Positions 1-64,000 of a DNA stretch of 64,000 bases are shown here, in pieces. Position 1 is the stretch's first letter; each line of letters opens with the position of its first letter. The DNA lies in assembly GCA_002399785.1 (NCBI GenBank), contig DHEH01000004.1, positions 19,107-83,106 of the forward strand. Direction: 5' to 3'. The stretch is from Bacillales bacterium UBA4855 (lineage in GTDB: Bacteria > Bacillota_I > Bacilli_A > RFN20 > CAG-826). The translations under genes were made by a program, and so were the position numbers. Under the pieces are notes generated by a model. The model was not told the origin of the DNA, made no database searches, and saw nothing but the letters and a program-made list of their open reading frames with translations.

Positions 1-266
1 AAACAATGATAAAAAATCCAAACATCTATTGTGATACAGCTTGGGTTAAACCTAGAATATTAAAATATTTAGTAAAACATAACTTAATGGACCGAATAAT
101 GTTTGGATCAGATTCGCCAATCGATGGTCAAAACACTTTAGATAATATTATTTATCAAAAATATTTCACAAATTTTGCGAAATTAAATAATGATGATTTT
201 GCAAAAATTATGTATAAAAACGCAATGTCTGTTTATAAAATTAAAGAAGAAAATTTGCAGAAATAA
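1..266 (+). CDS. Amidohydrolase-family (TIM-barrel metal hydrolase) protein, C-terminal fragment; 5' part lies outside the window
   Basis: The frame is open to the window edge. The C-terminal 'IMFGSDSPIDG' resembles the last metal-ligand strand of amidohydrolase_2-type proteins. Confidence 0.45.
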   Translation, partial: TMIKNPNIYCDTAWVKPRILKYLVKHNLMDRIMFGSDSPIDGQNTLDNIIYQKYFTNFAKLNNDDFAKIMYKNAMSVYKIKEENLQK

Positions 267-501
267 TATCGATAAGTCCGCAAGTTCCGCCACTTTCTCC
301 ACATGATCCACTAGATGGAGACTTAACATTCATTATAATTACAACAATTACAACTATAACTAATAACAAGAAAATACTACCAACAATAATAAATCCAGTT
401 TTATCTTTTTTTCTTTCACCTTTATTTAATTCATCAAAAGCCTTTTTTGTTTCTGGATTTTCTTCATCCATTACTTCTTTTTTATCTTTACCTTCAAGCA
501 T
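241..501 (-). CDS. Small single-pass membrane protein (charged N-terminus, one TM, Cys/Gly-rich tail)
   Basis: 86-aa ORF with a K/E-rich N-terminus, hydrophobic stretch 'FIIVGSIFLLLVIVVIVVIIM' and tail 'SGSCGESGGTCG'. I recognise no family. Confidence 0.3.
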   Translation of the reverse strand: MLEGKDKKEVMDEENPETKKAFDELNKGERKKDKTGFIIVGSIFLLLVIVVIVVIIMNVKSPSSGSCGESGGTCGLIDIISANFLL

Positions 502-505
502 AAAA

Positions 506-1309
506 TCACTCCTTCAACAATTCACTCTTTGGAATTAAAGCACCCTTGTATTTAAATTTTAAAGAAACATTAAGACCAATAACAATCATAATTATATCAA
601 TAAAACCTAAAATAAATGAAGTTAATAATCTACAACCAAAAATTATTGAGAATAAACTAAAATCATTATTTAAATAAATGCAAAAAACAGTTGTTGAGAC
701 GGGAACTCTAACTAAATATGTTAGAAAAATTGCCGTACCAATTGTACCAATATAATAAAATTTCATAACATCCAATTTTTTAAATTTATCTTTTAAAACG
801 ATTACTAAAATAATATAAAGAATCGAAAGAACCCAAGAGAATGATGTAAACAATATTTTCACCCAAAGATAAAATTGGTATTCATGTCCTAAATAAATGA
901 TTGAATCTCTACTAAACATAAAATAAGTTAAATAACTTGAAATTAAAGCAAGAATTAAACCTAAAACAAATGGATATTTATGCTCAATCTTAGTTAAATC
1001 AATTAATCTATAAAAATAATAAGGAAGCAATCCACAAAGAGCTGCGCTTATCGTAAATAACGGATTATAAGCCCCGCCTTGAGGAAAAATTAAAGCTCCT
1101 AGGAAATCTTGTCCAGCACCAATAACAAGGCCATAAAGAGGACCTAAATAGAAAGATCCAAACATTACAACCGAACTAGTTAAACTAATTTTTATAAAAG
1201 GTAAACCAACGGAATACAAAGGGATACTTAAAAAGCGCGATAAAATAACAGCTATAGCAAGCAGGATTGAACTAAAAGTAATTTTGAATAATATAGACAT
1301 CTTTTTCAT
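506..1309 (-). CDS. ECF-transporter S-component-like membrane protein (folate-family-like N-terminal half, extra C-terminal TMs)
   Basis: Polytopic membrane ORF. The N-terminal 'ILLAIAVILSRFLSIP....IKISLTSSVVMFGSFYLGPLYGLVIGAGQDFLGALIFP' resembles FolT-type S components. It is longer (267 aa) than typical S components. Confidence 0.4.
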   Translation of the reverse strand: MKKMSILFKITFSSILLAIAVILSRFLSIPLYSVGLPFIKISLTSSVVMFGSFYLGPLYGLVIGAGQDFLGALIFPQGGAYNPLFTISAALCGLLPYYFYRLIDLTKIEHKYPFVLGLILALISSYLTYFMFSRDSIIYLGHEYQFYLWVKILFTSFSWVLSILYIILVIVLKDKFKKLDVMKFYYIGTIGTAIFLTYLVRVPVSTTVFCIYLNNDFSLFSIIFGCRLLTSFILGFIDIIMIVIGLNVSLKFKYKGALIPKSELLKE

Positions 1310-1777
1310 TTAATCGCGCTTTATAGCTTTTGCCATATTTCTCTCGTCATCTCGTTTTTGAATCGTTTCACGTTTATCAAAGTTCTTTTTACCTTTAGCC
1401 AAGGCTATTTCTATCTTGCATCTACCTTTTTTTAAATAAACTTTAGTAGGAACAACTGTGTAGCCATCTTTTACCATCTTTTGTTCTAAACGCAATATTT
1501 CAATTTTATGCATCAATAATTTTCTTGTTCTTAATTCTTCGTGATTAAAAATATTACCTTTATCATAAGGAGCAACATGCATATTTAAAATAAAAGCTTC
1601 ACCATTTTTAATAATCACATAAGCATCGTTAATAGTGCATCCATTATTTTTAATTGATTTAATTTCTGTACCTTTAAGTTCGACCCCGCATTCCATAAAA
1701 TCACTTAAAAAATAATTGAAAGAGGCTTTCCTATTTGTAACTAAAATTTTTCTACCTAAAGTTTCTTCTTTTCTCAT
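1310..1777 (-). CDS. smpB: SsrA-binding protein SmpB
   Basis: 155 aa. 'ILVTNRKASFNYFL...GVELKGTEIKSIK', 'PYD...NH...RTRKLLMHK.EI' and a basic C-terminal tail are typical of SmpB. Confidence 0.9.
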   Translation of the reverse strand: MRKEETLGRKILVTNRKASFNYFLSDFMECGVELKGTEIKSIKNNGCTINDAYVIIKNGEAFILNMHVAPYDKGNIFNHEELRTRKLLMHKIEILRLEQKMVKDGYTVVPTKVYLKKGRCKIEIALAKGKKNFDKRETIQKRDDERNMAKAIKRD

Positions 1778-1806
1778 TTATGAAATTATATACTGAGAAC
1801 TCCAAA

Positions 1807-4071
1807 TTATCTATTTTTAATAGAAAATGTTGAAATTAATTTTCTTTGAGCCTTTTTATTATTGTATCTAAGCAAAAATAGCGAGTTTAAACATACAGTT
1901 ACGCTGCTTACAACCATTAAAAGAGCACACCATTTTGGTTCTAAATAAAAATTTAATGATGCAAAAACTCCTGCAGCAACAGGAATAAAGATGGCATTAT
2001 ATAAAAATGCCCAAAATAGATTAAACTTAATGTTTCTATTTATTTTTTTACTTAATCCAATAATTAAGAAAATATTATTTAAATCATTGTTCATTAAAAC
2101 AAAATCACTGCTACTTAAGGCTATATCGCTTCCTTTAGCTAAACCAACACTAACATCACTATAGGTTAAAGCAATCGAATCGTTGACTCCGTCACCCACC
2201 ATCATTGGTGAATAACCTTCAATCTTTAAAGCTTGAATGGCCTTTTGTTTGTCTTTTGGTGTTGCATTAGCATAAATATATTTAATACCCAGTTCTTTAG
2301 CAACATCATTTGCAATATCTCTATTATCTCCAGTTAAAAGAACTACTTTTTTAAAATATGAATTAGAATTTTCGATAAATGAATATGTATCATTTTTAAT
2401 TGTGTCTTCAAGTAAAATAGTTGCTAACAATTTTTCGTCAGTGAATACAAAGGTAGAAAGATACCTATAAGTATTAACATTATTTAAGTTTTCAATATCA
2501 TTATCGTCTTTAATTATTTCAGTGGCTAAAGTTTTTGAGCCAATATAATAAGTCGTATTTTTATATGTACCTTTAACCCCTCTTCCAGGAATAATTGCAA
2601 TATTTGTAACATTAATTAATTTGGAATTTTTTCTAAAATACCCTGCAATTGCCTCACTAAATGGATGAAAACTCTTCTTTTCAATGGTGTAAATGATGTC
2701 ATTTAAATCCTTCATTTTGGAATAAAGAAGAACTGTATTAGCTGATAAAGTACCGCTAGTTAAAGTGTTTGTTTTATCTAATACAATTGCATCAATTTTT
2801 CCAACACGCTCGACAGCTTCAGAATTATTTACTAAAACACCGTTTTTAGAAAACAAGCTGCTTCCAACCAATAAAGATATTGGAGTTGCTAACCCTAAAG
2901 CGCATGGGCAAGAAATAGTTAAGACTCCAATGCTAAAAGCCAAGGCTTCTTGAAGTGGAGTCATGTACATTTCAATAACAGTAGTTCCATTAATAGAATC
3001 GATAGCAATCCAAACACAAAAAGTTAAAACAGCTATTCCAAAAACAATCGGAACAAATATTCCAGCAATTTTATCGACCATTTTAACTAAATTACTTTTT
3101 GAATTAGAAGCGTTATTAACCAAGTTCATTATTTGATTCAAAACTGAATCTTTATTAGTTTTTGTAACAATTACTTCAATTGATCCATCTTTATTTGAGG
3201 TGCCAGCATAAACAAGCGAATCTTCACTTTTTTCTATTAATTTTGATTCACCAGTTAACATCGATTCATCAACATATGTTTTTCCACTTTTTATAAAACC
3301 ATCTACAGGTATATTTTTACCAGGTTTTACCAATACACAATCATCAACTTGAAGATATTTTGTTTCAATTTCAACCAATTCTCCACTACGATAAACCATA
3401 GTCTTGTCTGGCCTTAATTTTAACATTTCATTAAGGGTTTGCAGGGCTTTTTTCTTACTTAAGGACTCAATTAGCCTTCCTAAAGATACTATAACTAGTA
3501 CCATTGCACATGCATCATAAAAATAATGCACCATCATATATGAATCTGGATTAATCGTTACATCAATCGTAAGATATAATGAATAAATTAAACTGGCAAA
3601 AGAACTAATAAAAACTAAAGAATCCATTCCTAAATGTAATTTAAAAATACTCTTAATTCCATTTATATAAATATCTACAAATAAGACAATAATAACAACA
3701 CAAAGTCCTAATTGAAGAAAACCTCTCAAAGAATCGCTTGCGCCCCAAAGAGGTCCGCCCATTCCGATATATAGAACGAAAAATAACAAAATAAATCCGA
3801 TAATTAAATGAGCAATTTCTTTAATTTTTGCTTTTTTATCATTTCTTATTGAAAAACCATCATCGATAATTTCTGATACCTTATAACCGCTTGACGCAAT
3901 CGCCTTTGCAATTGTATCTTTATCAATTAATTTATTTTTATAAGTTACTTTGACCGTATTGTTTACAAGATTTACGTCAATAGAGTCAACACCTGGTAAT
4001 TTAATAACAGAATTTATTACTGTTCCTTTACAACCAGCACAATACATGTTGACAGCAAAGATAACTTCCAT
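1807..4071 (-). CDS. copA: Heavy-metal (Cu+-type) P1B-ATPase with N-terminal HMA domain
   Basis: N-terminal CxxC (CAGCKG), TGES, a CPC membrane motif, the phosphorylation site as DKTNT, HP, GDGVNDS, and YN / M..SS in the last TMs. All are CopA-like. Confidence 0.88.
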   Translation of the reverse strand: MEVIFAVNMYCAGCKGTVINSVIKLPGVDSIDVNLVNNTVKVTYKNKLIDKDTIAKAIASSGYKVSEIIDDGFSIRNDKKAKIKEIAHLIIGFILLFFVLYIGMGGPLWGASDSLRGFLQLGLCVVIIVLFVDIYINGIKSIFKLHLGMDSLVFISSFASLIYSLYLTIDVTINPDSYMMVHYFYDACAMVLVIVSLGRLIESLSKKKALQTLNEMLKLRPDKTMVYRSGELVEIETKYLQVDDCVLVKPGKNIPVDGFIKSGKTYVDESMLTGESKLIEKSEDSLVYAGTSNKDGSIEVIVTKTNKDSVLNQIMNLVNNASNSKSNLVKMVDKIAGIFVPIVFGIAVLTFCVWIAIDSINGTTVIEMYMTPLQEALAFSIGVLTISCPCALGLATPISLLVGSSLFSKNGVLVNNSEAVERVGKIDAIVLDKTNTLTSGTLSANTVLLYSKMKDLNDIIYTIEKKSFHPFSEAIAGYFRKNSKLINVTNIAIIPGRGVKGTYKNTTYYIGSKTLATEIIKDDNDIENLNNVNTYRYLSTFVFTDEKLLATILLEDTIKNDTYSFIENSNSYFKKVVLLTGDNRDIANDVAKELGIKYIYANATPKDKQKAIQALKIEGYSPMMVGDGVNDSIALTYSDVSVGLAKGSDIALSSSDFVLMNNDLNNIFLIIGLSKKINRNIKFNLFWAFLYNAIFIPVAAGVFASLNFYLEPKWCALLMVVSSVTVCLNSLFLLRYNNKKAQRKLISTFSIKNR

Positions 4072-4072
4072 C

Positions 4073-4606
4073 TTATTTACTCCTTAAACTGACATCATGA
4101 AATTTATTTACCATAACGTCAAGATTGGCATTATCAACTCGATCTTGAGGATTGTTCAGCATAGAAAGCATTGCGTCCGATGAAGCTCCACCTTCTTTTT
4201 TTGCAGCAAACTTTAACCCAGTTTTAATGAAAAACCTTTGCAAAGGTGCCATCTTTTTAATATCTAAACCACCAGGAAGTAAATAAAGACGAACATGATA
4301 AGAATCTAAATTGTTAGCTGTAACAATCAAATTTCTTTTATCGTCAGTTGCTGGTTCAAGCCCAACCGCAAAGACAAAAATATTTTTATCTTTCATATGT
4401 TTATATTTTTTAAGAAAACGATCCAATCCTAAAATAACATTATTTCTAATTGGTCCTCCATAAAAAATATTGTCAGCATCTTTAAGATTTTTTGTAGAAA
4501 CCTTATTAACTTTAAAAACTTCTAATGTGGCGATTCTATTCTTTAACATATCCACATACTTCTTGGTAAATCCGGTGTTGGATTTGTAAAATAATACGTT
4601 TTTCAT
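4073..4606 (-). CDS. Flavodoxin-domain protein (HemG/Flavodoxin_5-like)
   Basis: 'MKNVLFYKSNTGFTKKY' is a flavodoxin-like N-terminus. I moved the start to the second Met (MKNV) of the 4073..4624 ORF. Confidence 0.45.
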   Translation of the reverse strand: MKNVLFYKSNTGFTKKYVDMLKNRIATLEVFKVNKVSTKNLKDADNIFYGGPIRNNVILGLDRFLKKYKHMKDKNIFVFAVGLEPATDDKRNLIVTANNLDSYHVRLYLLPGGLDIKKMAPLQRFFIKTGLKFAAKKEGGASSDAMLSMLNNPQDRVDNANLDVMVNKFHDVSLRSK

Positions 4607-4631
4607 AATGTATAAATTATACATTAAAAAA

Positions 4632-4656
4632 AGAGCAAAATTAATAATCTTGCTCT
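4632..4656 (-). terminator. Rho-independent terminator-like hairpin downstream of the 4675..4863 ORF
   Basis: Stem AGAGCAA/TTGCTCT (7 bp, 11-nt loop), flanked by an A-run on the plus strand (a T-run on the minus strand). Confidence 0.45.
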
Positions 4657-4674
4657 AAAAATATATTTTTTATT

Positions 4675-4863
4675 TTAAAAGAATCCAAAATAAAATATAA
4701 AAAACGAAATAGTATAAAAAAACAATAAGGCGCAAAAAGAGAAAAACAAAATCCAATACCATTTTAGGCCGTCTTTTTTATCAATAAAAGTTTCTTTATT
4801 ATCTTTTCTTTTAGATGACTTGTTTTCGATTATCTTTTTGTTTTCTTCCATATTAAACTCCAC
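4675..4863 (-). CDS. Small membrane protein
   Basis: 62-aa ORF with a K/E-rich N-terminus followed by 'WYWILFFSFCALLFFYTISFFIFYFGFF'. It overlaps the end of the upstream gene by 11 nt. Confidence 0.3.
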   Translation of the reverse strand: MEFNMEENKKIIENKSSKRKDNKETFIDKKDGLKWYWILFFSFCALLFFYTISFFIFYFGFF

Positions 4864-5944
4864 TTCTTAATGTTGAATAATCAACATTTGTTCCAACTAA
4901 AGGAATTGAATTGCCTTCAGTATTCATTAAATACGAAAAATAGATTGTGTTATAAGCAATAGAAGGAACATGCAAGTTCAAACTAGTATGAACAACATAA
5001 TCTTCAGTACTTGTCATTTGAATTAATTTTAAATCTCTAGTCATTGTAAGAATTACACCGATATTGTTAAATGTTGGTAAAGCGCCCATTTTAGCAACGT
5101 TGCTAGATGCATCAACAGTTGTAGTAGTAATATATTTCGCATAACTTTCAATAGCTTTTTGGTTTAAAGACAATTTAACTTCATAATTTCCGTCCTTGTT
5201 TATTAAAATAGCATTATCATAAACAACATCGTTTCCATCAGCGTTTTTTAAAGTAACAGGAGAATCTGTAACACAATCCTTATTAATTTGATAACTGACG
5301 ACTGCATCAGGAATTGTACTAAAAGTTTCGACAAATCTTGCTGAATTCACTTCCTCATATGTTGGTTTTTTATCATAATTCGCATAAATATTTGCGCCAC
5401 TATCATTGATATTGCTTCCGCCAGTAATGCGATAATAATCATAAGCGCTATCGTATTTTTTCGTTAAATCTGTCAAAATCGTAGTTGAATTAAAATTATA
5501 AGTTCTTTCTGCAAAAGCGACAAAACCTGCTTTCGAAATATTTTCTCTCATCACCAAAGAATCTTTTTTAAACGAACTTGAATATGTAATCTGAACATTA
5601 TCGATTCCTGCTGTACTACTTTTAACATTTGAAATAGCTAAAGAAGACCTAACGTCTGTTTCGTAAGTAAATTCATATATAGCGTGGCCTGCCAAATCTG
5701 CTGGCGATATTTTTTCTGTCATTGACGAAGATGAAAAATCAATCGAAGAAATGTTCTCGACTTTTACATCGTTTTTTGCCAAAAATTGTTCAAAAGCATT
5801 CGATCCATTCCTATCAATTTCATAACTTCCTATTACTTGTAATGAAGGTTTAAAATATCCACCAATAAACCAGCCAAGGACTGCACCAACGGCTGAGCAA
5901 AGAACTACCGAAGTTGATAAAATGGCAATAGATTTTTTATTCAT
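4853..5944 (-). CDS. N-terminally membrane-anchored extracytoplasmic protein, unknown function
   Basis: 363 aa with a signal-anchor 'IAILSTSVVLCSAVGAVLGWFIGG' followed by an S/T/N-rich soluble domain. I recognise no family. Confidence 0.4.
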   Translation of the reverse strand: MNKKSIAILSTSVVLCSAVGAVLGWFIGGYFKPSLQVIGSYEIDRNGSNAFEQFLAKNDVKVENISSIDFSSSSMTEKISPADLAGHAIYEFTYETDVRSSLAISNVKSSTAGIDNVQITYSSSFKKDSLVMRENISKAGFVAFAERTYNFNSTTILTDLTKKYDSAYDYYRITGGSNINDSGANIYANYDKKPTYEEVNSARFVETFSTIPDAVVSYQINKDCVTDSPVTLKNADGNDVVYDNAILINKDGNYEVKLSLNQKAIESYAKYITTTTVDASSNVAKMGALPTFNNIGVILTMTRDLKLIQMTSTEDYVVHTSLNLHVPSIAYNTIYFSYLMNTEGNSIPLVGTNVDYSTLRSGV

Positions 5945-6047
5945 GCTGAATATAATAGACCATTATAATTAAAATGTCAAATATGCGATACCATCGCATT
6001 TATTTACGAGAACTTACCATATAAACTAGATATAATAATTTTAAAAA

Positions 6048-6293
6048 CTAGTTAGAATAATCATCGATTTCTTCAACTAAATCTTCAAAAGTTATGTCTA
6101 ATCCAATACAAATCCTGTTCAACATCTCTAACGAAGGATTTCTTGTTCCTCTTTCAAGATCACTTAAATAATTTTTGTTTATTGCGCAAAGATAAGCCAA
6201 TTCTTCTTGAGAAATCTTTTTTTGTTGTCTCAAAAGACGAATTTTACGGCCTAAATTTTTTTGTATTTTTAAAAAATTATTGTTCTTGTCCAT
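6048..6293 (-). CDS. XRE-family helix-turn-helix transcriptional regulator
   Basis: 'LGRKIRLLRQQKKISQEELAYLCAINKNYLSDLERGTRNPSLEML' is a canonical HTH_3 domain. It overlaps the whiA 3' end by 17 nt. Confidence 0.8.
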   Translation of the reverse strand: MDKNNNFLKIQKNLGRKIRLLRQQKKISQEELAYLCAINKNYLSDLERGTRNPSLEMLNRICIGLDITFEDLVEEIDDYSN

Positions 6294-7239
6294 ATTGTTC
6301 AGCCATTTTTCTAATTTTTATGAATAAATGATTAACATTTGATTTCGATACTTTAACATCAAGTTTCTCACTTAACATTTCAGCTAAATCATTGTAAGTT
6401 GCTTCTGGTTGTTCTAAACGCAATTCGCACAATAATCGTAATTTTTGATTTTCAATCAACTTGATTCCGATTCTTCTGTCAAGAAATTTTATTTGCTCTA
6501 TTTGTTCTTTTGCATTATTTACGGATTTTTTATAATTATATGCATCGCAATTCATTAATCTGTTTGTAACGTTACTAAAATCTCTATCAACTCTAACGTT
6601 TTCAAACTCTAAACATGAATTAGAAGCATCTAAATAGGCAATATATGAACTTATCTGATCACTTTTCTTCAAATATACAGTGTAATTATTTCTTCTTTTA
6701 GTATATTTAAAATCAAATCGATAATCTTTAACCTTATTCAAAAGTTTTAAAACAGCCTTTGCAAAAGCTTCATCTCTAACATACATTTCAAGATGATAGT
6801 TGCTTGAAGATGGAGAGTTACAACTTCCACATGCAAGAAAAATCCCCTGCAAATACCCCTTAATTCCTTCTTCTTTGTTAGTTAAATGATATGGAATCTT
6901 ATCATCCAAAAAATTAATACTCAGTTCATCTTTAATTAAATCTATTCCGTCTAAAACATTAATAATGTATTCAGTAGCTTTAAAAAATTTCATTGATTTC
7001 CTATAACTAAACGAAATTACGACATCAGGAAACAATGTTTTTACAATCATATAAATATATTTAGCAATTTTTGCGTTTTCAGTAACCAATTGAAGAATAT
7101 CTTTTTTATTTTTGAATACAATGGTTCCGTTAATTCGCAAAAAAGCAGCTAAAATAGAGACCATTCTTTCAATCGATGTTTCACCTTGCGAGGAAATTTC
7201 TTCCTTTATTTTTTGTGTAAAAGATACATTTTCTTCCAT
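6277..7239 (-). CDS. whiA: DNA-binding protein WhiA
   Basis: 320 aa. The N-terminal 'FTQKIKEEI', a LAGLIDADG-like middle domain ('GIFLACGS') and a C-terminal HTH ('YNDLAEMLSEK...SKSNVNHLFIKI') match WhiA architecture. Confidence 0.85.
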   Translation of the reverse strand: MEENVSFTQKIKEEISSQGETSIERMVSILAAFLRINGTIVFKNKKDILQLVTENAKIAKYIYMIVKTLFPDVVISFSYRKSMKFFKATEYIINVLDGIDLIKDELSINFLDDKIPYHLTNKEEGIKGYLQGIFLACGSCNSPSSSNYHLEMYVRDEAFAKAVLKLLNKVKDYRFDFKYTKRRNNYTVYLKKSDQISSYIAYLDASNSCLEFENVRVDRDFSNVTNRLMNCDAYNYKKSVNNAKEQIEQIKFLDRRIGIKLIENQKLRLLCELRLEQPEATYNDLAEMLSEKLDVKVSKSNVNHLFIKIRKMAEQYGQEQ

Positions 7240-7257
7240 TTTTAAATTATATATTTT

Positions 7258-8178
7258 TTATTTTTTTAATTTATTAAGATATTTTATTGCGCTCGTTGCT
7301 GCAGTAGCTCCGTCCCCACAAGCAGTTACTATTTGACGTAAAGGTTTATCGACGATGTCTCCAGCAACAAAAACGCCAGGAACATTGGTCTCCATATTAA
7401 AATTAGCTTTTATAAAACCACGATTTTGATCCAAACCAAGTTGATTAAATATATAGTTACTTGGAATATCGCCAGTAAATGGAAAACATCCACTTACTTC
7501 AAGAATTTTTTCATCGTTGTTTTCTAAATTTTGTATTTTGACCGCTTCTAAACCATCAACACCAATAAATTCTTTTATTTTAAAAGGAGAGAGGAATTCA
7601 ACATTATTCATTTTTTTAAGGTTGGTTAAATTCCCTTCGTAATCATCGTCATTTTTATCACTTACTAAATATAACTTGCTGACTAAATTAGATAAATAAG
7701 TAGCTTCTAGATAGCCTTTTCTCTCATTAGCGAAAACAACCACCTCTTTATTCTTATAGAAGAATCCGTCGCAAACAGCGCAATAAGAGATTCCTTTTCC
7801 TACAAACTTATCTTCGTTAATTATTCCAAGTTTTTTGGTAGTTGAGCCAGTTGCAATAATCAATGATTTAGTAAGATAGGTATTGTTTTCACAAACAATT
7901 TCAAAGCCTTCTTCATTCTTATTGATTCCTTTAATAAGCTCTTTACTAATTTTTACGCCAAGGGCTTCAACTTGTTTTTTCATATTCAGAATAAGAGAAA
8001 AACCGTCAATCGAAGGAAAACCAGGATAATTATCAATTTGAGTTATGATATTTAATTTTCCTCCAACCATTTCTTTTTCAAAAATTGCAAATTTAAATTT
8101 GGTACGAGCTAAATATAAAGCACTTGTTAAACCAGCCGAACCAGCTCCGATAATAATTACATCTTCTTCAATTCTCAT
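7258..8178 (-). CDS. trxB: Thioredoxin-disulfide reductase
   Basis: 'IIIGAGSAGLTSALY' FAD motif, the redox-active CAVCDG site, and 'GVFVAGD' near the C-terminus. Confidence 0.9.
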   Translation of the reverse strand: MRIEEDVIIIGAGSAGLTSALYLARTKFKFAIFEKEMVGGKLNIITQIDNYPGFPSIDGFSLILNMKKQVEALGVKISKELIKGINKNEEGFEIVCENNTYLTKSLIIATGSTTKKLGIINEDKFVGKGISYCAVCDGFFYKNKEVVVFANERKGYLEATYLSNLVSKLYLVSDKNDDDYEGNLTNLKKMNNVEFLSPFKIKEFIGVDGLEAVKIQNLENNDEKILEVSGCFPFTGDIPSNYIFNQLGLDQNRGFIKANFNMETNVPGVFVAGDIVDKPLRQIVTACGDGATAATSAIKYLNKLKK

Positions 8179-8821
8179 ATTTCTTTATCTCCTTATATAA
8201 TTCGTCATAGTTTTTACAAAAAGCTAATGGATGCGGATTTGAAACGAGGTTATAAAATCTCTCATTCATGCTCATTAATACACAATCAATATTAGCATTT
8301 TTAGCAGCTAAATAATCGTAATCAGTATCACCAACAGCTAATACTTCTTTATTGGTAACGCCAAAGTGACTTAAAACAAGTTTCATACCTGCTGGATCTG
8401 GCTTTTGTGAATCAACACTTTCACATGTTACAACAAAATCAAATAAATTAAATATATGTGCTCTTTTTAAGCAATCTTTAGTTCTAACATAATTTTTATT
8501 AGTGACAATCGCTAATTTGTATCCATCTTTTTTAAGAGCTCTACAAACTTTAGCGCAATGCGTAAAAATATGGCAATATTGGTCATAATATTTACCGGTT
8601 CGACTTCTATATTCTTTCAAAACATCATCATAATTAGAATCTGGAAATAAAGTATTGATAGCATAACCAATTGGGGGCCCACTAAAAGTAGCAATCTGTT
8701 TTCTATCAACTTTATATCCTTTAGGTTTGAATGTTTTAATCATTTCTTCCCAAGATTTAAAAATGACGTAATCTGTATCAATAATCGTCCCATCCATATC
8801 AAAAATAATGACTTTATACAT
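8168..8821 (-). CDS. HAD-superfamily phosphatase (PpaX / phosphoglycolate-phosphatase-like)
   Basis: Motif I 'IIFDMDGTIIDTD', 'VTNK' and 'VGDTDYD'. Its position directly downstream of lgt matches the lgt-ppaX arrangement of Bacillota. Confidence 0.75.
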   Translation of the reverse strand: MYKVIIFDMDGTIIDTDYVIFKSWEEMIKTFKPKGYKVDRKQIATFSGPPIGYAINTLFPDSNYDDVLKEYRSRTGKYYDQYCHIFTHCAKVCRALKKDGYKLAIVTNKNYVRTKDCLKRAHIFNLFDFVVTCESVDSQKPDPAGMKLVLSHFGVTNKEVLAVGDTDYDYLAAKNANIDCVLMSMNERFYNLVSNPHPLAFCKNYDELYKEIKKYEN

Positions 8822-10257
8822 TATTTAGCATCCTCAATTACATTATCGTTTTGATGTAATTCAACGTACTTTTGCCAAGGATATTTAAATTTGCCTTTAG
8901 AATTTAAGATCTTTAAAACTACAAATATTGCGACTATAAATAAACCAATACCAATCATCGCGTAAGAGCTAACAATACTCCAATTTCCGTCATCTCCCAT
9001 ATTGTAAGCATAATATCTTAAAGGTTCCAAAATAGCTCTTGTTGCCCCATACCACGCTAAATACCAACCAACTAACGAACCATTTGCATGATAATCTTTT
9101 CCTTTTACTTGTTTTAAACCAAATAAATTCATGATTCCGTATTCTATAAAGAAATATCCAGTAAAATTAATTAAAGCCTCAATAAAGAATAATGGAACGT
9201 AGATTTGATTAGCAGGAAGAGTAGGACCAATACTGCTATAATGCATATTATTTCTTATAAATGTTGGTATCCACATCCAATTTGCAATATCACTAGCATT
9301 GCCATGAACTTCACAATTGAAGAAGTTACCTATACGTCCAATTCCTTGAGCAACAAGAATTGTAGGAACAACAATATCGATTAATAGTAAATAATCAATA
9401 ACTTTATAACGACTAGATTTAATTCTAACAATTATCAAATAAACTATACCCGTAATAATACCAAAAACAGCGCCACCCATAATGGCTAATCCACCATCCC
9501 AAATAGCAAACATTTTTATAGGATCACTTGCATATGTCGCCCATTCACCAATTACGTACCAAGCTCTAGCACCGATAATTCCACAAGGAAAAGCTATAAA
9601 AAATACGACAGTAATTAAGCCGTTTTGTCCGTAAACTTTAAATAATTTGTAGTCGCAAATATAAAGAACTAAGCATGCTCCACTAATAATAAAAATTGCG
9701 TATAGAGCGATACTAAAGAAAGCTTCAGAAGATTTCCCACTATGATATTCAAGAGTAATTCCTTTACTACCAAAACAGATTTGATTAGCTAAAGGATAAA
9801 TTAAATAGCCAGCATTGCCTTGCATCATCATGAAGAAAAAGCCAATTGCTCCGATAACCGAAACATATTGAGTGACACGAATAATTAAAGAAGCCTTTTT
9901 ATCTTCAATCTTCTTTAGATACATTCTTATAAAAAGAATAGTGAAGAAAGACCATAAAAATACAATGAAAAACAAAGTGCCGAATATAATATAAAAGATG
10001 TCTAAGGAAGAAATAATGATTGATTTAGAGGTTAAATATTCAATAATACCTCCATTTGTAAAATAGGCAACTTGGGCTAAATAAAATCCAAGCAATAAAG
10101 CAATTCCAGGAATAACCAAATAAAGAATATGCGATTTTAGATATTTCAAATCAAAATCATCTTTGAAATCGTAAAATTTCTTCATAAAGAAATATGCGTA
10201 TGAAGCAACACCTCCAATAATTAGAATTGTTGCAATAATTGTAAAAGCTAAACTCAT
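8821..10257 (-). CDS. lgt: Prolipoprotein diacylglyceryl transferase with a roughly 175-aa N-terminal polytopic extension
   Basis: The C-terminal 300 aa carry Lgt motifs ('WDGGLAIMGGAVFG', 'GRIGNFFNCEVHG'). Total length is 478 aa, versus about 270-290 aa for typical Lgt. Confidence 0.85.
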   Translation of the reverse strand: MSLAFTIIATILIIGGVASYAYFFMKKFYDFKDDFDLKYLKSHILYLVIPGIALLLGFYLAQVAYFTNGGIIEYLTSKSIIISSLDIFYIIFGTLFFIVFLWSFFTILFIRMYLKKIEDKKASLIIRVTQYVSVIGAIGFFFMMMQGNAGYLIYPLANQICFGSKGITLEYHSGKSSEAFFSIALYAIFIISGACLVLYICDYKLFKVYGQNGLITVVFFIAFPCGIIGARAWYVIGEWATYASDPIKMFAIWDGGLAIMGGAVFGIITGIVYLIIVRIKSSRYKVIDYLLLIDIVVPTILVAQGIGRIGNFFNCEVHGNASDIANWMWIPTFIRNNMHYSSIGPTLPANQIYVPLFFIEALINFTGYFFIEYGIMNLFGLKQVKGKDYHANGSLVGWYLAWYGATRAILEPLRYYAYNMGDDGNWSIVSSYAMIGIGLFIVAIFVVLKILNSKGKFKYPWQKYVELHQNDNVIEDAK

Positions 10258-13112
10258 TTGATCTTTTCCTTTCTTAATTTATCGGCTTCAAGAACCCTTT
10301 TTAAATAATAACCAGTATAACTAATTGGACTCTTACAAATATCTTCAGGAGTTCCTTTAGCAATAATTTGACCGCCTTTATCGCCACCATTAGGCCCCAA
10401 ATCAACAACATAATCAGCCATTTTAACAACTTCGAGATTGTGTTCAATAACTAAAACAGTGTCGCCACCATCTACAATCTTTTGTAAAACTTTAAGTAAA
10501 CGTGCAACATCATCGACATGAAGGCCAGTTGTAGGTTCATCAAGAATAAACAAAGTTTTACCAGTTGGTTTCTTCTCTAAATAATAAGCAAGTTTAACTC
10601 TTTGAGCTTCGCCACCACTTAAAGTAGTGGCTGGTTGACCAACTTTTATATAACCAAGTCCAACATCGATAAGTGTCTTTAATTTTCTTGCTAAACCATA
10701 ATGATTCTTGAAAAAATTATACGCTTCATCGATTGTCATCTCTAAAACATCGTAAATATTCTTACCTTTATATGTGCACAATAAAGTTTCGTCATTGTAC
10801 CTTTTTCCGCCACATTCATCACACTTTACATAAACGTCTGGTAAAAAGTTCATAGGAATTTTGGTGACTCCTGCGCCATAGCAATGTTCACAACGACCTC
10901 CAGGAACATTAAAACTAAACCTTCCTTTATTATAATTGTGGGCTCTAGCTTCAACAGTTTGAGCAAAAATATCACGAATATCGTCAAAAGCTTTAACATA
11001 AGTTGCAGGATTACTTCTTGGCGTTCTTCCGATTGGTTCTTGGCTTATATTTATAACTTTATCAATATTTTGACTTCCTTTTAATTCCTTATAAGGACCA
11101 GGAATTACTGAGGATTTCTCAATTATTTTATACAAAGCATTATATAAAGTTTCGTTAATTAAACTAGATTTTCCACTTCCGCTAACTCCGGTAACACAAA
11201 CAAAACAACCGAGTGGTACTTTTAAATTAACAGATTTTAAATTGTTCAAAGTACATCCATTAATTTCAACAAATAAACCATTACCTTTGTTTCTAACAGA
11301 CGAAACAGCAATATATTTTTTTCCACTTAAATATTGTCCGGTAATCGACTCTTCACAATCTTCGATATCTTTTAACGAGCCAGCAGCGATAAGTTTTCCA
11401 CCATGTTCACCAGCTCCTGGACCAATATCAACTAAATAATCAGCACTTCTTATCATGTCTTCATCGTGCTCGACCACTATTAAAGTATTGCCTAAATCAC
11501 GCATCTCTTTTAAAGAAGCAATAAGTTTTTCACTATCTCTTTGATGTAAGCCAATGCTTGGTTCATCTAAAACATACAAAACCCCGCTCAACTTTGACCC
11601 GATTTGTGTGGCCAATCTAATTCGCTGAGACTCACCTCCACTTAAGGTCATAGCAAGTCTAGCTAAGGTTAAATATTCAAGTCCTACATCAATTAAAAAT
11701 TTAACTCTATTTTTAATTTCGTTAATGACAATACTTGCAACATTATTTTGATATTCATTTAATTTAGAAGGCAATTGACAGATGAAATCATATAATTTTT
11801 CAAGTGGCATTAAACAGATATCATATATATTTTTTTCATCGATCAATACCGAAAGAACTTCTTTACTAAGCCTTGCTCCATGGCATTCGCTACATTCAAC
11901 ATTAGTTAAAAACTTCGAGTAATATTCACGATTAAATTCGCTTGAAGTTTCAAAATACAATCTTTCAATTCTTGCTTTAACACCTTCAATATAACCATTT
12001 TTCTTGCTTATATTACCACTGCTACTTGTAATCGAATAAGCAAATGGCTCTTTACTTCCATTCATTATAATATCAACTTGTTCGGCAGTTAATTTCTTAA
12101 AAGGAACATTGATTGAAATGCTATAGTGATCAAGTAAAATTTTAAATGTTTGCCAATCAATATTGGTTGTATTGACTGTATTTTTATAATATAAAATTGC
12201 CCCTTCGCTGATGCTAATATCTTTATCTGGAACCAATAAATCTAGATCAACTTCTTGGTTAATTCCAAGTCCGTTACATTTTGGACAGCATCCTAAAGGC
12301 GAATTAAAACTAAATAAACGTGGTTCAAGTTTTGGAACTGTGAAGCCGCAAATTGGACACGAATTGTGCTCACTATAAAGTGTTTCAGCATCATTTGCTA
12401 GAACGATAACGTACCCGTTTCCCCAATCAACAGCTAATTCAACCGCTTCAAAAATACGACTTCGACTATCTTCTTTTAATGCGATTCTATCGATAACAAT
12501 ATCAAGATTGTGACGTAGATTTTTATCTAAACATTCATTAAATTCATCAAGAGAAATAATTTGACCATCCAATCTAATTCTTGTGAAACCAGCTTTTTTA
12601 ATTTTATCTAAATTGTCTTTTTGAGATCCTTTTTCATTTTTAACAATAGGAGCCAATATTTGAATTCGAGAATTTAAATTATTTTCCATTATAATCGAAG
12701 TAATTTTTTGAACAGAAGAGGAGACAATAGGAATGTGATGAGTTGGACAATAAGGAACACCAACACGGCTATAAAGAAGACGTAAATAATCATAAATTTC
12801 TGTTACTGTACCAACTGTACTTCTTGGATTATGAGATACACTTTTTTGATCAATAGCAATTGAAGGCGATAGACCTTCAATTGATTCAACATCAGGTTTC
12901 TCAAAATTACCAAGGAATTGACGAGCATAACTTGATAAAGACTCAACATATCTTCTTTGTCCCTCAGCAAAAATAGTATCAAAAGCTAAAGTGGATTTAC
13001 CGCTTCCACTAACACCAGTAAAAACAATTAATTTGTCTTTAGGTATATCTACATCGAGGTTTTTTAAGTTGTTTTCTTTAGCGCCTCTAACTTTAATCCA
13101 ATTGCTACTCAT
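10254..13112 (-). CDS. uvrA: Excinuclease ABC subunit A
   Basis: 952 aa with 'IKVRGAKENNLKNLDVDIP', two Walker A sites (GVSGSGKS twice), two LSGGE signatures and zinc-finger Cys clusters. Confidence 0.97.
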   Translation of the reverse strand: MSSNWIKVRGAKENNLKNLDVDIPKDKLIVFTGVSGSGKSTLAFDTIFAEGQRRYVESLSSYARQFLGNFEKPDVESIEGLSPSIAIDQKSVSHNPRSTVGTVTEIYDYLRLLYSRVGVPYCPTHHIPIVSSSVQKITSIIMENNLNSRIQILAPIVKNEKGSQKDNLDKIKKAGFTRIRLDGQIISLDEFNECLDKNLRHNLDIVIDRIALKEDSRSRIFEAVELAVDWGNGYVIVLANDAETLYSEHNSCPICGFTVPKLEPRLFSFNSPLGCCPKCNGLGINQEVDLDLLVPDKDISISEGAILYYKNTVNTTNIDWQTFKILLDHYSISINVPFKKLTAEQVDIIMNGSKEPFAYSITSSSGNISKKNGYIEGVKARIERLYFETSSEFNREYYSKFLTNVECSECHGARLSKEVLSVLIDEKNIYDICLMPLEKLYDFICQLPSKLNEYQNNVASIVINEIKNRVKFLIDVGLEYLTLARLAMTLSGGESQRIRLATQIGSKLSGVLYVLDEPSIGLHQRDSEKLIASLKEMRDLGNTLIVVEHDEDMIRSADYLVDIGPGAGEHGGKLIAAGSLKDIEDCEESITGQYLSGKKYIAVSSVRNKGNGLFVEINGCTLNNLKSVNLKVPLGCFVCVTGVSGSGKSSLINETLYNALYKIIEKSSVIPGPYKELKGSQNIDKVINISQEPIGRTPRSNPATYVKAFDDIRDIFAQTVEARAHNYNKGRFSFNVPGGRCEHCYGAGVTKIPMNFLPDVYVKCDECGGKRYNDETLLCTYKGKNIYDVLEMTIDEAYNFFKNHYGLARKLKTLIDVGLGYIKVGQPATTLSGGEAQRVKLAYYLEKKPTGKTLFILDEPTTGLHVDDVARLLKVLQKIVDGGDTVLVIEHNLEVVKMADYVVDLGPNGGDKGGQIIAKGTPEDICKSPISYTGYYLKRVLEADKLRKEKIK

Positions 13113-13127
13113 AATTATAAATTATAG

Positions 13128-13157
13128 CAAAAAAACATATAACTTAAAGTTATATGT
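13128..13157 (-). terminator. Palindrome/hairpin between the hemolysin-III gene and uvrA (terminator-like; could also be an operator)
   Basis: ACATATAACTT-A-AAGTTATATGT is a perfect 11+11 palindrome at 13135..13157. It is preceded on the plus strand by an A-run, which is a T-run after the hairpin on the minus strand. Confidence 0.45.
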
Positions 13158-13208
13158 CTTAAATTTATTTATAATAGACTTTTTTGTTTAATATCAAATT
13201 TTTCTTAT

Positions 13209-13925
13209 TTAAAGAACGAAGAAATAAACACCAATAAACTGTAAAATAATGCCAATCAAAACAAAGAAATGGAACACAGTGTGCCACCAAACGCTTTTTT
13301 TAGAACCAATACCATATAAAATAGAACCAATTGTAAAAGCAACTCCACCACCTAATAAAAAACCAAAACCGCTCCAACCTATCGTATTAATTAAAGCATC
13401 GCTAGCAAAAATAATTGACCAACCAACTCCAACATAAATCAACATACTTAATACATTATATTTTTTAATATTAATACTATTCATCGTGATCCCTAAGGCA
13501 ATTAATGCCCAAGCAATCGCAAAAATAATCCATCCGCTATGAGTAATAAGCCCTCCCCAACATGGCTCATTTCTAATAGCACAAAGACAAAAAATTGAAT
13601 AAGTGCAACCAACTAAAACAAATACAAAATCATGATCAATAACTCTAAATACTCTTTTCCCGTTGTTTCGAGCTAAAGCATGATACAAACAAGAGATAGT
13701 CATACAACTAATAATTCCAAATACATAAATAGATGAACAAACAATTTGATAAACAAAGTTTGTATCATGCGCGACTTCTGGATTATTTGGATAAATACCA
13801 TTAATTTTTAACATCATTAAAACTAAAGCAACAATTCCAAAAATTGCACCTAGACCATGACTTATCGAATTCCATAATTCATGTCTTAATTTATAATTTG
13901 GTAATGTAATTTCTTCTACACTCAT
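13209..13925 (-). CDS. Hemolysin III / PAQR-family membrane protein
   Basis: 7-TM ORF with N-terminal 'ELWNSISHGLG', 'CLYHAL' and C-terminal 'WWHTVFHFFVL' His motifs typical of the YplQ/HlyIII family. Confidence 0.8.
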   Translation of the reverse strand: MSVEEITLPNYKLRHELWNSISHGLGAIFGIVALVLMMLKINGIYPNNPEVAHDTNFVYQIVCSSIYVFGIISCMTISCLYHALARNNGKRVFRVIDHDFVFVLVGCTYSIFCLCAIRNEPCWGGLITHSGWIIFAIAWALIALGITMNSINIKKYNVLSMLIYVGVGWSIIFASDALINTIGWSGFGFLLGGGVAFTIGSILYGIGSKKSVWWHTVFHFFVLIGIILQFIGVYFFVL

Positions 13926-14005
13926 AATTCCCTCATCTAGTTTTCAATACTATTATACACATTATGCAAAACAAGTAAATAATCACTTAAATAAAAAGAA
14001 AAAAA

Positions 14006-14024
14006 GCAGTTCTTTTTGAACTAC
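14006..14024 (-). terminator. Weak rho-independent terminator downstream of plsC
   Basis: On the minus strand, GTAGTTC-AAAAA-GAACTGC is followed by TTTTTTT. The hairpin overlaps the plsC stop codon. Confidence 0.4.
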
Positions 14025-14839
14025 TTTTCTAAATATCCCTTGTAAATCCCCTCTAATTTTTCCGAAATAGCAACAGTTCCATTTTTAACTATATCTTCAT
14101 TTTTAATAATAGTTAACACTTTTGCCTCACATTTAGTAGGAATTATTATGCGATGTTTTTTAATTTTTTCTGCACCTTTGATACCAACAACAACAATATC
14201 GCATCCACCTTTTTGAGCTATTTTTAAGGCTCCAGGATGAAATGGTAAAAGAATTTTATCAGTTTTATTTCTTGTTCCTTCTGGAGCAATACTGATTGAA
14301 GCTTGTCCACTTTCTACAATCTTTGTGGCTTGAATAATTGTTTTGATTGCATTGAAATCATTTTGACGATCAATTGGTAAATAGCCTGCATTGTGTAAAA
14401 ATTTACCACAAACAAATATTTTCATATTTTCTGGCTTAGTAATACAAAGCAAATCTTTACCTCTAACTTTTGATATAAGCATTATTGGATCGAAATTTGA
14501 TTTATGATTGTAAATATATAAATAATTTTTTTTCTTATCTATTTCTTTAAAACCAACATATTTTGTATGGACATTCATCCAGAACAAAAATTGAAAACAA
14601 TATTGTTGAAGCCACCGTAAACAATATTTTGATGGTTTTTTAATTGGTTTTGTCGAAGACATAAATAATGAATTAACAATTAAATAAATTACTGATAATC
14701 CGAATGCAGCGATAAAAAAGACAATTAAACCAACAGGAATAACCCAAAAATATATCCAATTTTTATATAGTGATAATCCAAAATATAAACCCAGCGTTGA
14801 AGCAATGCTAATCAACACAAAAATAACACTTAATATCAT
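14021..14839 (-). CDS. plsC: 1-acyl-sn-glycerol-3-phosphate acyltransferase-family protein with N-terminal TM anchor
   Basis: Acyltransferase HX4D motif 'NHKSNFDP' and 'IAPEGTRNKT'. Confidence 0.8.
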   Translation of the reverse strand: MILSVIFVLISIASTLGLYFGLSLYKNWIYFWVIPVGLIVFFIAAFGLSVIYLIVNSLFMSSTKPIKKPSKYCLRWLQQYCFQFLFWMNVHTKYVGFKEIDKKKNYLYIYNHKSNFDPIMLISKVRGKDLLCITKPENMKIFVCGKFLHNAGYLPIDRQNDFNAIKTIIQATKIVESGQASISIAPEGTRNKTDKILLPFHPGALKIAQKGGCDIVVVGIKGAEKIKKHRIIIPTKCEAKVLTIIKNEDIVKNGTVAISEKLEGIYKGYLEK

Positions 14840-14962
14840 AGTGATATTATATATAATCTTTTTTTGATGTATACAAATAGTTTGCTCTTTACAAAGAATT
14901 TTTTACAATATTTTTTTATATTTGATTTATAATAAGGTCAATTATAGAGAAGGTACATTTTT

Positions 14963-15403
14963 ATGGAATTAAATGGGATGTTTGCTAATAGTGTAAGCAT
15001 TATTGCCATTGAAAAAAACGAAAAATTTTATTCGATGGCTTGTGCATGGGCTACTCAAATTGATTATGATCGTTTGATTATGTGTATCGGAAGTCAATCT
15101 GATACCGGGAACGTATTAAATGTTGGAGATATGGTTGGCATATCAGTTTTAAGTTCATCTCAACAAGATATAGCAGATAAAATTGGTTCAAAACACTCTC
15201 TTGATGTTGATAAAAGAACGCTTGTTGATTTTGATCTTTGCAAAAGTACATACCTCATTAAAGGATCTAAAACTAAAATTATCGGAAAAGTAATTTATAT
15301 TGATCATTATAAAGAAGCCATCAAAGATAAAATTGTTCAAATTAGAGTCATTGAAGGCAGTATTGATGAATCATCTGAATTCTTAATTTATAAACATCAT
15401 TAA
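14963..15403 (+). CDS. Flavin-reductase-like (split-barrel FMN-binding) domain protein
   Basis: 146 aa. 'SIIAIEKNEKFYSMACAWATQIDYDRLIMCIG' and 'GISVLSSSQQDIADKIG' resemble the PF01613 pattern. This is a weak call. Confidence 0.4.
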   Translation: MELNGMFANSVSIIAIEKNEKFYSMACAWATQIDYDRLIMCIGSQSDTGNVLNVGDMVGISVLSSSQQDIADKIGSKHSLDVDKRTLVDFDLCKSTYLIKGSKTKIIGKVIYIDHYKEAIKDKIVQIRVIEGSIDESSEFLIYKHH

Positions 15404-15423
15404 TATTAAAAATTACTAAATTA

Positions 15424-15457
15424 AAACCTCTAATTTTGTGTTAAATTCGAGGTTTTT
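15424..15457. terminator. Bidirectional terminator-like hairpin between convergent genes
   Basis: Stem AAACCTC/GAGGTTT (7 bp) with an 18-nt loop, followed by a T-run. Confidence 0.35.
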
Positions 15458-15476
15458 AATTAAAGCATTTATATAA

Positions 15477-16040
15477 TTATTTATTTTTTGTAAAGAAAAC
15501 TTCAGCTTCAGCAACAAATTTTTCAAAGTCAAAAGATGAATTTTGAAGTCCTTTATGAACGATAGCTCCATCAGTTAAGATTAATATTAACCAAGAGAGA
15601 AATTTAGCTTCTTCTTGACCATATTCTCCTTCTAGCCTTTTATAAATTGAATCATTAAAAGAATTGTATTTACTAATCATTTTCTCTTTTAAAACTTGGT
15701 TTCCGTTAGTGCATTCAGCAAGTAAATTAATTCTTAAAGAAGGCGATCCGGTTCCCTTAAGTAAAACAAATTTTACAATTCTATGAAGCGAGGTATCTTT
15801 TTCTTTATTATCAATCCAAACAATTAATTCGTTATATAATTCATCAATTCTTTTTGAAAAAATATCGTAAACAATATCACTTTTGTTTTGATAATAATAA
15901 TAGATAGTTCCACTACTTATATGACAATTTTCAGCAACATCTCTTAAAGAAATATCCGAAAAATTCTTTTTTTGTAATAAATTCTCTGTTTCCTTTAAAA
16001 TCAATTCTTTAATATTTTCGTTTGATCTTTTCTTTCCCAT
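15477..16040 (-). CDS. TetR/AcrR-family transcriptional regulator
   Basis: N-terminal HTH 'FSDISLRDVAENCHISSGTIYYYYQNKSDI'. It is divergent from the 16140 operon. Confidence 0.85.
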   Translation of the reverse strand: MGKKRSNENIKELILKETENLLQKKNFSDISLRDVAENCHISSGTIYYYYQNKSDIVYDIFSKRIDELYNELIVWIDNKEKDTSLHRIVKFVLLKGTGSPSLRINLLAECTNGNQVLKEKMISKYNSFNDSIYKRLEGEYGQEEAKFLSWLILILTDGAIVHKGLQNSSFDFEKFVAEAEVFFTKNK

Positions 16041-16061
16041 AATTCATTCCTTTAAAATATA

Positions 16062-16090
16062 TTGTTTTGCAATTCATTCTATTATATACT
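16062..16090 (+). promoter_or_regulatory. Candidate sigma-70-type promoter of the 16140 operon
   Basis: TTGTTT (16062-16067), a 17-nt spacer, then TATACT (16085-16090). The palindromic operator candidate lies just downstream. Confidence 0.35.
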
Positions 16091-16102
16091 AAAAATAATC
16101 AA

Positions 16103-16118
16103 TCGGTCAATTGACCGA
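16103..16118. promoter_or_regulatory. Perfect 16-bp palindrome, candidate TetR operator
   Basis: TCGGTCAATTGACCGA is a perfect inverted repeat in the divergent TetR / operon intergenic region. A 14/16 copy lies at 30350..30365. Confidence 0.5.
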
Positions 16119-16139
16119 CATAATTTTATGGGGCGATAA

Positions 16140-17849
16140 ATGAAAATTAAAACATTACAGAGAAAAATTAAAAAACTCTATCCTTCAGTAGTTGTAGACA
16201 CAAAAGATGGTTGTGTACACTTAACAGGTACTCTTGATAATCGGGATGACATTGTTAATGCTGGTTATATGTCTGTTGATAAGAAGCGTTACCTTGGAGT
16301 TCTTAACGATATTAAGTTAAAAGGATTTGAAGAACCAAAAATACGTATTCCAAAAACTAACGATACTACCCTAGATGGTTTAAGAGTTGATTGTTTAGTA
16401 ATTGGAGGCGGAATTTCTGGCACTTCAATTCTAAGAGAATTAACAAGATATAACATATCTACTTTACTTGTTGAAAAAGAAAGCGATTTAGCGATGCAAG
16501 CAAGTGGTAGAAACGATGGAGAAGTACATCCGGGTGTCGACTTAAATAAAGGAAGTAAAAAACAATATTATGTCGTTCGTTCTAACCCTGAATTTGGAAA
16601 TATTTGTAAAGAATTGGATGTTGATTTTGTTAGACGTGGACAATATGCTTGTTTCGATAAACCAATTAATCCACTATTAAAATTATATGCTAAATTTAGA
16701 TCGATGAATGGCTGCCCAACGACAGTTGCTAATAAAAAAGAGATTGAAGAAAAAGAAACTCATTTTACAAAGAAGGTAAAATGCGCAATTTCTAATCCTC
16801 AATCAGGAGTTGTTTCTCCATATGAATTAACAATTGCTTTTGCTGAAAATGCTGTTAGTAACGGAGCAAAAGTTTCTTTAGATACCGCAATTTTAGATAT
16901 TGAAGTTAAAGGGGATAAAATTATTTCAGTAGAAACAAATAAAGGAACAATCTATCCAAAAGTAGTCATCAATGCAGCTGGTTGTTTTTCAGACAAAATT
17001 GCTGATATGGCTAACGATAGATTCTTTACTATTCATCCACGTAGTGGCACTGATTTCATTTTCGATAATAAAATCAGTGGTCAAATAAACCATATTTCAT
17101 CTTTTGTTGGCGCAAAAAAGAATAAAAAGAAACATTCTAAAGGTGGCGGAATAGTTAAAACTATAGATAATAATATTTTAATTGGTCCAAACGCCTACGA
17201 AACTCCTTATAGAGAAGATTATTCGGTGGTTGCCGGTTCTTTAGATGAAATAATTAAAAAGCAAGAAAGACTCTTACCATCATTAAACAAGAAAGATGTC
17301 ATCGCTTATTTTACTGGAACAAGAGCCGCAACATACGAAGAGGATTTTTATATCAATAAAGGTAGAAAAACCAAAAATATCGTTCATTGCGCTGGTATCC
17401 AATCACCTGGATTAACTACTGCTCCACTTGTGGCCAAAGATGTTAGTAAAATGGCTATCGAAGAATTGAGTGAAGTTATGAAAGTTGAAGAAAATAAGAG
17501 CTTTAATCCAATAAGAAAAAAGGATCCTATATTAAGAAAATTAAGTTCAGAAGAACGTAATGCTTTAATCAAAAAGAATCCAAGTTACGGAAGAATTGTT
17601 TGCCGTTGTGAACAAATCAGTGAAGGCGAAATAATTGATTGCCTTAATAGAAACATCAAGGTTCCAACAATTAACGGAATTAAACGTCGTGTTAGACCCG
17701 GTATGGGTCGTTGCCAAGGTGGTTTCTGTATGCCGCTTGTTGCTAAAATAATCTCAGATCACGAAAAATTTAATATATATGACGTTAAAGGAAAACAAAG
17801 TGATTATCCAGTTACCTTTAAATCAAATAAAAGAGAGAACCATGATTAA
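16140..17849 (+). CDS. FAD-dependent oxidoreductase of the GlpA / glycerol-3-phosphate-dehydrogenase-like family, with a C-terminal BFD-like [2Fe-2S] domain and an N-terminal BON-like extension
   Basis: 'DCLVIGGGISGTSILREL' dinucleotide fold. The C-terminal 'CRCEQISEGEI....RPGMGRCQGGFC' is a BFD-type motif. The first roughly 70 aa look BON-like. Confidence 0.8.
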   Translation: MKIKTLQRKIKKLYPSVVVDTKDGCVHLTGTLDNRDDIVNAGYMSVDKKRYLGVLNDIKLKGFEEPKIRIPKTNDTTLDGLRVDCLVIGGGISGTSILRELTRYNISTLLVEKESDLAMQASGRNDGEVHPGVDLNKGSKKQYYVVRSNPEFGNICKELDVDFVRRGQYACFDKPINPLLKLYAKFRSMNGCPTTVANKKEIEEKETHFTKKVKCAISNPQSGVVSPYELTIAFAENAVSNGAKVSLDTAILDIEVKGDKIISVETNKGTIYPKVVINAAGCFSDKIADMANDRFFTIHPRSGTDFIFDNKISGQINHISSFVGAKKNKKKHSKGGGIVKTIDNNILIGPNAYETPYREDYSVVAGSLDEIIKKQERLLPSLNKKDVIAYFTGTRAATYEEDFYINKGRKTKNIVHCAGIQSPGLTTAPLVAKDVSKMAIEELSEVMKVEENKSFNPIRKKDPILRKLSSEERNALIKKNPSYGRIVCRCEQISEGEIIDCLNRNIKVPTINGIKRRVRPGMGRCQGGFCMPLVAKIISDHEKFNIYDVKGKQSDYPVTFKSNKRENHD

Positions 17850-19086
17850 TTACGATACAGTCGTTATTGGCGGTGGCCCAGCTGGCCTAGCTAGCGCCAT
17901 TAGTGCGCACAATAATGGCGCAAAAGTCTTTTTAATTGAAAGAGAAGCACGACTTGGCGGAATTTTAAAACAATGTATTCATGATGGTTTTGGACTTCTT
18001 TATTTCAATGAAAAATTGTCAGGCCCAGAATATGCTCAAAATTTTATTGATAAATTTAATGAATTAAAAATTGAAAATACTACAAATAGTTTTGTTACAA
18101 AAATTACAAAAAAAGATGATCAATTTTTAATTGAATACGTTTCAGAAGACGGAGTAAAAGAAGTTTCTTCAAAGACCCTTATTTTATCTACTGGTTGCCG
18201 AGAAAGAACTTCAAAACAAGTTTTTATTAATGGAACAAGGCCATATGGCGTATTTTCTGCTAGTACCGCTCAATATTTTACGAATATTTTAGGTGTTTTA
18301 CCTTCAAAGAAATGCGTAATTTTAGGAAGTGGCGACATCGGATTAATTATGGCTCGAAGATTAACTCTTGAAGGAGTTAAAGTTCTTGGAGTTTATGAAA
18401 TTCTTCCTTCTCCATCAGGATTAACAAGAAATATTCATCAATGCTTATATGATTACAATATTCCACTTCATCTTTCACACACCATTACAAAATTATATGG
18501 AGAAAATAGATTAGAAGCTGTTGAAATTGCTCAAGTTGATGAAAAAATGCAACCAATTAAAGGAACAGAAGAAAAAATTGAGTGTGATGCATTGATTTTA
18601 TCAGTCGGTTTATTACCAGAAAATGAATTAGCTGAATCACTGGGAGTTCCACTTGATCCTAAAACTAGAGGCCCAATTGTCAACGAAAATTATATGACAA
18701 TGGTTGATGGGGTATTCACTTGTGGAAATGCAATGCAAGTTAATGATTTAGTTGATTACGTTTCGTTCACCGCTGAAAAAGCCGGACAAAGCGCTGCAAA
18801 ATATAAAATAAAAGAACAAACATATAATAATGTTGAAGCTAGTAAAGATTTCGGGTATGTCTTACCACAAAGATTGTCTAAAAATATTGAAAGTGAAAAT
18901 GTTGATTTCTATTTCCGTACCAAGAAAATTGAAGCTAAAGTTCAAGTTCAATTATTATGTAACGATAAAGTTATTTATTCTAAAACTTATCAACATCTTA
19001 AACCACCAGAGATGGAAAAAATCTCGATTAAATCAACTGATTTAATGATTAATGGAGATTTCAAACTTATTATGAAAAGAGGATAA
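17842..19086 (+). CDS. FAD/NAD(P)-binding pyridine-nucleotide-disulfide-type oxidoreductase (second subunit of the GlpA-like trio)
   Basis: I chose the start at 'MINYDTVVIGGGPAGLASA', with an AAAGAGAG SD-like run upstream and an 8-nt overlap with the previous stop. A second Rossmann motif is 'VILGSGDIGLIMA'. Confidence 0.8.
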   Translation: MINYDTVVIGGGPAGLASAISAHNNGAKVFLIEREARLGGILKQCIHDGFGLLYFNEKLSGPEYAQNFIDKFNELKIENTTNSFVTKITKKDDQFLIEYVSEDGVKEVSSKTLILSTGCRERTSKQVFINGTRPYGVFSASTAQYFTNILGVLPSKKCVILGSGDIGLIMARRLTLEGVKVLGVYEILPSPSGLTRNIHQCLYDYNIPLHLSHTITKLYGENRLEAVEIAQVDEKMQPIKGTEEKIECDALILSVGLLPENELAESLGVPLDPKTRGPIVNENYMTMVDGVFTCGNAMQVNDLVDYVSFTAEKAGQSAAKYKIKEQTYNNVEASKDFGYVLPQRLSKNIESENVDFYFRTKKIEAKVQVQLLCNDKVIYSKTYQHLKPPEMEKISIKSTDLMINGDFKLIMKRG

Positions 19087-19088
19087 TT

Positions 19089-19463
19089 ATGAAAGAATTA
19101 ACTTGTATAGTTTGCCCAAATAGTTGTTCTTTGAAAATTGAAAAAGTTAACGATGTATGGGTTGTAACCGAAAATAAATGTAAAAGAGGAGAGAAGTTTG
19201 CTATAAACGAGATGACGTGTCCGATGCGAACAATTTCTTCAACAGTTCGCACCACTTTCCCTGATGCACCAGTTGTTCCTGTAAGAGTTTCGGCAGAAAT
19301 TCCTAAAGATAAAATATTCGATGTTATGGAAGAAATTAATAAAGTAATTCTTGATAAACGAGTTAAAAGAGGATACAAAGTAATTAGTAGTTGTTTAGGA
19401 TTGAATGTGGACGTAATTGTCACAAGTAACATCCTAATTGAAAAAGGAGCGATTCATGAATAA
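19089..19463 (+). CDS. DUF1667-domain protein (third component commonly linked to the two flavoproteins)
   Basis: 124 aa. The N-terminal 'LTCIVCPNSCSL....CKRG' Cys cluster and the position after the two oxidoreductases match the DUF1667 pattern. Confidence 0.65.
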   Translation: MKELTCIVCPNSCSLKIEKVNDVWVVTENKCKRGEKFAINEMTCPMRTISSTVRTTFPDAPVVPVRVSAEIPKDKIFDVMEEINKVILDKRVKRGYKVISSCLGLNVDVIVTSNILIEKGAIHE

Positions 19464-20997
19464 TACCGAACCATTAGTATTCTCATTTGACTTTGGAACA
19501 CAAAGCGTTCGTGCTATGTTAGTTGATAAATGTGGCAAAATAGTTGCTTTGGTTAGAGAAAAATATCTTCCATCATACTACTCAAAAAAGATTGGTTACG
19601 CTGAACAATCATTTGATACCTATTATAAACACGCTTGCCTTGCTTCAAATAAATTAAAGGAGCAAAACAAAGAATTGTTTGAAAATATAATTTGTGTCAC
19701 CATTACTACAATTCGCGATACCTTCACTTGTACCGACGAAAAAGGTAATCCAATTAGAGATTTTATTCTTTGGTTAGATCAAAGAAGAGCTGAAGAACAA
19801 GAAAAGATGCCCTTATTTAAACGATTAATATTTAAAGCAGTTGGTATGGAATATGCTATAGAAAGACAAAGAGAAATATGTCGACCAGCATGGATTCGAC
19901 AAAACGAACCCGATTTATGGTCTAAAACTAAAAAATTTTGTAATATTAGCGCCATCTTAAATGCAAGATTAACTGGAAATTTTGTCGATTGTGACGCTTC
20001 TTGCATCGGTCGTGTTCCGTTTAATTATAAAAAACGTAACTGGATGAAAAGTAATGAACTTACTTATGAATTATTCGGTCTTGAACCTGACAAATTTATA
20101 AAAATTGTTAAACCAACTTCAAAAATTGGTGAAATTACAAGAAAAGCATCTCTTGAAACCGGTTTAAAAGAAGGATTACCAGTTATTGCTAGCGGTTCTG
20201 ATAAAGGATGCGAAACCATCGAATCTGGCGTTATGAATAATTATTCAGCAGCTCTTTCAATGGGCACTAGCGCCACAATTCAATTTGCTACTAAAAAATA
20301 TGTTGAACCAACAGCCTTCTTACCAGCTTATCCTTCTCCAAACCCAGATTTCTATAATCCTGAGTTACAAGTTATGCGCGCTGGTTGGATGTTCTATTGG
20401 TTTATTGAAAACTTCGGGTACGAAGATAAATTGATAGCTGCAAAAGAAGGTGTTTCTCCAGAACACATTCTCAATCGTCAACTCGATAAAGTACCACTTG
20501 GTTCTGGAGGGTTAATATTGCTCCCTTATTGGAATGCTCCACTAAAACAACCTGAAGCCAGAGGTTCAATTCTAGGTTTTATGCCAGATCACAATAAATA
20601 TTATATATATCGTGCAATTATGGAAGGTGTTGTCTTTACTCTCTATCAAGGATTTAAAACATTAGAGAAAAATTCAAAACATCACACTAAATTTCTTGTA
20701 ATCTCTGGAGGAAGTTCAGTCAGCGAAACAATTTGTCAAATTGTTGCTGATATCTTTAATCTTCCAGTCAAAAGATCAAAAGAAAGTGAAGCATGTGGAT
20801 TAGGTTCAGCAATGTGTGGATTCGTTGGAATGGGAATATATAAATCATTCAATGAAGCTGCTAGCAACATGGTAGGTTATGCTAAAACTTACGAACCAAT
20901 TAAAGAAAATCACCAAGAATACGAAAAAATATATCAAACTAAATTTAAAAAGATATATCCAAGCATTCGTGGGGTTTATAAAAATTACATAAAATAA
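19456..20997 (+). CDS. FGGY-family carbohydrate/polyol kinase
   Basis: I set the start at MNNTEP (AAAGGAG SD 7 nt upstream). 'FSFDFGTQSVRAMLVD' is the phosphate-1 motif and 'ISGGSSVSETICQIVADIFNLPV' is the C-terminal FGGY motif. Confidence 0.85.
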   Translation: MNNTEPLVFSFDFGTQSVRAMLVDKCGKIVALVREKYLPSYYSKKIGYAEQSFDTYYKHACLASNKLKEQNKELFENIICVTITTIRDTFTCTDEKGNPIRDFILWLDQRRAEEQEKMPLFKRLIFKAVGMEYAIERQREICRPAWIRQNEPDLWSKTKKFCNISAILNARLTGNFVDCDASCIGRVPFNYKKRNWMKSNELTYELFGLEPDKFIKIVKPTSKIGEITRKASLETGLKEGLPVIASGSDKGCETIESGVMNNYSAALSMGTSATIQFATKKYVEPTAFLPAYPSPNPDFYNPELQVMRAGWMFYWFIENFGYEDKLIAAKEGVSPEHILNRQLDKVPLGSGGLILLPYWNAPLKQPEARGSILGFMPDHNKYYIYRAIMEGVVFTLYQGFKTLEKNSKHHTKFLVISGGSSVSETICQIVADIFNLPVKRSKESEACGLGSAMCGFVGMGIYKSFNEAASNMVGYAKTYEPIKENHQEYEKIYQTKFKKIYPSIRGVYKNYIK

Positions 20998-21010
20998 AGG
21001 AAACAAAATT

Positions 21011-22744
21011 ATGACAAAAAAGAAAGAAGAATTTTTACCAAAATGGGTGACTGAAGAAGCTTCTCCAAGATCTTATAGATCAATCGGAAGATGGGGAGAT
21101 CCAAAATTCGTCAAATTCCCAAAACCTGCTTTATACAAATTTATGAAGCAAACATTTAATATGACTGACGAGGATTTCAAGCACTATCATAACGATATTG
21201 GTTTAGAAGATGTCGATATTAAAATTCCAACAAAAATGAGCGAAAAAGATATTAAAGCTTTTGCACAAATTGTTGGTGAAAAAAATATTTCACTCGATGT
21301 TTACGATAGATTATTCGTAATGTACGGAAAAACATTATATGACGTCATGAGAATTAGAGAGCATAAATTCGATAGTGTTCCTGATTTAGTTGTTTATCCA
21401 GAAGATACCGATCAAATCGAAAAAATAGTTGCTTATTGTACTGAAAATAAGATCCCACTTTATGTTTATGGTGGAGGATCAAGTGTCACTCGTGGTGTTG
21501 AACCAATTAAAGGCGGTGTCTCTCTTGATATGAGACGTAATTTCAATAAAGTCTTATCATTTAATGATATCGATCAAACCATCACTGTTCAAGCTGGTAT
21601 GAGTGGACCTGATTTAGAAAAACATCTTAATAATGCTATGCAAGAATTTAATGCATCTAGAGCTTATACTTGCGGTCACTTCCCACAATCATTTGAATAT
21701 TCTTCAGTTGGTGGTTGGGTTGTTACTCGTGGAGCTGGACAAAATAGTACATATTACGGTGTCATTGCTGATATCGTTTTATCACAAAAATACGCTACAC
21801 CAATCGGAACTATTAAAACTTCCCACTATCCTCGTGAATCAACCGGACCAAATCTTAATCAAATTATGATGGGATCAGAAGGAACATTTGGTGTTTTAAC
21901 TGAAGTAACTTTAAAAGTCTTTAGATATATGCCAAAAAATCGTAAAAGATATTCTTATATGTTTAAAAACTGGCAAGATGCTATGAATGCCGCTCGTGAA
22001 ATCATGCAAAGCGAAGATGGCTATCCATCAGCTTTTAGAGTATCTGACCCAGAAGAAACCGATATGATGCTTAAATTATATAATGTTGATGATTCACCAT
22101 TACGTTATTTCTTAGCTGGTTTTGAACCAATGAAAAGAAGTTTAATGTTAGGTTTTACTGAAGGAGACAAAGAATATTCCAAAAATGTTCGTAAAACAAT
22201 CGCTCGTGTCGCTAGAAAATATCATGCTCGTTCTTTAACTGGGCTTGTTTGCAAAAGCTGGGAACACGGAAGATTTAACGATCCATATTTAAGAGATACC
22301 CTTCTTGATTTTGGCATTGCTACCGATACTTTAGAGTGTACTGTCAATTGGTCAAATATGGCTCAAGTTCACGAAGAAGTTCGTAAAATTTGTCACGCTA
22401 GACCAAATACAGTCGTTACCACTCACTTGTCACATGCTTATCCACAAGGTGCTAACTTATATTTCATTTTTATCACTCATAGTGAAACTAGTGAAGATTT
22501 TAAAAAGTACCACACCACTATTCTTGATGCTATTCAAAAGAGTGGAGCTGCTATTAGTCACCACCATGGTGTCGGAAAAATGTTTGCTCCATGGCTTGAA
22601 GGCTACATGGGCAGAAAAGAATTCGGTATCTACCATGTTTTAAAAGATTATTTCGACAAAGATTATTTAATGAATCCAGGCGGAACAATTGGTTTAGATC
22701 TTGAAGAAAAAGACAAAAAATTCTTAAGAGACGACATTAAATAA
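21011..22744 (+). CDS. FAD-linked oxidase, alkyl-dihydroxyacetonephosphate-synthase (AGPS)-like
   Basis: PCMH-type FAD domain ('VVYPEDTDQIEKIV...YVYGGGSSV'). 'VGGWVVTRGAGQNSTYYG', 'STGPNLNQIMMGSEGTFGVLTEVTLKV', 'HLSHAYPQGANLYFIF' and an 'HHHGVGK' loop all resemble AGPS blocks. Confidence 0.75.
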   Translation: MTKKKEEFLPKWVTEEASPRSYRSIGRWGDPKFVKFPKPALYKFMKQTFNMTDEDFKHYHNDIGLEDVDIKIPTKMSEKDIKAFAQIVGEKNISLDVYDRLFVMYGKTLYDVMRIREHKFDSVPDLVVYPEDTDQIEKIVAYCTENKIPLYVYGGGSSVTRGVEPIKGGVSLDMRRNFNKVLSFNDIDQTITVQAGMSGPDLEKHLNNAMQEFNASRAYTCGHFPQSFEYSSVGGWVVTRGAGQNSTYYGVIADIVLSQKYATPIGTIKTSHYPRESTGPNLNQIMMGSEGTFGVLTEVTLKVFRYMPKNRKRYSYMFKNWQDAMNAAREIMQSEDGYPSAFRVSDPEETDMMLKLYNVDDSPLRYFLAGFEPMKRSLMLGFTEGDKEYSKNVRKTIARVARKYHARSLTGLVCKSWEHGRFNDPYLRDTLLDFGIATDTLECTVNWSNMAQVHEEVRKICHARPNTVVTTHLSHAYPQGANLYFIFITHSETSEDFKKYHTTILDAIQKSGAAISHHHGVGKMFAPWLEGYMGRKEFGIYHVLKDYFDKDYLMNPGGTIGLDLEEKDKKFLRDDIK

Positions 22745-22756
22745 GTTTTTAAAAAT

Positions 22757-22815
22757 CGCCTAATTGCATCCCTCCCATTATTCTTAATCTCATATATAAA
22801 CAATTAGGCGTTTTT
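22757..22815 (+). terminator. Long-loop hairpin plus T-run after the 21011 gene
   Basis: CGCCTAATTG (22757-22766) pairs with CAATTAGGCG (22801-22810) and is followed by TTTTT. The loop is 34 nt, so this is a weak terminator. Confidence 0.4.
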
Positions 22816-22845
22816 ATTTGCTTAAATTCACAATAAACAAAAAAG

Positions 22846-22867
22846 TAACGCTTTTTCCAAAGCGTTA
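22846..22867 (-). terminator. Rho-independent terminator after the enoate-reductase gene
   Basis: Stem TAACGCTT/AAGCGTTA (8 bp, 6-nt loop) with an A-run on the plus strand (a T-run on the minus strand), 36 nt past the stop. Confidence 0.5.
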
Positions 22868-22902
22868 TTTTAATATTTTTTTAGATTATAAAAGAAAAAT
22901 CT

Positions 22903-24954
22903 TTATAATTTCATTGCAATATTCCAGGCATTCCAAACAGCAGACATGATATTGCCAACTTTATTGCAATCACCGATGAGATGAACCTTCTTATCTTTAC
23001 TAAGTGGAGCTTCACTATAGCCAACGCACATAATGACATCGCTACATTTTAAAGTGACATCTTTGCCATCTTTAGTAGTAATAATTGCGCTACCATCTTT
23101 AATTTCTTTAATTTTTGATTCAAGATAAACAGGAGTTTTATTGTAAGCAAAATAATCACGTAAATAACTTGAATTTGCTAAACACACTCCGTGAGCAGCA
23201 ATTAAATCATCTTTCATCTCAACAATAACTGGTTTTTTACCTTTTAAGCAAAGGTCATAAGCAATTTCACATCCAGTTAGAGATCCGCCAATAATAACGA
23301 CGTTATCGCCAACTTCTTTAGTGTGATTAAGGAAATCAACAGCTGACATCGCTAATTCGTAACCAGGAACTCTAATGACTCTTGCCTTGGCTCCGGTAGC
23401 AACGATGATTTCATCTTCTTTTAAGGATGATAAATCTTTAATTTCTGAATTAAATTTAACAGGAATATTCAAATCTTTAACTTGTTTACGGTACCAAGCA
23501 ATTAAGGCTTGGTCTTTCTCTTTAAATGAAAAGGAAGAAGCTGGAATAAAGACTCCACCTAAAACTGAACTCTTCTCATAAATTGTTGGTTTATGACCAC
23601 GTAAAGCTAAAACTCGAGCAGCTTCCATACCAGCAATTCCACCACCAATAATAGCGACAGTTTTGCTCTTTTTGGCTTTTTCAATATGATATTTCTTACT
23701 GTTCATCGAGGAAGGATTGACGGCACAGTGGCACATTCCTCTAGTTTCAGAAAGTGTTTGATCATTTGGTACGCCTTTATAATGGCAAAGATTAAAGCAT
23801 CCACTATGGCAACAAATACAAGGTCTAATGTCATCTTCGCTTTCATTAATCAATTTATGGACCCAATCAGGATCAGCTAAGAATTGACGACCAACACCCA
23901 TAGCATCTATTTTATTTTCTTTAATTTTTTCTGCACCAAAATCTGGTTCATTTCTTCCACCAACTACAACTGGAATTGATACGACTTTTTTAACTTCTTC
24001 AGCTTCCATATAGTTGCAGTTAAGAGGCATGTACATTGGTGGATGATTCCAATACCAAGCATCGTAAGTTCCGTTATCGCAGTTAAGCATATCGTAACCA
24101 GCATCTTGAAGATATTTTGCGGCTTTGAGTCCTTCTTCTAAATCTCTTCCGGCTTCAACATATTTTTCGCCTGGAAGGGCTCCTTCACGGTATCCTTTAG
24201 TTTTACTAACTACTGAATAACGAAGAGAAACTGGATAATCTTTACCACAAGCAGCTTTAATTGCATGAACAATTTCAACTGGAAATCTATAACGATTTTC
24301 AAATGATCCGCCATATTCATCTGTACGATGATTTGTATATTTCATAGTAAATTGATCGATTAAATAGCCTTCATGAACAGCATGAACTTCAATTCCGTCA
24401 ACACCAGCTTCTTTACAAAGTTTGGCAGTTTTTGCGAAAGCCTCGACTAATTTGTTAATTCTTTTAATTGTAATTTCTTTACTAGGAATTTTATCGCTCC
24501 AACGATTTGGCTCAGCACTAGGAGCTGCAGTTAAATCATCGACATTAAGAATTGGTTTAGCTAAATAACGAAGAAGAGGATTGCTTCCAATGGCTTCAAT
24601 TGGTTGACTAACAGCAAAAGCACGACCAAAACCAGCAGTAAGTTGAATAAATAACTTAGCACCAGTTTTATGAATTTCATCCATAAATTTCTTAAGTTGT
24701 TTAAATTTACCTTTTCCTTGATAAAGCCATTTTGGGCCTACCATATCATGAACTGGAGCAATTCCTGGAAGAATCAATCCACAATCGTTTTGAGCAATTT
24801 CTAACAAAAGCTTTGCTGCTTCTTTATCAAAATGATTTGGCTCACTAAATCCAAAAATACATGTTCCGCCCATAGGTAACATAACAATACGATTTTTAAT
24901 TTCTACATTTCCTATTTTCCAAGGAGTGAACAATGGTTCATACTTTTTTTCCAT
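22903..24954 (-). CDS. FMN / [4Fe-4S] / FAD enoate-reductase-family oxidoreductase (2,4-dienoyl-CoA reductase / BaiCD / FldZ architecture)
   Basis: 683 aa with an OYE-like N-terminal TIM barrel, the Cys cluster 'CICCHSGCFNLCHYKG....CHCAVNP', then 'VAIIGGGIAGMEAA' and 'VVIIGGSLTGCEIA' dinucleotide folds. Confidence 0.85.
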   Translation of the reverse strand: MEKKYEPLFTPWKIGNVEIKNRIVMLPMGGTCIFGFSEPNHFDKEAAKLLLEIAQNDCGLILPGIAPVHDMVGPKWLYQGKGKFKQLKKFMDEIHKTGAKLFIQLTAGFGRAFAVSQPIEAIGSNPLLRYLAKPILNVDDLTAAPSAEPNRWSDKIPSKEITIKRINKLVEAFAKTAKLCKEAGVDGIEVHAVHEGYLIDQFTMKYTNHRTDEYGGSFENRYRFPVEIVHAIKAACGKDYPVSLRYSVVSKTKGYREGALPGEKYVEAGRDLEEGLKAAKYLQDAGYDMLNCDNGTYDAWYWNHPPMYMPLNCNYMEAEEVKKVVSIPVVVGGRNEPDFGAEKIKENKIDAMGVGRQFLADPDWVHKLINESEDDIRPCICCHSGCFNLCHYKGVPNDQTLSETRGMCHCAVNPSSMNSKKYHIEKAKKSKTVAIIGGGIAGMEAARVLALRGHKPTIYEKSSVLGGVFIPASSFSFKEKDQALIAWYRKQVKDLNIPVKFNSEIKDLSSLKEDEIIVATGAKARVIRVPGYELAMSAVDFLNHTKEVGDNVVIIGGSLTGCEIAYDLCLKGKKPVIVEMKDDLIAAHGVCLANSSYLRDYFAYNKTPVYLESKIKEIKDGSAIITTKDGKDVTLKCSDVIMCVGYSEAPLSKDKKVHLIGDCNKVGNIMSAVWNAWNIAMKL

Positions 24955-24957
24955 ATT

Positions 24958-25701
24958 TTATTTTTCCTTTCGTGCGCTATTTGCCTTGCCTACCATCTTT
25001 TTATGAAATTCTTTCATTTCATCGACTTCGGCACATACCGGTTTCCAAGCACATTTTTTACAATTCATTACAGAATCTTTTAACATATGATTATAAGCTT
25101 CACTTCTTTCGTGAGACTTATTAGCAATAAATTCAAGTTCATTATAAGATACATTAACGGAAGTAACAAATAATATTTTTACTCCTAATACATGAGGATC
25201 TTTATGAAATTCATGAATGAATTCATTACCAATTTGAGCAAAATTAAGCTTATTTTTAATTGCATCTTTACTAACTCGAACTTGTTCTCGTAATGTAAGC
25301 GCACTTGCTCTAATCATAAAACCTTTGATAGCAATATTATATTTACTGATTTCAATATTTTTTAATATTTCATAGAAACTATCAGGTCCGTTTTTTTCAA
25401 CATCATCGACAAGTAAGAAAACAATTCGTGCATAAGAGCAATCAGTTTTAATTTCATTTAAATCTGGTCCAATTAAGATAACTTCATCCTTATCTATAAT
25501 AGTTTTATCTTGGGTAACAGCTAAGAAAGATAAACTATCGTAACCACCAGCACCTAATTCATAAGCTGTTTCTTTTTGTAAAATGAGTTCATTATGTTCC
25601 CCTAAAGGAGCAAGATTTTTCTCATCGTAAACAAATGACTTTTTAGAAAAAGGTTTAAGATAAGTTAAGGTTTCGTTAATTAAATCATCAAATGCTTTCA
25701 C
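24958..25701 (-). CDS. Stand-alone protein resembling the middle domain of acetyl-CoA synthase (AcsB/CdhC), with a short C-terminal Cys motif
   Basis: GTG start with an AAAGAGGA SD. 'ETAYELG....VILIGPDLNEI', 'VRVSKDAIKN' and the C-terminal 'CKKCAWKPVC' parallel, from my memory of Moorella AcsB, 'PAFELV...IEVIGPDIDQI', 'LRVSKDAV' and 'CVLCQSFAPNHVC'. Confidence 0.45.
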   Translation of the reverse strand: MKAFDDLINETLTYLKPFSKKSFVYDEKNLAPLGEHNELILQKETAYELGAGGYDSLSFLAVTQDKTIIDKDEVILIGPDLNEIKTDCSYARIVFLLVDDVEKNGPDSFYEILKNIEISKYNIAIKGFMIRASALTLREQVRVSKDAIKNKLNFAQIGNEFIHEFHKDPHVLGVKILFVTSVNVSYNELEFIANKSHERSEAYNHMLKDSVMNCKKCAWKPVCAEVDEMKEFHKKMVGKANSARKEK

Positions 25702-25868
25702 TAAATATCCTCTTTTTGATGTTTTTTATCATGATGCTTTATTAACATATTATATACTTTTTCAACTAACTTCATATCGCCGTTGGTTATATAAATGATG
25801 AAAATAACAACAAAGAATAAAACAATTAAACTACCCAATACTATTAAAAGTATCCAATACCATGCCAT
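25701..25868 (-). CDS. Unlisted 55-aa single-TM peptide gene inside the operon
   Basis: My own translation gives MAWYWILLIVLGSLIVLFFVVIFIIYITNGDMKLVEKVYNMLIKHHDKKHQKEDI*. The ATG lies 2 nt after the activase stop, and its TAG overlaps the GTG of the next gene (TAGTG). It is below the ORF-track length cutoff. Confidence 0.4.
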   Translation of the reverse strand: MAWYWILLIVLGSLIVLFFVVIFIIYITNGDMKLVEKVYNMLIKHHDKKHQKEDI

Positions 25869-25870
25869 AA

Positions 25871-26662
25871 TTATTCCATTCCTTTTTGTCTAGCAAACTC
25901 AGCGGCACCTAAAGCTCCCATAAGTTGTGGGTCAGTAGATAATTCGATAACTTTAATATGCAAAACGTTTTCAATGGCTTGTTTTAAGCCTTTATTTTTA
26001 GCACATCCACCAGTTAAAGCAATTTGATCAGTTGCGCCGGCTTTTTTAGCCATAATAAAGCAACGTTTTGCAACTGCTTGTTCGATACCAGCAGCAATTT
26101 CTTCACGTGGTTTTCCTTCACCAACTAAAGTTATAACTTCTGATTCAGCAAAAACTGTACATTGAGCAGTAATTGCAATGACATTTTTAGCTGTTAAAGA
26201 AAGATCAGAGAATTGGTCGAGAGTTAACTTAAAGGCTCTAGCCATAGTTTCAAAGAAACGTCCAGTTCCAGCGGCACATTTATCGTTCATAGCAAACTCT
26301 TTAACAGTTCCATCTTCATCAATAGCAATACCTTTAACGTCTTGTCCACCAATATCAATGATGGCTTTTACTTCAGGATTTGTAACGTGAACGCCCATAG
26401 CGTGACAAGAAATTTCTGAAATGTTTTCTTGAGCTTGAGGAACTTTATTTCTTCCGTAGCCTGTACCGATAAGATAAGTGAAATCATTGAGTGATTTCAT
26501 TTCAGGAATTTGTTTAATTACTTCTTCTAAGCCTTCTTTAGCACTAATTTCGCTATTGATGTCGCTAGGAATTGTTGCATGAGCAATCATCTTTCCTTCT
26601 TCGTCTAAAATTACACATTTTGTATAGGTTGAACCTACATCACATCCACCAAAATATTTCAT
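25871..26662 (-). CDS. ATP-dependent activase of the 2-hydroxyacyl-CoA dehydratase / benzoyl-CoA reductase family (HgdC/BcrAD_BadFG type)
   Basis: 'GCDVGSTYTKCVILD', 'IIDIGGQDVKGI', 'MNDKCAAGTGRFFE', 'AQCTVFAESEV' and 'LTGGCAKNKGL' are the ASKHA ATPase motifs plus the two cluster-bridging Cys. Confidence 0.9.
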   Translation of the reverse strand: MKYFGGCDVGSTYTKCVILDEEGKMIAHATIPSDINSEISAKEGLEEVIKQIPEMKSLNDFTYLIGTGYGRNKVPQAQENISEISCHAMGVHVTNPEVKAIIDIGGQDVKGIAIDEDGTVKEFAMNDKCAAGTGRFFETMARAFKLTLDQFSDLSLTAKNVIAITAQCTVFAESEVITLVGEGKPREEIAAGIEQAVAKRCFIMAKKAGATDQIALTGGCAKNKGLKQAIENVLHIKVIELSTDPQLMGALGAAEFARQKGME

Positions 26663-26677
26663 ATTTTTACTCCTTTA

Positions 26678-28249
26678 TTACCAAGTCAAAGCATCTTCAT
26701 AATCCAATAAACTTGGATCGAGAGGCTCAGCATGGAAGATATTTTGCATATATTGATTAAACGATGCTCTCATCGCTTTTCTTGAAACGGTACGTGGATC
26801 CATTAAGTCATGTGAAACCCAGACTAAATGAATGCCTCTTTTTCTTGCTTGTTCTTCGTATAGACCATGAAGTCCAGCAACGTTTTTACAAGAAACGTGA
26901 TCAAACATAATGACAATATCAGCTTTAAATTTCTCAGCCATTTTCCAACATTCATCAAGCGAATTGACGTATCCACCATTGGTGTGAGATCTCATCATCA
27001 TTCTTTCATAACTCTTAGCCATATCAATCATGGCTTGTTCTTTATCACCAATATGGAAGAAATGGTGTGAAAGCATACATTCCATATCAACAACACACTT
27101 AACGCCCCAACAATGTTGAGTCCAATAAGTGAAATTTGTATAGTAGTGAGCAGGACATGCCCAAACTATTGATCTATACTTTGGTTTATTAGCATCATTC
27201 TTTTTGTCTTGTAAATAGCCTTTTTGCATCATTTTATCGACTTTTATATCAGTTTTAATGAAGAATGGGTCTAAACAAGCAACTTCTTGATATTCATACT
27301 CACGTTGTAAAGCAAGAGCTGCTCCACAAACTTGTGGGTATGGAGTGCAATTTACATCCCATTTATTAATCATCATTTTGGTTGAGGTGTTATACATCTC
27401 GGCACCTTTCCAAAAAGCATCCCAATCCCATTTTGCATGCATCTCTTTTTCAATAAAAGCAATACATTTTTTAAGATTCTTAACCGCAAAATCTTGAACC
27501 TGTTCTTCATTAAATCTTTGTGGAGGAATAATTTGGAATGTTTCAACTCCATATTTTTCCATATATCGACCTAAGAAAGATGTTTGACCAATCGAACCAT
27601 CACAAGGCATAGAGCTAGTAACATAAGCTCTACCTACAATTGGATAATCATCAGTAACGGCACAACCGACTTCGGCTTCAGGTAATGGACAAACATCGCT
27701 TGCCATTCCAAAATGTTCAATAGCATCAATATAAAATACATTAGCATTTTGATCAACTTCACCTGGCTCACCAATTGTAAACATAGCAATATCGATCCAC
27801 TTAACTTTTGGGAAACCTGCCATAATGATTGATGGAGTCATTTCATCAAACATTAAGGTATTAGCTCTTAATTTGGCTGCGTGTTTACTTTTTGGTCTTA
27901 AATGTAAATCACGAACAATTATATCTCTAATCTTAACGACCGAATAATACATCAAAGAATAGAATTGTTCGTGTGTGTAACGAAGTTCTTTTCCTCTTAA
28001 TCCAAGTGTATGACGATCGACCATGTTAGCGGCTGTAAGGTAAGATGCCATCCAACGATATCTTAATAATGCTTTAACCATTAAAATTGGATGGACCGCA
28101 AGTTTTACAACCATCAACCCATATAATTTCAACCAGCGGAAATAATCGTACATGGTGTCACCAAATCCCTTCCGCTCACGATAAGTGAAAGCTCTTTTGT
28201 CACCTCTATAAAATCTTCCGAGGCCTTTTTTGTTTTTATTTGGTTCCAT
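26678..28249 (-). CDS. 2-hydroxyacyl-CoA-dehydratase / benzoyl-CoA-reductase-family subunit (large, divergent N-terminus)
   Basis: 523 aa of the HGD-D-type family, with conserved Cys contexts ('ASDVCPLPEAEVGC', 'SSMPCDGS') and a C-terminal 'IVIMFDHVSCKNVAG'. It shares a TAATG overlap with the upstream subunit. Confidence 0.7.
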   Translation of the reverse strand: MEPNKNKKGLGRFYRGDKRAFTYRERKGFGDTMYDYFRWLKLYGLMVVKLAVHPILMVKALLRYRWMASYLTAANMVDRHTLGLRGKELRYTHEQFYSLMYYSVVKIRDIIVRDLHLRPKSKHAAKLRANTLMFDEMTPSIIMAGFPKVKWIDIAMFTIGEPGEVDQNANVFYIDAIEHFGMASDVCPLPEAEVGCAVTDDYPIVGRAYVTSSMPCDGSIGQTSFLGRYMEKYGVETFQIIPPQRFNEEQVQDFAVKNLKKCIAFIEKEMHAKWDWDAFWKGAEMYNTSTKMMINKWDVNCTPYPQVCGAALALQREYEYQEVACLDPFFIKTDIKVDKMMQKGYLQDKKNDANKPKYRSIVWACPAHYYTNFTYWTQHCWGVKCVVDMECMLSHHFFHIGDKEQAMIDMAKSYERMMMRSHTNGGYVNSLDECWKMAEKFKADIVIMFDHVSCKNVAGLHGLYEEQARKRGIHLVWVSHDLMDPRTVSRKAMRASFNQYMQNIFHAEPLDPSLLDYEDALTW

Positions 28250-29466
28250 TATTTTGCCTCCTCATTTTTCTTAGCTCTTTGAGCTTTAATTTTCTTAATT
28301 TCAACATTTTCGACAAAAGCTTGAACTCTTGTACGAAGTTGTCCGCTATTTCCAGATCGATATGGTCTATCGATTGAAAGAGTAGGAATATGGTACTCAT
28401 CACGTAAAACGTGACTTGCTAATGTTCTTTCATATGACCAATAAGTACAGAATTTCATTTGTTCATATATTATTCCGTCTGCATTATATTCTTTTACAAG
28501 ATCGGCAGCATGTTGGAAACGATATTTAACTTTATGAGGAATACATTGTCTTGGGCATTCAGTTGTTTGAACGTAATTTCTAACAATTTGAGTTAAGATG
28601 TCTTCATCCTTATTTAATATAATCTCTTGTCTTCCAGGAACACTTCCATAGCAATAACGATCACAAACTACTCTAATTCCGTTTTCTTCAAATAATTTGA
28701 TTAAATCTGGATCATCAATTTCAGAACCAACAACCACCGCTTTAATTCTAAAATCTTTCTTCTTGTCAGGAACTCTAGTTTTAAGTTCTTCACAAGTTTC
28801 TTTAAGTTTTTCAATCATTAAATCTTTTGGACAAACATAACTTGCCAAAACAAAAATAGCAAATTCATAACCAGTAATGGTTGGATTATCAAGGTGACGA
28901 TATTGATCCATTTCTTTAAATAATCGGCAAATTTCATTATGTCTATTTACTGCATCAATAAGAGATGCATCGGAAATATCAATGTCGTATTTTTCATGTA
29001 ATTGAGTCAACACTTTTCTTGACACTTGCTCTTTTAAATGTGCAACTGCATCTTCATCATCAGTACAAGGAACATCAAGATTGGTATAGAAAAAATTCTT
29101 TTTTTCAGGAGAATTTACTTGAAGTAATTCCATATTTTCCATCGCTCTATTCATCGCTTCACATGCGTCAACACCAGCAATGGCGTCAAGGAAATGATAT
29201 CCACCTTCAAGACCTCTTTCTAATAGAGCTCGTGAATATTCACAGCTTCCACTCGACATATAGTAACTTGCCATTTCCATTGAACCAGTTCGTGGAGCTC
29301 TTAAACGAATCGAAAAACAACGGCCAAGATTTAAAAGTACCTCAGGCATATGGTAACAAGTGTAACCAAGAGCTAATCTTCCCTCTTTTTGCGCTTCTCT
29401 AACAAGTTCGTTATTAGCATCATCTAATAATTTTTCGAAATAAAATAAATGTTTTAAGTCCTTCAC
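28249..29466 (-). CDS. 2-hydroxyacyl-CoA-dehydratase / benzoyl-CoA-reductase-family subunit
   Basis: 405 aa. It uses a GTG start with a strong AAGGAGGA SD and a GTGA overlap with the cooC-like stop. 'LALGYTCYHMPEVL', 'SGSCEYSRALLE', 'DACEAM' and 'QMKFCTYWSYE' are typical of HgdB/BcrB-like subunits. Confidence 0.8.
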   Translation of the reverse strand: MKDLKHLFYFEKLLDDANNELVREAQKEGRLALGYTCYHMPEVLLNLGRCFSIRLRAPRTGSMEMASYYMSSGSCEYSRALLERGLEGGYHFLDAIAGVDACEAMNRAMENMELLQVNSPEKKNFFYTNLDVPCTDDEDAVAHLKEQVSRKVLTQLHEKYDIDISDASLIDAVNRHNEICRLFKEMDQYRHLDNPTITGYEFAIFVLASYVCPKDLMIEKLKETCEELKTRVPDKKKDFRIKAVVVGSEIDDPDLIKLFEENGIRVVCDRYCYGSVPGRQEIILNKDEDILTQIVRNYVQTTECPRQCIPHKVKYRFQHAADLVKEYNADGIIYEQMKFCTYWSYERTLASHVLRDEYHIPTLSIDRPYRSGNSGQLRTRVQAFVENVEIKKIKAQRAKKNEEAK

Positions 29467-30242
29467 TTGCTAATTCCTCCTTTTATATCTAAGTTTTTTA
29501 AAGCTTCGTCAACACCTTTAATTAATAAAGAATCATCATCTAAATCAAGGACGCTTTTGCCCATTACATCGGTTAAAGCTAGTTCTTTATCATCAGGAAT
29601 TTTTGCAAGAATTGGCAATTTACCTAGATTTAAATATTCATCAATTCGGGAATCATTATAACGATTAACAATGACACCAATTTTTGAATACATTGTTAAT
29701 TCATCAGCAACTTGCTTAATTACTTTAATAACATTAGTTCCTTTTCGACTTGGATCGGTAACTAATATTAAATGAGTAACTTTTTCCATAACACGACGAT
29801 TAATTTGTTCAATTCCAGCTTCTCCATCAATTACCACAAAATCAAATTCTTCGCTAACTGCCGAAATAACTTGTTTTAAATAGGAATTGATACTGCAATA
29901 ACATCCAGCAGCTTCAGGACGACCGACAGCTAAAAAAGCAAAACCTTGAGTCTCAATCATGGCATTCAAAAGTTGAAAACGAGCTTCTCCTAAAAGCTCA
30001 ATTGCTTTCTTTTTTGTTTTGTCTTCTTCCCCTGCTTCCGTAATTGATTTACGAATATCATCTATAGTTTGGCCAACATTAGTAATACCTAATGCAGTAG
30101 CTAAACCAATTGCAGGATCCGCATCTATTGCTAAGATCCTTTTGTTAGGAAACATCTTAACAAGTTCTCTAATAATCGCTGCGGAAATAGAGGTTTTACC
30201 AACCCCACCTTTTCCTGCTAAGGCTATAACTGTACTTTTCAT
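29463..30242 (-). CDS. CooC/AcsF-type MinD-family P-loop ATPase (Ni-insertion chaperone family)
   Basis: Deviant Walker A 'AGKGGVGKTS', 'ILAIDADP', the CXC metal motif 'AAGCYCSINSYL' (Cys114/Cys116) and 'VVIDGEAGIEQINRR'. It is co-linear with my recollection of Carboxydothermus CooC1 ('GGSQCYCRENSFL', 'MDMGAGIEHLTRG'). Confidence 0.75.
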   Translation of the reverse strand: MKSTVIALAGKGGVGKTSISAAIIRELVKMFPNKRILAIDADPAIGLATALGITNVGQTIDDIRKSITEAGEEDKTKKKAIELLGEARFQLLNAMIETQGFAFLAVGRPEAAGCYCSINSYLKQVISAVSEEFDFVVIDGEAGIEQINRRVMEKVTHLILVTDPSRKGTNVIKVIKQVADELTMYSKIGVIVNRYNDSRIDEYLNLGKLPILAKIPDDKELALTDVMGKSVLDLDDDSLLIKGVDEALKNLDIKGGISK

Positions 30243-30248
30243 AATATA

Positions 30249-30277
30249 ATTATGCTAAAAAAATAAATCGTATTCAA
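30249..30277 (-). promoter_or_regulatory. Candidate promoter of the cooC-like operon, positioned for a leaderless transcript
   Basis: On the minus strand: TTGAAT (30277-30272), a 17-nt spacer, CATAAT (30254-30249), then 6 nt to the ATG at 30242. There is no SD before the ATG. Confidence 0.4.
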
Positions 30278-30349
30278 TATATTTTATTCATCAAAAATGT
30301 CGCTTTGGTGGTCATTTTTTCATAAAAAGAGCCTAAAATATCGATGCTG

Positions 30350-30365
30350 TCAGTCATTTGACCGA
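30350..30365. promoter_or_regulatory. Imperfect copy (14/16) of the 16103 palindrome, upstream of the cooC-like operon
   Basis: TCAGTCATTTGACCGA versus TCGGTCAATTGACCGA. It is flanked by GTCAGT and CAGTATT direct repeats. Confidence 0.35.
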
Positions 30366-30523
30366 TAGTCAGTAAAAATTATCAGTATTCAGTATTTTTA
30401 ACTTTTTTTAAAATTATTATTTTACAAAAAATAAACACATTTCAATTCAATAAAATTTACTTATTAAGTAATATATTCTTTAATTTCGTATTTATAAATC
30501 TTCACTAGAATTTAACAACTAAA

Positions 30524-30547
30524 AAAGGCATTTTGGTAAATGCCTTT
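30524..30547 (-). terminator. Rho-independent terminator after PFOR (bidirectional shape)
   Basis: Stem AAAGGCATTT/AAATGCCTTT with a 4-nt loop, flanked by an A-run and a T-run, 26 nt past the PFOR stop. Confidence 0.65.
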
Positions 30548-30572
30548 TTATAGTTAATTGAATTAGTAAATT

Positions 30573-33500
30573 CTATAAACCAAATTTCTTAATTCTGTCC
30601 CATCTTTCCTTGGCGCACTTCTCGTTCTTTGCGAATAATTCTTCGTAATGAGCAGGATTGACCTTTGGAAGTTGAGCATATCTTGTTTCCTTCATAATGA
30701 AATCTCTGATCTTTGTAAAATCAGGTTCTTTGCAATCAATTGAAAGTCCTGGTTTGCCTTCAGCAACAAGACGTGGATCGTATCTAAATGTAGTAAAGTA
30801 GCCACATTCAACAGCGTTCTTTTCAGTTTCAATTGAGTTGACCATACCACCTTTAATACCTTGGTTAATACATGGAGAATAACAGATAATTAAGGATGGA
30901 CCATTGAATGATTCAGCTTCTTTGAAAGCCTTAATTGCAGCTGCTGGGTTAGCACCTAAAGCAACTTGAGCAACGTATACTGAACCATAAGCCATAGCCA
31001 TTAAAGCAAGATTCTTCTTGGCTTGTCTCTTTCCACTTGCAGTGAATTGAGCGATACTTCCGGTTTGACTTGATTTAGAAGATTGACCACCAGTATTGGA
31101 GTAAACTTCAGTATCAAGACACATAACATTGATATCATCTTCACTAGCTAAGACGTGATCAAGTCCGCCGTAACCAATATCGTAAGCCCAGCCATCTCCA
31201 CCAATAATCCAAACTGATTTATCAAGTAAATCGTTCTTGTAATCGAGAACTTTCTTGATTTCTCTATTTTTGCTGGCTTCAACACCTTTAAGTAATTCTG
31301 GAATAATCTTTCTAGCTTCATCTTTGTTTTTGATGTTTGCAAGATAATTTCTAATTAAATCTTTAAGTCCTGGTTCAAGTCTCTTAGTTAAGCATTCATT
31401 TAAGATAGAGGAAATTGCAGCTAATTTATAATCAGTAGCAAGTCTCATACCATAACCATATTCAGCGTTATCTTCGAATAAGGAGTTAGCCCATGCGATA
31501 CCATTACCTTTTTTGTCGTTAACAAATGGAGTTTCTGGGGTTGATCCACAATAAATTGAAGAACAACCAGTAGCATTAGCAACTAGCATATCTTTTCCGA
31601 ATAATTGTGATAATAATCTGTAGTAAGGGGTTTCTCCACAGCCAGCGCAAGCACCACTAATTTCCATGTAAGGCATTAAGAATCCAACACCTTTTACAGT
31701 TGTAAGTGGGAATTTATCAGTCTTATATTCAGTATGTTTGAATAAATATTCAGCATACTTTTCTTTATCAAATTGTGATTTAGCTTCAACAAGTTCAAGA
31801 GCAGTCTTACCGCTACCAGTTCTTAAAGCATTCTTGTTAGCCATACATTCTTTGACACAAAGTCCACAACCAACACAGTTCTTTGGTGAGATAGAAATAA
31901 TGAATTTAAGTCCATTAACAGTTGGTCCCATAGCTGGTTTTACCATATCGGCAAGTCCGGCTGGTCCCTTCTTAATTTCTTCATCAGTTAATAAGAATGG
32001 TCTAATTGTAGCGTGTGGACAAACAAATGAACATTGGTTACATTGAATACAGTTTTCTTGATGCCAAACTGGAACTCTATCAGCAACACTACGTTGTTCT
32101 TGATAAGTGACATCTTCTCTCATTGATCCATCAAGAAGTCCATCTTTTGTGAAGGCACTTGTTGGTAAATCATATCCATCAAGAGAATTGATAACATCGA
32201 CATAATTATCGATATATTCATCACCAGTTGAATTTCTAACTCTTAATGGAGGAAGATTAATCCACTCTGGATCAACTTTAACTTCTCTAAGACCTTCAGT
32301 TCCTTTATCGATAGCGACATAGTTAAGTTTAACAACTTCGTCACCTTTCTTGGAATATGTCTTTAAAGCAAGTTTTTTCATCCACTTATTGGCCTCTTCA
32401 TATGGCATAATTTGTGGATTTAAAGAGAAGAATGCTGATTGAAGAATAGTATTTGTATGTCTACCCATACCGATTTCAAGAGCAATCTTGTTAGCATCTA
32501 TAACATAGAATTTTATGTGTTTTTTAGCTAATTGATATTTGACTCTATTAGGAAGAACTTTGGCTAACATCTCATCACTCATATCTGTGTTGAGTAAGAA
32601 AGTTCCGTTCTCTTTAAGATTCTTTAACATATCGAATCTCATAACATAAGTATCAAGTGAACAACTTAAGAAATCAGCGTGATCAACATAATATGTAGAA
32701 TGAATTGGTTCTTTACCGAATCTAAGGTGAGATCTTGTGACACCACCTGATTTTTTGGAATCGTAAGCAAAATAAGCTTGTGCATATTGATGAGTTGCAT
32801 CACCAATAATCTTAATTGATGACTTATTAGCACCGACAGTTCCATCGCTTCCTAATCCGTAGAATAAGCAGCTAGTGTAACTATGTTTAATTTCATAATT
32901 TTCATCAACAGGAATACTTAAATGTGTGACATCATCGTTGATTCCGACTGTGAAATCGTGATGTTCGTTACCACTAAGCATCCAATCAAAGACGGATTTA
33001 ATATGTTTTGGTTGAGTATCTTTACTGCTTAAACCATATCTTCCACCAATGACATTAATCTTCTTTTTGCCCATAAAGTTAAGAGCACTGCAAACATCTT
33101 CATATAATCCTTCACCAACCGAACCAGATTCTTTAGTTCTATCTAAAACAACTAATTCTTTGCAAGTTCTTGGTAAAGCTTTAACTAAATATTCAGCACT
33201 AAACGGTCTATAAAGGTGGACTCTAATCATACCAACCTTTTCACCTTTAGCCATTAAATCAGTAACAACTTCATAAGCGGTTTCATTGACTGAACCCATA
33301 GCAACAATAACTTTAGTAGCATCTTTAGCACCATAATAAACAAATGGAGCATAATCTCTACCAGTCATTTTACTTACTTTCTTTAAATATTTGACAGCAA
33401 CAGGAAGAACATTGTTGAAGTGTTCATTTTGTGCTTCTCTACCTTGGAAGTAAATATCATCATTTTCAGCACCACCACGAGTAACAGCGTGTCCGTGTGG

Positions 33501-34136
33501 GTTTAAAGCGTTCTTTTTAAATTCAGCAACTTTATCCCATGGTACTAACTTCTTCCACTCTTCATCAGCAATGAATTCAACGTTTTGAATTTCGTGAGAA
33601 GTTCTAAAACCATCGAAATAGTGACAAACAGGGTACATTGCATCTAAAGCAATTAAGTGAGCAACTGATGATAAATCAGCAACTTCTTGAACAGAATCGC
33701 TGCATAACATCGCAATTCCGGTTTGTCTAATAGCAGCAACGTCTTGATGATCACCGAAAATTGATAATGATCTTGTTGCTAATGATCTAGCACTGACGTG
33801 CATGACGGCAGGTAATAATTCTCCACACCATTTATAGATGTTTGGAATCATAAGTAATAAACCTTGTGAAGCAGTATAAGTTGTTGCAAAAGCGCCACCT
33901 TGCATAGCTCCATGAAGTGCGCCACTTGCGCCTCCTTCAGATTGCATTTCGCAGACCTTTACAGGGTTACCAAAGAAATTTTTCTTTCCTTGAGCTGCAT
34001 AAATGTCGACGTAATTCGCCATAGGTGAGGATGGAGTAATAGGGAAAATAGCAGCGACTTCGGTGAAGTTATAACTCATCAAAGCAGCAGCAGTATTACC
34101 ATCAACACTAAGCATAGTCTTTTTGATTTCAGCCAT
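30573..34136 (-). CDS. nifJ: Pyruvate:ferredoxin (flavodoxin) oxidoreductase, single-polypeptide type
   Basis: About 1187 aa. I set the start at MAEIKKT (AAAGGAG SD). It has two ferredoxin-type motifs ('CIQCNQCSFVCPH', 'CVGCGLCVKEC') and the TPP motif 'GGDGWAYDIGYGGLDH'. Confidence 0.95.
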   Translation of the reverse strand: MAEIKKTMLSVDGNTAAALMSYNFTEVAAIFPITPSSPMANYVDIYAAQGKKNFFGNPVKVCEMQSEGGASGALHGAMQGGAFATTYTASQGLLLMIPNIYKWCGELLPAVMHVSARSLATRSLSIFGDHQDVAAIRQTGIAMLCSDSVQEVADLSSVAHLIALDAMYPVCHYFDGFRTSHEIQNVEFIADEEWKKLVPWDKVAEFKKNALNPHGHAVTRGGAENDDIYFQGREAQNEHFNNVLPVAVKYLKKVSKMTGRDYAPFVYYGAKDATKVIVAMGSVNETAYEVVTDLMAKGEKVGMIRVHLYRPFSAEYLVKALPRTCKELVVLDRTKESGSVGEGLYEDVCSALNFMGKKKINVIGGRYGLSSKDTQPKHIKSVFDWMLSGNEHHDFTVGINDDVTHLSIPVDENYEIKHSYTSCLFYGLGSDGTVGANKSSIKIIGDATHQYAQAYFAYDSKKSGGVTRSHLRFGKEPIHSTYYVDHADFLSCSLDTYVMRFDMLKNLKENGTFLLNTDMSDEMLAKVLPNRVKYQLAKKHIKFYVIDANKIALEIGMGRHTNTILQSAFFSLNPQIMPYEEANKWMKKLALKTYSKKGDEVVKLNYVAIDKGTEGLREVKVDPEWINLPPLRVRNSTGDEYIDNYVDVINSLDGYDLPTSAFTKDGLLDGSMREDVTYQEQRSVADRVPVWHQENCIQCNQCSFVCPHATIRPFLLTDEEIKKGPAGLADMVKPAMGPTVNGLKFIISISPKNCVGCGLCVKECMANKNALRTGSGKTALELVEAKSQFDKEKYAEYLFKHTEYKTDKFPLTTVKGVGFLMPYMEISGACAGCGETPYYRLLSQLFGKDMLVANATGCSSIYCGSTPETPFVNDKKGNGIAWANSLFEDNAEYGYGMRLATDYKLAAISSILNECLTKRLEPGLKDLIRNYLANIKNKDEARKIIPELLKGVEASKNREIKKVLDYKNDLLDKSVWIIGGDGWAYDIGYGGLDHVLASEDDINVMCLDTEVYSNTGGQSSKSSQTGSIAQFTASGKRQAKKNLALMAMAYGSVYVAQVALGANPAAAIKAFKEAESFNGPSLIICYSPCINQGIKGGMVNSIETEKNAVECGYFTTFRYDPRLVAEGKPGLSIDCKEPDFTKIRDFIMKETRYAQLPKVNPAHYEELFAKNEKCAKERWDRIKKFGL

Positions 34137-34166
34137 TGTTTTTATCTCCTTTAACAATACATAATA

Positions 34167-34194
34167 ATTATATTATTATAGTTTCAAATTTCAA
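34167..34194 (-). promoter_or_regulatory. Candidate PFOR promoter
   Basis: On the minus strand: TTGAAA (34194-34189), a 16-nt spacer, then TATAAT (34172-34167), about 30 nt upstream of the ATG. Confidence 0.4.
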
Positions 34195-34303
34195 TGCTTT
34201 TTTGCCAAAAAATTCATTATTTTTACTATCAAAATTAGGTAAAAAATAATGAATATGCATTTTTTGGCTAAAAATTTTAGTTAAAAATTCTAAAAATTGA
34301 CGA

Positions 34304-44342: not shown

Positions 44343-44954
44343 TTACTTTGCCGCTTCAACTGTTTTATCTAAACCAGTTAATTCTAAGAAATGAGGCAAT
44401 GTTTCACACCAAGCACAAAAATCATGCCACTCAGTTAATTTATGCATCTTTCTTTGTCTATACATTGTTTTTAATTCTTGATAATTTGTAACCATGGTTG
44501 CACCTAAACAAAAACCACAAGGTAATGAGGCAACTAATTCTCTCCATTTAATACCTCTTTCATTAAAACTATCTTCAGGAATTGCGTTATATTCATCTTT
44601 TATTCTAGAGACAATGGCAATAATTTCAGGGTTAGTTTCTTTAACACATTGTTTAGAAAGATCAAATTTAAGTAAGCAATGCATTGTTGATTGACTACTT
44701 ACATAATCAAACCAATGATATCTTTGAGCTTGTTTCCGCCAATATAATGGAGCAGTTATGTCAAATTCAACAACACAACCTTTTAAAAAGCAGTCGTGTC
44801 CTTCTCCACCTTTGCATCCACCAAGAAGCTTGGCTCTTTTTAAATCCTTTTCATCAACATTTTCTCTGTTGAATGCAGTTCTCATTGGGTTTCCACTTGC
44901 TTTAATAGCAAAATCAACACCAAACACTTCTGTTTTTCCTATTTTAAAATCCAT
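44343..44954 (-). CDS. ThyX-like (flavin-dependent thymidylate synthase fold) protein with a non-canonical signature motif
   Basis: 'GHDCFLKGCVVEFDITAPLYWRKQAQRYHW' parallels ThyX 'GHETPFEH..FTF.V.API...RQ..RHR'. However, the RHRxxSxxxxSxRY motif reads 'RYHWFDYVSSQSTMH'. It overlaps the folD 3' end by 16 nt. Confidence 0.4.
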   Translation of the reverse strand: MDFKIGKTEVFGVDFAIKASGNPMRTAFNRENVDEKDLKRAKLLGGCKGGEGHDCFLKGCVVEFDITAPLYWRKQAQRYHWFDYVSSQSTMHCLLKFDLSKQCVKETNPEIIAIVSRIKDEYNAIPEDSFNERGIKWRELVASLPCGFCLGATMVTNYQELKTMYRQRKMHKLTEWHDFCAWCETLPHFLELTGLDKTVEAAK

Positions 44955-45745
44955 AACTTATATGCCTCCATTAAATTTATTGTTAACGCTAAACGCGTTA
45001 GCAGTCCTACTCCACCGGGTACTGGAGATTGATATGCTACACTTAAATCATGGGCACAATCACCTTCAAGTTTTCCTTCACTATTGCGGTTGATACCAAC
45101 ATCCATAACAATAGCGTCTTTTTTAAAATTATATTCATTCTTTAAAAAATGTGATTTACCAACTGCGATAACAATTAAATCAGCGTGTTCAATATAAAAT
45201 TTCATATCTTCTTTTGAAGTGTGCGAATGAAGAATTGTAACGTTCATATTACGAGAAAGAAGCACTCTTTGCATAGGTTTTCCAACAATATTGCTTCTTC
45301 CAATAACTACCGCATTCTTCCCATCAAGTACAATTTCTTGATCCTTTAAATACGTGTCAATTCCTTTTGGAGTGGCCGGAACAAAACTAGACAAAGCATT
45401 AAATCCATCAACATCCTTTTCAGGATTAATACTTCTTTTAATTAATTCTTCATTTATTGATTTTGGTAAAGGTAATTGAACAATAAAACCAGTAACACTT
45501 TTATCTTTATTTAAACGATCAACAACTTTTAATAATTCATCTTGGGATGTTTCTATTGGTAATTTAAGTAATTCACCAATAGCTCCAATTTCATCTAAAT
45601 CCTTTAATTTTCCACGAATATACGTATTACTCGCTGGATCTTCGTTAACTTGAACAATAACCAATTTAGGTTTAGTCGTTAAAGAAAAAATAACTTTTTT
45701 ATATTCTTCTTTTTTTCTAATTGTATAATTCTTTATATCTTCCAT
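44939..45745 (-). CDS. folD: Bifunctional methylene-THF dehydrogenase / methenyl-THF cyclohydrolase
   Basis: 'ASNTYIRGK', 'GFIVQLPLP', 'TPKGI' and 'VVIGRSNIVGKPM...VPGGVG'. Confidence 0.9.
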   Translation of the reverse strand: MEDIKNYTIRKKEEYKKVIFSLTTKPKLVIVQVNEDPASNTYIRGKLKDLDEIGAIGELLKLPIETSQDELLKVVDRLNKDKSVTGFIVQLPLPKSINEELIKRSINPEKDVDGFNALSSFVPATPKGIDTYLKDQEIVLDGKNAVVIGRSNIVGKPMQRVLLSRNMNVTILHSHTSKEDMKFYIEHADLIVIAVGKSHFLKNEYNFKKDAIVMDVGINRNSEGKLEGDCAHDLSVAYQSPVPGGVGLLTRLALTINLMEAYKLWILK

Positions 45746-45831
45746 ATTTATTATTCTATCATTATTCTTCTTTTTAAAAAGCAGGAACTATATTTATCGT
45801 TTGACATAGTAAAATTTTTTCCTAAGCACTG

Positions 45832-45859
45832 TTGAGAACAATCATAAACATGATATAAT
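45832..45859 (+). promoter_or_regulatory. Candidate promoter with extended -10 for the 45882 gene
   Basis: TTGAGA (45832-45837), a 16-nt spacer and TGaTATAAT (the -10 at 45854-45859), 22 nt before the ATG. AAAGGA is a candidate SD. Confidence 0.45.
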
Positions 45860-45881
45860 TTAATGAAAGGAACACTAACAT

Positions 45882-46325
45882 ATGAATACACTAAGAGTTT
45901 TAGGATTAATGTCATTTATCGTCTTTGATGTCGCTTCACCTTTAAGTGGATGTTCAAATAATCGTAGACAAGCAAACCCTTTTAATTTTTCAAACCAAGT
46001 TGTTTACTGTTATGGTTTGAATTTTTTCATTGAAAAAGACGAAAAACAAATTTTAACTTACTCAAATACATATGTTAATTTACAACTTGACACTCTAGAT
46101 ACCACAATACTTCAAATACCAGATGGTGTTCCAGAATCTTATAAAGGATATACATTCGATGGTTGGTACCTTATGGAGCACTGCACCTTATCTGACTATA
46201 GCAATTATATTTCAATTAATAAGAAAATTGAATTTCCTTACACATACTCAAAAGAAGATATAATTAATACCGAATTCATTTATAATTCTATAATTTTCGC
46301 TCAAAAACGGACATCTAATACTTAA
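45882..46325 (+). CDS. Small lipoprotein with a Listeria-Bacteroides (Flg_new)-type repeat signature
   Basis: Lipobox 'PLSGC'. 'YKGYTFDGWY' matches the GYTF.GWY core of InlB B-repeat/Flg_new domains. Confidence 0.45.
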   Translation: MNTLRVLGLMSFIVFDVASPLSGCSNNRRQANPFNFSNQVVYCYGLNFFIEKDEKQILTYSNTYVNLQLDTLDTTILQIPDGVPESYKGYTFDGWYLMEHCTLSDYSNYISINKKIEFPYTYSKEDIINTEFIYNSIIFAQKRTSNT

Positions 46326-46330
46326 TTTTT

Positions 46331-47377
46331 ATGCATACCATAAAAATAATTTTATTCTCCTTAATGCATTTAGTTGTTGATGGAATTTGTGGATTTGTTA
46401 TTTTTTCGTCATTATATCCACTTGTCAGTCTAAGTAACGCTTTTATTATCTTTATTTTATATAATTTTTGCGCCTTTGCGCTTCAACCATTGACCGGTTT
46501 TTTAATAGATAAATTTAATTACGATAAACTAATATTAATTTGCCTAACTTTTGTTCTTGCCCTCTGTTTATGTGTTAATCTTAATCCATTTTTTTCTTGT
46601 ATTTTATTAGGAATAGCAAACGCCTTTTTTCATACAATCGGAGGAAAATATGTTCTTAAAAATAAACAAAATAGTATGTCTTTACAAGGGTTATTTGTTT
46701 CTTTAGGAGCGATTGGCCTTGCTTTAGGCTCGTATTTTTATGGCAATATCTTAAAAATAATTTTTTTATTTTTGATTTTTACTCTTCTTACTTTATTGGT
46801 ATTTTTAAAAGATAAAACCAATGATAAAGAAACGGATGAGAAAGCAACAAACGATTCAAAAATAAAAAAATTATTTCCAAGAGAGATTATCATAATTATA
46901 GTATTGTTATTAATCGTCACATTTGTAAGAGCATTTTGTAATAAAGGGACAAGTTATTCTTGGAATATTAATAAAAATACGATTCTTTTAATAAGCATAA
47001 TTACAGCACTAGGAAAAATAATTGGCGGGGTATTGGGAGATAAATTTGGAATTAGAAATACAATTTTGATGTCTTTTATTATCTCCTTTATTTCAATATT
47101 TTTAACTGGTAAAAACATGTACTTAGATTTTGTATCAATATTAGCAATTAACTTCTCAATGCCAATTACGTTGTTTTTATTGAATAAATCATTTCCTAAT
47201 CACGAGGGTTTTAATTTCGGCCTTTTAGCCGCAGTATTATTTCCAGGATATCTTGTTGGAATGAATGAATTTATTTCATTTAACATCATAATTTTTGCTC
47301 CAATTGCAATAATTATATCTACCGCTTCGCTTGTTTTTGTTCATTATAAGGAAAATAAATATGGAATTATTCACTAA
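46331..47377 (+). CDS. Polytopic membrane protein, MFS-like
   Basis: About 10 hydrophobic segments in two halves. 'LTGFLIDKFNYDK' and 'GKIIGGVLGDKFGIRN' resemble MFS motif A. Confidence 0.35.
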   Translation: MHTIKIILFSLMHLVVDGICGFVIFSSLYPLVSLSNAFIIFILYNFCAFALQPLTGFLIDKFNYDKLILICLTFVLALCLCVNLNPFFSCILLGIANAFFHTIGGKYVLKNKQNSMSLQGLFVSLGAIGLALGSYFYGNILKIIFLFLIFTLLTLLVFLKDKTNDKETDEKATNDSKIKKLFPREIIIIIVLLLIVTFVRAFCNKGTSYSWNINKNTILLISIITALGKIIGGVLGDKFGIRNTILMSFIISFISIFLTGKNMYLDFVSILAINFSMPITLFLLNKSFPNHEGFNFGLLAAVLFPGYLVGMNEFISFNIIIFAPIAIIISTASLVFVHYKENKYGIIH

Positions 47378-47708
47378 TATCTTATATGCATATTTCTTAA
47401 CTGTTATTATTGAACTGATTACTATTTGTAGTTTTTATAAAGATAAACAGAAAATCGTTTATTTTTCATTACTGATTAATGCAATTACTAATATTCCGCT
47501 CACAATCATCATTTATTTTTTACCCACTAATATTCCTCAATACGCAATTATAATTCCTTTAGAGATATTGATATTTGTAATAGAAGCTCTCTTTTATGCT
47601 TTTCTCGACAAAAAAGCATACAAAAAGGGATTTTTAGTATCCCTTATTGCAAATTCATCAAGTGTTATCTTCGGATTAATCCTTAATTTAATTATTTTGT
47701 TAATTTAA
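47361..47708 (+). CDS. Small 4-TM membrane protein
   Basis: I set the start at MELFTN (AAGGA SD), overlapping the upstream gene by 17 nt. I recognise no family. Confidence 0.3.
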   Translation: MELFTNILYAYFLTVIIELITICSFYKDKQKIVYFSLLINAITNIPLTIIIYFLPTNIPQYAIIIPLEILIFVIEALFYAFLDKKAYKKGFLVSLIANSSSVIFGLILNLIILLI

Positions 47709-49380
47709 GGTCTTCCTCCACCGTGTCCTCCACTACCAGGTCCACCGCCTTGATTGCCAGTATTGGTTGTACCAATAGTAGTCAAATAGATGAAATTACA
47801 GCATCAGTTGTTTTTGTATCACCTAAATATATTCCATAAGTCGATCCACTCTTTATTTCTGGACAAGAAATAATGACTGATTGACAGGTTTTTGGTTGTC
47901 ATACTAACTAAAGAAGTGTTGCTACTATCTTGCAAATCTATATATGTATTAGCGCTAATTGTCGAACTTTGGGCATAAGAAATAACATATTAAGTTGAAG
48001 AAACAGATGGAGTTTCGACCATTCCTAAAGCTCCAACCGCTATCAAATATCCACCGTTACTATCGAGAGAAGCATTTCCTCCATTAGTAGGTCCATTTAC
48101 ATATGTATAACCACCGTTAAATAACAATGTTCCGTTGCTATCAATGCCATCGCCATCGGCATTTACAGTGATTTCACCTTCATTAATAATAATATGACAA
48201 TTAGTATTATTTATTGAGCCTTGACTATTAGTTCCATCAGCAGCATTTATACCATCATCACCAGTACTAATCGTTATTGTTCCGCCTGAAATTACTGATT
48301 CTCCATTAGAATGAATTGCATCGTCATTTGAATTTATGTCAATAGTTCCACCTTTAATCAGCACACAATATTTTTCAGATTTTAATTCTAATTCATCGGT
48401 GCTATCACCAACAGTATAATCAATGCAACCAGCTTTTATGCCTTTTCCATCAACTGCATCTGAACTAGATTCGTTTATATTTGTAGTTGCTCCACCATTA
48501 GTTTTTATATTAATTGTTCCGCTAACAATATCAACAAAAGTGTCTCCTTGAATTCCGTCACCAGTTCCACTTGATGTTAATTTTAAAGTTGATGAATCAA
48601 CATAAACAAAACCTTTTTCATATGTAAAAACCACTTCACTAGCACTAGTTACAACATCGTAATTAATTTCAGCATGAATAACATCGCTATTAACTGTATT
48701 TCCAGTAATATTTGCATTCTTTAAAATAATAGATTCTGCATTTAAAGCGCAACCCCCAGTAGAGGTAGCAACAATTGTTCCGCCTAAAACTTTTAAAGTT
48801 CCGTCGCAACTTATACAATCGTCAGTCGCTTGAATTGTTCAAGATCCGCTTCCTTGTATAGTAACATTACCATCGCCACCAATTGCATCACAATCTTCAT
48901 ATGTTGTTGTAACAGAATTAGTGGTTCCACTAACAAGCACAATAGTTATATCAGACTTGGCATTGACAACCTTTTTATCAGTAGATTTTGTTAGAGTTAC
49001 TCCCATTAAAATATAAAACAACATTGGTCAAACTTTTAACAACTTTAAGTTGATAAGCGCCTAAATCAATATTTCCACTAATTTTGTAAGATCCATCACT
49101 TTTTATTTCGATATCTTTACTTAAAGCAGCTGTTGGAGAAATATCGGTAGCTCCTGACACATCTTCAGTAATTAAATCGGTAGATATTTTTTCCAATTTG
49201 AGTATCAATCGAACTTGAGCTAACACTATTTGTTTCGGTAGGAACATCGTCTACGACTCCGCCGCCACCCAAAGTATCACCAGGATTATCGAATGCAGTA
49301 CTACTGCCACACCCAATTAAAGTACAGCTCATTAACGCTAATATCATTGAAAGACATAGAATAGAACGGTTTTTCTTCAT
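47705..49380 (-). pseudogene. Decayed gene for a beta-helix surface lipoprotein (Cthe_2159 / carbohydrate-binding-domain-like, GDGIDSNG repeats)
   Basis: The N-terminal lipobox 'TLIGC' lies at 49380. The reading frame breaks at a T6 run (49187-49192) and a C3 run (49001-49003). There is an in-frame TGA (48839-48841) and an in-frame TAA (47990-47992), then two further frame changes before a recognisable 'TTIGTTNTGNQGGGPGSGGHGGGRP*' tail. The four ORF-track fragments are colinear pieces of one gene. Confidence 0.75.
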
Positions 49381-49438
49381 ATAAAATCCTCATTATTTTT
49401 TTTATTATAGATATAGATTGAAAATTGTAAATAACAAT

Positions 49439-49909
49439 CCACCAGCCTAGCTGGTGGTTTTTCTTTTTCAGGCACTTAAGCCCTCTAATACAAGCAGCCA
49501 CATGTTGTGGCAGCAAACGGACCAACACTTGCTTCTTTTACCTGCTACCCATTAATGGGTCGTCATGAAACTCAATATTTAGTTGTACTATTTCTTCATC
49601 TTCTTTTAATTGATTTTGAATGTACGCTTTAATTTTTGCTGTATTCTTCCCAACTGTGTCTACGTAAAAACCTCGACACCAAAACTGTCTGTTTCTATAT
49701 TTGAATTTCATATTTCCCCGTCTTTCATAAATCATCAAACTCGATTTGCCTTTCAAGAATCCAACCACACCAGAAACAGACAACTTTGGTGGAATCTCGA
49801 TCGACATATGACTCCATTCTTAAATTGCGTTGGTCCGCATATTTATTGTAAAGGAGTTTTTGTTTTGGCAAAACTATAAGTTTTTTTGAACCCCCTGACT
49901 ATCAGGGGG
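49439..49909 (-). mobile_element. IS200/IS605-family remnant (truncated tnpA flanked by GC-rich hairpins)
   Basis: Hairpins CCACCAGC-CTA-GCTGGTGG (49439-49457) and CCCCCTGA-CTA-TCAGGGGG (49891-49909) bracket the tnpA fragment. A 9-bp inverted repeat, CGGACCAAC (49518-49526) / GTTGGTCCG (49829-49837), also flanks it. The local GC content is visibly higher than the surroundings. Confidence 0.5.
49538..49807 (-). pseudogene. 5'-truncated IS200-type Y1 transposase (TnpA) fragment
   Basis: 'IPPKLSVSGVVGFLKGKSSLMIYE', 'FWCRGFYVDTVG' and 'IKAYIQNQ' (the catalytic Tyr helix) match the C-terminal half of TnpA_IS200. The N-terminal half with the HUH motif is absent. Confidence 0.7.
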
Positions 49910-49961
49910 TTTTGACTCAAAATCACTCCACGTTGTCTCCGTGATTTCTTATACAATAAAA

Positions 49962-49982
49962 AAGTTGGTTTGAAACCAACTT
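49962..49982 (-). terminator. Rho-independent terminator after secG
   Basis: AAGTTGGTT-TGA-AACCAACTT (9-bp stem), with a flanking A-run and T-run, about 20 nt past the stop. Confidence 0.6.
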
Positions 49983-50002
49983 TATTTTAGAAACTTATAT
50001 AA

Positions 50003-50329
50003 TTATTTAATTAATAACAACAAATAATTAATAGCATTAACAATTGCTGTGGTGCCGTCGCCAGTTGTTGTACCATCACCAGTTGATTCAGTAGGAGCTT
50101 TAGTTAAAACATTACTAAGTAATGCTAAGAATAAAAATACAATTCCAAATCCCAAAGTAAGATAACTAATGATTAGTTCACTACCTCTTTCTTTGGTTTT
50201 AACGAAGACATTTAATCCGCCGCCTGTAATGGCACCAGAAGCACCTTCGCTCTTTCCGCCTTGGAGTAAACCTAAAATAATGATAATAACAGCAACAAAC
50301 CAAAATATATAATCGTACCATTGAAGCAT
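50003..50329 (-). CDS. secG: Preprotein translocase subunit SecG with a T/G/D-rich C-terminal extension
   Basis: Two TMs joined by the Gly-rich loop 'LLQGGKSEGASGAITGGGLNVF.KTKERG', which is typical of SecG. The extra tail contains 'TGDGTTTGDGTT'. Confidence 0.7.
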   Translation of the reverse strand: MLQWYDYIFWFVAVIIIILGLLQGGKSEGASGAITGGGLNVFVKTKERGSELIISYLTLGFGIVFLFLALLSNVLTKAPTESTGDGTTTGDGTTAIVNAINYLLLLIK

Positions 50330-50403
50330 ATTACGTTCCTCCTAAGCCACTATATTTTATAACAAAGATTCAATATAATCAAACACCAATTTTAACTAGA
50401 AAA

Positions 50404-50832
50404 TTATAGCTTTTTCCCACATTTTTTGCAGTATTCAGCATCAGCATCGTTTGTCGCTCCACAGCTACATTTTTTAACTAAACATTGACCACAAGATTCA
50501 CAATATGTTGCGCTCGAATCATTGATGTGTCCACATTTTTGACAAACTATTTGCTCTTCGCTTCTTGATGCTACACTCTTAATTTCAAATTGATCAGATT
50601 TATAATTTATAGAATTATCATTTGACATATTAATTACATTATTTTTATTTATTGAATTAGATGAATTAATAAATCCATTCTTTCTTTTGTAAATACCAAG
50701 AAAAATCGAGCCCAAAAATAGAACTCCCATGGCGCATATACAAAGAATAAAACCAATCATAAATTCACTTCCTAATAGAACAGAAGAAATCATCCCGCCT
50801 ATAAACATTGCTATTCCAACCCTTCGCAACAA
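50404..50832 (-). CDS. Membrane-anchored double zinc-ribbon protein
   Basis: Two N-terminal TMs, then 'CQKCGH....CESCG' and 'CSCGA....CKKCG' CxxC pairs. Confidence 0.55.
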   Translation of the reverse strand: MLRRVGIAMFIGGMISSVLLGSEFMIGFILCICAMGVLFLGSIFLGIYKRKNGFINSSNSINKNNVINMSNDNSINYKSDQFEIKSVASRSEEQIVCQKCGHINDSSATYCESCGQCLVKKCSCGATNDADAEYCKKCGKKL

Positions 50833-51015
50833 ACACCTAAAATTTCATAAACTTTCCCTTTTTTATCATCACTTTTTTTATTCTTATTTTCATCCATATT
50901 TTTACCTGAAAGTATTATATCAAATATAATAAAGTTTGATTAAAATTATATAACAATTTATGCAAAACAACGATATCTTGTGTTATATTTTTTAGCCTTA
51001 AAGTATAATATAAAC

Positions 51016-51870
51016 ATGAAATATTTAATAATTTTAAATAGCGACATCATTCACGATTTAACTATTAGTCAAGCAATTAAAATCAACATCAATCAAAACC
51101 AAAACAACTCTTATTATGTATATGGTCCTCTAGAAATGTTAGGATCTTTAACTGGTTTCGAGAATGTCTTTACACAAGACACAAATAATATTGAAGAATC
51201 CTATGAAAAAGCATTTTTCGAAGCGAAAAACTCTAAAGTTCGTTATTGTTTTATTGTTTTTGATCAAGATACTAATTTGATTAATATATTAAATAAAGAA
51301 TTTCCAAATGAATCTATATTCAAATTTAAATTGCATTCTGTTTATGGACAAAAAAACAAGACTCTCTTAATTTCTCCAAATGATAACGATTTATCAAAGG
51401 ATAGAATTAAAGAAACCTTAATTAATGTTTCTCGTTATTTTTCAAAAAACGATAATAAAGAAAAAACATTTAAAATTACAGATAATTTAATTTCTGATAA
51501 TAATTTATTATTGAATTATTCCAAAGAAAACAATAATTATCTCGGCACAGTGGCTTTTGATGATATGTTTTCACCTCAATCCGATTTATTAATTACAAAT
51601 AATTATAATTTTGATGATATCACAAAATATGGTTACAAAATGTTTGATGTTTACAAACGCCTTCTTTCCGAAGTTGAATCAACTAGTATTATGTACTCTT
51701 TAGTCAAAAATTATCTAATAAAAATTGATTCAAAAGTTGATCAAAGTTTCGATAGAACTGTTGGTTATTTTTATACTGCTTATTCCAATTACAAAAACAC
51801 TTTTATCGCATTAAAAAATGCCGCTAGAATGAGCGACATTTTAACTGCATTTTTTATTGGCTTATATTAA
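51016..51870 (+). CDS. Hypothetical N/K-rich cytoplasmic protein
   Basis: I set the start at MKYLIILNS. TATAAT (51004-51009) lies 6 nt upstream and there is no SD. I cannot assign a family with confidence. Confidence 0.35.
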   Translation: MKYLIILNSDIIHDLTISQAIKININQNQNNSYYVYGPLEMLGSLTGFENVFTQDTNNIEESYEKAFFEAKNSKVRYCFIVFDQDTNLINILNKEFPNESIFKFKLHSVYGQKNKTLLISPNDNDLSKDRIKETLINVSRYFSKNDNKEKTFKITDNLISDNNLLLNYSKENNNYLGTVAFDDMFSPQSDLLITNNYNFDDITKYGYKMFDVYKRLLSEVESTSIMYSLVKNYLIKIDSKVDQSFDRTVGYFYTAYSNYKNTFIALKNAARMSDILTAFFIGLY

Positions 51871-52170
51871 TTAAGCAAAAACTTTAAAGTAAATTAATAA
51901 AAATATTAATAACCCTTGCAACAATGTTTCGATGATTCCAGAAATTAAAAACACTCTTTTATGCATCGAATCTTCTAACCTAAAATCAGAAAAGATATAA
52001 AACAATAATAAGATTGGACCGCCAAAAAATATACAAGACAAAGCCATTTCAATAGGTTTTGGTGTTTTTTGGCCACCTCTTAGTTTTTTTAAATAGTTGA
52101 TCATCAATAAATAACTACTTAATAAACCTAAAATAACGACAAGTATTAATATATAAAATGGTAAATTCAT
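51871..52170 (-). CDS. Small 3-TM membrane protein
   Basis: 99-aa hydrophobic ORF. I recognise no family. Confidence 0.3.
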   Translation of the reverse strand: MNLPFYILILVVILGLLSSYLLMINYLKKLRGGQKTPKPIEMALSCIFFGGPILLLFYIFSDFRLEDSMHKRVFLISGIIETLLQGLLIFLLIYFKVFA

Positions 52171-52269
52171 GTATTCTTGTATTCTAAATTCTGTTCTTAG
52201 GATAACAGGAGAATACTTTCCTTTCTTGAGAATGATTTAACTTAAGAGTCCCCTTATTTGATATAATCA

Positions 52270-52430
52270 ATATGCTGTGGATTTGTTTCTATGCTTTTAA
52301 CGCTTTGACGTTTTAAGGAGACTCTTATCACAGCTTTTATTTTGGAGTAGTTATTAGTTAGATAACGCTAGACGTTTCATTTCGCACAAGCTTCTACTTT
52401 AATAAAAGCTCCGTGGAAACACAGCACATA
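52270..52430 (+). ncRNA. Candidate bridge RNA (IS110-family guide RNA) in the 5' non-coding end
   Basis: An extended -10 (TGATATAAT, 52259-52267) precedes two long stem-loops. The first is GCTGTG (52274-52279) / CACAGC (52330-52335). The second is AGCTTTTATT (52333-52342) / AATAAAAGCT (52401-52410), a perfect 10-bp stem. An internal 11-mer, TTAAGGAGACT (52313-52323), is perfectly complementary to 53734-53744. Confidence 0.4.
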
Positions 52431-52443
52431 GGAGGTGACTATC

Positions 52444-53613
52444 ATGTCATATTACGTTGGCATAGACATTGCCAAATTTAAACACGACTGCTTCATCGTG
52501 ACCGGCGATGGAGAAGTTGTCCGAGCCTCATTCTCGTTTCCTAATAACGAAGATGGGTTCAAAGAACTTAAAGCAGCTTTAGATCAACTTGACCATTCTC
52601 AAAAAATAAAAGTTGGTTTAGAAGCTACTGGTCATTACGGAAGGAACCTTAAATTGTTCCTGACATCCATTGGTTATGAGTATTCTGAATTAAACCCATA
52701 CCTGGTTAAGAAATACTCTGAATCAATCACATTGAGACGAACCAAGACTAACAAGAAGAATGCGATGCTAATTGCAAAGTACCTTCAATTTGAAGCTTCT
52801 AAATCCAACCAAGAATTATCTTACACTATTTATGATCTAAAGACCTTAACGAGAAGTAGAGATAAACTTGTAAGAACCAGAAGCAACGAGCTTGTTATCA
52901 TTACAAATTGCTTGGATAGAATGTTCCCAGAATATAAAAGTTTCTTCGGTCGGAAGCTAGGAAAATGTGCTTTGACGATACTTGAGAAGTACCAAACCCC
53001 AGATAAGATTGCTAAGATGAATGATTCAACAATTGTCAAGATGCATAACATCTCAAGATCAATATCAGTTAATAAGTTGATCCGTTTAAAGAATCTAGCA
53101 AAAGTAACTGTAGGTCATTCTTCTAAAAGCGATGTATTTATCATGGGACAATCTATCAAACGCTTTAATATGATTGATGAAGACATTACTGAGATAGAAG
53201 AAGAAATAAAGGCAATGATGAAGGAAATAAAATCGTCAATTGAAACAATTCCAGGTATAGGGACTATTTCTGCTGCATCAATTATTGCCGAATTCGGTGA
53301 TATCAAACGCTTTTCAAATTCTTCAAAAATGCTTGCTTATGCTGGACTAGAATGTTCTAAGCATCAGTCAGGACAAGAGGATTTTAAAGGAAAAATGGTT
53401 AAACATGGGTCTGAACATCTTAGATATGTGCTTACGAATGTAGCTGTTACGGTAAAGAATTTTTCACCAACATTTGCCTCATACTATCTAAAGAAAAGAG
53501 ATGAGGGCAAATGCTATCGAGTCGCTCTTAACCACGTAGTTAAGAAACTATTAAGACTGATATTTAAACTTACATCTACTGACACACAATATAATCTCAG
53601 TTTGTCTAAATAA
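52444..53613 (+). CDS. IS110-family transposase (DEDD recombinase)
   Basis: I set the start at MSYYVGIDIAKFKHD (AGGAGG SD 8 nt upstream). 'GLEATGHYG' and the C-terminal 'IPGIGTISAASIIAEFGDIKRFSNSSKMLAYAGL' are the DEDD_Tnp_IS110 and Transposase_20 signatures. Confidence 0.9.
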   Translation: MSYYVGIDIAKFKHDCFIVTGDGEVVRASFSFPNNEDGFKELKAALDQLDHSQKIKVGLEATGHYGRNLKLFLTSIGYEYSELNPYLVKKYSESITLRRTKTNKKNAMLIAKYLQFEASKSNQELSYTIYDLKTLTRSRDKLVRTRSNELVIITNCLDRMFPEYKSFFGRKLGKCALTILEKYQTPDKIAKMNDSTIVKMHNISRSISVNKLIRLKNLAKVTVGHSSKSDVFIMGQSIKRFNMIDEDITEIEEEIKAMMKEIKSSIETIPGIGTISAASIIAEFGDIKRFSNSSKMLAYAGLECSKHQSGQEDFKGKMVKHGSEHLRYVLTNVAVTVKNFSPTFASYYLKKRDEGKCYRVALNHVVKKLLRLIFKLTSTDTQYNLSLSK

Positions 53614-53751
53614 TTAAATTTTCAAAGAACAATTTTTTATACTAACTCTCATGAGGTGTTTTAAACATACCATAAGAGAAAGACTCAATCAGGCTTTTAA
53701 AGAAAAGCATTTTTCTATTTAATTTTAATAGTTAGTCTCCTTAAATAAAAA

Positions 53752-53779
53752 GTCCTTACGATAATTTTATCATAAGGAC
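53752..53779 (-). terminator. Rho-independent terminator of the sugar ABC operon
   Basis: GTCCTTACGAT / ATCATAAGGAC pair at 10 of 11 positions with a 6-nt loop. An A-run on the plus strand gives a T-run on the minus strand. Confidence 0.6.
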
Positions 53780-53797
53780 CATTTACCTTAAATAAGC

Positions 53798-55870
53798 TTA
53801 TTTTTTCTTTAAATACTTCAAGGAATCAAGACAGACAGCGGTCATTATGATGACACCTTTGAAGATGTATTGAATATTAATATCGAATCCTAAATAAGTT
53901 AAGCAATAGGTTAATCCGGTAAAAATAATTGTACCAATAACGGCACCTCTTATTTTACCAACACCACCACTAAACGATATGCCACCAACAACACAAGCAG
54001 CAATAGCATCAAGTTCGGTTCCGTAACCTGTATTAGGGTTTGCAACACCTACTCTAGCACCTTCTAAGAATCCACCAATACCATAAAGAACACCAGCCAT
54101 AACAAATATTCCCATTGTGACTGCAAATACTGAAATACCACTTACACTAGCAGCTTCAGGATTGCCACCAACAGCATACATGTATTTTCCGAATTTGGTT
54201 CTATTCCAGATAAAATACATAACAACGATGGCGACAATAGCAAATATAATAATATTAATATTGCTTGTTCCTGTAATCGCTTTCTTGATGCTTAAATCCA
54301 TATTAAAAGCTGGAACAGATGAGAATAAAACCATCAAAGTACCAAACATAATTAATTGAGTAGAAAGAGTAGTTATAAATGGATGCATCTTGAATTTAGC
54401 AGCAAAGAATCCAGCAATTGCTGAGAACAAAACACATAAGAAAATAGACACAAATATAGCTAAGAAAATTCTGACACCCCAACTTAAACCAGTAACGTCA
54501 ATTAATAAGCCTTGGTTAGTTGAATAACTTGTAGCAGCTAAGAGCATACAAGATATCGAACCAGCCATACCGGTCATACGACCAATTGATAAGTCAGTAC
54601 CGGCAATTAAGATTAATCCTGCAACACCGAGTGAGAAGAAGACTTTTGTTGAAGATTGAGATAAAATACCATTAATGTTAGGCAAACTTAATAAATTCCC
54701 GTTTGAAGCAATAATACAAATAATAAAGAAAATTATAATAATAAAATACAAGGCATTTCTTAATAAGAAATCTTTTAAAACAAAATTATATTGATAAGTT
54801 GAAGCTTTATATTGTAACTTCTCAACGAGTGAATGGACATTATTTCTAGCTTTTCCTATATAACTATATTCATCAAGATAAGCATTATATTTATTTCTTT
54901 TTGCATTTTCTTTAATGTTTCTAAATGTTGAATCAATATTCTCAATATTTGATTTATGGAGAATCGTTTCAGCCTTAACATTAACATCAGCATCTTTAAT
55001 TTTGCTTTTATATGTTTCGATTTGTGATCCAAATTTACTCTTAATATCTGCGATAGAAGCCTCATGGCGATCTTTTTCAACTTCTCTTTCTTTGCCAGTT
55101 AATTTACTGAAATTGCTACTATATAAAGCTTTTTCGTTTTCAATTTCTTTACTCTCAGAAATTTTAATTTCAGAAATCTTTCTATTTGCATCATCACTAA
55201 TCTTAATTTTACTTTGTTTTATCAAAGTTAAAGATTTATTGTATCTTTCTTTTTCCTTATTAAGATTTTCATTGTAAACTTCCTTACCTTTTTTACAATT
55301 ATTTCTTTCTTCTAAACTAATATTGTAATAATTTTCACTTCCTTGAAGTTTAGCATCTTCAACAACTTCTTTAAGAAGATATTTGGTCATTGCAGTATCA
55401 TTAAGTTTACACGACTCAAGATAAATAGCATCTCTTTCGTGTTTCAACGTTCTTAAAGCATCGGCCATTTCCTTTTTGATAGAAAAATATGTTTTTTTAT
55501 CTTTCTTATCTAAATTTGCAAGTTTTTGTTTATATTCGCTTGTAGTTTTGGCTTCAGCTGTTTTATAAACCTCTGTGGCTTTGGCAATTTCATCTTTTTT
55601 ACTATCAAGAAATTCATTTTGGGCAACTTTATCAACTGCCATTTTTTCCTTAATTTCTTTAATAGTTCTTTTGTTTTGAAGAATTAGTTTTTGTTTAGTC
55701 AATTTATCAATTTGTTTATTCAATTTGATATCTCTATTTTCATTCTTCAAAGCGATAATTCTTGTAACATTATTTGCTCTTGTCTTTTTTAAATTTTCTA
55801 AATTTTTTTTAAATTTAGGATCTTCATTAAGATTTAAGTTTTCAATCTTTTTTTCAATATTATCTTTCAT
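53798..55870 (-). CDS. CUT2-type sugar ABC permease (MglC/RbsC-like) fused to a roughly 360-aa K/E-rich coiled-coil N-terminal domain
   Basis: The C-terminal 330 aa are a BPD_transp_2-type permease ('AGTDLSIGRMTG', 'GGNPEAASVSGI'). The N-terminal 360 aa are low-complexity K/E/N heptad-like sequence with no TM. Confidence 0.85.
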   Translation of the reverse strand: MKDNIEKKIENLNLNEDPKFKKNLENLKKTRANNVTRIIALKNENRDIKLNKQIDKLTKQKLILQNKRTIKEIKEKMAVDKVAQNEFLDSKKDEIAKATEVYKTAEAKTTSEYKQKLANLDKKDKKTYFSIKKEMADALRTLKHERDAIYLESCKLNDTAMTKYLLKEVVEDAKLQGSENYYNISLEERNNCKKGKEVYNENLNKEKERYNKSLTLIKQSKIKISDDANRKISEIKISESKEIENEKALYSSNFSKLTGKEREVEKDRHEASIADIKSKFGSQIETYKSKIKDADVNVKAETILHKSNIENIDSTFRNIKENAKRNKYNAYLDEYSYIGKARNNVHSLVEKLQYKASTYQYNFVLKDFLLRNALYFIIIIFFIICIIASNGNLLSLPNINGILSQSSTKVFFSLGVAGLILIAGTDLSIGRMTGMAGSISCMLLAATSYSTNQGLLIDVTGLSWGVRIFLAIFVSIFLCVLFSAIAGFFAAKFKMHPFITTLSTQLIMFGTLMVLFSSVPAFNMDLSIKKAITGTSNINIIIFAIVAIVVMYFIWNRTKFGKYMYAVGGNPEAASVSGISVFAVTMGIFVMAGVLYGIGGFLEGARVGVANPNTGYGTELDAIAACVVGGISFSGGVGKIRGAVIGTIIFTGLTYCLTYLGFDINIQYIFKGVIIMTAVCLDSLKYLKKK

Positions 55871-55884
55871 ATTGTTTATTCTCC

Positions 55885-57387
55885 TTAAAAGTATTTAGCA
55901 CAAAGTTTAAGTAATTCTTCTTGATTAGTTTCCTTTGTGTTAACAACACCGGCAACATGACGACGAGAAAGAACAACAATACGATTAGTAACGCCTAAAA
56001 TTTCTGGCATTTCACTACTAACCATAATAATTGATTTTCCTTGATTAGCTAATTTAATCATCAACTCATAAATTTGATATTTAGCCATAACATCAATTCC
56101 TCTTGTAGGTTCATCCATCAAAAATATATCTGGAGATCTCTCGAGCCATTTACCGACAATAACTTTTTGTTGATTTCCGCCAGATAACGAAAGAATTGTG
56201 TCGTTTCTACTATTACATTTTGTGTGTAATTGTGAAATTTCAAAATCAGTAGCTTTTCCCATCAACGAATTCGAAAGAGAAACTCCACCAATCATATATT
56301 TGTCGAAATTTGTTATACATGTATTAAAAGAAAGGTCAGCTTTGCCAAACAAACCATTAACTTTTCTTTCTTCTGTGATAAAAGCAAAATTATTTTCCAT
56401 GGCTTCTTTTGGATTTTTAAACCAAACACGTTTTCCCTTATATATAATTTCACCTTGACTCATTGTTCTAGCGCCAAATAAAGTTTCAAGAGCTTCACTT
56501 CTTCCAGCACCAACAAGTCCATATATACCCAAAATTTCACCTTTTTTCAAATCAAAAGATAAGTCATACAAATATGGTTTATATTTTGTACACATATTTT
56601 TTACTTGAAGAACAACTTCTCCAGGCACATTGGTCATTTTTGGAAATCTATTCTCCAATGATCTACCAACCATTGCCTTAATCAGTTCGTTTAAGTCTGT
56701 ATCTTTAACATTTTTATTAAGAGTAACAGCACCATCACGTAAGATGATAACGTTATCACATAAATCAAAAATTTCATCCATTTTGTGTGATATAAAAATA
56801 AAGCTAATATTTTTTTCTTTTTTAAGCTTTCTAATTATACTAAATAATTTGGCAACTTCTCTTTCGGAAAGTGAGCTTGTTGGCTCATCAAGAACAATGA
56901 TTTTTGCATCATAAGAAACAGCTTTAGCTATTTCGACCATTTGTCTTTGGGAAACCGACAATGTTCTCATTATTGTTTTTGGATCGTAGTACATATCCAA
57001 ATCAGAAAAAATCTCTTTGCATTTAGTAACCATTAATGAATCATTAACAATCCCAGCCGTTCCAATATATCTTCCCAAAAACATATTATCAACAATAGTT
57101 CTATCGAGGCATTGGTTTAATTCCTGGTGAACCATTGCTATACCACTTTCAAGCGCTTGCTTTGGGCCGGAAAATCTTATGTTTTTCCCATCCAATTTAA
57201 TGGAACCGCTATCCATAGAATAAATGCCAAAAAGGCATTTCATCATCGTCGATTTGCCTGCTCCATTTTCACCCATCAAGCCAAGGATTTCTCCTTTTTT
57301 TACTTTAAGATCAATATTTTTTAAAACATTATTTTTGCCAAAGGATTTAGATAAGCCTTTAATTTCGAGTATGTATTCATCACTCAT
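55885..57387 (-). CDS. Sugar ABC transporter ATP-binding protein with tandem NBDs (MglA/RbsA-like)
   Basis: 500 aa with Walker A 'GENGAGKST', 'LSVSQRQ', 'LDEPTSSL', a second degenerate NBD 'GLVGAGRSE', 'LSGGNQQK' and 'MDEPTRGID'. Confidence 0.92.
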   Translation of the reverse strand: MSDEYILEIKGLSKSFGKNNVLKNIDLKVKKGEILGLMGENGAGKSTMMKCLFGIYSMDSGSIKLDGKNIRFSGPKQALESGIAMVHQELNQCLDRTIVDNMFLGRYIGTAGIVNDSLMVTKCKEIFSDLDMYYDPKTIMRTLSVSQRQMVEIAKAVSYDAKIIVLDEPTSSLSEREVAKLFSIIRKLKKEKNISFIFISHKMDEIFDLCDNVIILRDGAVTLNKNVKDTDLNELIKAMVGRSLENRFPKMTNVPGEVVLQVKNMCTKYKPYLYDLSFDLKKGEILGIYGLVGAGRSEALETLFGARTMSQGEIIYKGKRVWFKNPKEAMENNFAFITEERKVNGLFGKADLSFNTCITNFDKYMIGGVSLSNSLMGKATDFEISQLHTKCNSRNDTILSLSGGNQQKVIVGKWLERSPDIFLMDEPTRGIDVMAKYQIYELMIKLANQGKSIIMVSSEMPEILGVTNRIVVLSRRHVAGVVNTKETNQEELLKLCAKYF

Positions 57388-57413
57388 TCTATCTTTCTCC
57401 TTACATAAATCAT

Positions 57414-57441
57414 AAGGTGAGACCTAGTTTGGTCTCACCTT
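57414..57441 (-). terminator. Intercistronic hairpin between the binding-protein and ATPase genes (partial terminator or mRNA stabiliser)
   Basis: AAGGTGAGACC-TAGTTT-GGTCTCACCTT is a perfect 11-bp stem, about 40 nt after the binding-protein stop. Confidence 0.5.
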
Positions 57442-57482
57442 ACTTTATAAAACTAAACTAAAATTAATTTTAAAACAGATAA

Positions 57483-58718
57483 CTATTTTTGAGCCTTTAA
57501 CCAATCAACAATCATCTTACCTTGTAATTGTCCACCTTGGTTAGCATCAAATCCAACATAGTAGATTGAATTGAATCTAGCATCGGCCATATTCACTGTA
57601 TCAACACTACCATCAGCATTTGTTCCTTGTCTGTTCCAGAAAACTACTGGTACATCAGTTGGAGAAGAAGTAGAAGCACCTAACTTTGTAGCTATCTTAT
57701 CAAGATATAAGTTAGTTGATGTTGTTTTGACCATATTAATAACATAAGCATCTTGAGCAGCAGCGGAATCAAGGTTATTAAGAGAACTTGTTTCAGAAGC
57801 ACCATCTCCTGATGTATATGTCATTTCAAAATTAAATTTATCATCATAAATTTCAAATAATGGCTTCATATTTGAGTTAAGGAATGTATCAGATGCTGAA
57901 TAATATGACATCCAAACTTTCTTTGATGCAGTTGTTCCTTTTGTAACATTGGTATCAACTAATTGAGCAGCGGTTTTTCCGACATATTTATCAACATTTG
58001 TACTTGTAATCGCAAAGTTATCAACAAGCATAGACTTATTGGTTGCATTGTAGTTATAAGTTGCATCAATCTTTCCATAACCATTTGTAGAAGCTTTACT
58101 AAATCCTTCTGCAGTTGGTTCAGCAACCTTATCAACAGCATTTCTTGTTATCATAAAGATACCAGCAGCTTGAGCGGATGCGTTTTGGTTAATTGTTCCC
58201 ATGATTTTTCCGTCTTTAATATATTGAAGAGCATCAGCATTGCTATCATAACCGAAGATTGGCTCATTTTCGATCCAATTTGTAGCACCAATAGCACCAA
58301 CAGCCATACCATCATTATTTGAAACAAATAAATCAATATCATTTCCATGTTTATTAATCCAAGTTTCTGTAGTATTAGTAGCAGTTTGTTGATCCCATGT
58401 AGCACCAGCAGTGTTCTTTTGTTCAGCAGCTTCAATTTCAACTACTTTATACTCTTTTCCGCCTAATGTAAGTTTTCCTTCAACGGCAGTTTCGGTATTT
58501 GGGTTAGTTTTCTTTGCTCCTCTAGTACCTAAAGCATCACGAATACCAGCAGTACGAGCAGCACTATCATTATGATCGATTTGTCCGATTAATAAGCAAT
58601 ATTTAATCGTACCATCAGCACTAGCATTTGCCCATGTCCAAGCAGTAGAAGATCCACACGAAACGATTGTTGTTCCTAACAACGCAGCAGCAACAAATGG
58701 AATTAATTGTTTTTTCAT
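57483..58718 (-). CDS. Sugar ABC substrate-binding lipoprotein (CUT2, MglB-like, large)
   Basis: Lipobox 'TIVSC'. The Peripla_BP_4-like pattern includes 'FVSNNDGMAVGAIGA'. Confidence 0.8.
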   Translation of the reverse strand: MKKQLIPFVAAALLGTTIVSCGSSTAWTWANASADGTIKYCLLIGQIDHNDSAARTAGIRDALGTRGAKKTNPNTETAVEGKLTLGGKEYKVVEIEAAEQKNTAGATWDQQTATNTTETWINKHGNDIDLFVSNNDGMAVGAIGATNWIENEPIFGYDSNADALQYIKDGKIMGTINQNASAQAAGIFMITRNAVDKVAEPTAEGFSKASTNGYGKIDATYNYNATNKSMLVDNFAITSTNVDKYVGKTAAQLVDTNVTKGTTASKKVWMSYYSASDTFLNSNMKPLFEIYDDKFNFEMTYTSGDGASETSSLNNLDSAAAQDAYVINMVKTTSTNLYLDKIATKLGASTSSPTDVPVVFWNRQGTNADGSVDTVNMADARFNSIYYVGFDANQGGQLQGKMIVDWLKAQK

Positions 58719-58789
58719 TATATAATTTTCCTCCTATAATTCCTAATTTAAAGGGTTTATTTATTTGCCCTAAAATCATTTACATTATA

Positions 58790-58803
58790 TGAAAGCGCTT
58801 TCA
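58790..58803. promoter_or_regulatory. Catabolite-responsive element (cre) abutting the -10 of the sugar ABC operon promoter
   Basis: TGAAAGCGCTTTCA is a perfect palindrome matching the CcpA cre consensus TGWAANCGNTNWCA. On the minus strand it is immediately followed by TATAAT (58789-58784). Confidence 0.65.
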
Positions 58804-58844
58804 ATAAAAGAATTTAATTTTCTCTAAAAAATTTATAAAATTCT

Positions 58845-59882
58845 CTACAATTGAATTTCTTTAACATTTTCAATAGTAATAATTTCTCCAGGAATATAAA
58901 GGACACGATTTCGATCAAACTCATATGGTCCGTTTAAAACATCAAGACCATTTATAAACGCATCGACCAACCAAGAAATAGCTTTGGCTTGTTCTTTTGC
59001 ATCATTATATACAGTTCCATATAAATAGCCATTTTCAATAGCTTCGCAGCCAACTTGTGTAGCATCAACACCAACAATAGGGAAATAATTATCAATAAAA
59101 TCTCCTACTCTTTTATAATCAGTTCTCAATCTTATGTAATCGATAGCACCTAAAGCCATATCATCATTATTTGAAACAATCAACTCTATATCATTAGTTT
59201 GGGCATGTTTGACATATATTTTTCCAAAACTTTCGTTAGCAAGTTTTCTGTCCCAATTACAATACGATGTTTCTAAAACTTCGTATTTATATCCTAAAGA
59301 AGAAATTTTATCAATAAAACTTCTCGTTCTTGATTCAGCATCTTGATGGCCTAATTCTCCTTTTAATAATACTAATTGAATAATTCCGTCTCCATTTTTA
59401 TCGTATGTAGACCCTAAATATTTATTTGCTCCACCATATAAAGAATTAAGAAGAGTGGCTTGATTGCTACCTTCTAAATATGGGTTGCTCCCTATGTAAT
59501 AACACTCATCATACATTTGCATGGTGTCATTAAGCGGTTCTCTATTAATAAATATTAAAGGTTTATAATTTTTCTTCGCTAATTCAACAAAAGCGGAAGC
59601 GGATAGACGATCAACAGCATTAATTATATAGTAATTATTTTCAATATCCCATGTAAAGGCCTTTTCAATTTGTTTATTCTGTATATTTTGATTGCCTGCA
59701 GCATATTGAACTTCAACATTGTAATCTGGTGAATTAAGATTGATTAATATTTGGGAAGTAAGAGATTTTATAAAGGTGTCATCTTCTTTATAGATAAAGA
59801 CATTAATTAGCTTTTTATTATTTGAACAACTTGAAAGTAATAATAAGGGCAAAAGCAAAAAGACTTTTAATTTATTTTTCAT
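58845..59882 (-). CDS. Periplasmic-binding-protein-type lipoprotein, likely the ligand-sensing partner of the adjacent kinase (XylFII-like role)
   Basis: I set the start at MKNKLKVF with lipobox 'LLSSC', overlapping the kinase 3' end by 11 nt. 'IVSNNDDMALGAI' is the sugar-binding PBP fold. Confidence 0.7.
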   Translation of the reverse strand: MKNKLKVFLLLPLLLLSSCSNNKKLINVFIYKEDDTFIKSLTSQILINLNSPDYNVEVQYAAGNQNIQNKQIEKAFTWDIENNYYIINAVDRLSASAFVELAKKNYKPLIFINREPLNDTMQMYDECYYIGSNPYLEGSNQATLLNSLYGGANKYLGSTYDKNGDGIIQLVLLKGELGHQDAESRTRSFIDKISSLGYKYEVLETSYCNWDRKLANESFGKIYVKHAQTNDIELIVSNNDDMALGAIDYIRLRTDYKRVGDFIDNYFPIVGVDATQVGCEAIENGYLYGTVYNDAKEQAKAISWLVDAFINGLDVLNGPYEFDRNRVLYIPGEIITIENVKEIQL

Positions 59883-61605
59883 TTTTATCACCAATCTTAT
59901 CCTTTTTTGTAATAAAGATACTAATATCAGTTCCTGAATCAAGTTCACTAGTTATTAAAATATTAGCTAAATCTCCATAATACATTTTTATTCTTAAAAA
60001 TACATTTTGTAAACCAACACCTTTATGAATAGTTGGATCTTTAAATGAATTATAGATATCTTCTATTTTGTCTTCGGTCATACCAAAGCCATCATCAATT
60101 ATATCGAATCTAATTAAATCCCCTGCAAATTCCCCCTTAATTGTTATTTTGCCTTCCATATCGTCTGCATTTCTAATTCCGTGGGCAATCGCATTCTCAA
60201 TTATTGGTTGAAGGATTAATTTGACGCATTCATATTCATAAAGTTGAGGATCAATATCAATATAATAGGTAAAACTATCTCCGCATCTTAATTTTTGAAT
60301 CAACAAATAATTTTTAGCGTGTTCAATTTCATCTTTAATTGGAATTATTGCTTTTCCGTTAGAAATTGAAATTCTAAAGAACTTTGATAAAGCCATAATC
60401 ATCTTTTCGGCTTTATCATTTTCATTTCTATTAATCATATATATAATTGAATCAAGCGTATTGTATAAAAAATGAGGATTTATTTGATTTTGTAAAGCTT
60501 TTAATTCGCTTTCTTTTTGCGCTTTTTGTTCTAAAACAATCTTGTTTGCAAGTTCATTAATACGATTCATCATAGCATTAAAAGACTTATCTAACTCTTG
60601 AACTTCTCTACTTCCTTTAATGAGGTTTTGTTTCTTATATGAGTAGTTTAAAAGCTCAACTCTCTCCATCTCTTTTTGAAGTTCCGCAATTGGATTTGTA
60701 ACAGTTTTAGCTATTCCAAAAACCAATAATATATAAAGAGTAATAGCGATCGCTCCAAACAAAATTAATAAAAAAGTATAAAGATTTGTTGTTTTAATTA
60801 AGGCATTATTATTTGTTAAAATTGCAACTCTCCAAGTTGTATTTGAGATTGTCGAAATATATAAAACATAATTAACATTATCAATAAATATTTCTTTTGA
60901 ACCAATTACTAAATCTTTATAAATAGCTAATTCTTTAGAATCGAAGGAACTATTTGAAGAATAAACAACATTGTAATTGTTATTAAAAATTGTAATGTGT
61001 CCTCCCTCTCCTAAATCGCTTTGAGCAATCGAACTAGCAACACGTCCAAAATCATAAGTGATACGTAAAACTCCGTGATCCGCTTCTTTATTAAAAGTAA
61101 AATATTTTGAAATGAAGAAAGTGTAACCACCTCCATCTTCGCCGATTGAACTGAAATTATTGATCTGTTGATTTGTAATTGCCGAAGTATACCATTTATC
61201 GTCTTCACTAGCATTTGTTCCAGAAAATCCCGATGAATAGGCAATTATTTTTCCGTTATCAGTAGTATCAATGCTATTGTAAGAATAAATCGAAATATCG
61301 CTTACTTCACGGATAACATTTTTAACATTATCAAGCATTGAATTTACTGGAATAGAATCAACTTTGATATCAGTATTTGCTAAAGATTCTTGAATTGAGT
61401 CACTTGCCGAAATTGCTGAAGAAAAATAGTTTTCGTAATTGTTTAAAATCTCTCCATTACTAACATTAATTTGTTTATTGGTAACTTCTTGTGCATTTTG
61501 AGTAACAATAAGAGTCGAAGTAACAACGATAATCGTAATAAAAATTACGGACATCGCACAAAGAGGAATAGTTAGTATATTTTTTAAAGAATGAGGTTTT
61601 TTCAT
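59872..61605 (-). CDS. LytS/YesM-type sensor histidine kinase
   Basis: Two TMs flank an extracytoplasmic domain. These are followed by HAMP, the His_kinase motif 'QINPHFLYNTLDSI' and the HATPase motif 'DDGFGM....GVGLQNV'. Confidence 0.85.
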   Translation of the reverse strand: MKKPHSLKNILTIPLCAMSVIFITIIVVTSTLIVTQNAQEVTNKQINVSNGEILNNYENYFSSAISASDSIQESLANTDIKVDSIPVNSMLDNVKNVIREVSDISIYSYNSIDTTDNGKIIAYSSGFSGTNASEDDKWYTSAITNQQINNFSSIGEDGGGYTFFISKYFTFNKEADHGVLRITYDFGRVASSIAQSDLGEGGHITIFNNNYNVVYSSNSSFDSKELAIYKDLVIGSKEIFIDNVNYVLYISTISNTTWRVAILTNNNALIKTTNLYTFLLILFGAIAITLYILLVFGIAKTVTNPIAELQKEMERVELLNYSYKKQNLIKGSREVQELDKSFNAMMNRINELANKIVLEQKAQKESELKALQNQINPHFLYNTLDSIIYMINRNENDKAEKMIMALSKFFRISISNGKAIIPIKDEIEHAKNYLLIQKLRCGDSFTYYIDIDPQLYEYECVKLILQPIIENAIAHGIRNADDMEGKITIKGEFAGDLIRFDIIDDGFGMTEDKIEDIYNSFKDPTIHKGVGLQNVFLRIKMYYGDLANILITSELDSGTDISIFITKKDKIGDKNEK

Positions 61606-63206
61606 TTTTGTTTTTTATAAGTTAATGGAGAAACTCCGTAATATTTTTTGAAGCAGTGAGAAAAATAATAAGGATCTTCATAGCCGATTTTACTTGCTAT
61701 TATAATCAATTTTTCGTCTGAACTAAGCAACAAATTTTTGGCCGCTTCCATTCTTTTATCAGTAAGACATTTAGTAAATGATGTATTGTGAGTTTTTAAA
61801 ATTGCACTAATATAGGAAACACTATAACCTAAATCTTTGCCAACTTTTTCTAACGACAAATTAGTGTCTGTATAATTGTTTAAAATATAATCGACGATTT
61901 GATTATAAGATAATTCAATACGACTAACTTTACTTTCGTTATTAATCTTATCAATTCTATCAACGAGATTATTAAAGAAAGCAAGACGAGCATCGTTAGT
62001 TTTATAACTATACATCGTTTTTACTAAATCAGCCTGAGACATATAAGAATCATACAAACTTGAAATAGAAATACAGGATTTAACGAGAATATTTAGCAAA
62101 TTATCCATAATAAAAAAGTAAGTATCTTTAAAAGTTTCAGGAGTAACCTTTTCAAATAAAGTAGCTATTTTATTTTTTGATTCCTCAGCGCGTCCATAAA
62201 GAAGTTCGTAACTTATCGCTTTAAATTCATTATCGTCCACCTTACCTGATTGAGGTTTGGTATTATTTAAATCACTAAAAAATAAAACAGATCCTTTGCC
62301 AATAACAGTTCTGAATTCTAATGTTCTTTCAGCATGACGATATAATTTTCTAAAACTCATACCGCTATTTATGCCACCTTCATCATCAAATTCGCTGGTT
62401 CCAACTGACATTGAAGTTTTAGAAGATTTGTTAATAATAGCAATTATTTTCTTTAAAATGGCTTCAATTTCTTCTTTTTGAATTTCGCCATTATTCATAA
62501 CAAACAAATTATAGTGTTGTGTACTTTGGAAAAATAAAGTTTTATAAGGAGAATATAAAAATTCTTCATTAATAACTTTTTCTAATAAAAGACCGGCGTT
62601 TTCAAATTCATTTATCGTGATTTTGTCGTATTCTTCATCAAAATCAAAGATACAAAAAAACAGATTTTTAAAGTTTAGATTGATTCCATCTTCCTTTAAA
62701 CGGGCACGGAATTCATCGCTAATATTTTTGGTCGTCATCAAAAGATTTAAATCCATCAACTTTGTCAATTCCTTATTCTTTTTCGCTTCTTCTGTGGTTA
62801 CTATTTCTTCTTTTTCAAAATTAGTAAGCTTATTCAATAAAGTTTTCGCTTTATCCATCGACTCATTTAATTCTTCAAAAGAAATAGGTTTCGATAAATA
62901 TCCAACAACACAACCTAAACTTATAGCTTGTTTTGCAAAATCAAAACTATCATATCCAGAAATAATTATAGCTTGAATCAAAGGCAGCTCTTCTTTTGCT
63001 CTCTTTAATAATTCAATCCCATCTATATAAGGCATTTTAATATCAGTAATAATTAAATCAGGTTGAAGAGAAACACCACTAACTAAAGCGTCATAACCAT
63101 TATCAAAAAAACCGATAACTTCGAAAGAATCTTTAAATTTTTCTAGTTGTCCTAACAATCTTTCTCTAACGGCTAATTCATCATCAGCAATTATTACTTT
63201 AAACAT
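61602..63206 (-). CDS. YesN-type response regulator (REC + AraC-family HTH)
   Basis: 'VIIADDE', 'LIITDIKMPYIDGIEL', and the C-terminal AraC signature 'IASKIGYEDPYYFSHCFKKYYGVSP'. Confidence 0.9.
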   Translation of the reverse strand: MFKVIIADDELAVRERLLGQLEKFKDSFEVIGFFDNGYDALVSGVSLQPDLIITDIKMPYIDGIELLKRAKEELPLIQAIIISGYDSFDFAKQAISLGCVVGYLSKPISFEELNESMDKAKTLLNKLTNFEKEEIVTTEEAKKNKELTKLMDLNLLMTTKNISDEFRARLKEDGINLNFKNLFFCIFDFDEEYDKITINEFENAGLLLEKVINEEFLYSPYKTLFFQSTQHYNLFVMNNGEIQKEEIEAILKKIIAIINKSSKTSMSVGTSEFDDEGGINSGMSFRKLYRHAERTLEFRTVIGKGSVLFFSDLNNTKPQSGKVDDNEFKAISYELLYGRAEESKNKIATLFEKVTPETFKDTYFFIMDNLLNILVKSCISISSLYDSYMSQADLVKTMYSYKTNDARLAFFNNLVDRIDKINNESKVSRIELSYNQIVDYILNNYTDTNLSLEKVGKDLGYSVSYISAILKTHNTSFTKCLTDKRMEAAKNLLLSSDEKLIIIASKIGYEDPYYFSHCFKKYYGVSPLTYKKQK

Positions 63207-63214
63207 AACTCCCC

Positions 63215-64000: not shown

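Follow-up and report, generated by a model that had tools for sequence, protein, structure and literature searches.

No enzyme other than AGPS (EC 2.5.1.26) has, to our knowledge, been characterised as making the alkyl ether bond of ether lipids by way of a DHAP intermediate, and AGPS has been treated so far as a speciality of eukaryotes and myxobacteria. The canonical enzyme (Dictyostelium 2uuu, guinea-pig 4bby) combines the VAO/PCMH fold with an AGPS-only N-terminal domain, about 110 residues ahead of the FAD domain that carry a gating helix, and its pathway partners are a DHAP acyltransferase, a fatty-acyl reductase and an alkyl-DHAP reductase. It turns acyl-DHAP and a fatty alcohol into alkyl-DHAP and has a hydrophobic C16 tunnel. 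A second relevant system is the PA3026-PA3024 operon of P. aeruginosa, part of the GliR (PA3027) regulon. In this operon an AGPS-like protein is encoded with a homologue of G3P dehydrogenase and an FGGY kinase, and a YegS-like lipid kinase and PlcA, a phospholipase C, are activated along with it; deletion of the operon leaves growth on glycerol unaffected, and the authors tie it to glycerolipid metabolism and give a KEGG-style reading as ether-lipid synthesis (PMC8151288). The third is FngABC of Pyrococcus furiosus, a G3P oxidoreductase that bifurcates electrons and depends on ferredoxin and NAD; Schut et al. proposed that its many clostridial paralogues encoded beside sugar kinases are polyol enzymes (PMC13689815).

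We report here a five-gene cassette in which an FngABC paralogue, an FGGY kinase and an AGPS-like flavoenzyme are encoded together, within a window of 64,000 nucleotides (the whole stretch of DNA that was analysed) from a genome of 1.3 Mb that is 96% complete. With a probability of roughly 0.5, kinase and dehydrogenase would act in turn on a 1-O-substituted glycerol, and an AGPS-type exchange or cleavage at C1 would then give DHAP. The gene order proposed in a previous, sequence-only reading of this DNA is borne out by the open reading frames and by Pfam and NCBIfam scans:

14021-14839: PlsC-type acyltransferase, two genes upstream of the operon
15477..16040, minus strand: TetR-family regulator (PF00440 TetR_N, E 1e-9), divergent from the five-gene operon
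16085..16118, plus strand: candidate TetR operator region, a -10-like TATACT (16085-16090) followed by a 16-bp palindrome
16140..17849, plus strand: FngA/GlpA-like FAD dehydrogenase with BFD [2Fe-2S] domain (DAO 6e-54; Fer2_BFD 2e-9)
17842..19086, plus strand: FngB-like FAD/NAD(P) oxidoreductase (Pyr_redox_2 1e-31)
19089..19463, plus strand: FngC-like DUF1667 protein (PF07892 1e-25)
19456..20997, plus strand: FGGY-family kinase (FGGY_N and FGGY_C both match)
21011..22744, plus strand: AGPS-like flavoenzyme, 577 aa (FAD_binding_4 and FAD-oxidase_C, the VAO/PCMH architecture; Pfam E 2e-32 and 2e-31)
22842..22871, both strands: bidirectional terminator-like hairpin, 13-pair stem with T-runs on both strands

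The five genes would form a single TetR-repressed operon, with the hairpin lying between it and a convergent OYE gene. For the FngB-like gene the longest open reading frame runs from 17779, though translation more probably starts at ATG 17842, with AGAGAG 8 nt upstream and ATGATTAA overlapping the FngA stop; for the kinase gene it runs from TTG 19438, and ATG 19456, with AAAGGAG 6 nt upstream, is the likely start. The perfect palindrome TCGGTCAATTGACCGA at 16103-16118, downstream of the -10-like element, has a single further match in the rest of the window, a 14/16 copy at 30350 (0.1 expected by chance). Near-identical candidate operators occur in the closest relatives (L001/L002), and inverted repeats that are imperfect but have the outer GTCG...GAC half-sites in common lie just past the -10 in more distant genomes (L003, L005, L006, L010, L023, L028); the divergent TetR gene keeps its position in all of these loci. 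Since a perfect palindrome follows the -10 and similar repeats stand at the same position in distant genomes, control by the TetR protein, as the sequence-only reading had it, is plausible.

Judged by sequence and predicted fold, the 577-aa protein is a member of the AGPS family and not a generic GlcD, an assignment already made in the sequence-only reading and one on which sequence scores, structural matches and catalytic residues agree. The four sequence blocks then quoted, SHHHGVGK included, are all found in the translation, and the HHH codons at 22559-22567 are those of His517-519 (21011 + 516 x 3). A phmmer search against the PDB returns Dictyostelium AGPS at 253 bits (E 5e-74) and guinea-pig AGPS at 199 bits, but D-lactate dehydrogenase at just 73 bits (E 2e-19). 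The top 37 Foldseek matches of the predicted fold are all AGPS, with a TMq of ~0.8 over ~570 columns, that is the whole length, at an identity of ~25-28% in the structural alignment; the value for D-LDH is 0.66. The AGPS-specific N-terminal domain, which D-LDH lacks, is present, the alignment with 2uuu beginning at query residue 31. The HHH loop is intact, as had been claimed, and so are the catalytic Tyr and both Arg: Arg343, Arg428, Tyr484 and His517-519 align with Dictyostelium Arg352, Arg447, Tyr508 and the HHH loop (residue roles in PMC3509576). These residues are kept in 33-35 of the 35 members of the window protein's clade and are missing from a GlcD-like paralogue, the single outgroup.

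On a FastTree phylogeny of 193 sequences (a single fast method with uncertain rooting) the window protein falls in a separate clade with support of 100, while the Dictyostelium-type sequence P0208 groups with AcylT/SDR/HMGR-linked genes with support of 99; an acyltransferase-AGPS fusion and the AcylT/SDR-linked bacterial genes share the latter clade, and the window protein lies outside it. By this placement, on a tree that the sequence-only reading had called for, the AGPS-like protein is not an orthologue of the eukaryotic or canonical bacterial enzyme. Its position counts against animal-type, O2-independent ether-lipid synthesis, in which an acyl group would be swapped for a fatty alcohol to yield alkyl-DHAP, the kinase and dehydrogenase either making DHAP or oxidising lysophosphatidate to acyl-DHAP. 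Such a route would suit the full set of AGPS catalytic residues, the N-terminal domain and the PlsC-type acyltransferase two genes upstream, and the AGPS-like/GlpD fusions described below could in principle run a redox-neutral cycle in which acyl-G3P is oxidised and alkyl-DHAP reduced. However, that acyltransferase is retained in the closest relative (L002) only, as are the HlyIII and flavin-reductase genes, and all three were rejected as parts of the module. Where canonical AGPS has its three partners, the window has a kinase and a G3P-type dehydrogenase, and none of those three partners is a conserved part of the cassette across the compared loci. A search of the genome for fatty-acyl reductase gave nothing clear (a weak 28-bit NAD_binding_4 match at most), and in this 96%-complete genome, that of a strict-anaerobe-type organism, no ketoacyl synthase of fatty-acid synthesis was found. 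We consider ether-lipid synthesis unlikely and a weaker account than exchange or cleavage at C1. The lack of a detected ketoacyl synthase, taken with the four DegV genes of the genome, suggests that the host scavenges lipids.

Neighbourhoods of relatives, rebuilt from ORF calls, BLAST and Pfam, show the five genes clustered at 13 loci, which belong to Bacilli, Lachnospiraceae, Blautia, Clostridium and Syntrophomonas; in Chloroflexota the AGPS-like gene adjoins an FGGY kinase gene at no fewer than 13 loci. The arrangement is therefore not a matter of chance. The AGPS-like protein is ~70% identical across many Clostridia, and the earlier expectation that AGPS chemistry has no place in anaerobes is wrong. 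Genes of the window protein's clade always come with those of a kinase and of a G3P-type dehydrogenase, which is FngABC in Firmicutes and, in its stead, an adjacent GlpD-type enzyme in Anaerolineae, where the regulator is of the FadR type (FadR_C 2e-34). Among the remaining AGPS-like clades GlpD frequently adjoins the AGPS-like gene or is fused to it, fusion proteins of ~1100 aa being found, and the kinase is often a lipid kinase of the DAG-kinase type: the AGPS-like gene adjoins GlpD in ~35 of 80 metagenome loci, with a DAGK_cat/YegS_C lipid kinase as the third gene in 14 and an FGGY kinase in 4, and L100 and L108 hold GlpD/TetR/AGPS-like/DAG-kinase clusters. START-type lipid-binding proteins, lipid kinases and FadR-type and TetR regulators accompany AGPS-like genes elsewhere. 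Four apparent AGPS-DAGK fusions (L090, L102, L104, L108) were discarded as ORF-calling artefacts in high-GC DNA: only the C-terminal ~300 residues of these long frames are kinase domain, and the AGPS-like query finds no match in them. A literature search for AGPS with FGGY, or for bacterial AGPS gene clusters, returned nothing directly relevant.

The operon of P. aeruginosa, an aerobic counterpart, shares with the window an AGPS-like protein, a G3P-type dehydrogenase, an FGGY kinase and a dedicated divergent regulator, but its dehydrogenase is the quinone-linked GlpD in place of the three-subunit FngABC, its regulator an AraC activator in place of a TetR repressor, and it stands with PA3023, an extra YegS-like lipid kinase being present there. 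FGGY and DAGK-type kinases thus occur together in P. aeruginosa, and the two kinase types may therefore not be interchangeable. The AraC/AGPS-like/GlpD/FGGY arrangement recurs in L047, L050 and L055, whose AGPS-like proteins belong to a different clade of the tree from that of the window. From these comparisons we think it about an even chance that the cassette represents a widespread module of kinase, G3P-type dehydrogenase and AGPS-clade protein in an anaerobic form linked to ferredoxin.

The dehydrogenase trio has the architecture of the FngABC family, with DAO plus BFD, Pyr_redox_2 and DUF1667 encoded together, and in this it resembles the three-subunit enzyme of Pyrococcus furiosus; the best structure match of the FngA-like protein is Mycoplasma GlpO 4x9m, and the FngC-like gene is one of two DUF1667 copies in the genome. 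Unlike the Pyrococcus enzyme, the trio is not linked to a glycerol kinase, the kinase of the operon scoring 109-110 bits against a GlpK cut-off of 590, and its FngA bears a ~83-aa N-terminal extension, BON-like at a weak E of 0.008 that is below the Pfam threshold. This extension is missing from the FngA paralogue encoded on contig C1, in a separate canonical GlpK-FngABC glycerol operon (GlpK 672 bits). Plain glycerol is therefore already covered, and the substrate of the FngABC paralogue in the window is probably a substituted G3P. PFOR, listed in the sequence-only reading, is present in the genome and could supply reduced ferredoxin; the radical enzymes listed with it are found in the window as BCR/HAD-type proteins. 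That reading had offered an ether-lipid route or a new substrate for the fold. A new substrate is possible, but a kinase and dehydrogenase that merely feed DHAP to animal-style synthesis do not fit the canonical glycerol operon, which makes a second set unnecessary for DHAP supply, the cassette without synthesis partners or the separate clade.

FGGY kinases are known to act on soluble sugars and polyols and not on lipids, which counts against a lipid substrate. The kinase of the operon falls below the NCBIfam equivalog cut-offs for XylB (229 against 380 bits) and GlpK (110 against 590 bits); it forms one separate subfamily together with the kinases of all AGPS-like modules, and among solved structures gluconate kinase and LsrK stand nearest to it. 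Breakdown of a soluble polyol or sugar alcohol would be in keeping with this carbohydrate-kinase family and those relatives, and with the polyol proposal of Schut et al. (PMC13689815): the kinase would make a polyol phosphate, FngABC would oxidise it, and the AGPS-like protein would be an ordinary FAD dehydrogenase for a small hydroxy compound or would feed electrons to FngBC. Yet across the compared loci the cassette has no conserved transporter, isomerase, aldolase or epimerase, and no Etf or Fe-S acceptor for a VAO-type enzyme is present here. The residues of the non-redox AGPS chemistry, nearly invariant in the clade and absent from the one outgroup paralogue, also argue against polyol catabolism, as do the lipid kinases, regulators and START-type proteins beside AGPS-like genes elsewhere. 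We regard polyol catabolism, too, as improbable and weaker than the C1 exchange or cleavage reading.

On the latter reading, the FGGY kinase would phosphorylate the free primary hydroxyl of a 1-O-substituted glycerol, most likely a lipid-derived monoradylglycerol (alkyl- or acyl-glycerol), for which no transporter would be required. The FngABC paralogue would then oxidise the C2 carbinol to give 1-O-substituted DHAP, coupled, by homology, to ferredoxin and NAD. In the AGPS-like enzyme, Tyr484 would deprotonate C1, the carbanion would add to flavin N5 and the C1-O substituent would be expelled; water or another acceptor would add, DHAP would pass to glycolysis and an alcohol or acid would be released. 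What the data establish are family membership, the conserved catalytic residues, the conservation of the module and the fusions; we infer which substrate is used, in which direction the step runs and that it ends in hydrolysis. The genes most likely serve to handle, without oxygen, glycerols that carry a substituent, for instance glyceryl ethers or esters derived from lipids. A mechanistic analogy is offered by the lignin beta-aryl-ether route, in which LigD dehydrogenase acts before the LigE/F etherase and oxidises the alcohol beside the ether to a ketone, activating the alpha C-O bond for non-oxidative cleavage; unlike the present system, it involves unrelated proteins, glutathione-dependent chemistry and aromatic substrates.

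More tentatively, and with distinctly less confidence, the pathway may be one of O2-independent breakdown of glyceryl ether lipids, in which an alkylglycerol would be phosphorylated, oxidised by bifurcation to alkyl-DHAP and cleaved by hydrolytic or reverse AGPS action to DHAP and a fatty alcohol; we know of no demonstration that AGPS acts in reverse, or hydrolytically, on alkyl-DHAP. If so, the pathway would match, without oxygen, the role of alkylglycerol monooxygenase, an enzyme that depends on O2 and tetrahydrobiopterin. A sister clade equipped with the full catalytic set abounds among the anaerobic Firmicutes and Chloroflexota that live in guts, digesters and landfills, and cleavage or remodelling of glyceryl ethers or esters by its members would explain ether-lipid turnover without oxygen, offer a substrate class for the many FngABC paralogues not devoted to glycerol, and provide a function for the GliR regulon of P. 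aeruginosa and for the GlpD/TetR/AGPS-like/DAG-kinase clusters.

Blautia caecimuris DSM 29492 (L028), whose orthologue of the 577-aa protein is 70% identical to it, is a cultured carrier of the cassette. The habitats noted were digesters, landfill and manure.

The gene order that the sequence-only reading had proposed, from a TetR regulator through a dehydrogenase trio and an FGGY kinase to a FAD-linked oxidase, is confirmed by open reading frames and by Pfam and NCBIfam matches.

Features of the operon (window positions)
15477-16040, minus strand: TetR gene, divergent from the five co-directional genes that follow
16140-17849, plus strand: GlpA/FngA-like FAD dehydrogenase with a BFD [2Fe-2S] domain
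17779-19086 as the listed ORF (ATG 17842 likelier), plus strand: gene 2, Pyr_redox_2 flavoprotein
19089-19463, plus strand: DUF1667 protein
19438-20997 as the listed ORF, from a TTG (ATG 19456 likelier), plus strand: gene 4, FGGY kinase
21011-22744, plus strand: FAD_binding_4/FAD-oxidase_C protein, 577 aa
22842-22871: terminator-like hairpin ending the operon

The two in-frame ATG codons are preferred as starts because each has a good ribosome-binding site in front of it and overlaps the stop codon before it as ATGAnTAA. Upstream of the TetR gene (13209-15403) lie three lipid- or flavin-related genes outside the conserved cassette, whose products are an HlyIII/PAQR-family membrane protein, a PlsC-type acyltransferase and a small protein resembling flavin reductases; the closest relative, L002, is the only one to share this synteny.

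The 577-aa oxidase is, by sequence comparison and predicted fold, an enzyme of the alkyl-DHAP synthase (AGPS) family rather than a generic GlcD, as had been suggested from blocks of sequence that were all found in its translation. Amongst all PDB sequences its best match is the Dictyostelium AGPS (253 bits, E 5e-74, query residues 31-557), followed by the guinea-pig AGPS at 199 bits, with D-lactate dehydrogenase and glycolate oxidase behind both at about 70 bits. The top 37 Foldseek matches of an AlphaFold2 model (pLDDT 87) are all AGPS chains, with a TM-score of about 0.8 over some 570 columns, against 0.66 for D-lactate dehydrogenase. Mutagenesis has shown R352, R447 and Y508 to be important to catalysis in the Dictyostelium enzyme (PMC3509576); once a 3-residue offset in the PDB numbering is corrected, the aligned residues here are Arg343 (SAFRVSD), Arg428 (PYLRDT) and Tyr484 (NLYFIF), whilst the HHH codons do lie at 22559-22567 and encode His517-519. 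These positions are retained in 33-35 of the 35 members of the protein's clade and also in canonical AGPS and every other AGPS-like clade, the sole exception being a Gln in place of the middle His in 10 of 33 GlpD/DAGK-linked sequences. The GlcD-like paralogue has E, a gap, G and E at Arg343, Arg428, His517 and His518, and keeps the Tyr at 484 and the His at 519.

Membership of the family did not extend to the canonical AGPS clade. In a FastTree phylogeny of 193 AGPS-like sequences with a GlcD-like outgroup, a single fast method with uncertain rooting, the protein falls in a clade of 35 (support 100) that comprises Firmicutes sequences linked to the three-subunit G3P-type dehydrogenase FngABC and FGGY, Anaerolineae sequences linked to GlpD and FGGY, and one NUDIX fusion. 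The representative P0208, essentially the Dictyostelium AGPS (1092 bits to its structure, 2uuu), lies in another clade (support 99) with an acyltransferase-AGPS fusion (P0153) and bacterial genes of three metagenome loci, one bacterial member scoring 474 bits to 2uuu; this looks like the biosynthetic AGPS clade. The 577-aa protein is thus placed by its sequence as something other than a canonical AGPS orthologue. Synthesis of ether lipids in the animal style is accordingly an unlikely role, the enzyme belonging to the wrong clade and the partner enzymes being missing from the cassette. In the three metagenome loci (L091:1287-~6600, L094:~6000-10600 and L099) the canonical-clade AGPS gene is flanked in a row of HMG-CoA reductase, PlsC-type acyltransferase, AGPS and SDR, which has the look of a bacterial gene set for ether-lipid biosynthesis of a eukaryote-like kind, linked to isoprenoids. 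Two proteins, P0129 and P0137, are NUDIX hydrolase-AGPS-like fusions, and P0129 lies inside the window's clade, a hint that some of its members may be supplied from a nucleotide-linked precursor.

When 28 genome loci were searched by tblastn with the window's proteins, the FngA, FngB, FngC, FGGY and AGPS-like genes formed a cluster in Bacilli, Lachnospiraceae, Blautia, Clostridium and Syntrophomonas, the last two of them in variable order. Conservation is highest for the AGPS-like protein (55-94% identity), the kinase having 39-45% identity outside the two closest relatives. In Anaerolineae a FadR-type GntR regulator (FadR_C 2e-34) and a GlpD-type dehydrogenase (DAO + DAO_C) form the core with the AGPS-like and FGGY kinase genes. 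The AGPS-like domain is fused to GlpD, with intact catalytic motifs, in four representative proteins about 1100 aa long. GlpD adjoins the AGPS-like gene in about 35 of 80 metagenome loci; 14 loci have a DAGK_cat/YegS_C lipid kinase as the next gene and 4 have an FGGY kinase, and some (L100, L108) read GlpD<-TetR<- ->AGPS-like->DAGK. Outside the cassette the gene content differs between loci, with no shared transporter, isomerase or aldolase. Seven loci (L075, L076, L079, L082, L086, L089, L107) carry a MerR regulator, a phosphoribosyltransferase-like gene and a START/Polyketide_cyc2 lipid-binding protein before the AGPS-like gene. An ABC ATPase and permease lie directly upstream of the module's regulator gene in several Firmicutes loci (L028:2282-5629, L008:1182-3634, L020, L006), the permease being identified as FtsX/MacB-type in L028 only and giving no Pfam match in L008; this association was too inconsistent for the pair to be taken as part of the cassette.

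The kinases of these modules form one FGGY subfamily, distant from GlpK, which keeps the equivalents of what we take to be GlpK Arg83, Trp103 and Asp245 and not those of Glu84, Tyr135 and Phe270. A second, stand-alone member, 39% identical, lies between ABC ATPase and PPDK genes on another contig (C9:17866-19395; L032:1393-2964). Plain glycerol is covered outside the window, since contig C1:20719-26365 carries a second FngABC with a true GlpK (672 bits to TIGR01311) directly after it, the genome's ordinary glycerol route. The window's FngA has a BON-like N-terminal extension of about 83 aa (16140-16390; Pfam BON E 0.008, below threshold), which its GlpK-linked paralogue lacks; judged by protein length, the extension is apparently present in the FngA of the other Firmicutes cassettes (567-628 aa) and absent from that of Anaerolineae (about 492-533 aa).

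Schut, Poole and Adams describe the Pyrococcus FngABC as an electron-bifurcating, ferredoxin- and NAD-dependent G3P oxidoreductase, and note that many clostridial paralogues adjoin non-glycerol kinases (PMC13689815). Kotecka et al. report that in Pseudomonas aeruginosa the AraC regulator GliR activates PA3026-PA3024, which encode an AGPS-like protein, a GlpD homologue and an FGGY kinase, along with genes for a YegS-like lipid kinase and the phospholipase C PlcA, and that deletion of PA3026-PA3024 gave no phenotype on glycerol (PMC8151288). The AGPS-like and FGGY genes are thus common to both systems, whereas the window has FngABC in place of the GlpD homologue and TetR in place of an AraC activator. 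We found no enzyme assay in the literature for any member of the window's clade.

The tight coupling, sometimes by fusion, of a G3P-type dehydrogenase to chemistry at C1 of a DHAP derivative indicates a single route, a reading strengthened by the dedicated kinase and the separate glycerol operon. A 1-O-substituted glycerol would be phosphorylated by the kinase and oxidised by the dehydrogenase to a substituted DHAP, whose C1 substituent the AGPS-like enzyme would exchange or remove. We give this route, with a lipid-derived substrate favoured, a probability of about one half. A lipid is preferred because lipid kinases hold the same position elsewhere, the regulators are FadR or TetR, the cassette has no transporter, the VAO-type enzyme has no redox partner and no fatty-acid synthase gene was found in the host. 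The more specific version, in which an ether is cleaved to yield DHAP, is tentative. Catabolism of a soluble polyol, with a redox role for the AGPS-like enzyme, would match the kinase's FGGY membership and the polyol substrates proposed by Schut et al. (PMC13689815), but we consider it improbable, as it leaves unexplained both the conserved AGPS catalytic set and the missing downstream enzymes.

The 1.30-Mb, 96% complete UBA4855 assembly gives no match to ketoacyl synthase (PF00109) but carries four DegV genes (FakB-type, fatty-acid-binding), so that the organism is probably unable to make fatty acids and obtains them by scavenging; it has PFOR and no clear candidate for a fatty-acyl reductase. 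The AGPS-like gene is patchy, being present in 9 of 301 genomes sampled in the class, 6 of 27 in the family and neither of the two others in the genus, and metagenomes from digesters, landfill, manure, wastewater and pigs contain near-identical DNA.

The proposed TetR control is supported by a perfect palindrome, TCGGTCAATTGACCGA (16103-16118), a candidate operator downstream of a -10-like TATACT, and by the recurrence of such sites in relatives: near-identical in the closest two, L001 and L002, and as imperfect inverted repeats sharing outer GTCG...GAC half-sites, just after the -10, in six more distant loci. The only other site within two mismatches in the whole 1.3-Mb genome is a 14/16 copy, TCAGTCATTTGACCGA (30350-30365), upstream of a convergent CooC/HGD-D/BcrAD/AcsB-like/OYE operon of BCR/HAD type, which suggests that one TetR may co-regulate both operons.

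Follow-up and report, generated by a model that had tools for sequence, protein, structure and literature searches.

What kind of enzyme system is encoded where the genes of a radical-type reductase are packed together with those of a CooC-type ATPase and a fragment of acetyl-CoA synthase (ACS)? This question is raised by an operon in the 64,000-nucleotide stretch of DNA from Bacillales bacterium UBA4855 that was analysed here (referred to as the window). We favor the view, with a probability of about 0.5, that the operon encodes an ATP-driven low-potential Fe-S reductase of the class I benzoyl-CoA reductase (BCR)/double-cubane lineage, together with an accessory trio formed by the CooC-like ATPase, a small membrane peptide and the ACS-like protein.

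All seven minus-strand ORFs that an initial annotation had read as one unit were present at 22903–30242 (Table 1). From the first to the last gene, their coordinates yielded the junctions reported earlier, namely a 4-nt GTGA overlap, a 1-nt TAATG overlap, gaps of 15 and 2 nt, a 1-nt TAGTG overlap and a gap of 3 nt. The seven genes form a single tightly packed operon that is bounded by two terminator-like hairpins. Its leader contains promoter-like hexamers at 30445–30416 and 30277–30249, and no Rfam element was found in this region. A near-copy of the TetR operator had been noticed in the leader as well, and could indeed be located: the palindrome ATCGGTCAATTGACCGACA at 16102–16120, beside the TetR gene, recurs with two mismatches at 30348–30366 (about 0.01 chance matches expected), suggesting that the TetR-family protein may repress the operon. 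A PFOR gene does lie directly upstream (TIGR02176, 1541 bits), as had been described. However, its proposed role as ferredoxin source for the activase did not hold up. This adjacency was absent from all 83 loci that were fetched from other genomes and a terminator separates PFOR from the operon, so that PFOR cannot be taken as evidence that the operon has its own electron source, and its position next to the operon is coincidental.

Table 1. Position of the operon, its boundaries and its candidate regulator in the window
Feature	Coordinates	Strand	Characteristics
CooC-type P-loop ATPase, 259 aa	29463..30242	-	MinD/SIMIBI class; GKGGVGKT + C114-Y-C116
Beta subunit (BzdN-like), 405 aa, GTG start	28249..29466	-	predicted [8Fe-9S] double-cubane carrier
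Alpha (catalytic, BzdO-like) subunit, 523 aa	26678..28249	-	invariant C187/C216/C454
HgdC/DCCP-R-type ASKHA activase, 263 aa	25871..26662	-	TIGR00241
55-aa TM peptide	25701..25868	-	one hydrophobic helix + basic tail
ACS-fragment protein, 247 aa, GTG start	24958..25701	-	A2-like domain + cubane motif
FMN/[4Fe-4S]/FAD flavoenzyme, 683 aa	22903..24954	-	NCR / 2,4-dienoyl-CoA reductase / enoate reductase family
Leader/promoter region of operon	30243..30572	-	promoter-like hexamers + operator-like palindrome copy
Terminator-like hairpin 3′ of last gene	22846..22867	-	ends operon; bidirectional, common to convergent operon
Terminator-like hairpin 3′ of PFOR	30522..30549	-	upstream boundary of operon
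TetR-family regulator, candidate repressor of operon	15477..16040	-	putative operator close by

Gene neighborhoods were surveyed across genomes, and relatives of the cassette were present in at least 576 species genomes, its hosts being hundreds of gut and rumen anaerobes. Among the 83 loci fetched, 42 included enough upstream DNA to be informative, and in 34 of these the same six genes were intact in the order CooC-like, beta, alpha, activase, TM peptide and ACS-like. Beyond this set, the order recurred in distant loci, some of them from records of Treponemataceae, Anaeroplasmataceae and Erysipelotrichaceae, indicating that the association is functional and not due to chance. Although the 55-aa peptide had no family match in an HMM search, in 65/82 loci an equivalent ORF of 51–56 aa runs up to where the ACS-like gene starts; C-terminal to the TM helix of the peptide are a conserved N-x-D-x-K motif and a basic helix. 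Together, the conserved order, its distant recurrence and the recurring peptide argue that the accessory trio belongs to the system. Moreover, five loci carry a second alpha/beta pair but a single activase, CooC-like and ACS-like gene, from which we infer that the latter three have a shared accessory role.

As claimed before, neither CODH, an ACS core, a corrinoid protein or a hydrogenase, nor a CoA-transferase or an acyl-CoA dehydrogenase/ETF was found among the window ORFs scanned (about 8.8–45 kb). The literature searched likewise yielded no paper describing the cassette, in agreement with the earlier view that no system of this composition had been described. The conserved association of a BCR-type ATP-driven reductase with a CooC-type ATPase, an ACS fragment and a membrane peptide thus appears to be new.

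The family assignments of the operon genes were upheld by HMM, PDB and fold searches, including the proposed CdhC and CooC relationships. While the 247-aa protein scored 23.5 bits against CdhC, slightly below the gathering score of 24, a profile of its own family (29 sequences) matched ACS chains only, and so did its AF2 model (pLDDT 86.8) in Foldseek (21 matches at E ≤ 1e-3). The protein corresponds to the A2-like middle domain of ACS, which is the CoA-binding domain of that enzyme, plus the A-cluster cubane motif (C214-x2-C217-x5-C223-x9-H233), in which C217 is the equivalent of ACS C509, the cysteine bridging to nickel in ACS. Only 14 residues follow H233, so that the protein stops short of the Cys-Gly-Cys site, which holds the two nickels of ACS, and contains no known nickel ligand set. 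The 259-aa protein belongs to the CbiA/AAA_31 P-loop family and has CooC1 as its best solved relative (3kje, 4e-13), to which it aligns across the CYC metal motif; this CxC pair was invariant in 42 orthologues.

Several cassettes elsewhere have nickel-related neighbors. CooT (PF10133, above gathering score, Cys2 present) adjoins the cassette in three loci (L018, L057 and L084) and was detected nearby in two more by tblastn only (L032 and L044). NikA-like ABC transporters, with scores below the curated cut-off, were found near three cassettes (L011, L072 and L082), and HypA near another three (L001, L020 and L087). In combination with the invariant CxC, these neighbors support a link to nickel, and they indirectly hint that a cofactor of the system may need CooC-type maturation, although they occurred in only about 11 of some 50 full loci and not in the window.

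This might in turn indicate that the ACS-like protein, matured by the CooC-like ATPase (and by CooT where present), itself carries a new nickel-[4Fe-4S] centre with a part in catalysis and could, for example, bind or activate a CoA ester or small molecule, while the BCR-type module would mainly supply low-potential electrons. Such a role would agree with the retained C217 and CoA-binding domain, with the invariant CxC and with the CooT and NikA-like neighbors, as well as with six loci in which CooC-like and ACS-like genes are directly adjacent without a reductase (L045, L047, L048, L068, L073 and L079). However, the Cys-Gly-Cys site is missing, most loci have no nickel gene nearby, and of all cassette proteins the ACS-like one is the least conserved. 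Moreover, the presence of one ACS-like gene for two alpha/beta pairs points to a function that is accessory and not specific to a substrate, and we consider a catalytic nickel centre unlikely.

The reductase core was more informative about the lineage of the enzyme. The beta subunit (HGD-D, 294 bits) had BzdN as best PDB match (8s02_B, 8e-26), and its C37, C75, C102, C272, C304 and C340, which were invariant in 41 orthologues, aligned with C36, C73, C100, C263, C293 and C327 of BzdN, the six [8Fe-9S] ligands of which are listed in PMC11971306. Like BzdN, the beta subunit therefore retains six out of six double-cubane cysteines, whereas DCCP clearly retains five (the C304 column being ambiguous in the alignment) and the dehydratase subunit HadC lacks equivalents of C37 and C272. 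This complete set makes the enzyme more BCR/DCCP-like than 2-hydroxyacyl-CoA-dehydratase-like, so that the initial "BCR/HAD-type" reading was right about the radical-enzyme family but can be narrowed. The alpha subunit (HGD-D, 109 bits) has C187, C216 and C454 as its only invariant cysteines, aligned to BzdO C95, C128 and C380, and its AF2 model matched BzdO best in Foldseek (1.9e-12), followed by DCCP, MbdO and HadB. It carries a family-specific helical N-terminal extension of ~170 aa. Since the catalytic His131 of BzdO is not kept in the alpha family, which has Gly or Ser at that position, the reaction may be other than Birch-type. The activase (BcrAD_BadFG, 198 bits; TIGR00241, 224 bits with a cut-off of 125) conserves C129 and C168, the presumed counterparts of the two cluster-bridging cysteines of HgdC. 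Being encoded by one gene, it is presumably a homodimer.

Such a single HgdC-type activase is found in dehydratases, while BcrAD and BzdPQ are heterodimeric. The operon might accordingly be read as a classical 2-hydroxyacyl-CoA dehydratase in a Stickland-type reductive branch, in which the activase would provide one catalytic electron, alpha/beta would form an enoyl-CoA and the enoate reductase would act on the latter. In this respect, databases name both subunits after the 2-hydroxyacyl-CoA dehydratase family, HadB and HadC are significantly related in structure and sequence, and an enoate-reductase-type gene often comes next. We nevertheless regard this reading as improbable, given the two beta cysteines that HadC lacks and an NCBIfam HadC score of 92.7 versus a cut-off of 700 (other equivalog models were likewise far below). 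Moreover, the window operon and most loci lack a 2-hydroxyacid dehydrogenase, a CoA-transferase and an acyl-CoA dehydrogenase/ETF, and the CooC-like, ACS-like and peptide genes are left unexplained.

The CooC-like ATPase is among the best-conserved cassette proteins, with 63–72% identity across Oscillospiraceae (71% where the ACS-like protein has 44%), which seems to fit a component of the catalytic cycle better than a maturation factor. It also gave weak NifH, BchX and BchL matches in the HMM search, and the MinD/NifH class of ATPases includes the nitrogenase Fe protein and BchL (PMC7317905). As a second electron-transferring ATPase of this class, holding a metal or cluster between its subunits via the invariant CxC pairs, it would together with the ACS-like protein afford a second ATP-coupled electron injection, or a gate, alongside the ASKHA activase. 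However, its closest solved relative is CooC1, its cysteines are adjacent as in nickel-binding CooC instead of spaced as in NifH, and the CooT neighbors point to nickel handling. As we also know of no precedent for a CxC binding a cubane, we give this possibility little credence.

The flavoenzyme (Oxidored_FMN and Pyr_redox_2 in the HMM search) found its best PDB matches in NCR (6qkg, 2e-54) and FadH (1ps9, 2e-46), and its C379, C382, C386 and C410 were invariant, as were the OYE active-site histidines H191 and H194. While six genes of the seven-gene composition proposed initially proved to be conserved, this enoate reductase is frequent but replaceable: an OYE-type gene was present in 18/42 informative loci (22/83 fetched), on either side and either strand, and in its place other loci have an isoprene-reductase-like enzyme accompanied by HypA, another alpha/beta pair, or no such gene at all. 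HypA tracks with a 950–960-aa oxidoreductase, whose family had been known before to occur together with HypA. Beside the cassettes, on either strand, lie OYE genes of at least three subfamilies (26–29%, 53–59% and 85–87% identity), which resembles pathway diversification. This recruitment, the retained OYE domain with its histidines and the lack of either gene near about half of the cassettes make it least probable of all that the flavoenzyme or its 950–960-aa Fer4_20/Pyr_redox_2 replacement is an electron-input module instead of a second substrate reductase, passing electrons from NAD(P)H via FAD and Fe-S centres to the ACS-like protein and activase, even though both share NAD(P)H/FAD Pyr_redox_2 and Fe-S clusters (their other domains differ) and the cassette encodes no ferredoxin.

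By analogy, the enzyme most probably acts on a CoA thioester. Hints to this effect are that NCR and FadH, the nearest solved relatives of the flavoenzyme, both use acyl-CoAs, that the ACS-like protein has a CoA-binding domain, and that in three loci (L007, L009 and L010) FadB-like and thiolase genes lie 5′ and a butyryl-CoA:acetate CoA-transferase-like gene lies 3′ of the cassette. With no CoA-ligase or CoA-transferase in or adjoining the window operon, and with most cassettes elsewhere standing solitary amid housekeeping genes, the argument leans on family analogy and these three loci.

In the BCR-type reductase that we propose, the homodimeric activase would hydrolyze ATP to drive electrons onto the beta subunit, where they would be stored on the [8Fe-9S] double cubane. 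In the alpha subunit they would then be taken up by a [4Fe-4S] cluster that has a coordination site free, and the substrate would be reduced there by a radical mechanism. The ACS-derived protein, with a [4Fe-4S] predicted to be held by three cysteines and one histidine beside its CoA-binding-type domain, may act as shared adaptor or electron-entry subunit, and the 55-aa peptide might tether the assembly to the membrane. The CooC-type ATPase would load or repair a metal site, probably nickel, in the ACS-derived protein or the reductase, comparable to AcsF for ACS. The NCR/FadH-type flavoenzyme, finally, would reduce a C=C bond of the substrate or product in an ordinary NAD(P)H-dependent reaction, a split of labor between reductase and flavoenzyme that is the same as in anaerobic naphthoyl-CoA reduction.

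A word-indexed search yielded 145 homologues of the 247-aa acetyl-CoA synthase (ACS) fragment protein (referred to as the ACS-like protein), and the seven proteins of the window operon were mapped by tblastn onto 83 fetched loci carrying its gene (L-numbers below), of which the 42 whose sequence extends 4.8 kb or more upstream of the ACS-like gene were taken as informative. The genes for the CooC-like ATPase, the beta and alpha HGD-D subunits of the benzoyl-CoA reductase (BCR)-type enzyme, its activase and the ACS-like protein followed each other in that order in 34 of these 42 loci, and the same six genes, including that of the transmembrane (TM) peptide, were present in six more annotated loci of distant homologues. 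Because this order recurs across loci, the BCR-type enzyme and the CooC-like, ACS-like and peptide genes constitute a conserved cassette. This survey, which the initial annotation had proposed, thus sustained six members of the seven-gene unit described there but not the seventh, which was not constant: an OYE-type reductase lay downstream or divergently upstream of the cassette in 22 of all 83 loci and in 18 of the 42 informative ones. Five informative loci contained the CooC-like and ACS-like genes only, directly adjacent, and three contained the ACS-like gene alone.

Some observations on the loci themselves may be recorded here. The CooC-like and ACS-like genes were directly adjacent, with alpha, beta, activase and peptide lacking, in L045, L047, L048, L068, L073 and L079, and a 530-aa [FeFe]-hydrogenase-like gene (Fe_hyd_lg_C) was divergently adjacent in three of these six. 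Many metagenomic contigs (ca. 30 loci, e.g. L017, L021 and L024-L037) start no more than a few hundred bases ahead of the ACS-like gene, the assemblies apparently breaking in or just after the activase gene, which is 75-91% identical across families.

An exhaustive search of 1.84 billion representatives recovered relatives of the ACS-like protein in 841 clusters at 50% identity (577 at E≤1e-10), and the 150 best of these 841 clusters were nearly all either stand-alone proteins of ca. 230-250 aa or fragments shorter than that. The cassette occurs widely among gut anaerobes, with ACS-like relatives in at least 576 genomes in a scan of one genome per species, mostly Oscillospiraceae, Lachnospiraceae and other gut or rumen Clostridia. 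Records labelled Erysipelotrichaceae, Anaeroplasmataceae, Bacteroidaceae and Treponemataceae were also among the carriers, and cultured carriers include Pseudobutyrivibrio ruminis, Clostridium algidicarnis DSM 15099 and Owariibacterium komagatae.

In the window (G+C ca. 30%), the ORF coordinates reproduced the junctions of the initial annotation (GTGA overlap, TAATG overlap, gaps of 15 and 2 nt, TAGTG overlap and a 3-nt gap). As terminator-like hairpins were found on both sides, the seven tightly packed genes are bounded by two terminators, in line with the single unit proposed before. PFOR does lie directly upstream, but its suggested role as dedicated electron source of the activase was rejected, since a terminator separates it from the operon and PFOR adjoins the cassette in 0 of 83 loci. 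The scanned window ORFs and the annotated loci contained neither CODH nor full ACS, and the window ORFs likewise revealed no ACS core, CoA-transferase or acyl-CoA dehydrogenase/ETF, as had been stated from the sequence, and no 2-hydroxyacid dehydrogenase. Unrelated to the cassette, two consecutive fused ABC-ATPase/FtsX-type permease genes (629 and 703 aa) are located upstream of PFOR, and a PfkB-family kinase sits beside an Indigoidine_A-like protein, by their look a pseudouridine kinase/glycosidase pair.

The first gene of the operon is preceded by an AT-rich leader of 330 nt. No Rfam element, riboswitches (e.g. NiCo) included, reached the gathering threshold anywhere in the window, and a permissive Rfam scan of the leader yielded a single chance-level match. 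The near-copy of a TetR operator noticed earlier in this leader was found again: the 19-nt palindrome ATCGGTCAATTGACCGACA beside the TetR gene recurs there with two mismatches, against a chance expectation of ca. 0.01 matches. This copy makes co-regulation plausible, suggesting that the cassette and the operon converging on it may form one regulon. The convergent operon encodes a GlpA-like dehydrogenase, a Pyr_redox_2 protein, DUF1667, an FGGY kinase and a GlcD-like oxidase; as a clue to the substrate, its NCBIfam matches were generic and all sub-threshold. Upstream of the CooC-like gene the palindrome was seen in the window only, and the motif and its TetR are particular to the window's lineage. 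Orthology of this TetR with cassette-adjacent TetR genes elsewhere was rejected, similarity being confined to the HTH (38% over 53 residues). The first gene has no Shine-Dalgarno sequence, and a promoter-like TTGAAT-17 nt-CATAAT stops 6-7 nt ahead of the ATG; another promoter-like site is located further upstream. Judged from sequence, the operon mRNA may be leaderless.

Coordinates of features in the window and in loci from other genomes (L-numbers)
Feature	Position	Strand	Remarks
TetR gene	15477-16040		divergent from GlpA-like/Pyr_redox_2/DUF1667/FGGY-kinase/GlcD-like operon
Palindrome beside TetR gene	16102-16120		
GlpA-like/FGGY-kinase/GlcD-like operon	16140-22744		converges on cassette
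Terminator-like hairpin after last operon gene	22867-22846		
Seven operon ORFs (259 / 405 / 523 / 263 / 55 / 247 / 683 aa)	22903-30242	minus	
Region with promoter-like site before first gene	30242-30280		
Palindrome copy in cassette leader	30348-30366		
Second promoter-like site	30445-30416		
Terminator-like hairpin after PFOR	30549-30522		
PFOR gene	30573-34157		TIGR02176, 1541 bits; upstream of operon
ABC-ATPase/FtsX-type permease genes	34304-38297		
PfkB-family kinase and Indigoidine_A-like protein	39678-41487		
CooT and small-protein pair	L084 4950-5401; L057 561-940; L018 10822-11211		equivalent positions in L032, L044
Opp/Nik-type ABC transporter	L011 13147-14748; L072 13326-14936; L082 1633-3649		
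Fer4_20/Pyr_redox_2 oxidoreductase and HypA	L001 10773-14133; L020 6384-9415; L087 9868-13364		

In a PDB sequence search, the best solved relative of the beta subunit (405 aa; HGD-D, 294 bits) was the benzoyl-CoA reductase subunit BzdN (8e-26), ahead of HadC and DCCP. The [8Fe-9S] ligands of BzdN are Cys36/73/100/263/293/327 (PMC11971306), with which C37/75/102/272/304/340 of beta, invariant in 41 orthologues, align one-to-one. In the same search BzdN kept all six ligand columns and DCCP clearly five, the C304 column being ambiguous, while the dehydratase HadC carries proline and alanine at the C37 and C272 positions. The best NCBIfam model for beta was double_cubane (NF040772; 133.5 bits vs a cut-off of 350; alpha 22.4). 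Among the operon proteins, the curated equivalog models BzdN (94.8 vs 453.8), BcrC (46.5 vs 421), BzdQ (170.6 vs 380) and HadC (92.7 vs 700) also scored far below their cut-offs. The alpha subunit (523 aa) gave a weak HGD-D match (109 bits) and, as a single sequence, no PDB match; its 30-sequence profile reached DCCP (5e-12), BzdO and MbdO, and its AF2 model (pLDDT 82.7, pTM 0.85) was closest to BzdO (1.9e-12), then DCCP, MbdO and HadB. BzdO is the catalytic subunit, with cluster ligands C95/C128/C380, to which the only invariant cysteines of alpha (C187/C216/C454) align, the third through a sub-threshold HMMER segment. His131 of BzdO, an acid/base residue next to the catalytic cluster, is not kept in the alpha family, where an invariant D217-G218-S219 follows C216 (the aligned region excludes Glu65 and Trp46), and residues 1 to ca. 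170 of alpha form a strongly conserved helical extension that the solved relatives lack. The activase (263 aa) is a single gene and matched the TIGR00241 acyl-CoA dehydratase activase model with 224.5 bits (cut-off 125.4).

The 259-aa ATPase was assigned by Pfam and NCBIfam to the CbiA/MinD/ArsA P-loop superfamily only. Its supposed kinship with CooC was borne out by a PDB sequence search, in which the nickel-binding CooC1 was the best solved relative (3kje, 4e-13) and C114-Y-C116 aligned with the metal-binding CYC; this motif and the deviant Walker A (GKGGVGKT-type, G10-T17) are invariant in 42 orthologues. In the CooC/AcsF nickel-insertion ATPases the CxC binds metal where the two subunits of the dimer meet. 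The ACS-like protein scored 23.5 against the Pfam CdhC threshold of 24, and 25 vs 372 and 22 vs 800 against the AcsB/CdhC cut-offs. Its 29-member profile matched acetyl-CoA synthase chains only, aligned to Moorella residues 334-510, and Foldseek returned 21 matches at E≤1e-3 for its AF2 model (pLDDT 86.8), all of them ACS chains (best 1.7e-10), with nothing but ACS below E=0.3; the AcsB/CdhC relationship claimed at the outset therefore stands.

Invariant residues at the C-terminus of the ACS-like protein include C214-x2-C217-x5-C223-x9-H233. C214-x2-C217 aligns with ACS C506/C509, two of the four A-cluster cubane ligands (C506, C509, C518 and C528), with C509 also bridging to the proximal nickel; C223 and H233 are spaced 5 and 9 further on, the corresponding ACS spacings being 8 and 9. 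There is no CGC in the protein, which stops 14 residues after H233, so that the Cys-Gly-Cys nickel site is missing, and the N-terminal, CODH-binding domain of ACS is absent as well. Most probably the ACS-like protein would bind a cubane through three cysteines, with a histidine as the fourth ligand. The retained middle (A2) domain binds CoA in ACS (PMC12289521; bioRxiv 10.1101/2024.08.05.606187); the adenine-stacking tryptophan of ACS is replaced by an invariant arginine in the ACS-like family, and an RVSK segment is common to both. The 55-aa peptide consists of one hydrophobic helix and a basic tail, and an ORF of 51-56 aa with one TM helix and a conserved N-x-D-x-K ends at the ACS-like start in 65 of 82 loci, suggesting a membrane location.

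No nickel genes were found in the window. Elsewhere, CooT (PF10133) adjoins the cassette in L084, L057 and L018 (32-61 bits vs a cut-off of 27), and tblastn revealed CooT-like genes also in L032 and L044. The first three all begin with MCLS, Cys2 being the nickel ligand of CooT. Each of the five CooT genes adjoins a small protein whose family bears the name DUF8180 in the L084 record; the L084 copy starts His-rich (MAHHHE), and the pair resembles a CooT/CooJ-type nickel-handling set. L011, L072 and L082 have NikA-like binding proteins and their ABC partners beside the cassette (best NCBIfam model nickel_nikA, sub-threshold), and HypA lies beside it in L001, L020 and L087. Such nickel-associated neighbours, present in ca. 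11 of roughly 50 full loci, support the handling of nickel by the CooC-like ATPase, whichever protein receives the metal.

The 683-aa product of the seventh gene combines Oxidored_FMN and Pyr_redox_2 (NAD(P)H/FAD) domains with an invariant four-cysteine CxxCxxxC...C motif, its closest solved relatives being 2-naphthoyl-CoA reductase (NCR; 2e-54) and 2,4-dienoyl-CoA reductase (2e-46). All specific equivalog models remained below cut-off (BaiCD 355 vs 825; BilR long form, bilirubin reductase, 366 vs 750), so that membership in the OYE-type family (FadH, NCR, enoate reductase, BaiCD, BilR) is established and a specific function is not. The OYE-type genes of the other loci belong to at least three subfamilies (85-87%, 53-59% and 26-29% identity to the window protein). 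In their place, three loci, L001 (from Pseudobutyrivibrio ruminis), L020 and L087, have a 950-960-aa Fer4_20/Pyr_redox_2 oxidoreductase and, after it, HypA. A putative isoprene reductase family has been reported to co-occur with HypA and HypB (PMC10134865), and the 950-960-aa enzyme resembles it in domain composition and in its HypA neighbour. L023, L049, L057, L071 and L076 have another, diverged alpha/beta pair (identities of 30-37% and 49-52%) beside the cassette, and each of these loci still has one activase, one CooC-like and one ACS-like gene, indicating that alpha/beta are the substrate-specific part and that the other components are shared. The cassette lies between Staphylococcus-type FadB and thiolase and a butyryl-CoA:acetate CoA-transferase-like gene in L007, L009 and L010, and many cassettes stand alone amid housekeeping genes. 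A survey of the flanks of ca. 80 loci revealed nothing recurrent beyond OYE-type reductases and TetR, the flanking genes being mostly housekeeping.

The best-supported reading of these data is an ATP-driven reductase built like BzdNO and DCCP, in which the activase dimer would deliver electrons to the double cubane of beta, from where they would pass through the open-site cubane of alpha to the substrate. From the enzyme family, the flavoenzyme relatives NCR and FadH, the FadB/thiolase/CoA-transferase context of three loci and the CoA-binding origin of the ACS-like domain we infer a CoA-ester substrate; the peptide and the fatty-acid-type neighbours keep a lipid within the possibilities. The ACS-like protein would act as a shared adaptor, either as electron entry point or in handling the CoA moiety, and the CooC-like ATPase would act on it as AcsF does on ACS. 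A chaperone-client pair of this kind is favoured because the two genes are directly adjacent where the reductase genes are absent, whereas the much better conservation of the CooC-like than of the ACS-like protein (71% vs 44% identity in L009) counts against a pure maturation role of the ATPase.

The cassette could alternatively encode a 2-hydroxyacyl-CoA dehydratase, as these enzymes (HgdAB/HgdC, HadBC/HadI, FldBC/FldI, LcdAB) share with it an alpha/beta HGD-D heterodimer and a single-gene activase, and their pathways often go on to enoyl-CoA reduction. However, the beta subunit of dehydratases has a single cubane-type site with a reduced cysteine set, HadC being without two of the six cluster cysteines, both of which are present in the cassette's beta, and the CoA-transferase, 2-hydroxyacid dehydrogenase and acyl-CoA dehydrogenase/ETF of dehydratase operons were not found in the window. 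As the cassette's beta keeps the full eight-iron ligand set, a dehydratase is less likely than the ATP-driven reductase. A further and, in our estimate, improbable reading is a nickel-dependent, membrane-tethered reductase of a new kind, in which an ACS-derived Ni-Fe-S protein, loaded by CooC and CooT, would work with the BCR-type double-cubane engine in hydrogenating bonds beyond the reach of flavoenzymes, such as isolated C=C bonds in fatty acyl chains or in lipids of other types. Circumstantially, this reading draws on the TM peptide, the FadH-like, FadB, thiolase and FadX-like neighbours, the replacement of the seventh gene by one for an isoprene-reductase-like enzyme, and the occurrence of the cassette in Pseudobutyrivibrio as well as many Oscillospiraceae of the rumen. 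Should this reading be true, the cassette would be a candidate source of the reductases still missing from biohydrogenation in the rumen and intestine.

ATP-driven iron-sulfur reductases of the BCR/HAD/DCCP families carry out some of the hardest anaerobic reductions, and few of their substrates are known. A full-text literature search found no description of the cassette's gene combination, in keeping with the novelty supposed initially, and a 2020 review of double-cubane proteins mentions neither CooC nor gene clusters nor operons. Three published candidates were set aside: the selenoprotein 'SAO' locus with double-cubane proteins (bioRxiv 10.1101/2022.07.06.499078) differs in composition, the Acetobacterium putative isoprene reductase operon (PMC10134865) has no HGD-D or activase genes, and the 'Ca. 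Galacturonibacter' putative CODH genes (PMC7000372) encode unrelated hybrid-cluster proteins. The cassette would be the first link between the nickel-maturation/ACS world and BCR-type radical enzymes, and the first system with both ATPase scaffolds for energised electron transfer, MinD-type and ASKHA-type. Its parts are currently annotated as 'carbon monoxide dehydrogenase', 'AAA family ATPase' and '2-hydroxyacyl-CoA dehydratase', names that mislead metabolic reconstruction, for instance by implying CO metabolism where none exists, and knowing the substrate could bring to light a reductive activity that is widespread in the gut microbiome.

Among known systems, the lipid-modifying plasmalogen synthase PlsA/PlsR and Ger, compared by description, are BCR/HAD-family, membrane-acting and found in anaerobes, and the TM peptide suggests the membrane for the cassette too; PlsA, however, is a large fusion with two activase domains, and lacks a separate double-cubane subunit and CooC-like or ACS-like genes. 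Anaerobic naphthoyl-CoA reduction relies on the OYE-type NCR and DHNCR plus the ATP-dependent, BCR-like THNCR, and thus joins FMN/FeS/FAD OYE-type acyl-CoA reductases to a class I BCR-type enzyme as the window operon does, NCR being the closest solved relative of the 683-aa protein. That pathway belongs to sulfate-reducing Deltaproteobacteria, acts on other substrates and is not known to include CooC-like, ACS-like or peptide genes. AcsF/CooC with ACS, and CooC-CooT-CooJ with CODH, resemble the cassette in that its CxC ATPase is paired with a protein derived from ACS, in which the cubane motif of the A-cluster is probably preserved, and CooT with Cys2 adjoins some cassettes; but the cassette has no CODH, ACS N- or C-terminal domain, Cys-Gly-Cys site, corrinoid protein or methyltransferase, and the partner of its CooC-like ATPase is a BCR-type reductase instead of CODH/ACS.

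DCCP/DCCP-R (6eno, 7yyl; E. coli YjiM/YjiL) share with the cassette the double-cubane cysteine pattern and a homodimeric HgdC-like ATPase, but DCCP is a homodimer of one protein with a seven-cysteine motif and a double cubane per chain, whereas the cassette encodes two diverged subunits of which only one has the full cysteine set. The Bzd-type class I benzoyl-CoA reductase (BzdNOPQ, also MbdONPQ; structures 8s02, 9gai) likewise has two paralogous HGD-D subunits, with a beta-type six-cysteine [8Fe-9S] site and an alpha-type three-cysteine [4Fe-4S] site, and an ASKHA-type ATPase as electron injector. This ATPase is made of two genes (BzdP/BzdQ; BcrA/D in Bcr), in contrast to the single HgdC-type gene of the cassette, and the alpha subunit of the latter lacks the His131 of BzdO and has the extra conserved N-terminal region of ca. 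170 aa. Ferredoxin, dienoyl-CoA hydratase and ring-cleavage genes do not accompany the cassette, and its CooC-like, ACS-like and peptide genes have no Bzd counterpart. The engine is that of a known enzyme family, to which the cassette adds an accessory trio without precedent for that family.

Follow-up and report, generated by a model that had tools for sequence, protein, structure and literature searches.

The chemistry of the benzoyl-CoA reductase (BCR)/2-hydroxyacyl-CoA dehydratase (HAD)/double-cubane enzymes is among the most reducing in biology, and Fe-S clusters plus an activase are generally considered sufficient for it. To our knowledge, the characterized systems, class I benzoyl-CoA reductase BzdNO(PQ), 2-hydroxyisocaproyl-CoA dehydratase HadBC plus HadI, and the double-cubane cluster protein DCCP, have no small membrane peptide, no CooC-type ATPase, and no subunit with an ACS domain. 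CooC-type ATPases are maturases, the nickel-inserting AcsF/CooC group having the nickel enzyme acetyl-CoA synthase (ACS; AcsB in Moorella, CdhC in archaea) and CODH as clients, and their CXC sites can also bind Zn or possibly an Fe-S cluster. In E. coli, neither BzdNO nor DCCP needs such a helper or a dedicated maturase to mature, and BzdO/HadB-type subunits bind CoA themselves via their own CoA channel (PMC11971306).

We analyzed a stretch of 64,000 nucleotides from Bacillales bacterium UBA4855 (the window), which encodes a core of this enzyme family together with two parts borrowed from ACS, a maturase of its type and a fragment of the enzyme. The genes of the cassette run in the order CooC/AcsF-type ATPase, BzdN-like subunit, BzdO-like subunit, activase, 55-aa membrane peptide, and the ACS-domain protein, here called ACSmid, as the last core gene. 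An OYE-type flavoenzyme gene starts 3 nt past the ACSmid stop.

29463..30242, minus strand: CooC/AcsF-type MinD-family ATPase, 259 aa, with a G-C-Y-C motif; best PDB match CooC1 (3kje)
28249..29466, minus strand: BzdN/HadC/DCCP-like subunit, 405 aa; six double-cubane Cys kept, three extra Cys
26678..28249, minus strand: BzdO/HadB-like subunit, 523 aa; Pfam HGD-D, E 4.7e-31
25871..26662, minus strand: BcrAD/BadFG-type ATP-dependent activase, HgdC/HadI-like; Pfam PF01869, E 2.9e-58
25701..25868, minus strand: single-pass membrane peptide, 55 aa; 1 nt is shared between its stop codon and the ACSmid start
24958..25701, minus strand: ACSmid, 247 aa; homolog of the ACS A2 domain, the A2-A3 linker helix, and the first A-cluster loop
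25003..25062, minus strand, within ACSmid: Cys214-x2-Cys217-x5-Cys223-x9-His233, putative metal or Fe-S site, C-terminal and invariant in 29 homologs
22903..24954, minus strand: OYE-type Fe-S flavoenzyme, 683 aa, 2,4-dienoyl-CoA reductase/BaiCD-like; Pfam Oxidored_FMN and Pyr_redox_2

Homology and fold of ACSmid

The ACSmid reading frame is intact and opens with a GTG codon behind an AGAGGA Shine-Dalgarno sequence; its homologs use the same start methionine. An earlier note on this DNA had described ACSmid as a stand-alone protein resembling only the middle domain of ACS, which the Pfam match, the profile search of the PDB, and Foldseek all bear out. Against the Pfam CdhC model (PF03598), ACSmid scores 23.5 bits (E 5.6e-5) at a gathering threshold of 24 bits. 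The copy from locus L045 reaches 27.3 bits, and the match is precomputed in database annotation for most homologs. We accept PF03598 membership for the family on these sequence matches, the window copy being marginal. In the NCBIfam CODH/ACS alpha/beta model, ACSmid covers positions 308-479 of 705. A family profile built from 29 sequences matches residues 334-510 of Moorella ACS in the PDB (E 5.7e-8) and also finds the ACS of C. hydrogenoformans, C. autoethanogenum, and Methanosarcina; the profile is required here, a single-sequence phmmer search of the PDB with ACSmid having returned no match.

The AlphaFold (AF2) model of ACSmid has a pLDDT of 87 and a pTM of 0.84, with the C-terminal 40 residues at a pLDDT of just 63-71, where helices are predicted at moderate confidence. 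All 21 Foldseek matches of this model in the PDB at E <= 0.001 are ACS/CdhC structures (4.7e-10 to 1.9e-5), with query-normalized TM-scores of 0.44-0.57, and the 22nd-ranked match already lies at E 0.24. The resemblance to ACS is confirmed as real and far above chance. A match to a SPASM domain in residues 194-224 (E 0.054) was taken as noise.

ACSmid has its fold in common with ACS over ~175-225 residues, and both contain the G-P-D and R-V-S-K motifs, but their sequence identity is merely 16-21%, and A1 as well as A3 past the first loop are missing from ACSmid. It is a homolog of the ACS A2 domain plus the first A-cluster loop, not an ACS. The four peptide blocks and the three Cys codon positions quoted in the earlier note are found exactly as given there. 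One of its proposed equivalences fails: 'ETAYELG' aligns to 'DMYVEMGG' of ACS, not to the AcsB block 'PAFELV'.

The Cys3His motif and the A2 domain

The C-terminal motif consists of Cys214 (codon at 25060-62), Cys217 (25051-53), Cys223 (25033-35), and His233. None of the four varies across 29 diverse homologs, and in a set of 79 each is conserved to at least 95%; the motif is intact also in loci where ACSmid accompanies the ATPase alone or stands on its own. The only Cys outside the motif is C88. The family profile aligns Cys214 and Cys217 to Cys506 and Cys509 of the ACS A-cluster cubane; Cys509, the counterpart of Cys217, is the bridging cysteine of ACS. His233 follows Cys223 by 10 residues, a spacing equal to that from Cys518 to Cys528 in ACS, and this invariant His replaces the fourth cubane Cys. 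The pattern Cys-x2-Cys...Cys...His is frequent in zinc sites, too. In Moorella ACS, we take Cys506, 509, 518, and 528 to be the four ligands of the A-cluster [4Fe-4S] cubane (Doukov 2002, Darnault 2003). ACSmid ends at residue 247, 24 residues past Cys223, and its sequence lacks the Cys-Gly-Cys nickel site of ACS, as the earlier note had already recognized in placing the end of the protein after the first three cluster Cys. Because these nickel ligands are missing, a true A-cluster cannot form in ACSmid.

The most conserved segment of ACSmid, G-F-M-x-R-x-S...R-E-Q-V-R-V-S-K, corresponds in the profile alignment to the A2 stretch 414-432 of ACS, which contains the acetyl-CoA-contacting Gly421 and Trp427 in Moorella numbering (bioRxiv 10.1101/2024.08.05.606187). 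Besides R-V-S-K, the basic residues R92, R131, R142, and K145 are conserved, and the homolog alignments reveal that the A2 domain keeps a large invariant surface. In C. autoethanogenum ACS, acetyl-CoA is held on A2 by the stacking Trp405 together with Arg383 and His386 (bioRxiv 10.1101/2024.08.05.606187). One pairwise profile alignment with Moorella ACS places Gln140 of ACSmid at the position of Trp405, and non-conserved positions at those of Arg383 and His386. The earlier claim that the CoA-binding domain is kept holds for the A2 domain itself, given the profile and Foldseek matches, but not for the CoA-contact residues, of which just R-V-S-K is retained.

The cassette, its distribution, and the CooC-like ATPase

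The BzdN-like subunit matches BzdN (8s02_B, E 8.2e-26), HadC (1.5e-20), and DCCP (3.8e-10) in the PDB. Its conserved C37, C75, C102, C272, C304, and C340 align to the BzdN ligands C36, C73, C100, C263, C293, and C327 (PMC11971306). The BzdO-like subunit keeps the three active-site Cys as the invariant C187, C216, and C454; its family profile finds DCCP (6eno, 7.6e-10), MbdO (9g87, 1.7e-5), and BzdO (8s02_A, 1e-4), the profile being required, as single-sequence phmmer returned no match in the PDB. The HgdC/HadI-type activase of the same operon scores 224 bits against the acyl-CoA dehydratase activase model TIGR00241, and its conserved Cys include C129 and C168. HGD-D on both subunits, BcrAD_BadFG on the ATPase, and the retained Cys ligands assign the cassette to the BCR/HAD/DCCP enzymes, its two large proteins being homologous to BzdN/HadC and BzdO/MbdO/DCCP. 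It differs from the characterized members by three family-specific conserved Cys in the BzdN-like subunit (C50, C180, and C212) and by a conserved N-terminal extension of ~90-165 aa on the BzdO-like subunit. Scores for the NCBIfam equivalogs lie far under the cutoffs (double_cubane 133 vs 350 bits, BzdN 95 vs 454, HadC 93 vs 700).

The full cassette is found in 38 of the 46 loci having enough flank; CooC and ACSmid occur without HAD genes in five and ACSmid alone in three. Among 39 truncated loci, the activase still lies upstream in 35. In nearly all cassette loci, ACSmid is directly preceded by a peptide of 51-55 aa whose N-terminus is hydrophobic and which contains the motif Y-x-x-N-x-D-x-K; the start-codon overlap couples the two translationally. 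This peptide is absent from the pair-only loci, where ACSmid and CooC keep every motif; in one of these two-gene units, the stop and start codons overlap. Homologs of the OYE-type flavoenzyme, whose NCBIfam BaiCD/BilR-like matches stay under the cutoffs, flank the cassette in ~20 loci and in L086, thus frequently although not obligatorily, and other nearby genes of CoA-ester metabolism encode a CoA-transferase, a thiolase, and a 3-hydroxyacyl-CoA dehydrogenase. As a difference from ACS, no genes for CODH, the corrinoid Fe-S protein (CFeSP), or the methyltransferase turned up in a Pfam scan of the larger window ORFs or in the tabulated genes of loci L001, L002, L004, and L086, the other loci having been checked for cassette proteins only. 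Nickel chaperones, which would be circumstantial evidence for nickel delivery by the ATPase, lie sporadically beside the cassette as CooT in L004 (32.4 bits, above the cutoff) and HypA in L001 and L020; a recurrent neighborhood of this kind was sought, and CooT or HypA appeared in just ~5 of 85 loci. In the pair-only locus L045, the candidates for an alternative partner were a [FeFe]-hydrogenase-like gene, IMPDH, a pseudouridine synthase, and a LarA-like gene, none of them recurrent, and the orphan locus L043 held unrelated genes only. A link to anaerobic plasmalogen synthesis, which had come to mind from PF06050 in PMC13159169, the membrane peptide, and a nearby alkyl-DHAP-synthase-like FAD oxidase, was dropped, the other neighbors in the window recurring in no related locus.

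The neighboring ATPase combines the deviant Walker A (GKGGVGKT) and the CXC motif, a metal-binding site at the dimer interface, that mark the CooC/AcsF type. It matches CooC1 (3kje) at E 4.1e-13 with CYC aligned on CYC, and across 44 sequences its C114 and C116 each reach a conservation of at least 95%. Homologs carry only generic database names such as 'AAA family ATPase' and 'ArsA-related P-loop ATPase'. As with ACS, a CooC/AcsF-type ATPase is co-encoded with ACSmid, a homolog of its known client ACS, with the difference that the putative client is without the nickel-binding Cys-Gly-Cys. Neither this ATPase nor the invariant His233 nor the 55-aa membrane peptide was considered in the earlier note. 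In a mirror-tree comparison controlled for the other subunits, the partial r of the ACSmid distances is 0.58 with CooC, 0.18 with HGDa, and -0.02 with HGDb. The sequence pairs behind these values are non-independent and stem from a single operon, and the values come with no significance test. Of the operon's proteins, ACSmid is the most divergent and fastest-evolving, at a mean distance of 0.54 vs 0.18-0.45 for the others. Since CooC and ACSmid pairs persist without HAD genes and the ACSmid distances co-vary with those of CooC, the tightest partner of ACSmid appears to be the CooC-like ATPase.

The ACSmid family occurs in at least 556 species-level genomes, chiefly of Oscillospiraceae, Lachnospiraceae, and Ruminococcaceae of the gut and rumen; cultured carriers of the cassette are Pseudobutyrivibrio ruminis, Clostridium algidicarnis DSM 15099, and Owariibacterium komagatae. 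The homolog search gave 840 clusters at 50% identity, the best 150 of which are ~235-250 aa if full-length and show no fusions. The earlier note considered this use of an ACS domain new, which is true of the role and context: a literature search covering CooC, HAD/BCR, double-cubane, and the Pfam accessions found no paper on the family or the cassette. The family itself, however, is already tagged PF03598 and labeled 'carbon monoxide dehydrogenase' or 'CODH/ACS beta subunit' in databases. Papers on an Acetobacterium isoprene reductase (PMC10134865) and on Roseburia genomics (PMC7478625) proved unrelated to the cassette.

Possible roles of ACSmid

A slightly subthreshold Pfam score, as seen for the window copy, could also be that of a decaying remnant or a mis-called fragment of a real ACS gene. 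Conservation effectively refutes this explanation: the intact frame has its Shine-Dalgarno sequence, the best 150 of the 840 clusters keep their length without fusions, the motifs are invariant in a fixed operon position, and CODH, CFeSP, and methyltransferase were not found in the scanned window ORFs or the four loci with gene tables.

We tentatively propose, allowing it somewhat less than an even chance, that ACSmid is a domesticated ACS fragment that now serves as a small metal-binding accessory of an ATP-dependent enzyme of the BCR/2-hydroxyacyl-CoA dehydratase/double-cubane family and as a partner or client of the CooC-like ATPase. All functional steps of this reading are inferred from homology and synteny. 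ACSmid and the ATPase would have been co-opted together from an AcsF:ACS maturase-client pair, and the C-terminal Cys3His site would receive a metal or cluster from the ATPase. Once loaded, the site might be a [4Fe-4S] cluster with three Cys and one His, Cys217 possibly bridging to an additional metal, or a mononuclear Ni or Zn site. The co-translated 55-aa peptide would keep the loaded ACSmid at the membrane. Docked on the BzdNO-like core, ACSmid could be a third subunit that supplies an extra redox or metal center or passes its metal on. The core would then reduce or dehydrate an acyl-CoA, and the neighboring OYE-type enzyme may often reduce the product further. A bolder version, which we consider unlikely, has the cassette encode the first enzyme of the BCR/2-hydroxyacyl-CoA dehydratase family to depend on a heterometal (nickel). 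ACSmid would carry a reduced, A-cluster-like Ni-Fe-S center assembled by the CooC-type ATPase, with a cubane on Cys214, Cys217, Cys223, and His233, and with Cys217 bridging to a metal completed by C50, C180, and C212 of the BzdN-like subunit.

ACSmid and CooC might instead act purely in maturation, as a transient scaffold or adaptor outside the working enzyme that assembles or inserts a cluster in the core, such as the [8Fe-9S] double cubane or one at a site built from the three extra BzdN-like Cys, which could be the real target. We regard this as possible though doubtful. The ATPase, with CooC1 as its best PDB match, belongs to a group of maturases, its pairs with ACSmid exist apart from HAD genes, and the ACSmid distances follow CooC, not the core subunits, in a protein that is the fastest to evolve in the operon. 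On the other hand, the large invariant A2 surface has no obvious role in a scaffold, coupling to a membrane peptide is unusual for a soluble chaperone, and related double-cubane enzymes do without a dedicated maturase (PMC11971306). A structural or tethering subunit, in which a Zn-stabilized C-terminal finger and the A2 fold do no more than regulate the soluble enzyme or anchor it to the membrane via the 55-aa peptide, taking no part in redox or metal delivery, would agree with the peptide that in nearly every cassette locus lies directly upstream and overlaps the start codon, with the zinc-like Cys3His pattern, and with the C-terminus predicted as helical at moderate confidence. It seems quite improbable to us, as it leaves the CooC-type ATPase without a role, and ACSmid and CooC are retained with complete motifs in pair-only loci that lack the peptide.

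The earlier note had called a CoA-binding or cluster-bridging adaptor for the HAD-type enzyme a reasonable reading. As a CoA-binding adaptor, ACSmid would bind CoA or acyl-CoA and present the substrate to that enzyme, with a Cys motif that is just structural. The genetic tie to that enzyme stands, with the full cassette in 38 of 46 informative loci, and the conserved R-V-S-K and basic residues, the neighboring genes suggestive of CoA-ester metabolism, and the location of most acetyl-CoA contacts of ACS on A2 (bioRxiv 10.1101/2024.08.05.606187) would fit. The CoA-binding part is weak, as the adenine-stacking Trp and the thioester-adjacent Arg/His of ACS are not conserved. Moreover, a CoA-binding adaptor is not required because BzdO/HadB-type subunits bind CoA through a channel of their own (PMC11971306), and the reading would leave unexplained why the CooC-type ATPase is obligatory, why the Cys3His motif is invariant, and why pairs without HAD genes exist. 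We give this adaptor little probability.

The CODH-type label of ACSmid can give false signals of the Wood-Ljungdahl pathway or CO metabolism in gut metagenomes. If ACSmid and the CooC-like ATPase bind or deliver metal, the BCR/HAD/double-cubane family would gain a new cofactor arrangement or maturation route, and the cassette would be a rare documented reuse of an ACS domain outside carbon fixation. Should the nickel-dependent reading be true, gut and rumen Firmicutes would have at the membrane a new kind of catalytic site, low-potential or organometallic in nature.

An acetyl-CoA synthase middle domain on its own

The gene lies at 24958-25701 on the minus strand and encodes 247 amino acids. 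It starts with GTG, with AGAGGA located 5' of it, and the start codon overlaps the stop of the preceding 55-aa ORF by one base. The start call is sound because the homologs share the same first residue. The Pfam CdhC family (PF03598) matches residues 38-169 (E 5.6e-5) with 23.5 bits, half a bit below its curated cutoff, and the NCBIfam CODH/ACS alpha/beta models match through positions 308-479 of 705. A search of the PDB with the single sequence gave no match. A family profile of 29 diverse homologs matched residues 334-510 of Moorella acetyl-CoA synthase (ACS; E 5.7e-8), as well as the ACS of C. hydrogenoformans, C. autoethanogenum, and Methanosarcina. The AlphaFold model from the same alignment is confident (pLDDT 87, pTM 0.84), and all 21 Foldseek hits in the PDB with E ≤ 0.001 are ACS/CdhC structures (E 4.7e-10 to 1.9e-5), the first hit beyond this set appearing at E 0.24. 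The resemblance to ACS claimed in the earlier note is thus real and significant by both profile and structure, and the protein is a member of the CdhC domain family. All four peptide blocks quoted in support are present, and "VILIGPDLNEI" pairs with ACS "IEVIGPDIDQI" in the profile alignment, which also places "REQVRVSK" on "NWLRVSK" of Moorella ACS. The pairing of "ETAYELG" with "PAFELV" was wrong; the block aligns with "DMYVEMGG".

Three Cys codons lie exactly where they had been placed, at 25060-62, 25051-53, and 25033-35, encoding residues 214, 217, and 223. As the earlier note had proposed to check, these residues are conserved, being invariant in 29 homologs and showing conservation of at least 95% across a set of 79. 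Cys214-x2-Cys217 falls on Cys506-x2-Cys509 of the Moorella A-cluster in the profile alignment. Ten residues past Cys223 stands His233, which had been overlooked and is likewise invariant in the homolog alignments. The spacing from Cys223 to His233 equals that from Cys518 to Cys528 in ACS, which we take to be the third and fourth cubane ligands (Moorella numbering). The family motif is therefore Cys-x2-Cys-x5-Cys-x9-His, located within a conserved C-D-E-V-E-G-M-K-E-L-H helix.

In C. autoethanogenum ACS, acetyl-CoA is held on the middle domain A2 by stacking on Trp405 and by Arg383 and His386 (bioRxiv 10.1101/2024.08.05.606187). The profile alignment replaces these residues with Gln140 and non-conserved positions. 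Conservation within the family nevertheless peaks at G-F-M-x-R-x-S...R-E-Q-V-R-V-S-K, the counterpart of the A2 segment bearing two of these acetyl-CoA contacts, Gly421 and Trp427 (Moorella numbering). Judged from these alignments, a functional surface seems to be retained with altered chemistry.

The family is large. A word-indexed search returned 145 relatives, most with a precomputed PF03598 hit, the full-length proteins among the matches listed having about 230-250 residues. An exhaustive profile search yielded 840 clusters (50% identity) at E ≤ 0.001, including 579 at E ≤ 1e-10; among the best 150 of the 840, full-length entries comprise about 235-250 residues and no fusions were found. 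At least 556 species have a relative (GTDB representative genomes). Among the matches listed, they are mostly Oscillospiraceae, Ruminococcaceae, and Lachnospiraceae from gut and rumen; other carriers are Clostridium algidicarnis, Owariibacterium komagatae, and metagenome-assembled genomes (MAGs) of Anaeroplasmataceae and Erysipelotrichaceae.

A conserved cassette around a radical-enzyme core

The gene is the sixth in a row of seven minus-strand genes, none separated from or overlapping the next by more than 15 nt:

29463-30242, minus: MinD-family ATPase
28249-29466, minus: HGD-D protein, 405 aa
26678-28249, minus: HGD-D protein, 523 aa
25871-26662, minus: BcrAD/BadFG activase
25701-25868, minus: 55-aa hydrophobic peptide
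24958-25701, minus: ACS-domain protein
22903-24954, minus: OYE-type Fe-S flavoenzyme

The same order is found in Pseudobutyrivibrio ruminis (locus L001), a Bacillota MAG (L002), locus L004, and the close relative L086. We fetched 85 loci, 46 with at least 5.1 kb upstream and 39 with short flanks. The full cassette, from the ATPase to the ACS-domain gene, is present in 38 of the 46; five have the ATPase followed directly by the ACS-domain gene and nothing else of the cassette, and three have the ACS-domain gene alone. In 35 of the 39 short-flank loci (including L018, L021, and L025-L040), many of them MAG contigs, the sequence starts inside the activase gene. Assembly is likely to have broken at this highly conserved (about 75-85% amino acid identity) and probably multi-copy gene; if so, metagenome bins would systematically carry the cassette in pieces.

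The OYE-type flavoenzyme adjoins the cassette in about 20 loci, and genes for CoA-transferase, thiolase, and 3-hydroxyacyl-CoA dehydrogenase lie near it in others. We found no recurrence of other window neighbours near related cassettes. A plus-strand group converging on the cassette (16140-22744) is not conserved beside it elsewhere. Its products are a GlpA-like FAD dehydrogenase that includes a BFD [2Fe-2S] domain, a pyridine-nucleotide-disulfide oxidoreductase, a kinase of the FGGY type, and an FAD-linked oxidase (FAD_binding_4 and FAD-oxidase_C) resembling alkyl-DHAP synthase or glycolate oxidase. Directly upstream of the cassette, 330 nt away and likewise on the minus strand, lies a 1194-aa protein (30573-34157), which we take, reading the sequence by eye, to be pyruvate:ferredoxin oxidoreductase; it could be a low-potential electron source, and its position is not conserved in other loci. 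The PfkB kinase adjoining an indigoidine-synthase-A-like protein (39678-41487, minus), presumably pseudouridine kinase and pseudouridine-5'-phosphate glycosidase, is an ordinary pair with no relation to the ACS-domain protein.

The activase has conserved cysteines including C129 and C168, presumably the two cluster-bridging residues of HgdC-type activases. The 523-aa subunit, searched as a profile, matches double-cubane cluster protein (DCCP), MbdO, and BzdO, and its three invariant cysteines (187, 216, 454) resemble the open-site [4Fe-4S] of BzdO/HadB. Its Pfam HGD-D match begins at residue 170, leaving uncovered a conserved, Cys-free N-terminal extension (residues 1-165; invariants include R24, E25, G28, W39, Y64-R65-W66, R85, and G86), in which about 90 residues are additional to BzdO and which might be a docking surface. 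The 405-aa subunit is closest to BzdN (E 8.2e-26), followed by HadC and DCCP. Six conserved cysteines, Cys37/75/102/272/304/340, fall on the residues that ligate [8Fe-9S] in BzdN, Cys36/73/100/263/293/327 (PMC11971306). Three further cysteines, Cys50, Cys180, and Cys212, are family-specific, at least 95% conserved, and not found in BzdN; a second metal site could be built from them. By the homologies of subunits and activase, the core is thus an ATP-dependent radical enzyme of the BzdNO/HadBC type, whose substrate is probably a CoA ester.

Nearly all cassette loci have a 51-55-aa peptide preceding the ACS-domain gene. It begins with a membrane helix and bears the motif Y-x-x-N-x-D-x-K, and its stop usually overlaps the ACS-domain start. 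In the window it is an unannotated ORF with a single membrane helix and the conserved tail Y-x-x-N-x-D-x-K...Y...D-x-K. Two subtypes occur, "AWYWI...YITNADMKL" and "VLFVVYFWNLDQKLL", and no Pfam family covers the 55-aa peptide.

Four features define a functional ACS: a fourth cubane Cys, the A3 domain together with its Cys-Gly-Cys site, the residues contacting CoA, and a CODH/CFeSP context. The ACS-domain protein lacks the first three, its chain ending 24 residues beyond Cys223 without Cys-Gly-Cys; no CODH, corrinoid-protein, or methyltransferase genes were seen among the scanned window ORFs or in L001, L002, L004, and L086. On these four features it is not a functional ACS.

The CooC-like ATPase and a proposed role for the ACS-domain protein

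Homologs of the ATPase bear generic database names. Among known structures the ATPase is closest to the nickel chaperone CooC1 (3kje, E 4.1e-13), and its G-C-Y-C motif, with both cysteines at least 95% conserved, aligns with the CooC1 Cys-x-Cys metal site. The five loci with only the ATPase and ACS-domain genes (L045, 9146-10735; L047; L066; L071; L077) keep all motifs intact, show a stop/start overlap in one case, and have no 2-hydroxyacyl-CoA dehydratase (HAD) genes within 10 kb. In L048 and L084, with short flanks, the ATPase gene is also directly followed by the ACS-domain gene; neither activase nor membrane peptide was found within reach at any of these seven loci. The L045 neighbours are an [FeFe]-hydrogenase-like gene and genes for IMPDH, pseudouridine synthase, and a LarA-like protein (nickel-pincer racemase N-terminal domain). 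Pairwise distances across 34 complete cassettes, with the other three proteins regressed out, gave a partial r of 0.58 for the ACS-domain protein with the ATPase vs. 0.18 and -0.02 with the two core subunits, a hint only, given non-independent sequence pairs and an operon history common to all genes. Together, the pair-only loci and the distances point to a preferential tie to the CooC-like ATPase. Nickel chaperone genes lie beside or near the cassette only occasionally, in five loci: CooT in L004 (5210-5401; 32.4 bits, exceeding the cutoff), L019, and L056, and HypA in L020 and L001 (13789-14133), the latter from P. ruminis, which is not known as a CODH/ACS carrier.

ACS receives its nickel from AcsF, an ATPase of the CooC family (Gregg et al., 2016, as cited in PMC10134865). 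On the simplest evolutionary reading, such a maturase-client pair would have been co-opted as a unit and the client cut down to A2 and the first cluster loop; for this reason we consider the ACS-domain protein a candidate metal-binding partner of the CooC-like ATPase. Our preferred reading, held with a confidence just short of even, is that it is a metal-binding client or partner of this ATPase serving the BzdNO-like enzyme, most likely as a small third subunit with a Cys3His-ligated centre. The data show the homology, the invariance of the motif, the conservation of the cassette, and the preferential tie to the ATPase. Beyond that, the protein would bind a metal, putatively loaded onto it by the ATPase, and dock on the core, and the co-translated peptide would hold it at the membrane. 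That the protein is purely a maturation scaffold acting with the ATPase appears unlikely, though it is the foremost of the alternatives.

The CoA-binding adaptor for a HAD-type enzyme suggested in the earlier note has the operon tie in its favour, but it is weakened by the missing CoA contacts, and subunits of the BzdO/HadB type build a CoA channel of their own; we regard it as improbable. A zinc-stabilised structural or tethering subunit is a shade more doubtful still, and a decaying ACS remnant is excluded by the conservation data. A Ni-Fe-S centre common to the ACS-domain protein and the BzdN-like subunit, the most novel of the readings, seems a long shot, though a highly interesting one should it prove true.

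The bare resemblance to ACS is not new, as databases already carry the ACS-like domain label. Characterised benzoyl-CoA reductase, HAD, and DCCP systems differ in having no ACS-domain protein, CooC-type ATPase, or membrane peptide, and full-text literature searches found no published description of the cassette. What is new is that the family forms a large accessory module with a fixed place in a radical-enzyme operon, an invariant Cys3His motif, and a link to a nickel-chaperone-type ATPase, and that its current database names, such as "carbon monoxide dehydrogenase", are misleading.

Follow-up and report, generated by a model that had tools for sequence, protein, structure and literature searches.

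IS621 is the natural reference for the locus described here. In IS621, the first loop of the bridge RNA is the target loop, and the order and strand sense of the guide arms are established (Durrant et al. 2024, PMC11208160). The handshake guide concept and the essential role of the recombinase residues D102 and D105 come from the work of Hiraizumi et al. (2024, PMC11208158). The position of the non-coding RNA distinguishes two types of element, as it lies upstream of the recombinase gene in the IS110 type and downstream of it in the IS1111 type (PMC11187229). For IS900 of Mycobacterium avium subsp. paratuberculosis and relatives, PMC8141618, which cites Doran et al. 1997, gives the target motif CATGNNNNNNTCTCCTT. 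CazIS110-1 of Caloranaerobacter azorensis, for which biochemical work is available, is an active element present 10 times in its genome (bioRxiv 10.1101/2025.10.25.684509).

We analysed a 64-kb stretch of DNA from Bacillales bacterium UBA4855, referred to as the window, and all positions are counted from its first letter. With a probability of about 0.88, we conclude that positions 52178-53738 form an IS110-group insertion sequence flanked by a duplicated CT core, that the first loop of its predicted bridge RNA is target-binding and the second donor-binding, and that this copy is most likely immobile. The features are collected in Table 1. Transcription of the RNA and the chemistry of recombination are proposed here by homology to IS621.

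The element resembles IS621 in many respects. Its recombinase has the DEDD RuvC-like and Tnp domains, the non-coding RNA is encoded in the left end ahead of the recombinase gene, the target loop precedes the donor loop, and the core is CT. The 5' arms (LTG and LDG) read like the top strand, the 3' arms (RTG and RDG) are reverse complements, and the handshake bases are placed directly 3' of RTG. A candidate circle-junction promoter is found in relatives of the window element. In contrast, the recombinase is only distantly similar to that of IS621 (phmmer E about 3e-16 against the structure), RTG forms a long duplex comprising 7 nt of flank, the core and a 3-nt handshake, and the base that reads the second core position T in LTG and LDG is A instead of U. 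Further differences are a left end of ~95 nt, with a hairpin and its own promoter, before the RNA, a target in a translation-initiation region, where IS621 uses a REP element, and Asn at two catalytic Asp positions.

Table 1. Positions of the element, its predicted RNA features and the surrounding host sequences in the window
Feature	Position	Strand	Remarks
Interrupted host gene, 99-aa membrane protein	51871-52170	-	ATG is CAT at 52168-52170; in the ORF list
Left target half (LT)	52168-52175	+	CAT (start codon, reverse complement) and spacer GTATT
Left CT core copy	52176-52177	+	CT at both junctions
IS110-group insertion sequence	52178-53738	+	1,561 bp including the right core copy; ends from copies in other contexts
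Terminal hairpin of the left end, then T-rich run	52179-52216	+	fold -9.9 kcal/mol, not better than shuffles; similar hairpins in relatives
Internal pseudo-site AAGAGTCCCCTTAT	52244-52257	+	in the spacer of the predicted bridge-RNA promoter; includes the left 11-mer of the initial annotation
Extended -10 promoter element TGATATAAT, predicted for bridge RNA	52259-52267	+	read in sequence
Target-binding loop (TBL)	52274-52334	+	closing stem GCUGUG/CACAGC; distal stem AACG/CGUU; fold z=-2.84
Left target guide (LTG) UAUGCUUUUA	52290-52299	+	reads like top strand CATGTATT+CT
Right target guide (RTG) UUUAAGG plus AG	52312-52320	+	pairs with top strand CT+CCTTAAA (53737-53745), 9 nt exact
Handshake guide (HSG) ACU	52321-52323	+	pairs with AGT, last 3 nt of right end (53734-53736)
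Donor-binding loop (DBL)	52334-52408	+	outer stem CUUUUAUU/AAUAAAAG, inner GUAG/CUAC, distal UAACG/CGUU
Left donor guide (LDG) region UUAUUAGUUAGAUA	52351-52364	+	like right-end top strand TTAATAGTTAGTCT (53725-53738)
Right donor guide (RDG) CACAAG	52385-52390	+	ACAAG pairs with CT+TGT, left end (52176-52180)
Recombinase gene, 389 aa, open frame	52444-53613	+	Pfam and NCBIfam matches
Right terminus AATAGTTAGT	53727-53736	+	left-donor half in the circle junction; conserved
Right CT core copy	53737-53738	+	second core position Z=6.8, 100% paired
Right target half CCTTAAA	53739-53745	+	with core, reverse complement of host SD TTTAAGG-AG
Intrinsic terminator of the host's ABC-permease gene upstream	53751-53780	-	13-bp stem then T-run; outside the element

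The ends of the element were set with copies in other contexts (loci L039, L040, L041, L045, L051, L140-L142 and L144). Homology to these copies begins with CTTGTATTC and stops at TTAGTCT(CC), and directly to the left of CTTGTATTC the flanks differ from those of the relatives. L141 and L142 carry one element at two different sites, and stand-alone contigs of relatives measure 1,549-1,577 bp. The left boundary thereby falls at 52176/52178 and the right boundary at 53736/53738. Read directly, the ends TGTATTCT.. and ..TAGTTAGT have no terminal inverted repeats. At the right terminus, AATAGTTA plus 2 nt is kept in nearly all relatives. The hairpin at the left end possibly acts as an insulator against read-in transcription.

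The reconstructed junction of right end, core and left end (RE+CT+LE) contains TTGACT-17-TATAAT (11/12 consensus positions) in 29/41 relatives, and the window element scores 7/12 (TTTAAT-17-TATTCT), the weakest junction promoter of the family. A core of 2 nt is supported by the promoter spacing, which it makes exactly 17 nt in the relatives. The core could also be TC instead of CT, with TCT common to both junctions. A CTT overlap was considered as the crossover and rejected: to restore an SD resembling that of the sister species, the core has to be CT (or TC).

The element is placed between AAGGAG and the ATG of the gene for the 99-aa membrane protein, antisense to this gene, which has homologues in 39/60 genomes of the genus. 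On the minus strand, the reconstructed empty site reads TTTAAGGAG-AATAC-ATG. In the sister species, where the insertion sequence is absent, the order ahead of the homologue is the same: the terminator comes first, then AAAGGAG, and after a short spacer (8 nt where it is clearest) the ATG. Within the species itself, JGI metagenome contigs searched for an empty site gave 0 matches to the 26-nt junction pattern, so the target reconstruction rests on the sister species. The element is present in all same-species contigs and occupies the same site in all sampled strains.

The insertion site follows the IS900 type. IS900, also of the IS110 family, inserts between the ribosome-binding site (RBS) and the start codon in one orientation, and the window site CATG-TATT-CTCCTT corresponds to its target type (CATG-N-CTCCTT). 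The two differ in the spacing from CATG to CTCC, which is 4 nt in the window and 7 nt in IS900, and in the host, which here is a Firmicute or mollicute-like. A hed-like ORF on the complementary strand is absent from the window element; its minus strand holds only internal ORFs of 63 and 73 aa, none from the right end. The same preference is seen across the family. CAT lies 7-16 nt to the left of the element at 48/56 distinct sites, compared with 21% of random positions, and at 42/56 family sites this CAT starts an ORF of at least 50 aa, compared with 5.6% of random positions.

In the proposed mechanism, the complex of recombinase and bridge RNA would synapse the circular RE-CT-LE junction with the host site CATG-N4-CT-CCTTAAA, and strands would be exchanged at CT. 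Such a host site corresponds to the Shine-Dalgarno (SD) box and the start codon of a gene, seen from the opposite strand. The 5' arm of the TBL has the sense of the top strand to the left of the insertion point, that is, the start codon CAT and the spacer, and is complementary to the bottom strand there.

The guide arms of loop 1 agree with such a site. The three 11-mers singled out by the initial annotation are all present where it placed them, and TTAAGGAGACT (52313-52323) is indeed the exact reverse complement of AGTCTCCTTAA (53734-53744). This exact 11-mer occurs at just these two places in the window, and the complementarity is one base longer than reported, extending over 12 nt (52312-52323 against 53734-53745). 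In the integrated element, the partners of the 12-mer are the final 3 nt at the right end, the core and, beyond it, 7 nt of host DNA. The segment is a genuine guide within the first loop, as the annotation supposed, but the guide arm 52312-52323 reads the insertion site and not both element ends. From the recombinase stop to the right-hand match the distance is 121 nt, close to the ~120 nt given earlier, and the host terminator follows the match.

Covariation between guides and flanks, and between guides and ends, was examined in about 60 relatives. RTG and HSG show antidiagonal covariation with the right junction (Z 2.9-6.8). Pairing amounts to 89-100% over junction positions 0-6, which run from the final 2 nt of the element through the core to the third flank base, and falls to 75% at position 7 and 43% at position 8. 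Guide indices 16-17, which belong to HSG, and the two terminal bases of the right end change together (Z 5.4 and 3.6; 95% paired). Among 48 distinct relatives, guides form on average 7.3 contiguous Watson-Crick pairs with their own right junction and 2.1 with mismatched junctions (permutation p<2e-4). In the window, there are 11 contiguous pairs from the anchor and 12 in all.

LTG covaries along the diagonal, with guide positions 17-21 following the flank (Z up to 4.3), and true pairs match at 3.66/5 variable positions compared with 2.50/5 in mismatched pairs (p<2e-4). The loci behind these statistics are related to one another, and the p-values here and for the right junction overstate their independence. 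To match the start codon, (C/U)AU is hard-wired in LTG. Against its own left flank, the window LTG shows 6 identities and 2 U.G wobbles over 10 positions. The left half-site is imperfect, because only 3/5 variable positions match and A stands opposite T at the core. A genome search for a perfect cognate site of LTG and RTG (ATGCTTTYWCCTTAA, up to 2 mismatches) returned only 2-mismatch matches, equal in number to those of the reversed control.

Reading of the donor ends falls to loop 2, where LDG corresponds to the right end and RDG to the core and the adjoining bases at the start of the left end. The LDG region is identical to TTAATAGTTAGTCT at 10/14 positions, 7 of them contiguous. Its variants GUUAGU, GUUAAU and GUUGAU track the right ends ..TTAGT and ..TTAAT, and the RDG types CAAG, CGUG and CGAG accompany the three left-end types CTTG, CACG and CTCG.

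The non-coding 5' part of the element, between the left end and the recombinase ATG, measures 266 nt (52178-52443) rather than the about 200 nt first proposed. In our model, the terminal hairpin is followed by the extended -10 promoter and then by the bridge RNA, which measures roughly 135-150 nt and contains two internal loops. The extended -10 noted earlier is present, and its TATAAT occupies the identical place in all relatives; a two-hexamer promoter scan missed TGATATAAT because it has no -35. With the non-coding RNA and conserved promoter at 52259-52408, upstream of the recombinase, the element follows the IS110 type.

The two stem-loops described earlier correspond to TBL and DBL, and covariation supports both distal stems and the outer stem of DBL. 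The closing stem of TBL is near-invariant in 60 relatives, with 5/6 pairs invariant and the sixth replaced by G.U in one sequence. In the same 60 relatives, both distal stems show compensatory changes, and that of DBL has 22 double changes. The outer stem of DBL is paired at 7.9/8 positions in 56 relatives with 34 stem types, compared with 6.9 in mismatched pairs; RNAalifold on a MAFFT alignment did not recover this stem, which was obtained by anchored extraction with a cross-pair control. The Rfam scan of the region matched no bridge-RNA family, with only a sub-threshold rli40 match. TBL folds with z=-2.84 (Table 1), and the whole 176-nt leader folded alone gives z=-0.83. Single-sequence folding of the leader is not informative here. 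On the basis of guide and stem covariation, the earlier proposal that the 5' part encodes a bridge RNA is borne out as a prediction.

The assignment of the gene to the IS110-family DEDD recombinases holds. Its product matches DEDD_Tnp_IS110 (PF01548, 1.3e-34) and Transposase_20 (PF02371, 5e-23) in Pfam, and NF033542 'IS110 family RNA-guided transposase' in NCBIfam with 210.7 bits at a cut-off of 140. An exact-protein look-up of the transposase returned no record. Of the catalytic residues, D8, E60 and S309 are present, whereas the third and fourth DEDD residues are N103 (52750-52752) and N106 (52759-52761), at positions where the family consensus is D. The catalytic set, four acidic residues (D, E, D, D) and one Ser in the Tnp domain, is thus incomplete in the window copy. 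When the protein is aligned to IS621 (8wt6), N103/N106 fall on D102/D105 and S309 falls on S241, and IS621 mutagenesis suggests that D-to-N changes at both positions would abolish function. These changes bear on the activity of the window copy, not on its homology.

At positions 103 and 106, same-site copies in other strains have D/D (with S309 kept as well in the type of locus L034), D/N, or D/D combined with S309P, and G301R is a further lesion among them. They differ from the window copy by 9-12 nonsynonymous and 1-8 synonymous changes. The insertion sequence diverges by 1-1.7% and its flanks by about 0-0.4%. A second IS110 homologue was not found in the same genome, which is 96% complete, and the element is single-copy. 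Several short metagenome contigs end inside the element or at its end, as is seen with repeats. We judge the window copy to be probably dead and immobile because Asp103 and Asp106 are replaced by Asn, no other copy exists in its genome, every strain sampled has the element at this one site, and the changes are mostly nonsynonymous. In this it differs from CazIS110-1, to which the activity, the 10 copies and the biochemistry belong.

Within the element, the pseudo-site at 52244-52257 is complementary to the guide arm 52313-52326 at 12/14 positions. Its GAGTCYC precedes the -10 hexamer by 2-8 nt, mostly by 5-6 nt, and is conserved only in the clade of the window element. We speculate, as a doubtful suggestion, that it may serve as an operator at which the recombinase-bridge RNA complex of the element represses transcription of the bridge RNA, or as an anti-guide that masks the target guide in longer transcripts; either would make it an autoregulatory half-site. 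To our knowledge, a built-in half-site of this kind is undescribed for IS110 elements.

The initial annotation had combined the exact match at 53734-53744 with a 9/11 match at 52247-52257 into a different layout, in which the 11-mer is a donor-binding guide matching both ends of an element at about 52241-53745. Its length of ~1.5 kb agrees with ours, but its boundaries do not, since homology with copies elsewhere runs 70 nt further left, to 52176. The second match exists, but 70 nt inside the element rather than near the left edge, and at chance frequency: the window contains 23 matches to the 11-mer with up to 2 mismatches, compared with 22.8 expected. At the right junction, 7/12 paired bases come from the host, where they belong to the SD of the gene that the insertion interrupts. 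Meanwhile, loop 2 reads the donor ends with covariation, and the first loop of IS621 is the target loop (PMC11208160). We regard this layout as extremely improbable. Even less credible is the view that the complementarity is a chance result of an SD-like sequence and the 5' region a mere mRNA leader, although the 11-mer includes AAGGAG and the 5' region as a whole folds no better than shuffles. AAGGAG had been named as a caveat that inflates chance matches; here, it is the target itself. The guide-flank covariation extends across 48 distinct junctions and includes variants other than AAGGAG (GAGGUG/CACCTC, GGGGUG/CACCCC, UAGGUG/CACCTA and GAAAGG/CCTTTC), shuffled guide/flank pairs fail to reach the pairing scores of true pairs, and the stems covary. 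The exact 12-nt complementarity is real and not an SD-driven chance match.

For an insertion sequence with this anatomy, it is also conceivable that the copy is still mobile, either because N103/N106 are tolerated or because recombinase is supplied in trans. The open reading frame, the intact appearance of the bridge RNA and both ends, and the repeat-like breaks of metagenome contigs would fit such activity. We consider it unlikely, as both residues align to the essential D102/D105 of IS621 (PMC11208158), the nearly complete genome yielded no second IS110 homologue, the site is shared by all strains, and the junction promoter is the weakest of the family. The substitutions look neutral, and other strains carry different catalytic lesions. 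A dead recombinase and its guide RNA might instead be domesticated and kept as a regulator that RNA guides to SD-like sites in DNA or to its own promoter, an idea that draws on the 389-aa frame, open despite dead catalytic residues, and on the conserved guide-complementary pseudo-site in the promoter spacer. This seems very improbable: other strains keep D103/D106 or carry other lesions (S309P, G301R), and nonsynonymous to synonymous changes stand at ~3-12:1 in counts, indicating no purifying selection. An insertion sequence that is probably inactive and decaying in place is the reading that we retain.

The window element leaves the known IS110 mechanism unchanged, being an ordinary RNA-guided element of the IS110/IS900 type. 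It provides a clean natural example in which four guides and the handshake bases are mapped onto an integrated element, and it corrects an intuitive error, that of taking a loop for the donor loop because its guide matches 'the end'. For annotation, elements of this kind separate a gene from its SD, and single fixed copies can be catalytically dead yet look intact. By covariation, the IS900-type preference for the RBS and start codon is tied to bridge-RNA guides in a Firmicute clade, with RTG as an SD look-alike.

The recombinase ORF of the element passes the cut-off of the NCBIfam equivalog 'IS110 family RNA-guided transposase'. The genome contains only one copy of the element, and its ends were therefore defined from relatives. 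The orthologous element at locus L039, with a 66% identical recombinase, lies in another context; homology extends from CTTGTATTC at window position 52176 to TTAGTCTCC at 53740, and the flanks differ outside. Eighty relatives from genome contigs and five closer ones display the same pattern, starting with (C/T)N-(T/C)GTAT at the left end and finishing with AATAGTTA-NN at the right end. In L141 and L142, which hold one element at two sites, divergence begins exactly at these ends. Relatives assembled alone measure 1,549–1,577 bp, with ~280 nt located 5' of the ORF. When the right end is fused to the left end through a 2-nt core, 29 of 41 relatives yield TTGACT-17-TATAAT, which fixes the core length at 2 nt. 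Based on the relatives' ends and this junction spacing, the element is 52178–53738 (1,561 bp), replacing the 52241–53745 of the initial annotation. The core is either CT or TC, as TCT is common to both junctions.

Coordinates of the features in and around the element
Feature	Position	Remarks
Recombinase ORF	52444-53613	domains DEDD_Tnp_IS110 and Transposase_20
Extended -10 TGATATAAT	52259-52267	read in sequence
Core CT	52176-52177 and 53737-53738	both junctions
Terminator hairpin of neighbouring ABC-permease gene	53751-53780	minus strand
Interrupted 99-aa membrane-protein gene	51871-52170	minus strand

We notice near-consensus junction promoters in, for example, L046, L058, L082, L091 and L116, and degenerate ones (7–8 of 12) in the window's clade. 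Directly 3' of the left-end hairpin (window 52217–52227) lies a C/T-rich block, CTCCTTTCT or TTTCCTTTCTT, which is kept at the equivalent place in the whole family and may be a terminator T-run or a protein site. In L049, the right end stops after AATAGTT, ~104–130 nt past the stop codon, and is followed by TATCTTGTTAC, which resembles the left-end start CTTGTATTC; this may be a rearranged or abutted copy. In L095, the element's promoter segment, cttgacttacccagagggtttagccgtataataattttata, is repeated directly before the left end, ~90–130 nt upstream of the bridge RNA, suggesting a nested or tandem partial copy. The 63%-identity relative L143 (about 380–500) is a truncated element, without the first ~55 nt of the left end and its terminal hairpin.

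The initial annotation centered on an 11-mer in the leader, and a sequence check located all three 11-mers as claimed. TTAAGGAGACT (52313–52323) is the exact reverse complement of AGTCTCCTTAA (53734–53744), the pairing is in fact one base longer (12 nt, 52312–52323 with 53734–53745), and the exact 11-mer occurs at just those two places within the 64-kb window. The extended -10, the host terminator past the right match and the two stem-loops of the leader were likewise recovered, and the suggested search for other copies yielded both boundaries. The 11-mer had been taken for a donor guide. However, it pairs with the right junction, where host DNA supplies seven of the paired bases, and the donor ends are tracked by loop 2.

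In IS621, loop 1 of the bridge RNA binds the target and loop 2 binds the donor; the left target and donor guides (LTG, LDG) have top-strand sense, and the right ones (RTG, RDG) are top-strand reverse complements (PMC11208160). Two bases 3' of the RTG, the handshake guides, pair with the final bases of the donor once strands have been exchanged (PMC11208158). The window element and its relatives share this layout. The loop-1 3' arm covaries antidiagonally with the right junction, at the last two right-end bases (Z 3.6 and 5.4), the second core base (Z 6.8; the first never varies and is paired throughout) and the five flank bases that follow (Z 2.9–5.6). From the two right-end bases through the core to the third flank base (seven positions), pairing is 89–100%; it drops to 75% and 43% at flank bases four and five. 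Variants include GAGGUG/CACCTC, GGGGUG/CACCCC, UAGGUG/CACCTA, AAGGUG/CACCTT and GAAAGG/CCTTTC. True guide/junction combinations average 7.3 contiguous pairs, compared with 2.1 in mismatched ones, and the window guide lies at the top of the distribution with 11 from the anchor and 12 in all. Taken with the loop order of IS621, this covariation identifies the 11-mer as the predicted RTG plus core plus handshake guide.

In the loop-1 5' arm, an unchanging (C/U)AU precedes five variable bases, which agree with those separating CAT from the core (diagonal Z up to 4.3; 3.66/5 in true versus 2.50/5 in mismatched combinations, p<2e-4). In the window, just three of the five match. In loop 2, the RDG tracks the left end (CAAG with CTTG, CGUG with CACG, CGAG with CTCG) and the LDG tracks the right end (GUUAGU with TTAGT; GUUAAU or GUUGAU with TTAAT).

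Aligning the leaders of sixty non-identical relatives revealed compensatory changes in the stems. The loop-1 closing stem, CUGUGG/CCACAG, hardly varies: of its six pairs, five are constant across the alignment, and the window alone has G.U at the remaining one. In the distal stems of both loops, both sides change and the pairs are kept, for example CG to UA, AU to GC and GC to CG in loop 1, and AACG/CGUU to AACA/UGUU in loop 2 of 22 sequences. The loop-2 outer stem (window CUUUUAUU/AAUAAAAG) pairs at 7.9/8 positions across 56 sequences with 34 stem sequences, against 6.9/8 in the mismatched-pair control. Folded on its own, loop 1 outperforms 198 of 200 shuffles. In the L039 element, a ~560-bp insertion with an IstB_IS21 fragment (L039:1835-2397) splits loop 1 from loop 2, and the RTG match to its own right flank is lost beyond CTCC.

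With the element removed, the minus strand reads terminator-TTTATTTAAGG-AG-AATAC-ATG of the 99-aa gene, which is conserved in 39/60 genomes of the genus. Sister species lack the IS and have terminator-AAAGGAG-short spacer-ATG upstream of the same gene, with an 8-nt spacer in the clearest cases. The reconstructed site and this arrangement place the element between the predicted Shine-Dalgarno sequence and start codon, antisense to the gene. A CAT lies 7–16 nt left of the element at 48 of 56 distinct family sites, and at 42 of these it opens an ORF of 50 aa or longer; the corresponding values for random positions in those flanks are 21% and 5.6%. IS900 has the same target type, translation-initiation signals, and its target is given as CATGNNNNNNTCTCCTT in PMC8141618, citing Doran et al. 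1997. At about one third of sites, where CAT lies at -12 or -13 (L040, L140 and L041 among them), the LTG match is best anchored on the start codon with one extra base before the core, which suggests that a 1-nt bulge is tolerated or that insertion was near-cognate.

The left match, AGTCCCCTTAT, is present at 52247–52257, but matches with up to two mismatches number 23 in the window against 22.8 expected. As judged from copies in other contexts, this supposed element edge is internal by 70 nt and falls within the spacer of the putative bridge-RNA promoter. With three bases added (52244–52257), it is complementary to 52313–52326 at 12/14 positions. Only in the window's clade (L039–41, L045, L049, L051, L140–144) is GAGTCYC conserved upstream of the -10 hexamer, at a distance of 2–8 nt and mostly of 5–6 nt. 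On the L045 branch, GAGCC replaces it, and the guide (GGCUC) and right end (AGCCT) change with it. In L041 and in the window, the pseudo-site differs from the guide, uncompensated. A role as operator or anti-guide is a tentative possibility.

Based on alignment with the IS621 structure, N103 and N106 correspond to the catalytic residues D102 and D105, and S309 to S241; the family consensus is D at both former positions. Among same-site copies, L034 has D103/D106, L029 and L033 have D103/N106, and L036–38 have D/D with S309P and G301R. These copies differ from the window's by 9–12 nonsynonymous and 1–8 synonymous changes. Between strains, the element diverges by 1–1.7% and the host flanks by ~0–0.4%, a gap to be expected from neutral drift next to constrained genes. 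The window junction promoter (7/12) is the weakest in the family. The simplest reading of these sequences is an old, fixed and decaying insertion, whose RNA gene still looks intact. Just downstream of the recombinase stop, seven differences fall within 16 nt (53641–53656) between the window and L028–30 and L036; the L037 and L038 contigs share the same variant patch, and both stop at window position 53661. The patch could be a small conversion tract or terminator-hairpin variation.

The host genome is 1.3 Mb with low G+C. The sources of the same-species contigs are MAGs and several public metagenome assemblies, of which one is titled a fermentation metagenome; L005 (genome G028, same genus) and L045 are apparently the same contig stretch. 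Bridge RNAs of IS110 elements have been known since 2024 and IS900-type targeting of translation-initiation signals since 1997; the window element is a further member, whose unusual details are just the apparently dead catalytic site and the putative promoter pseudo-site.
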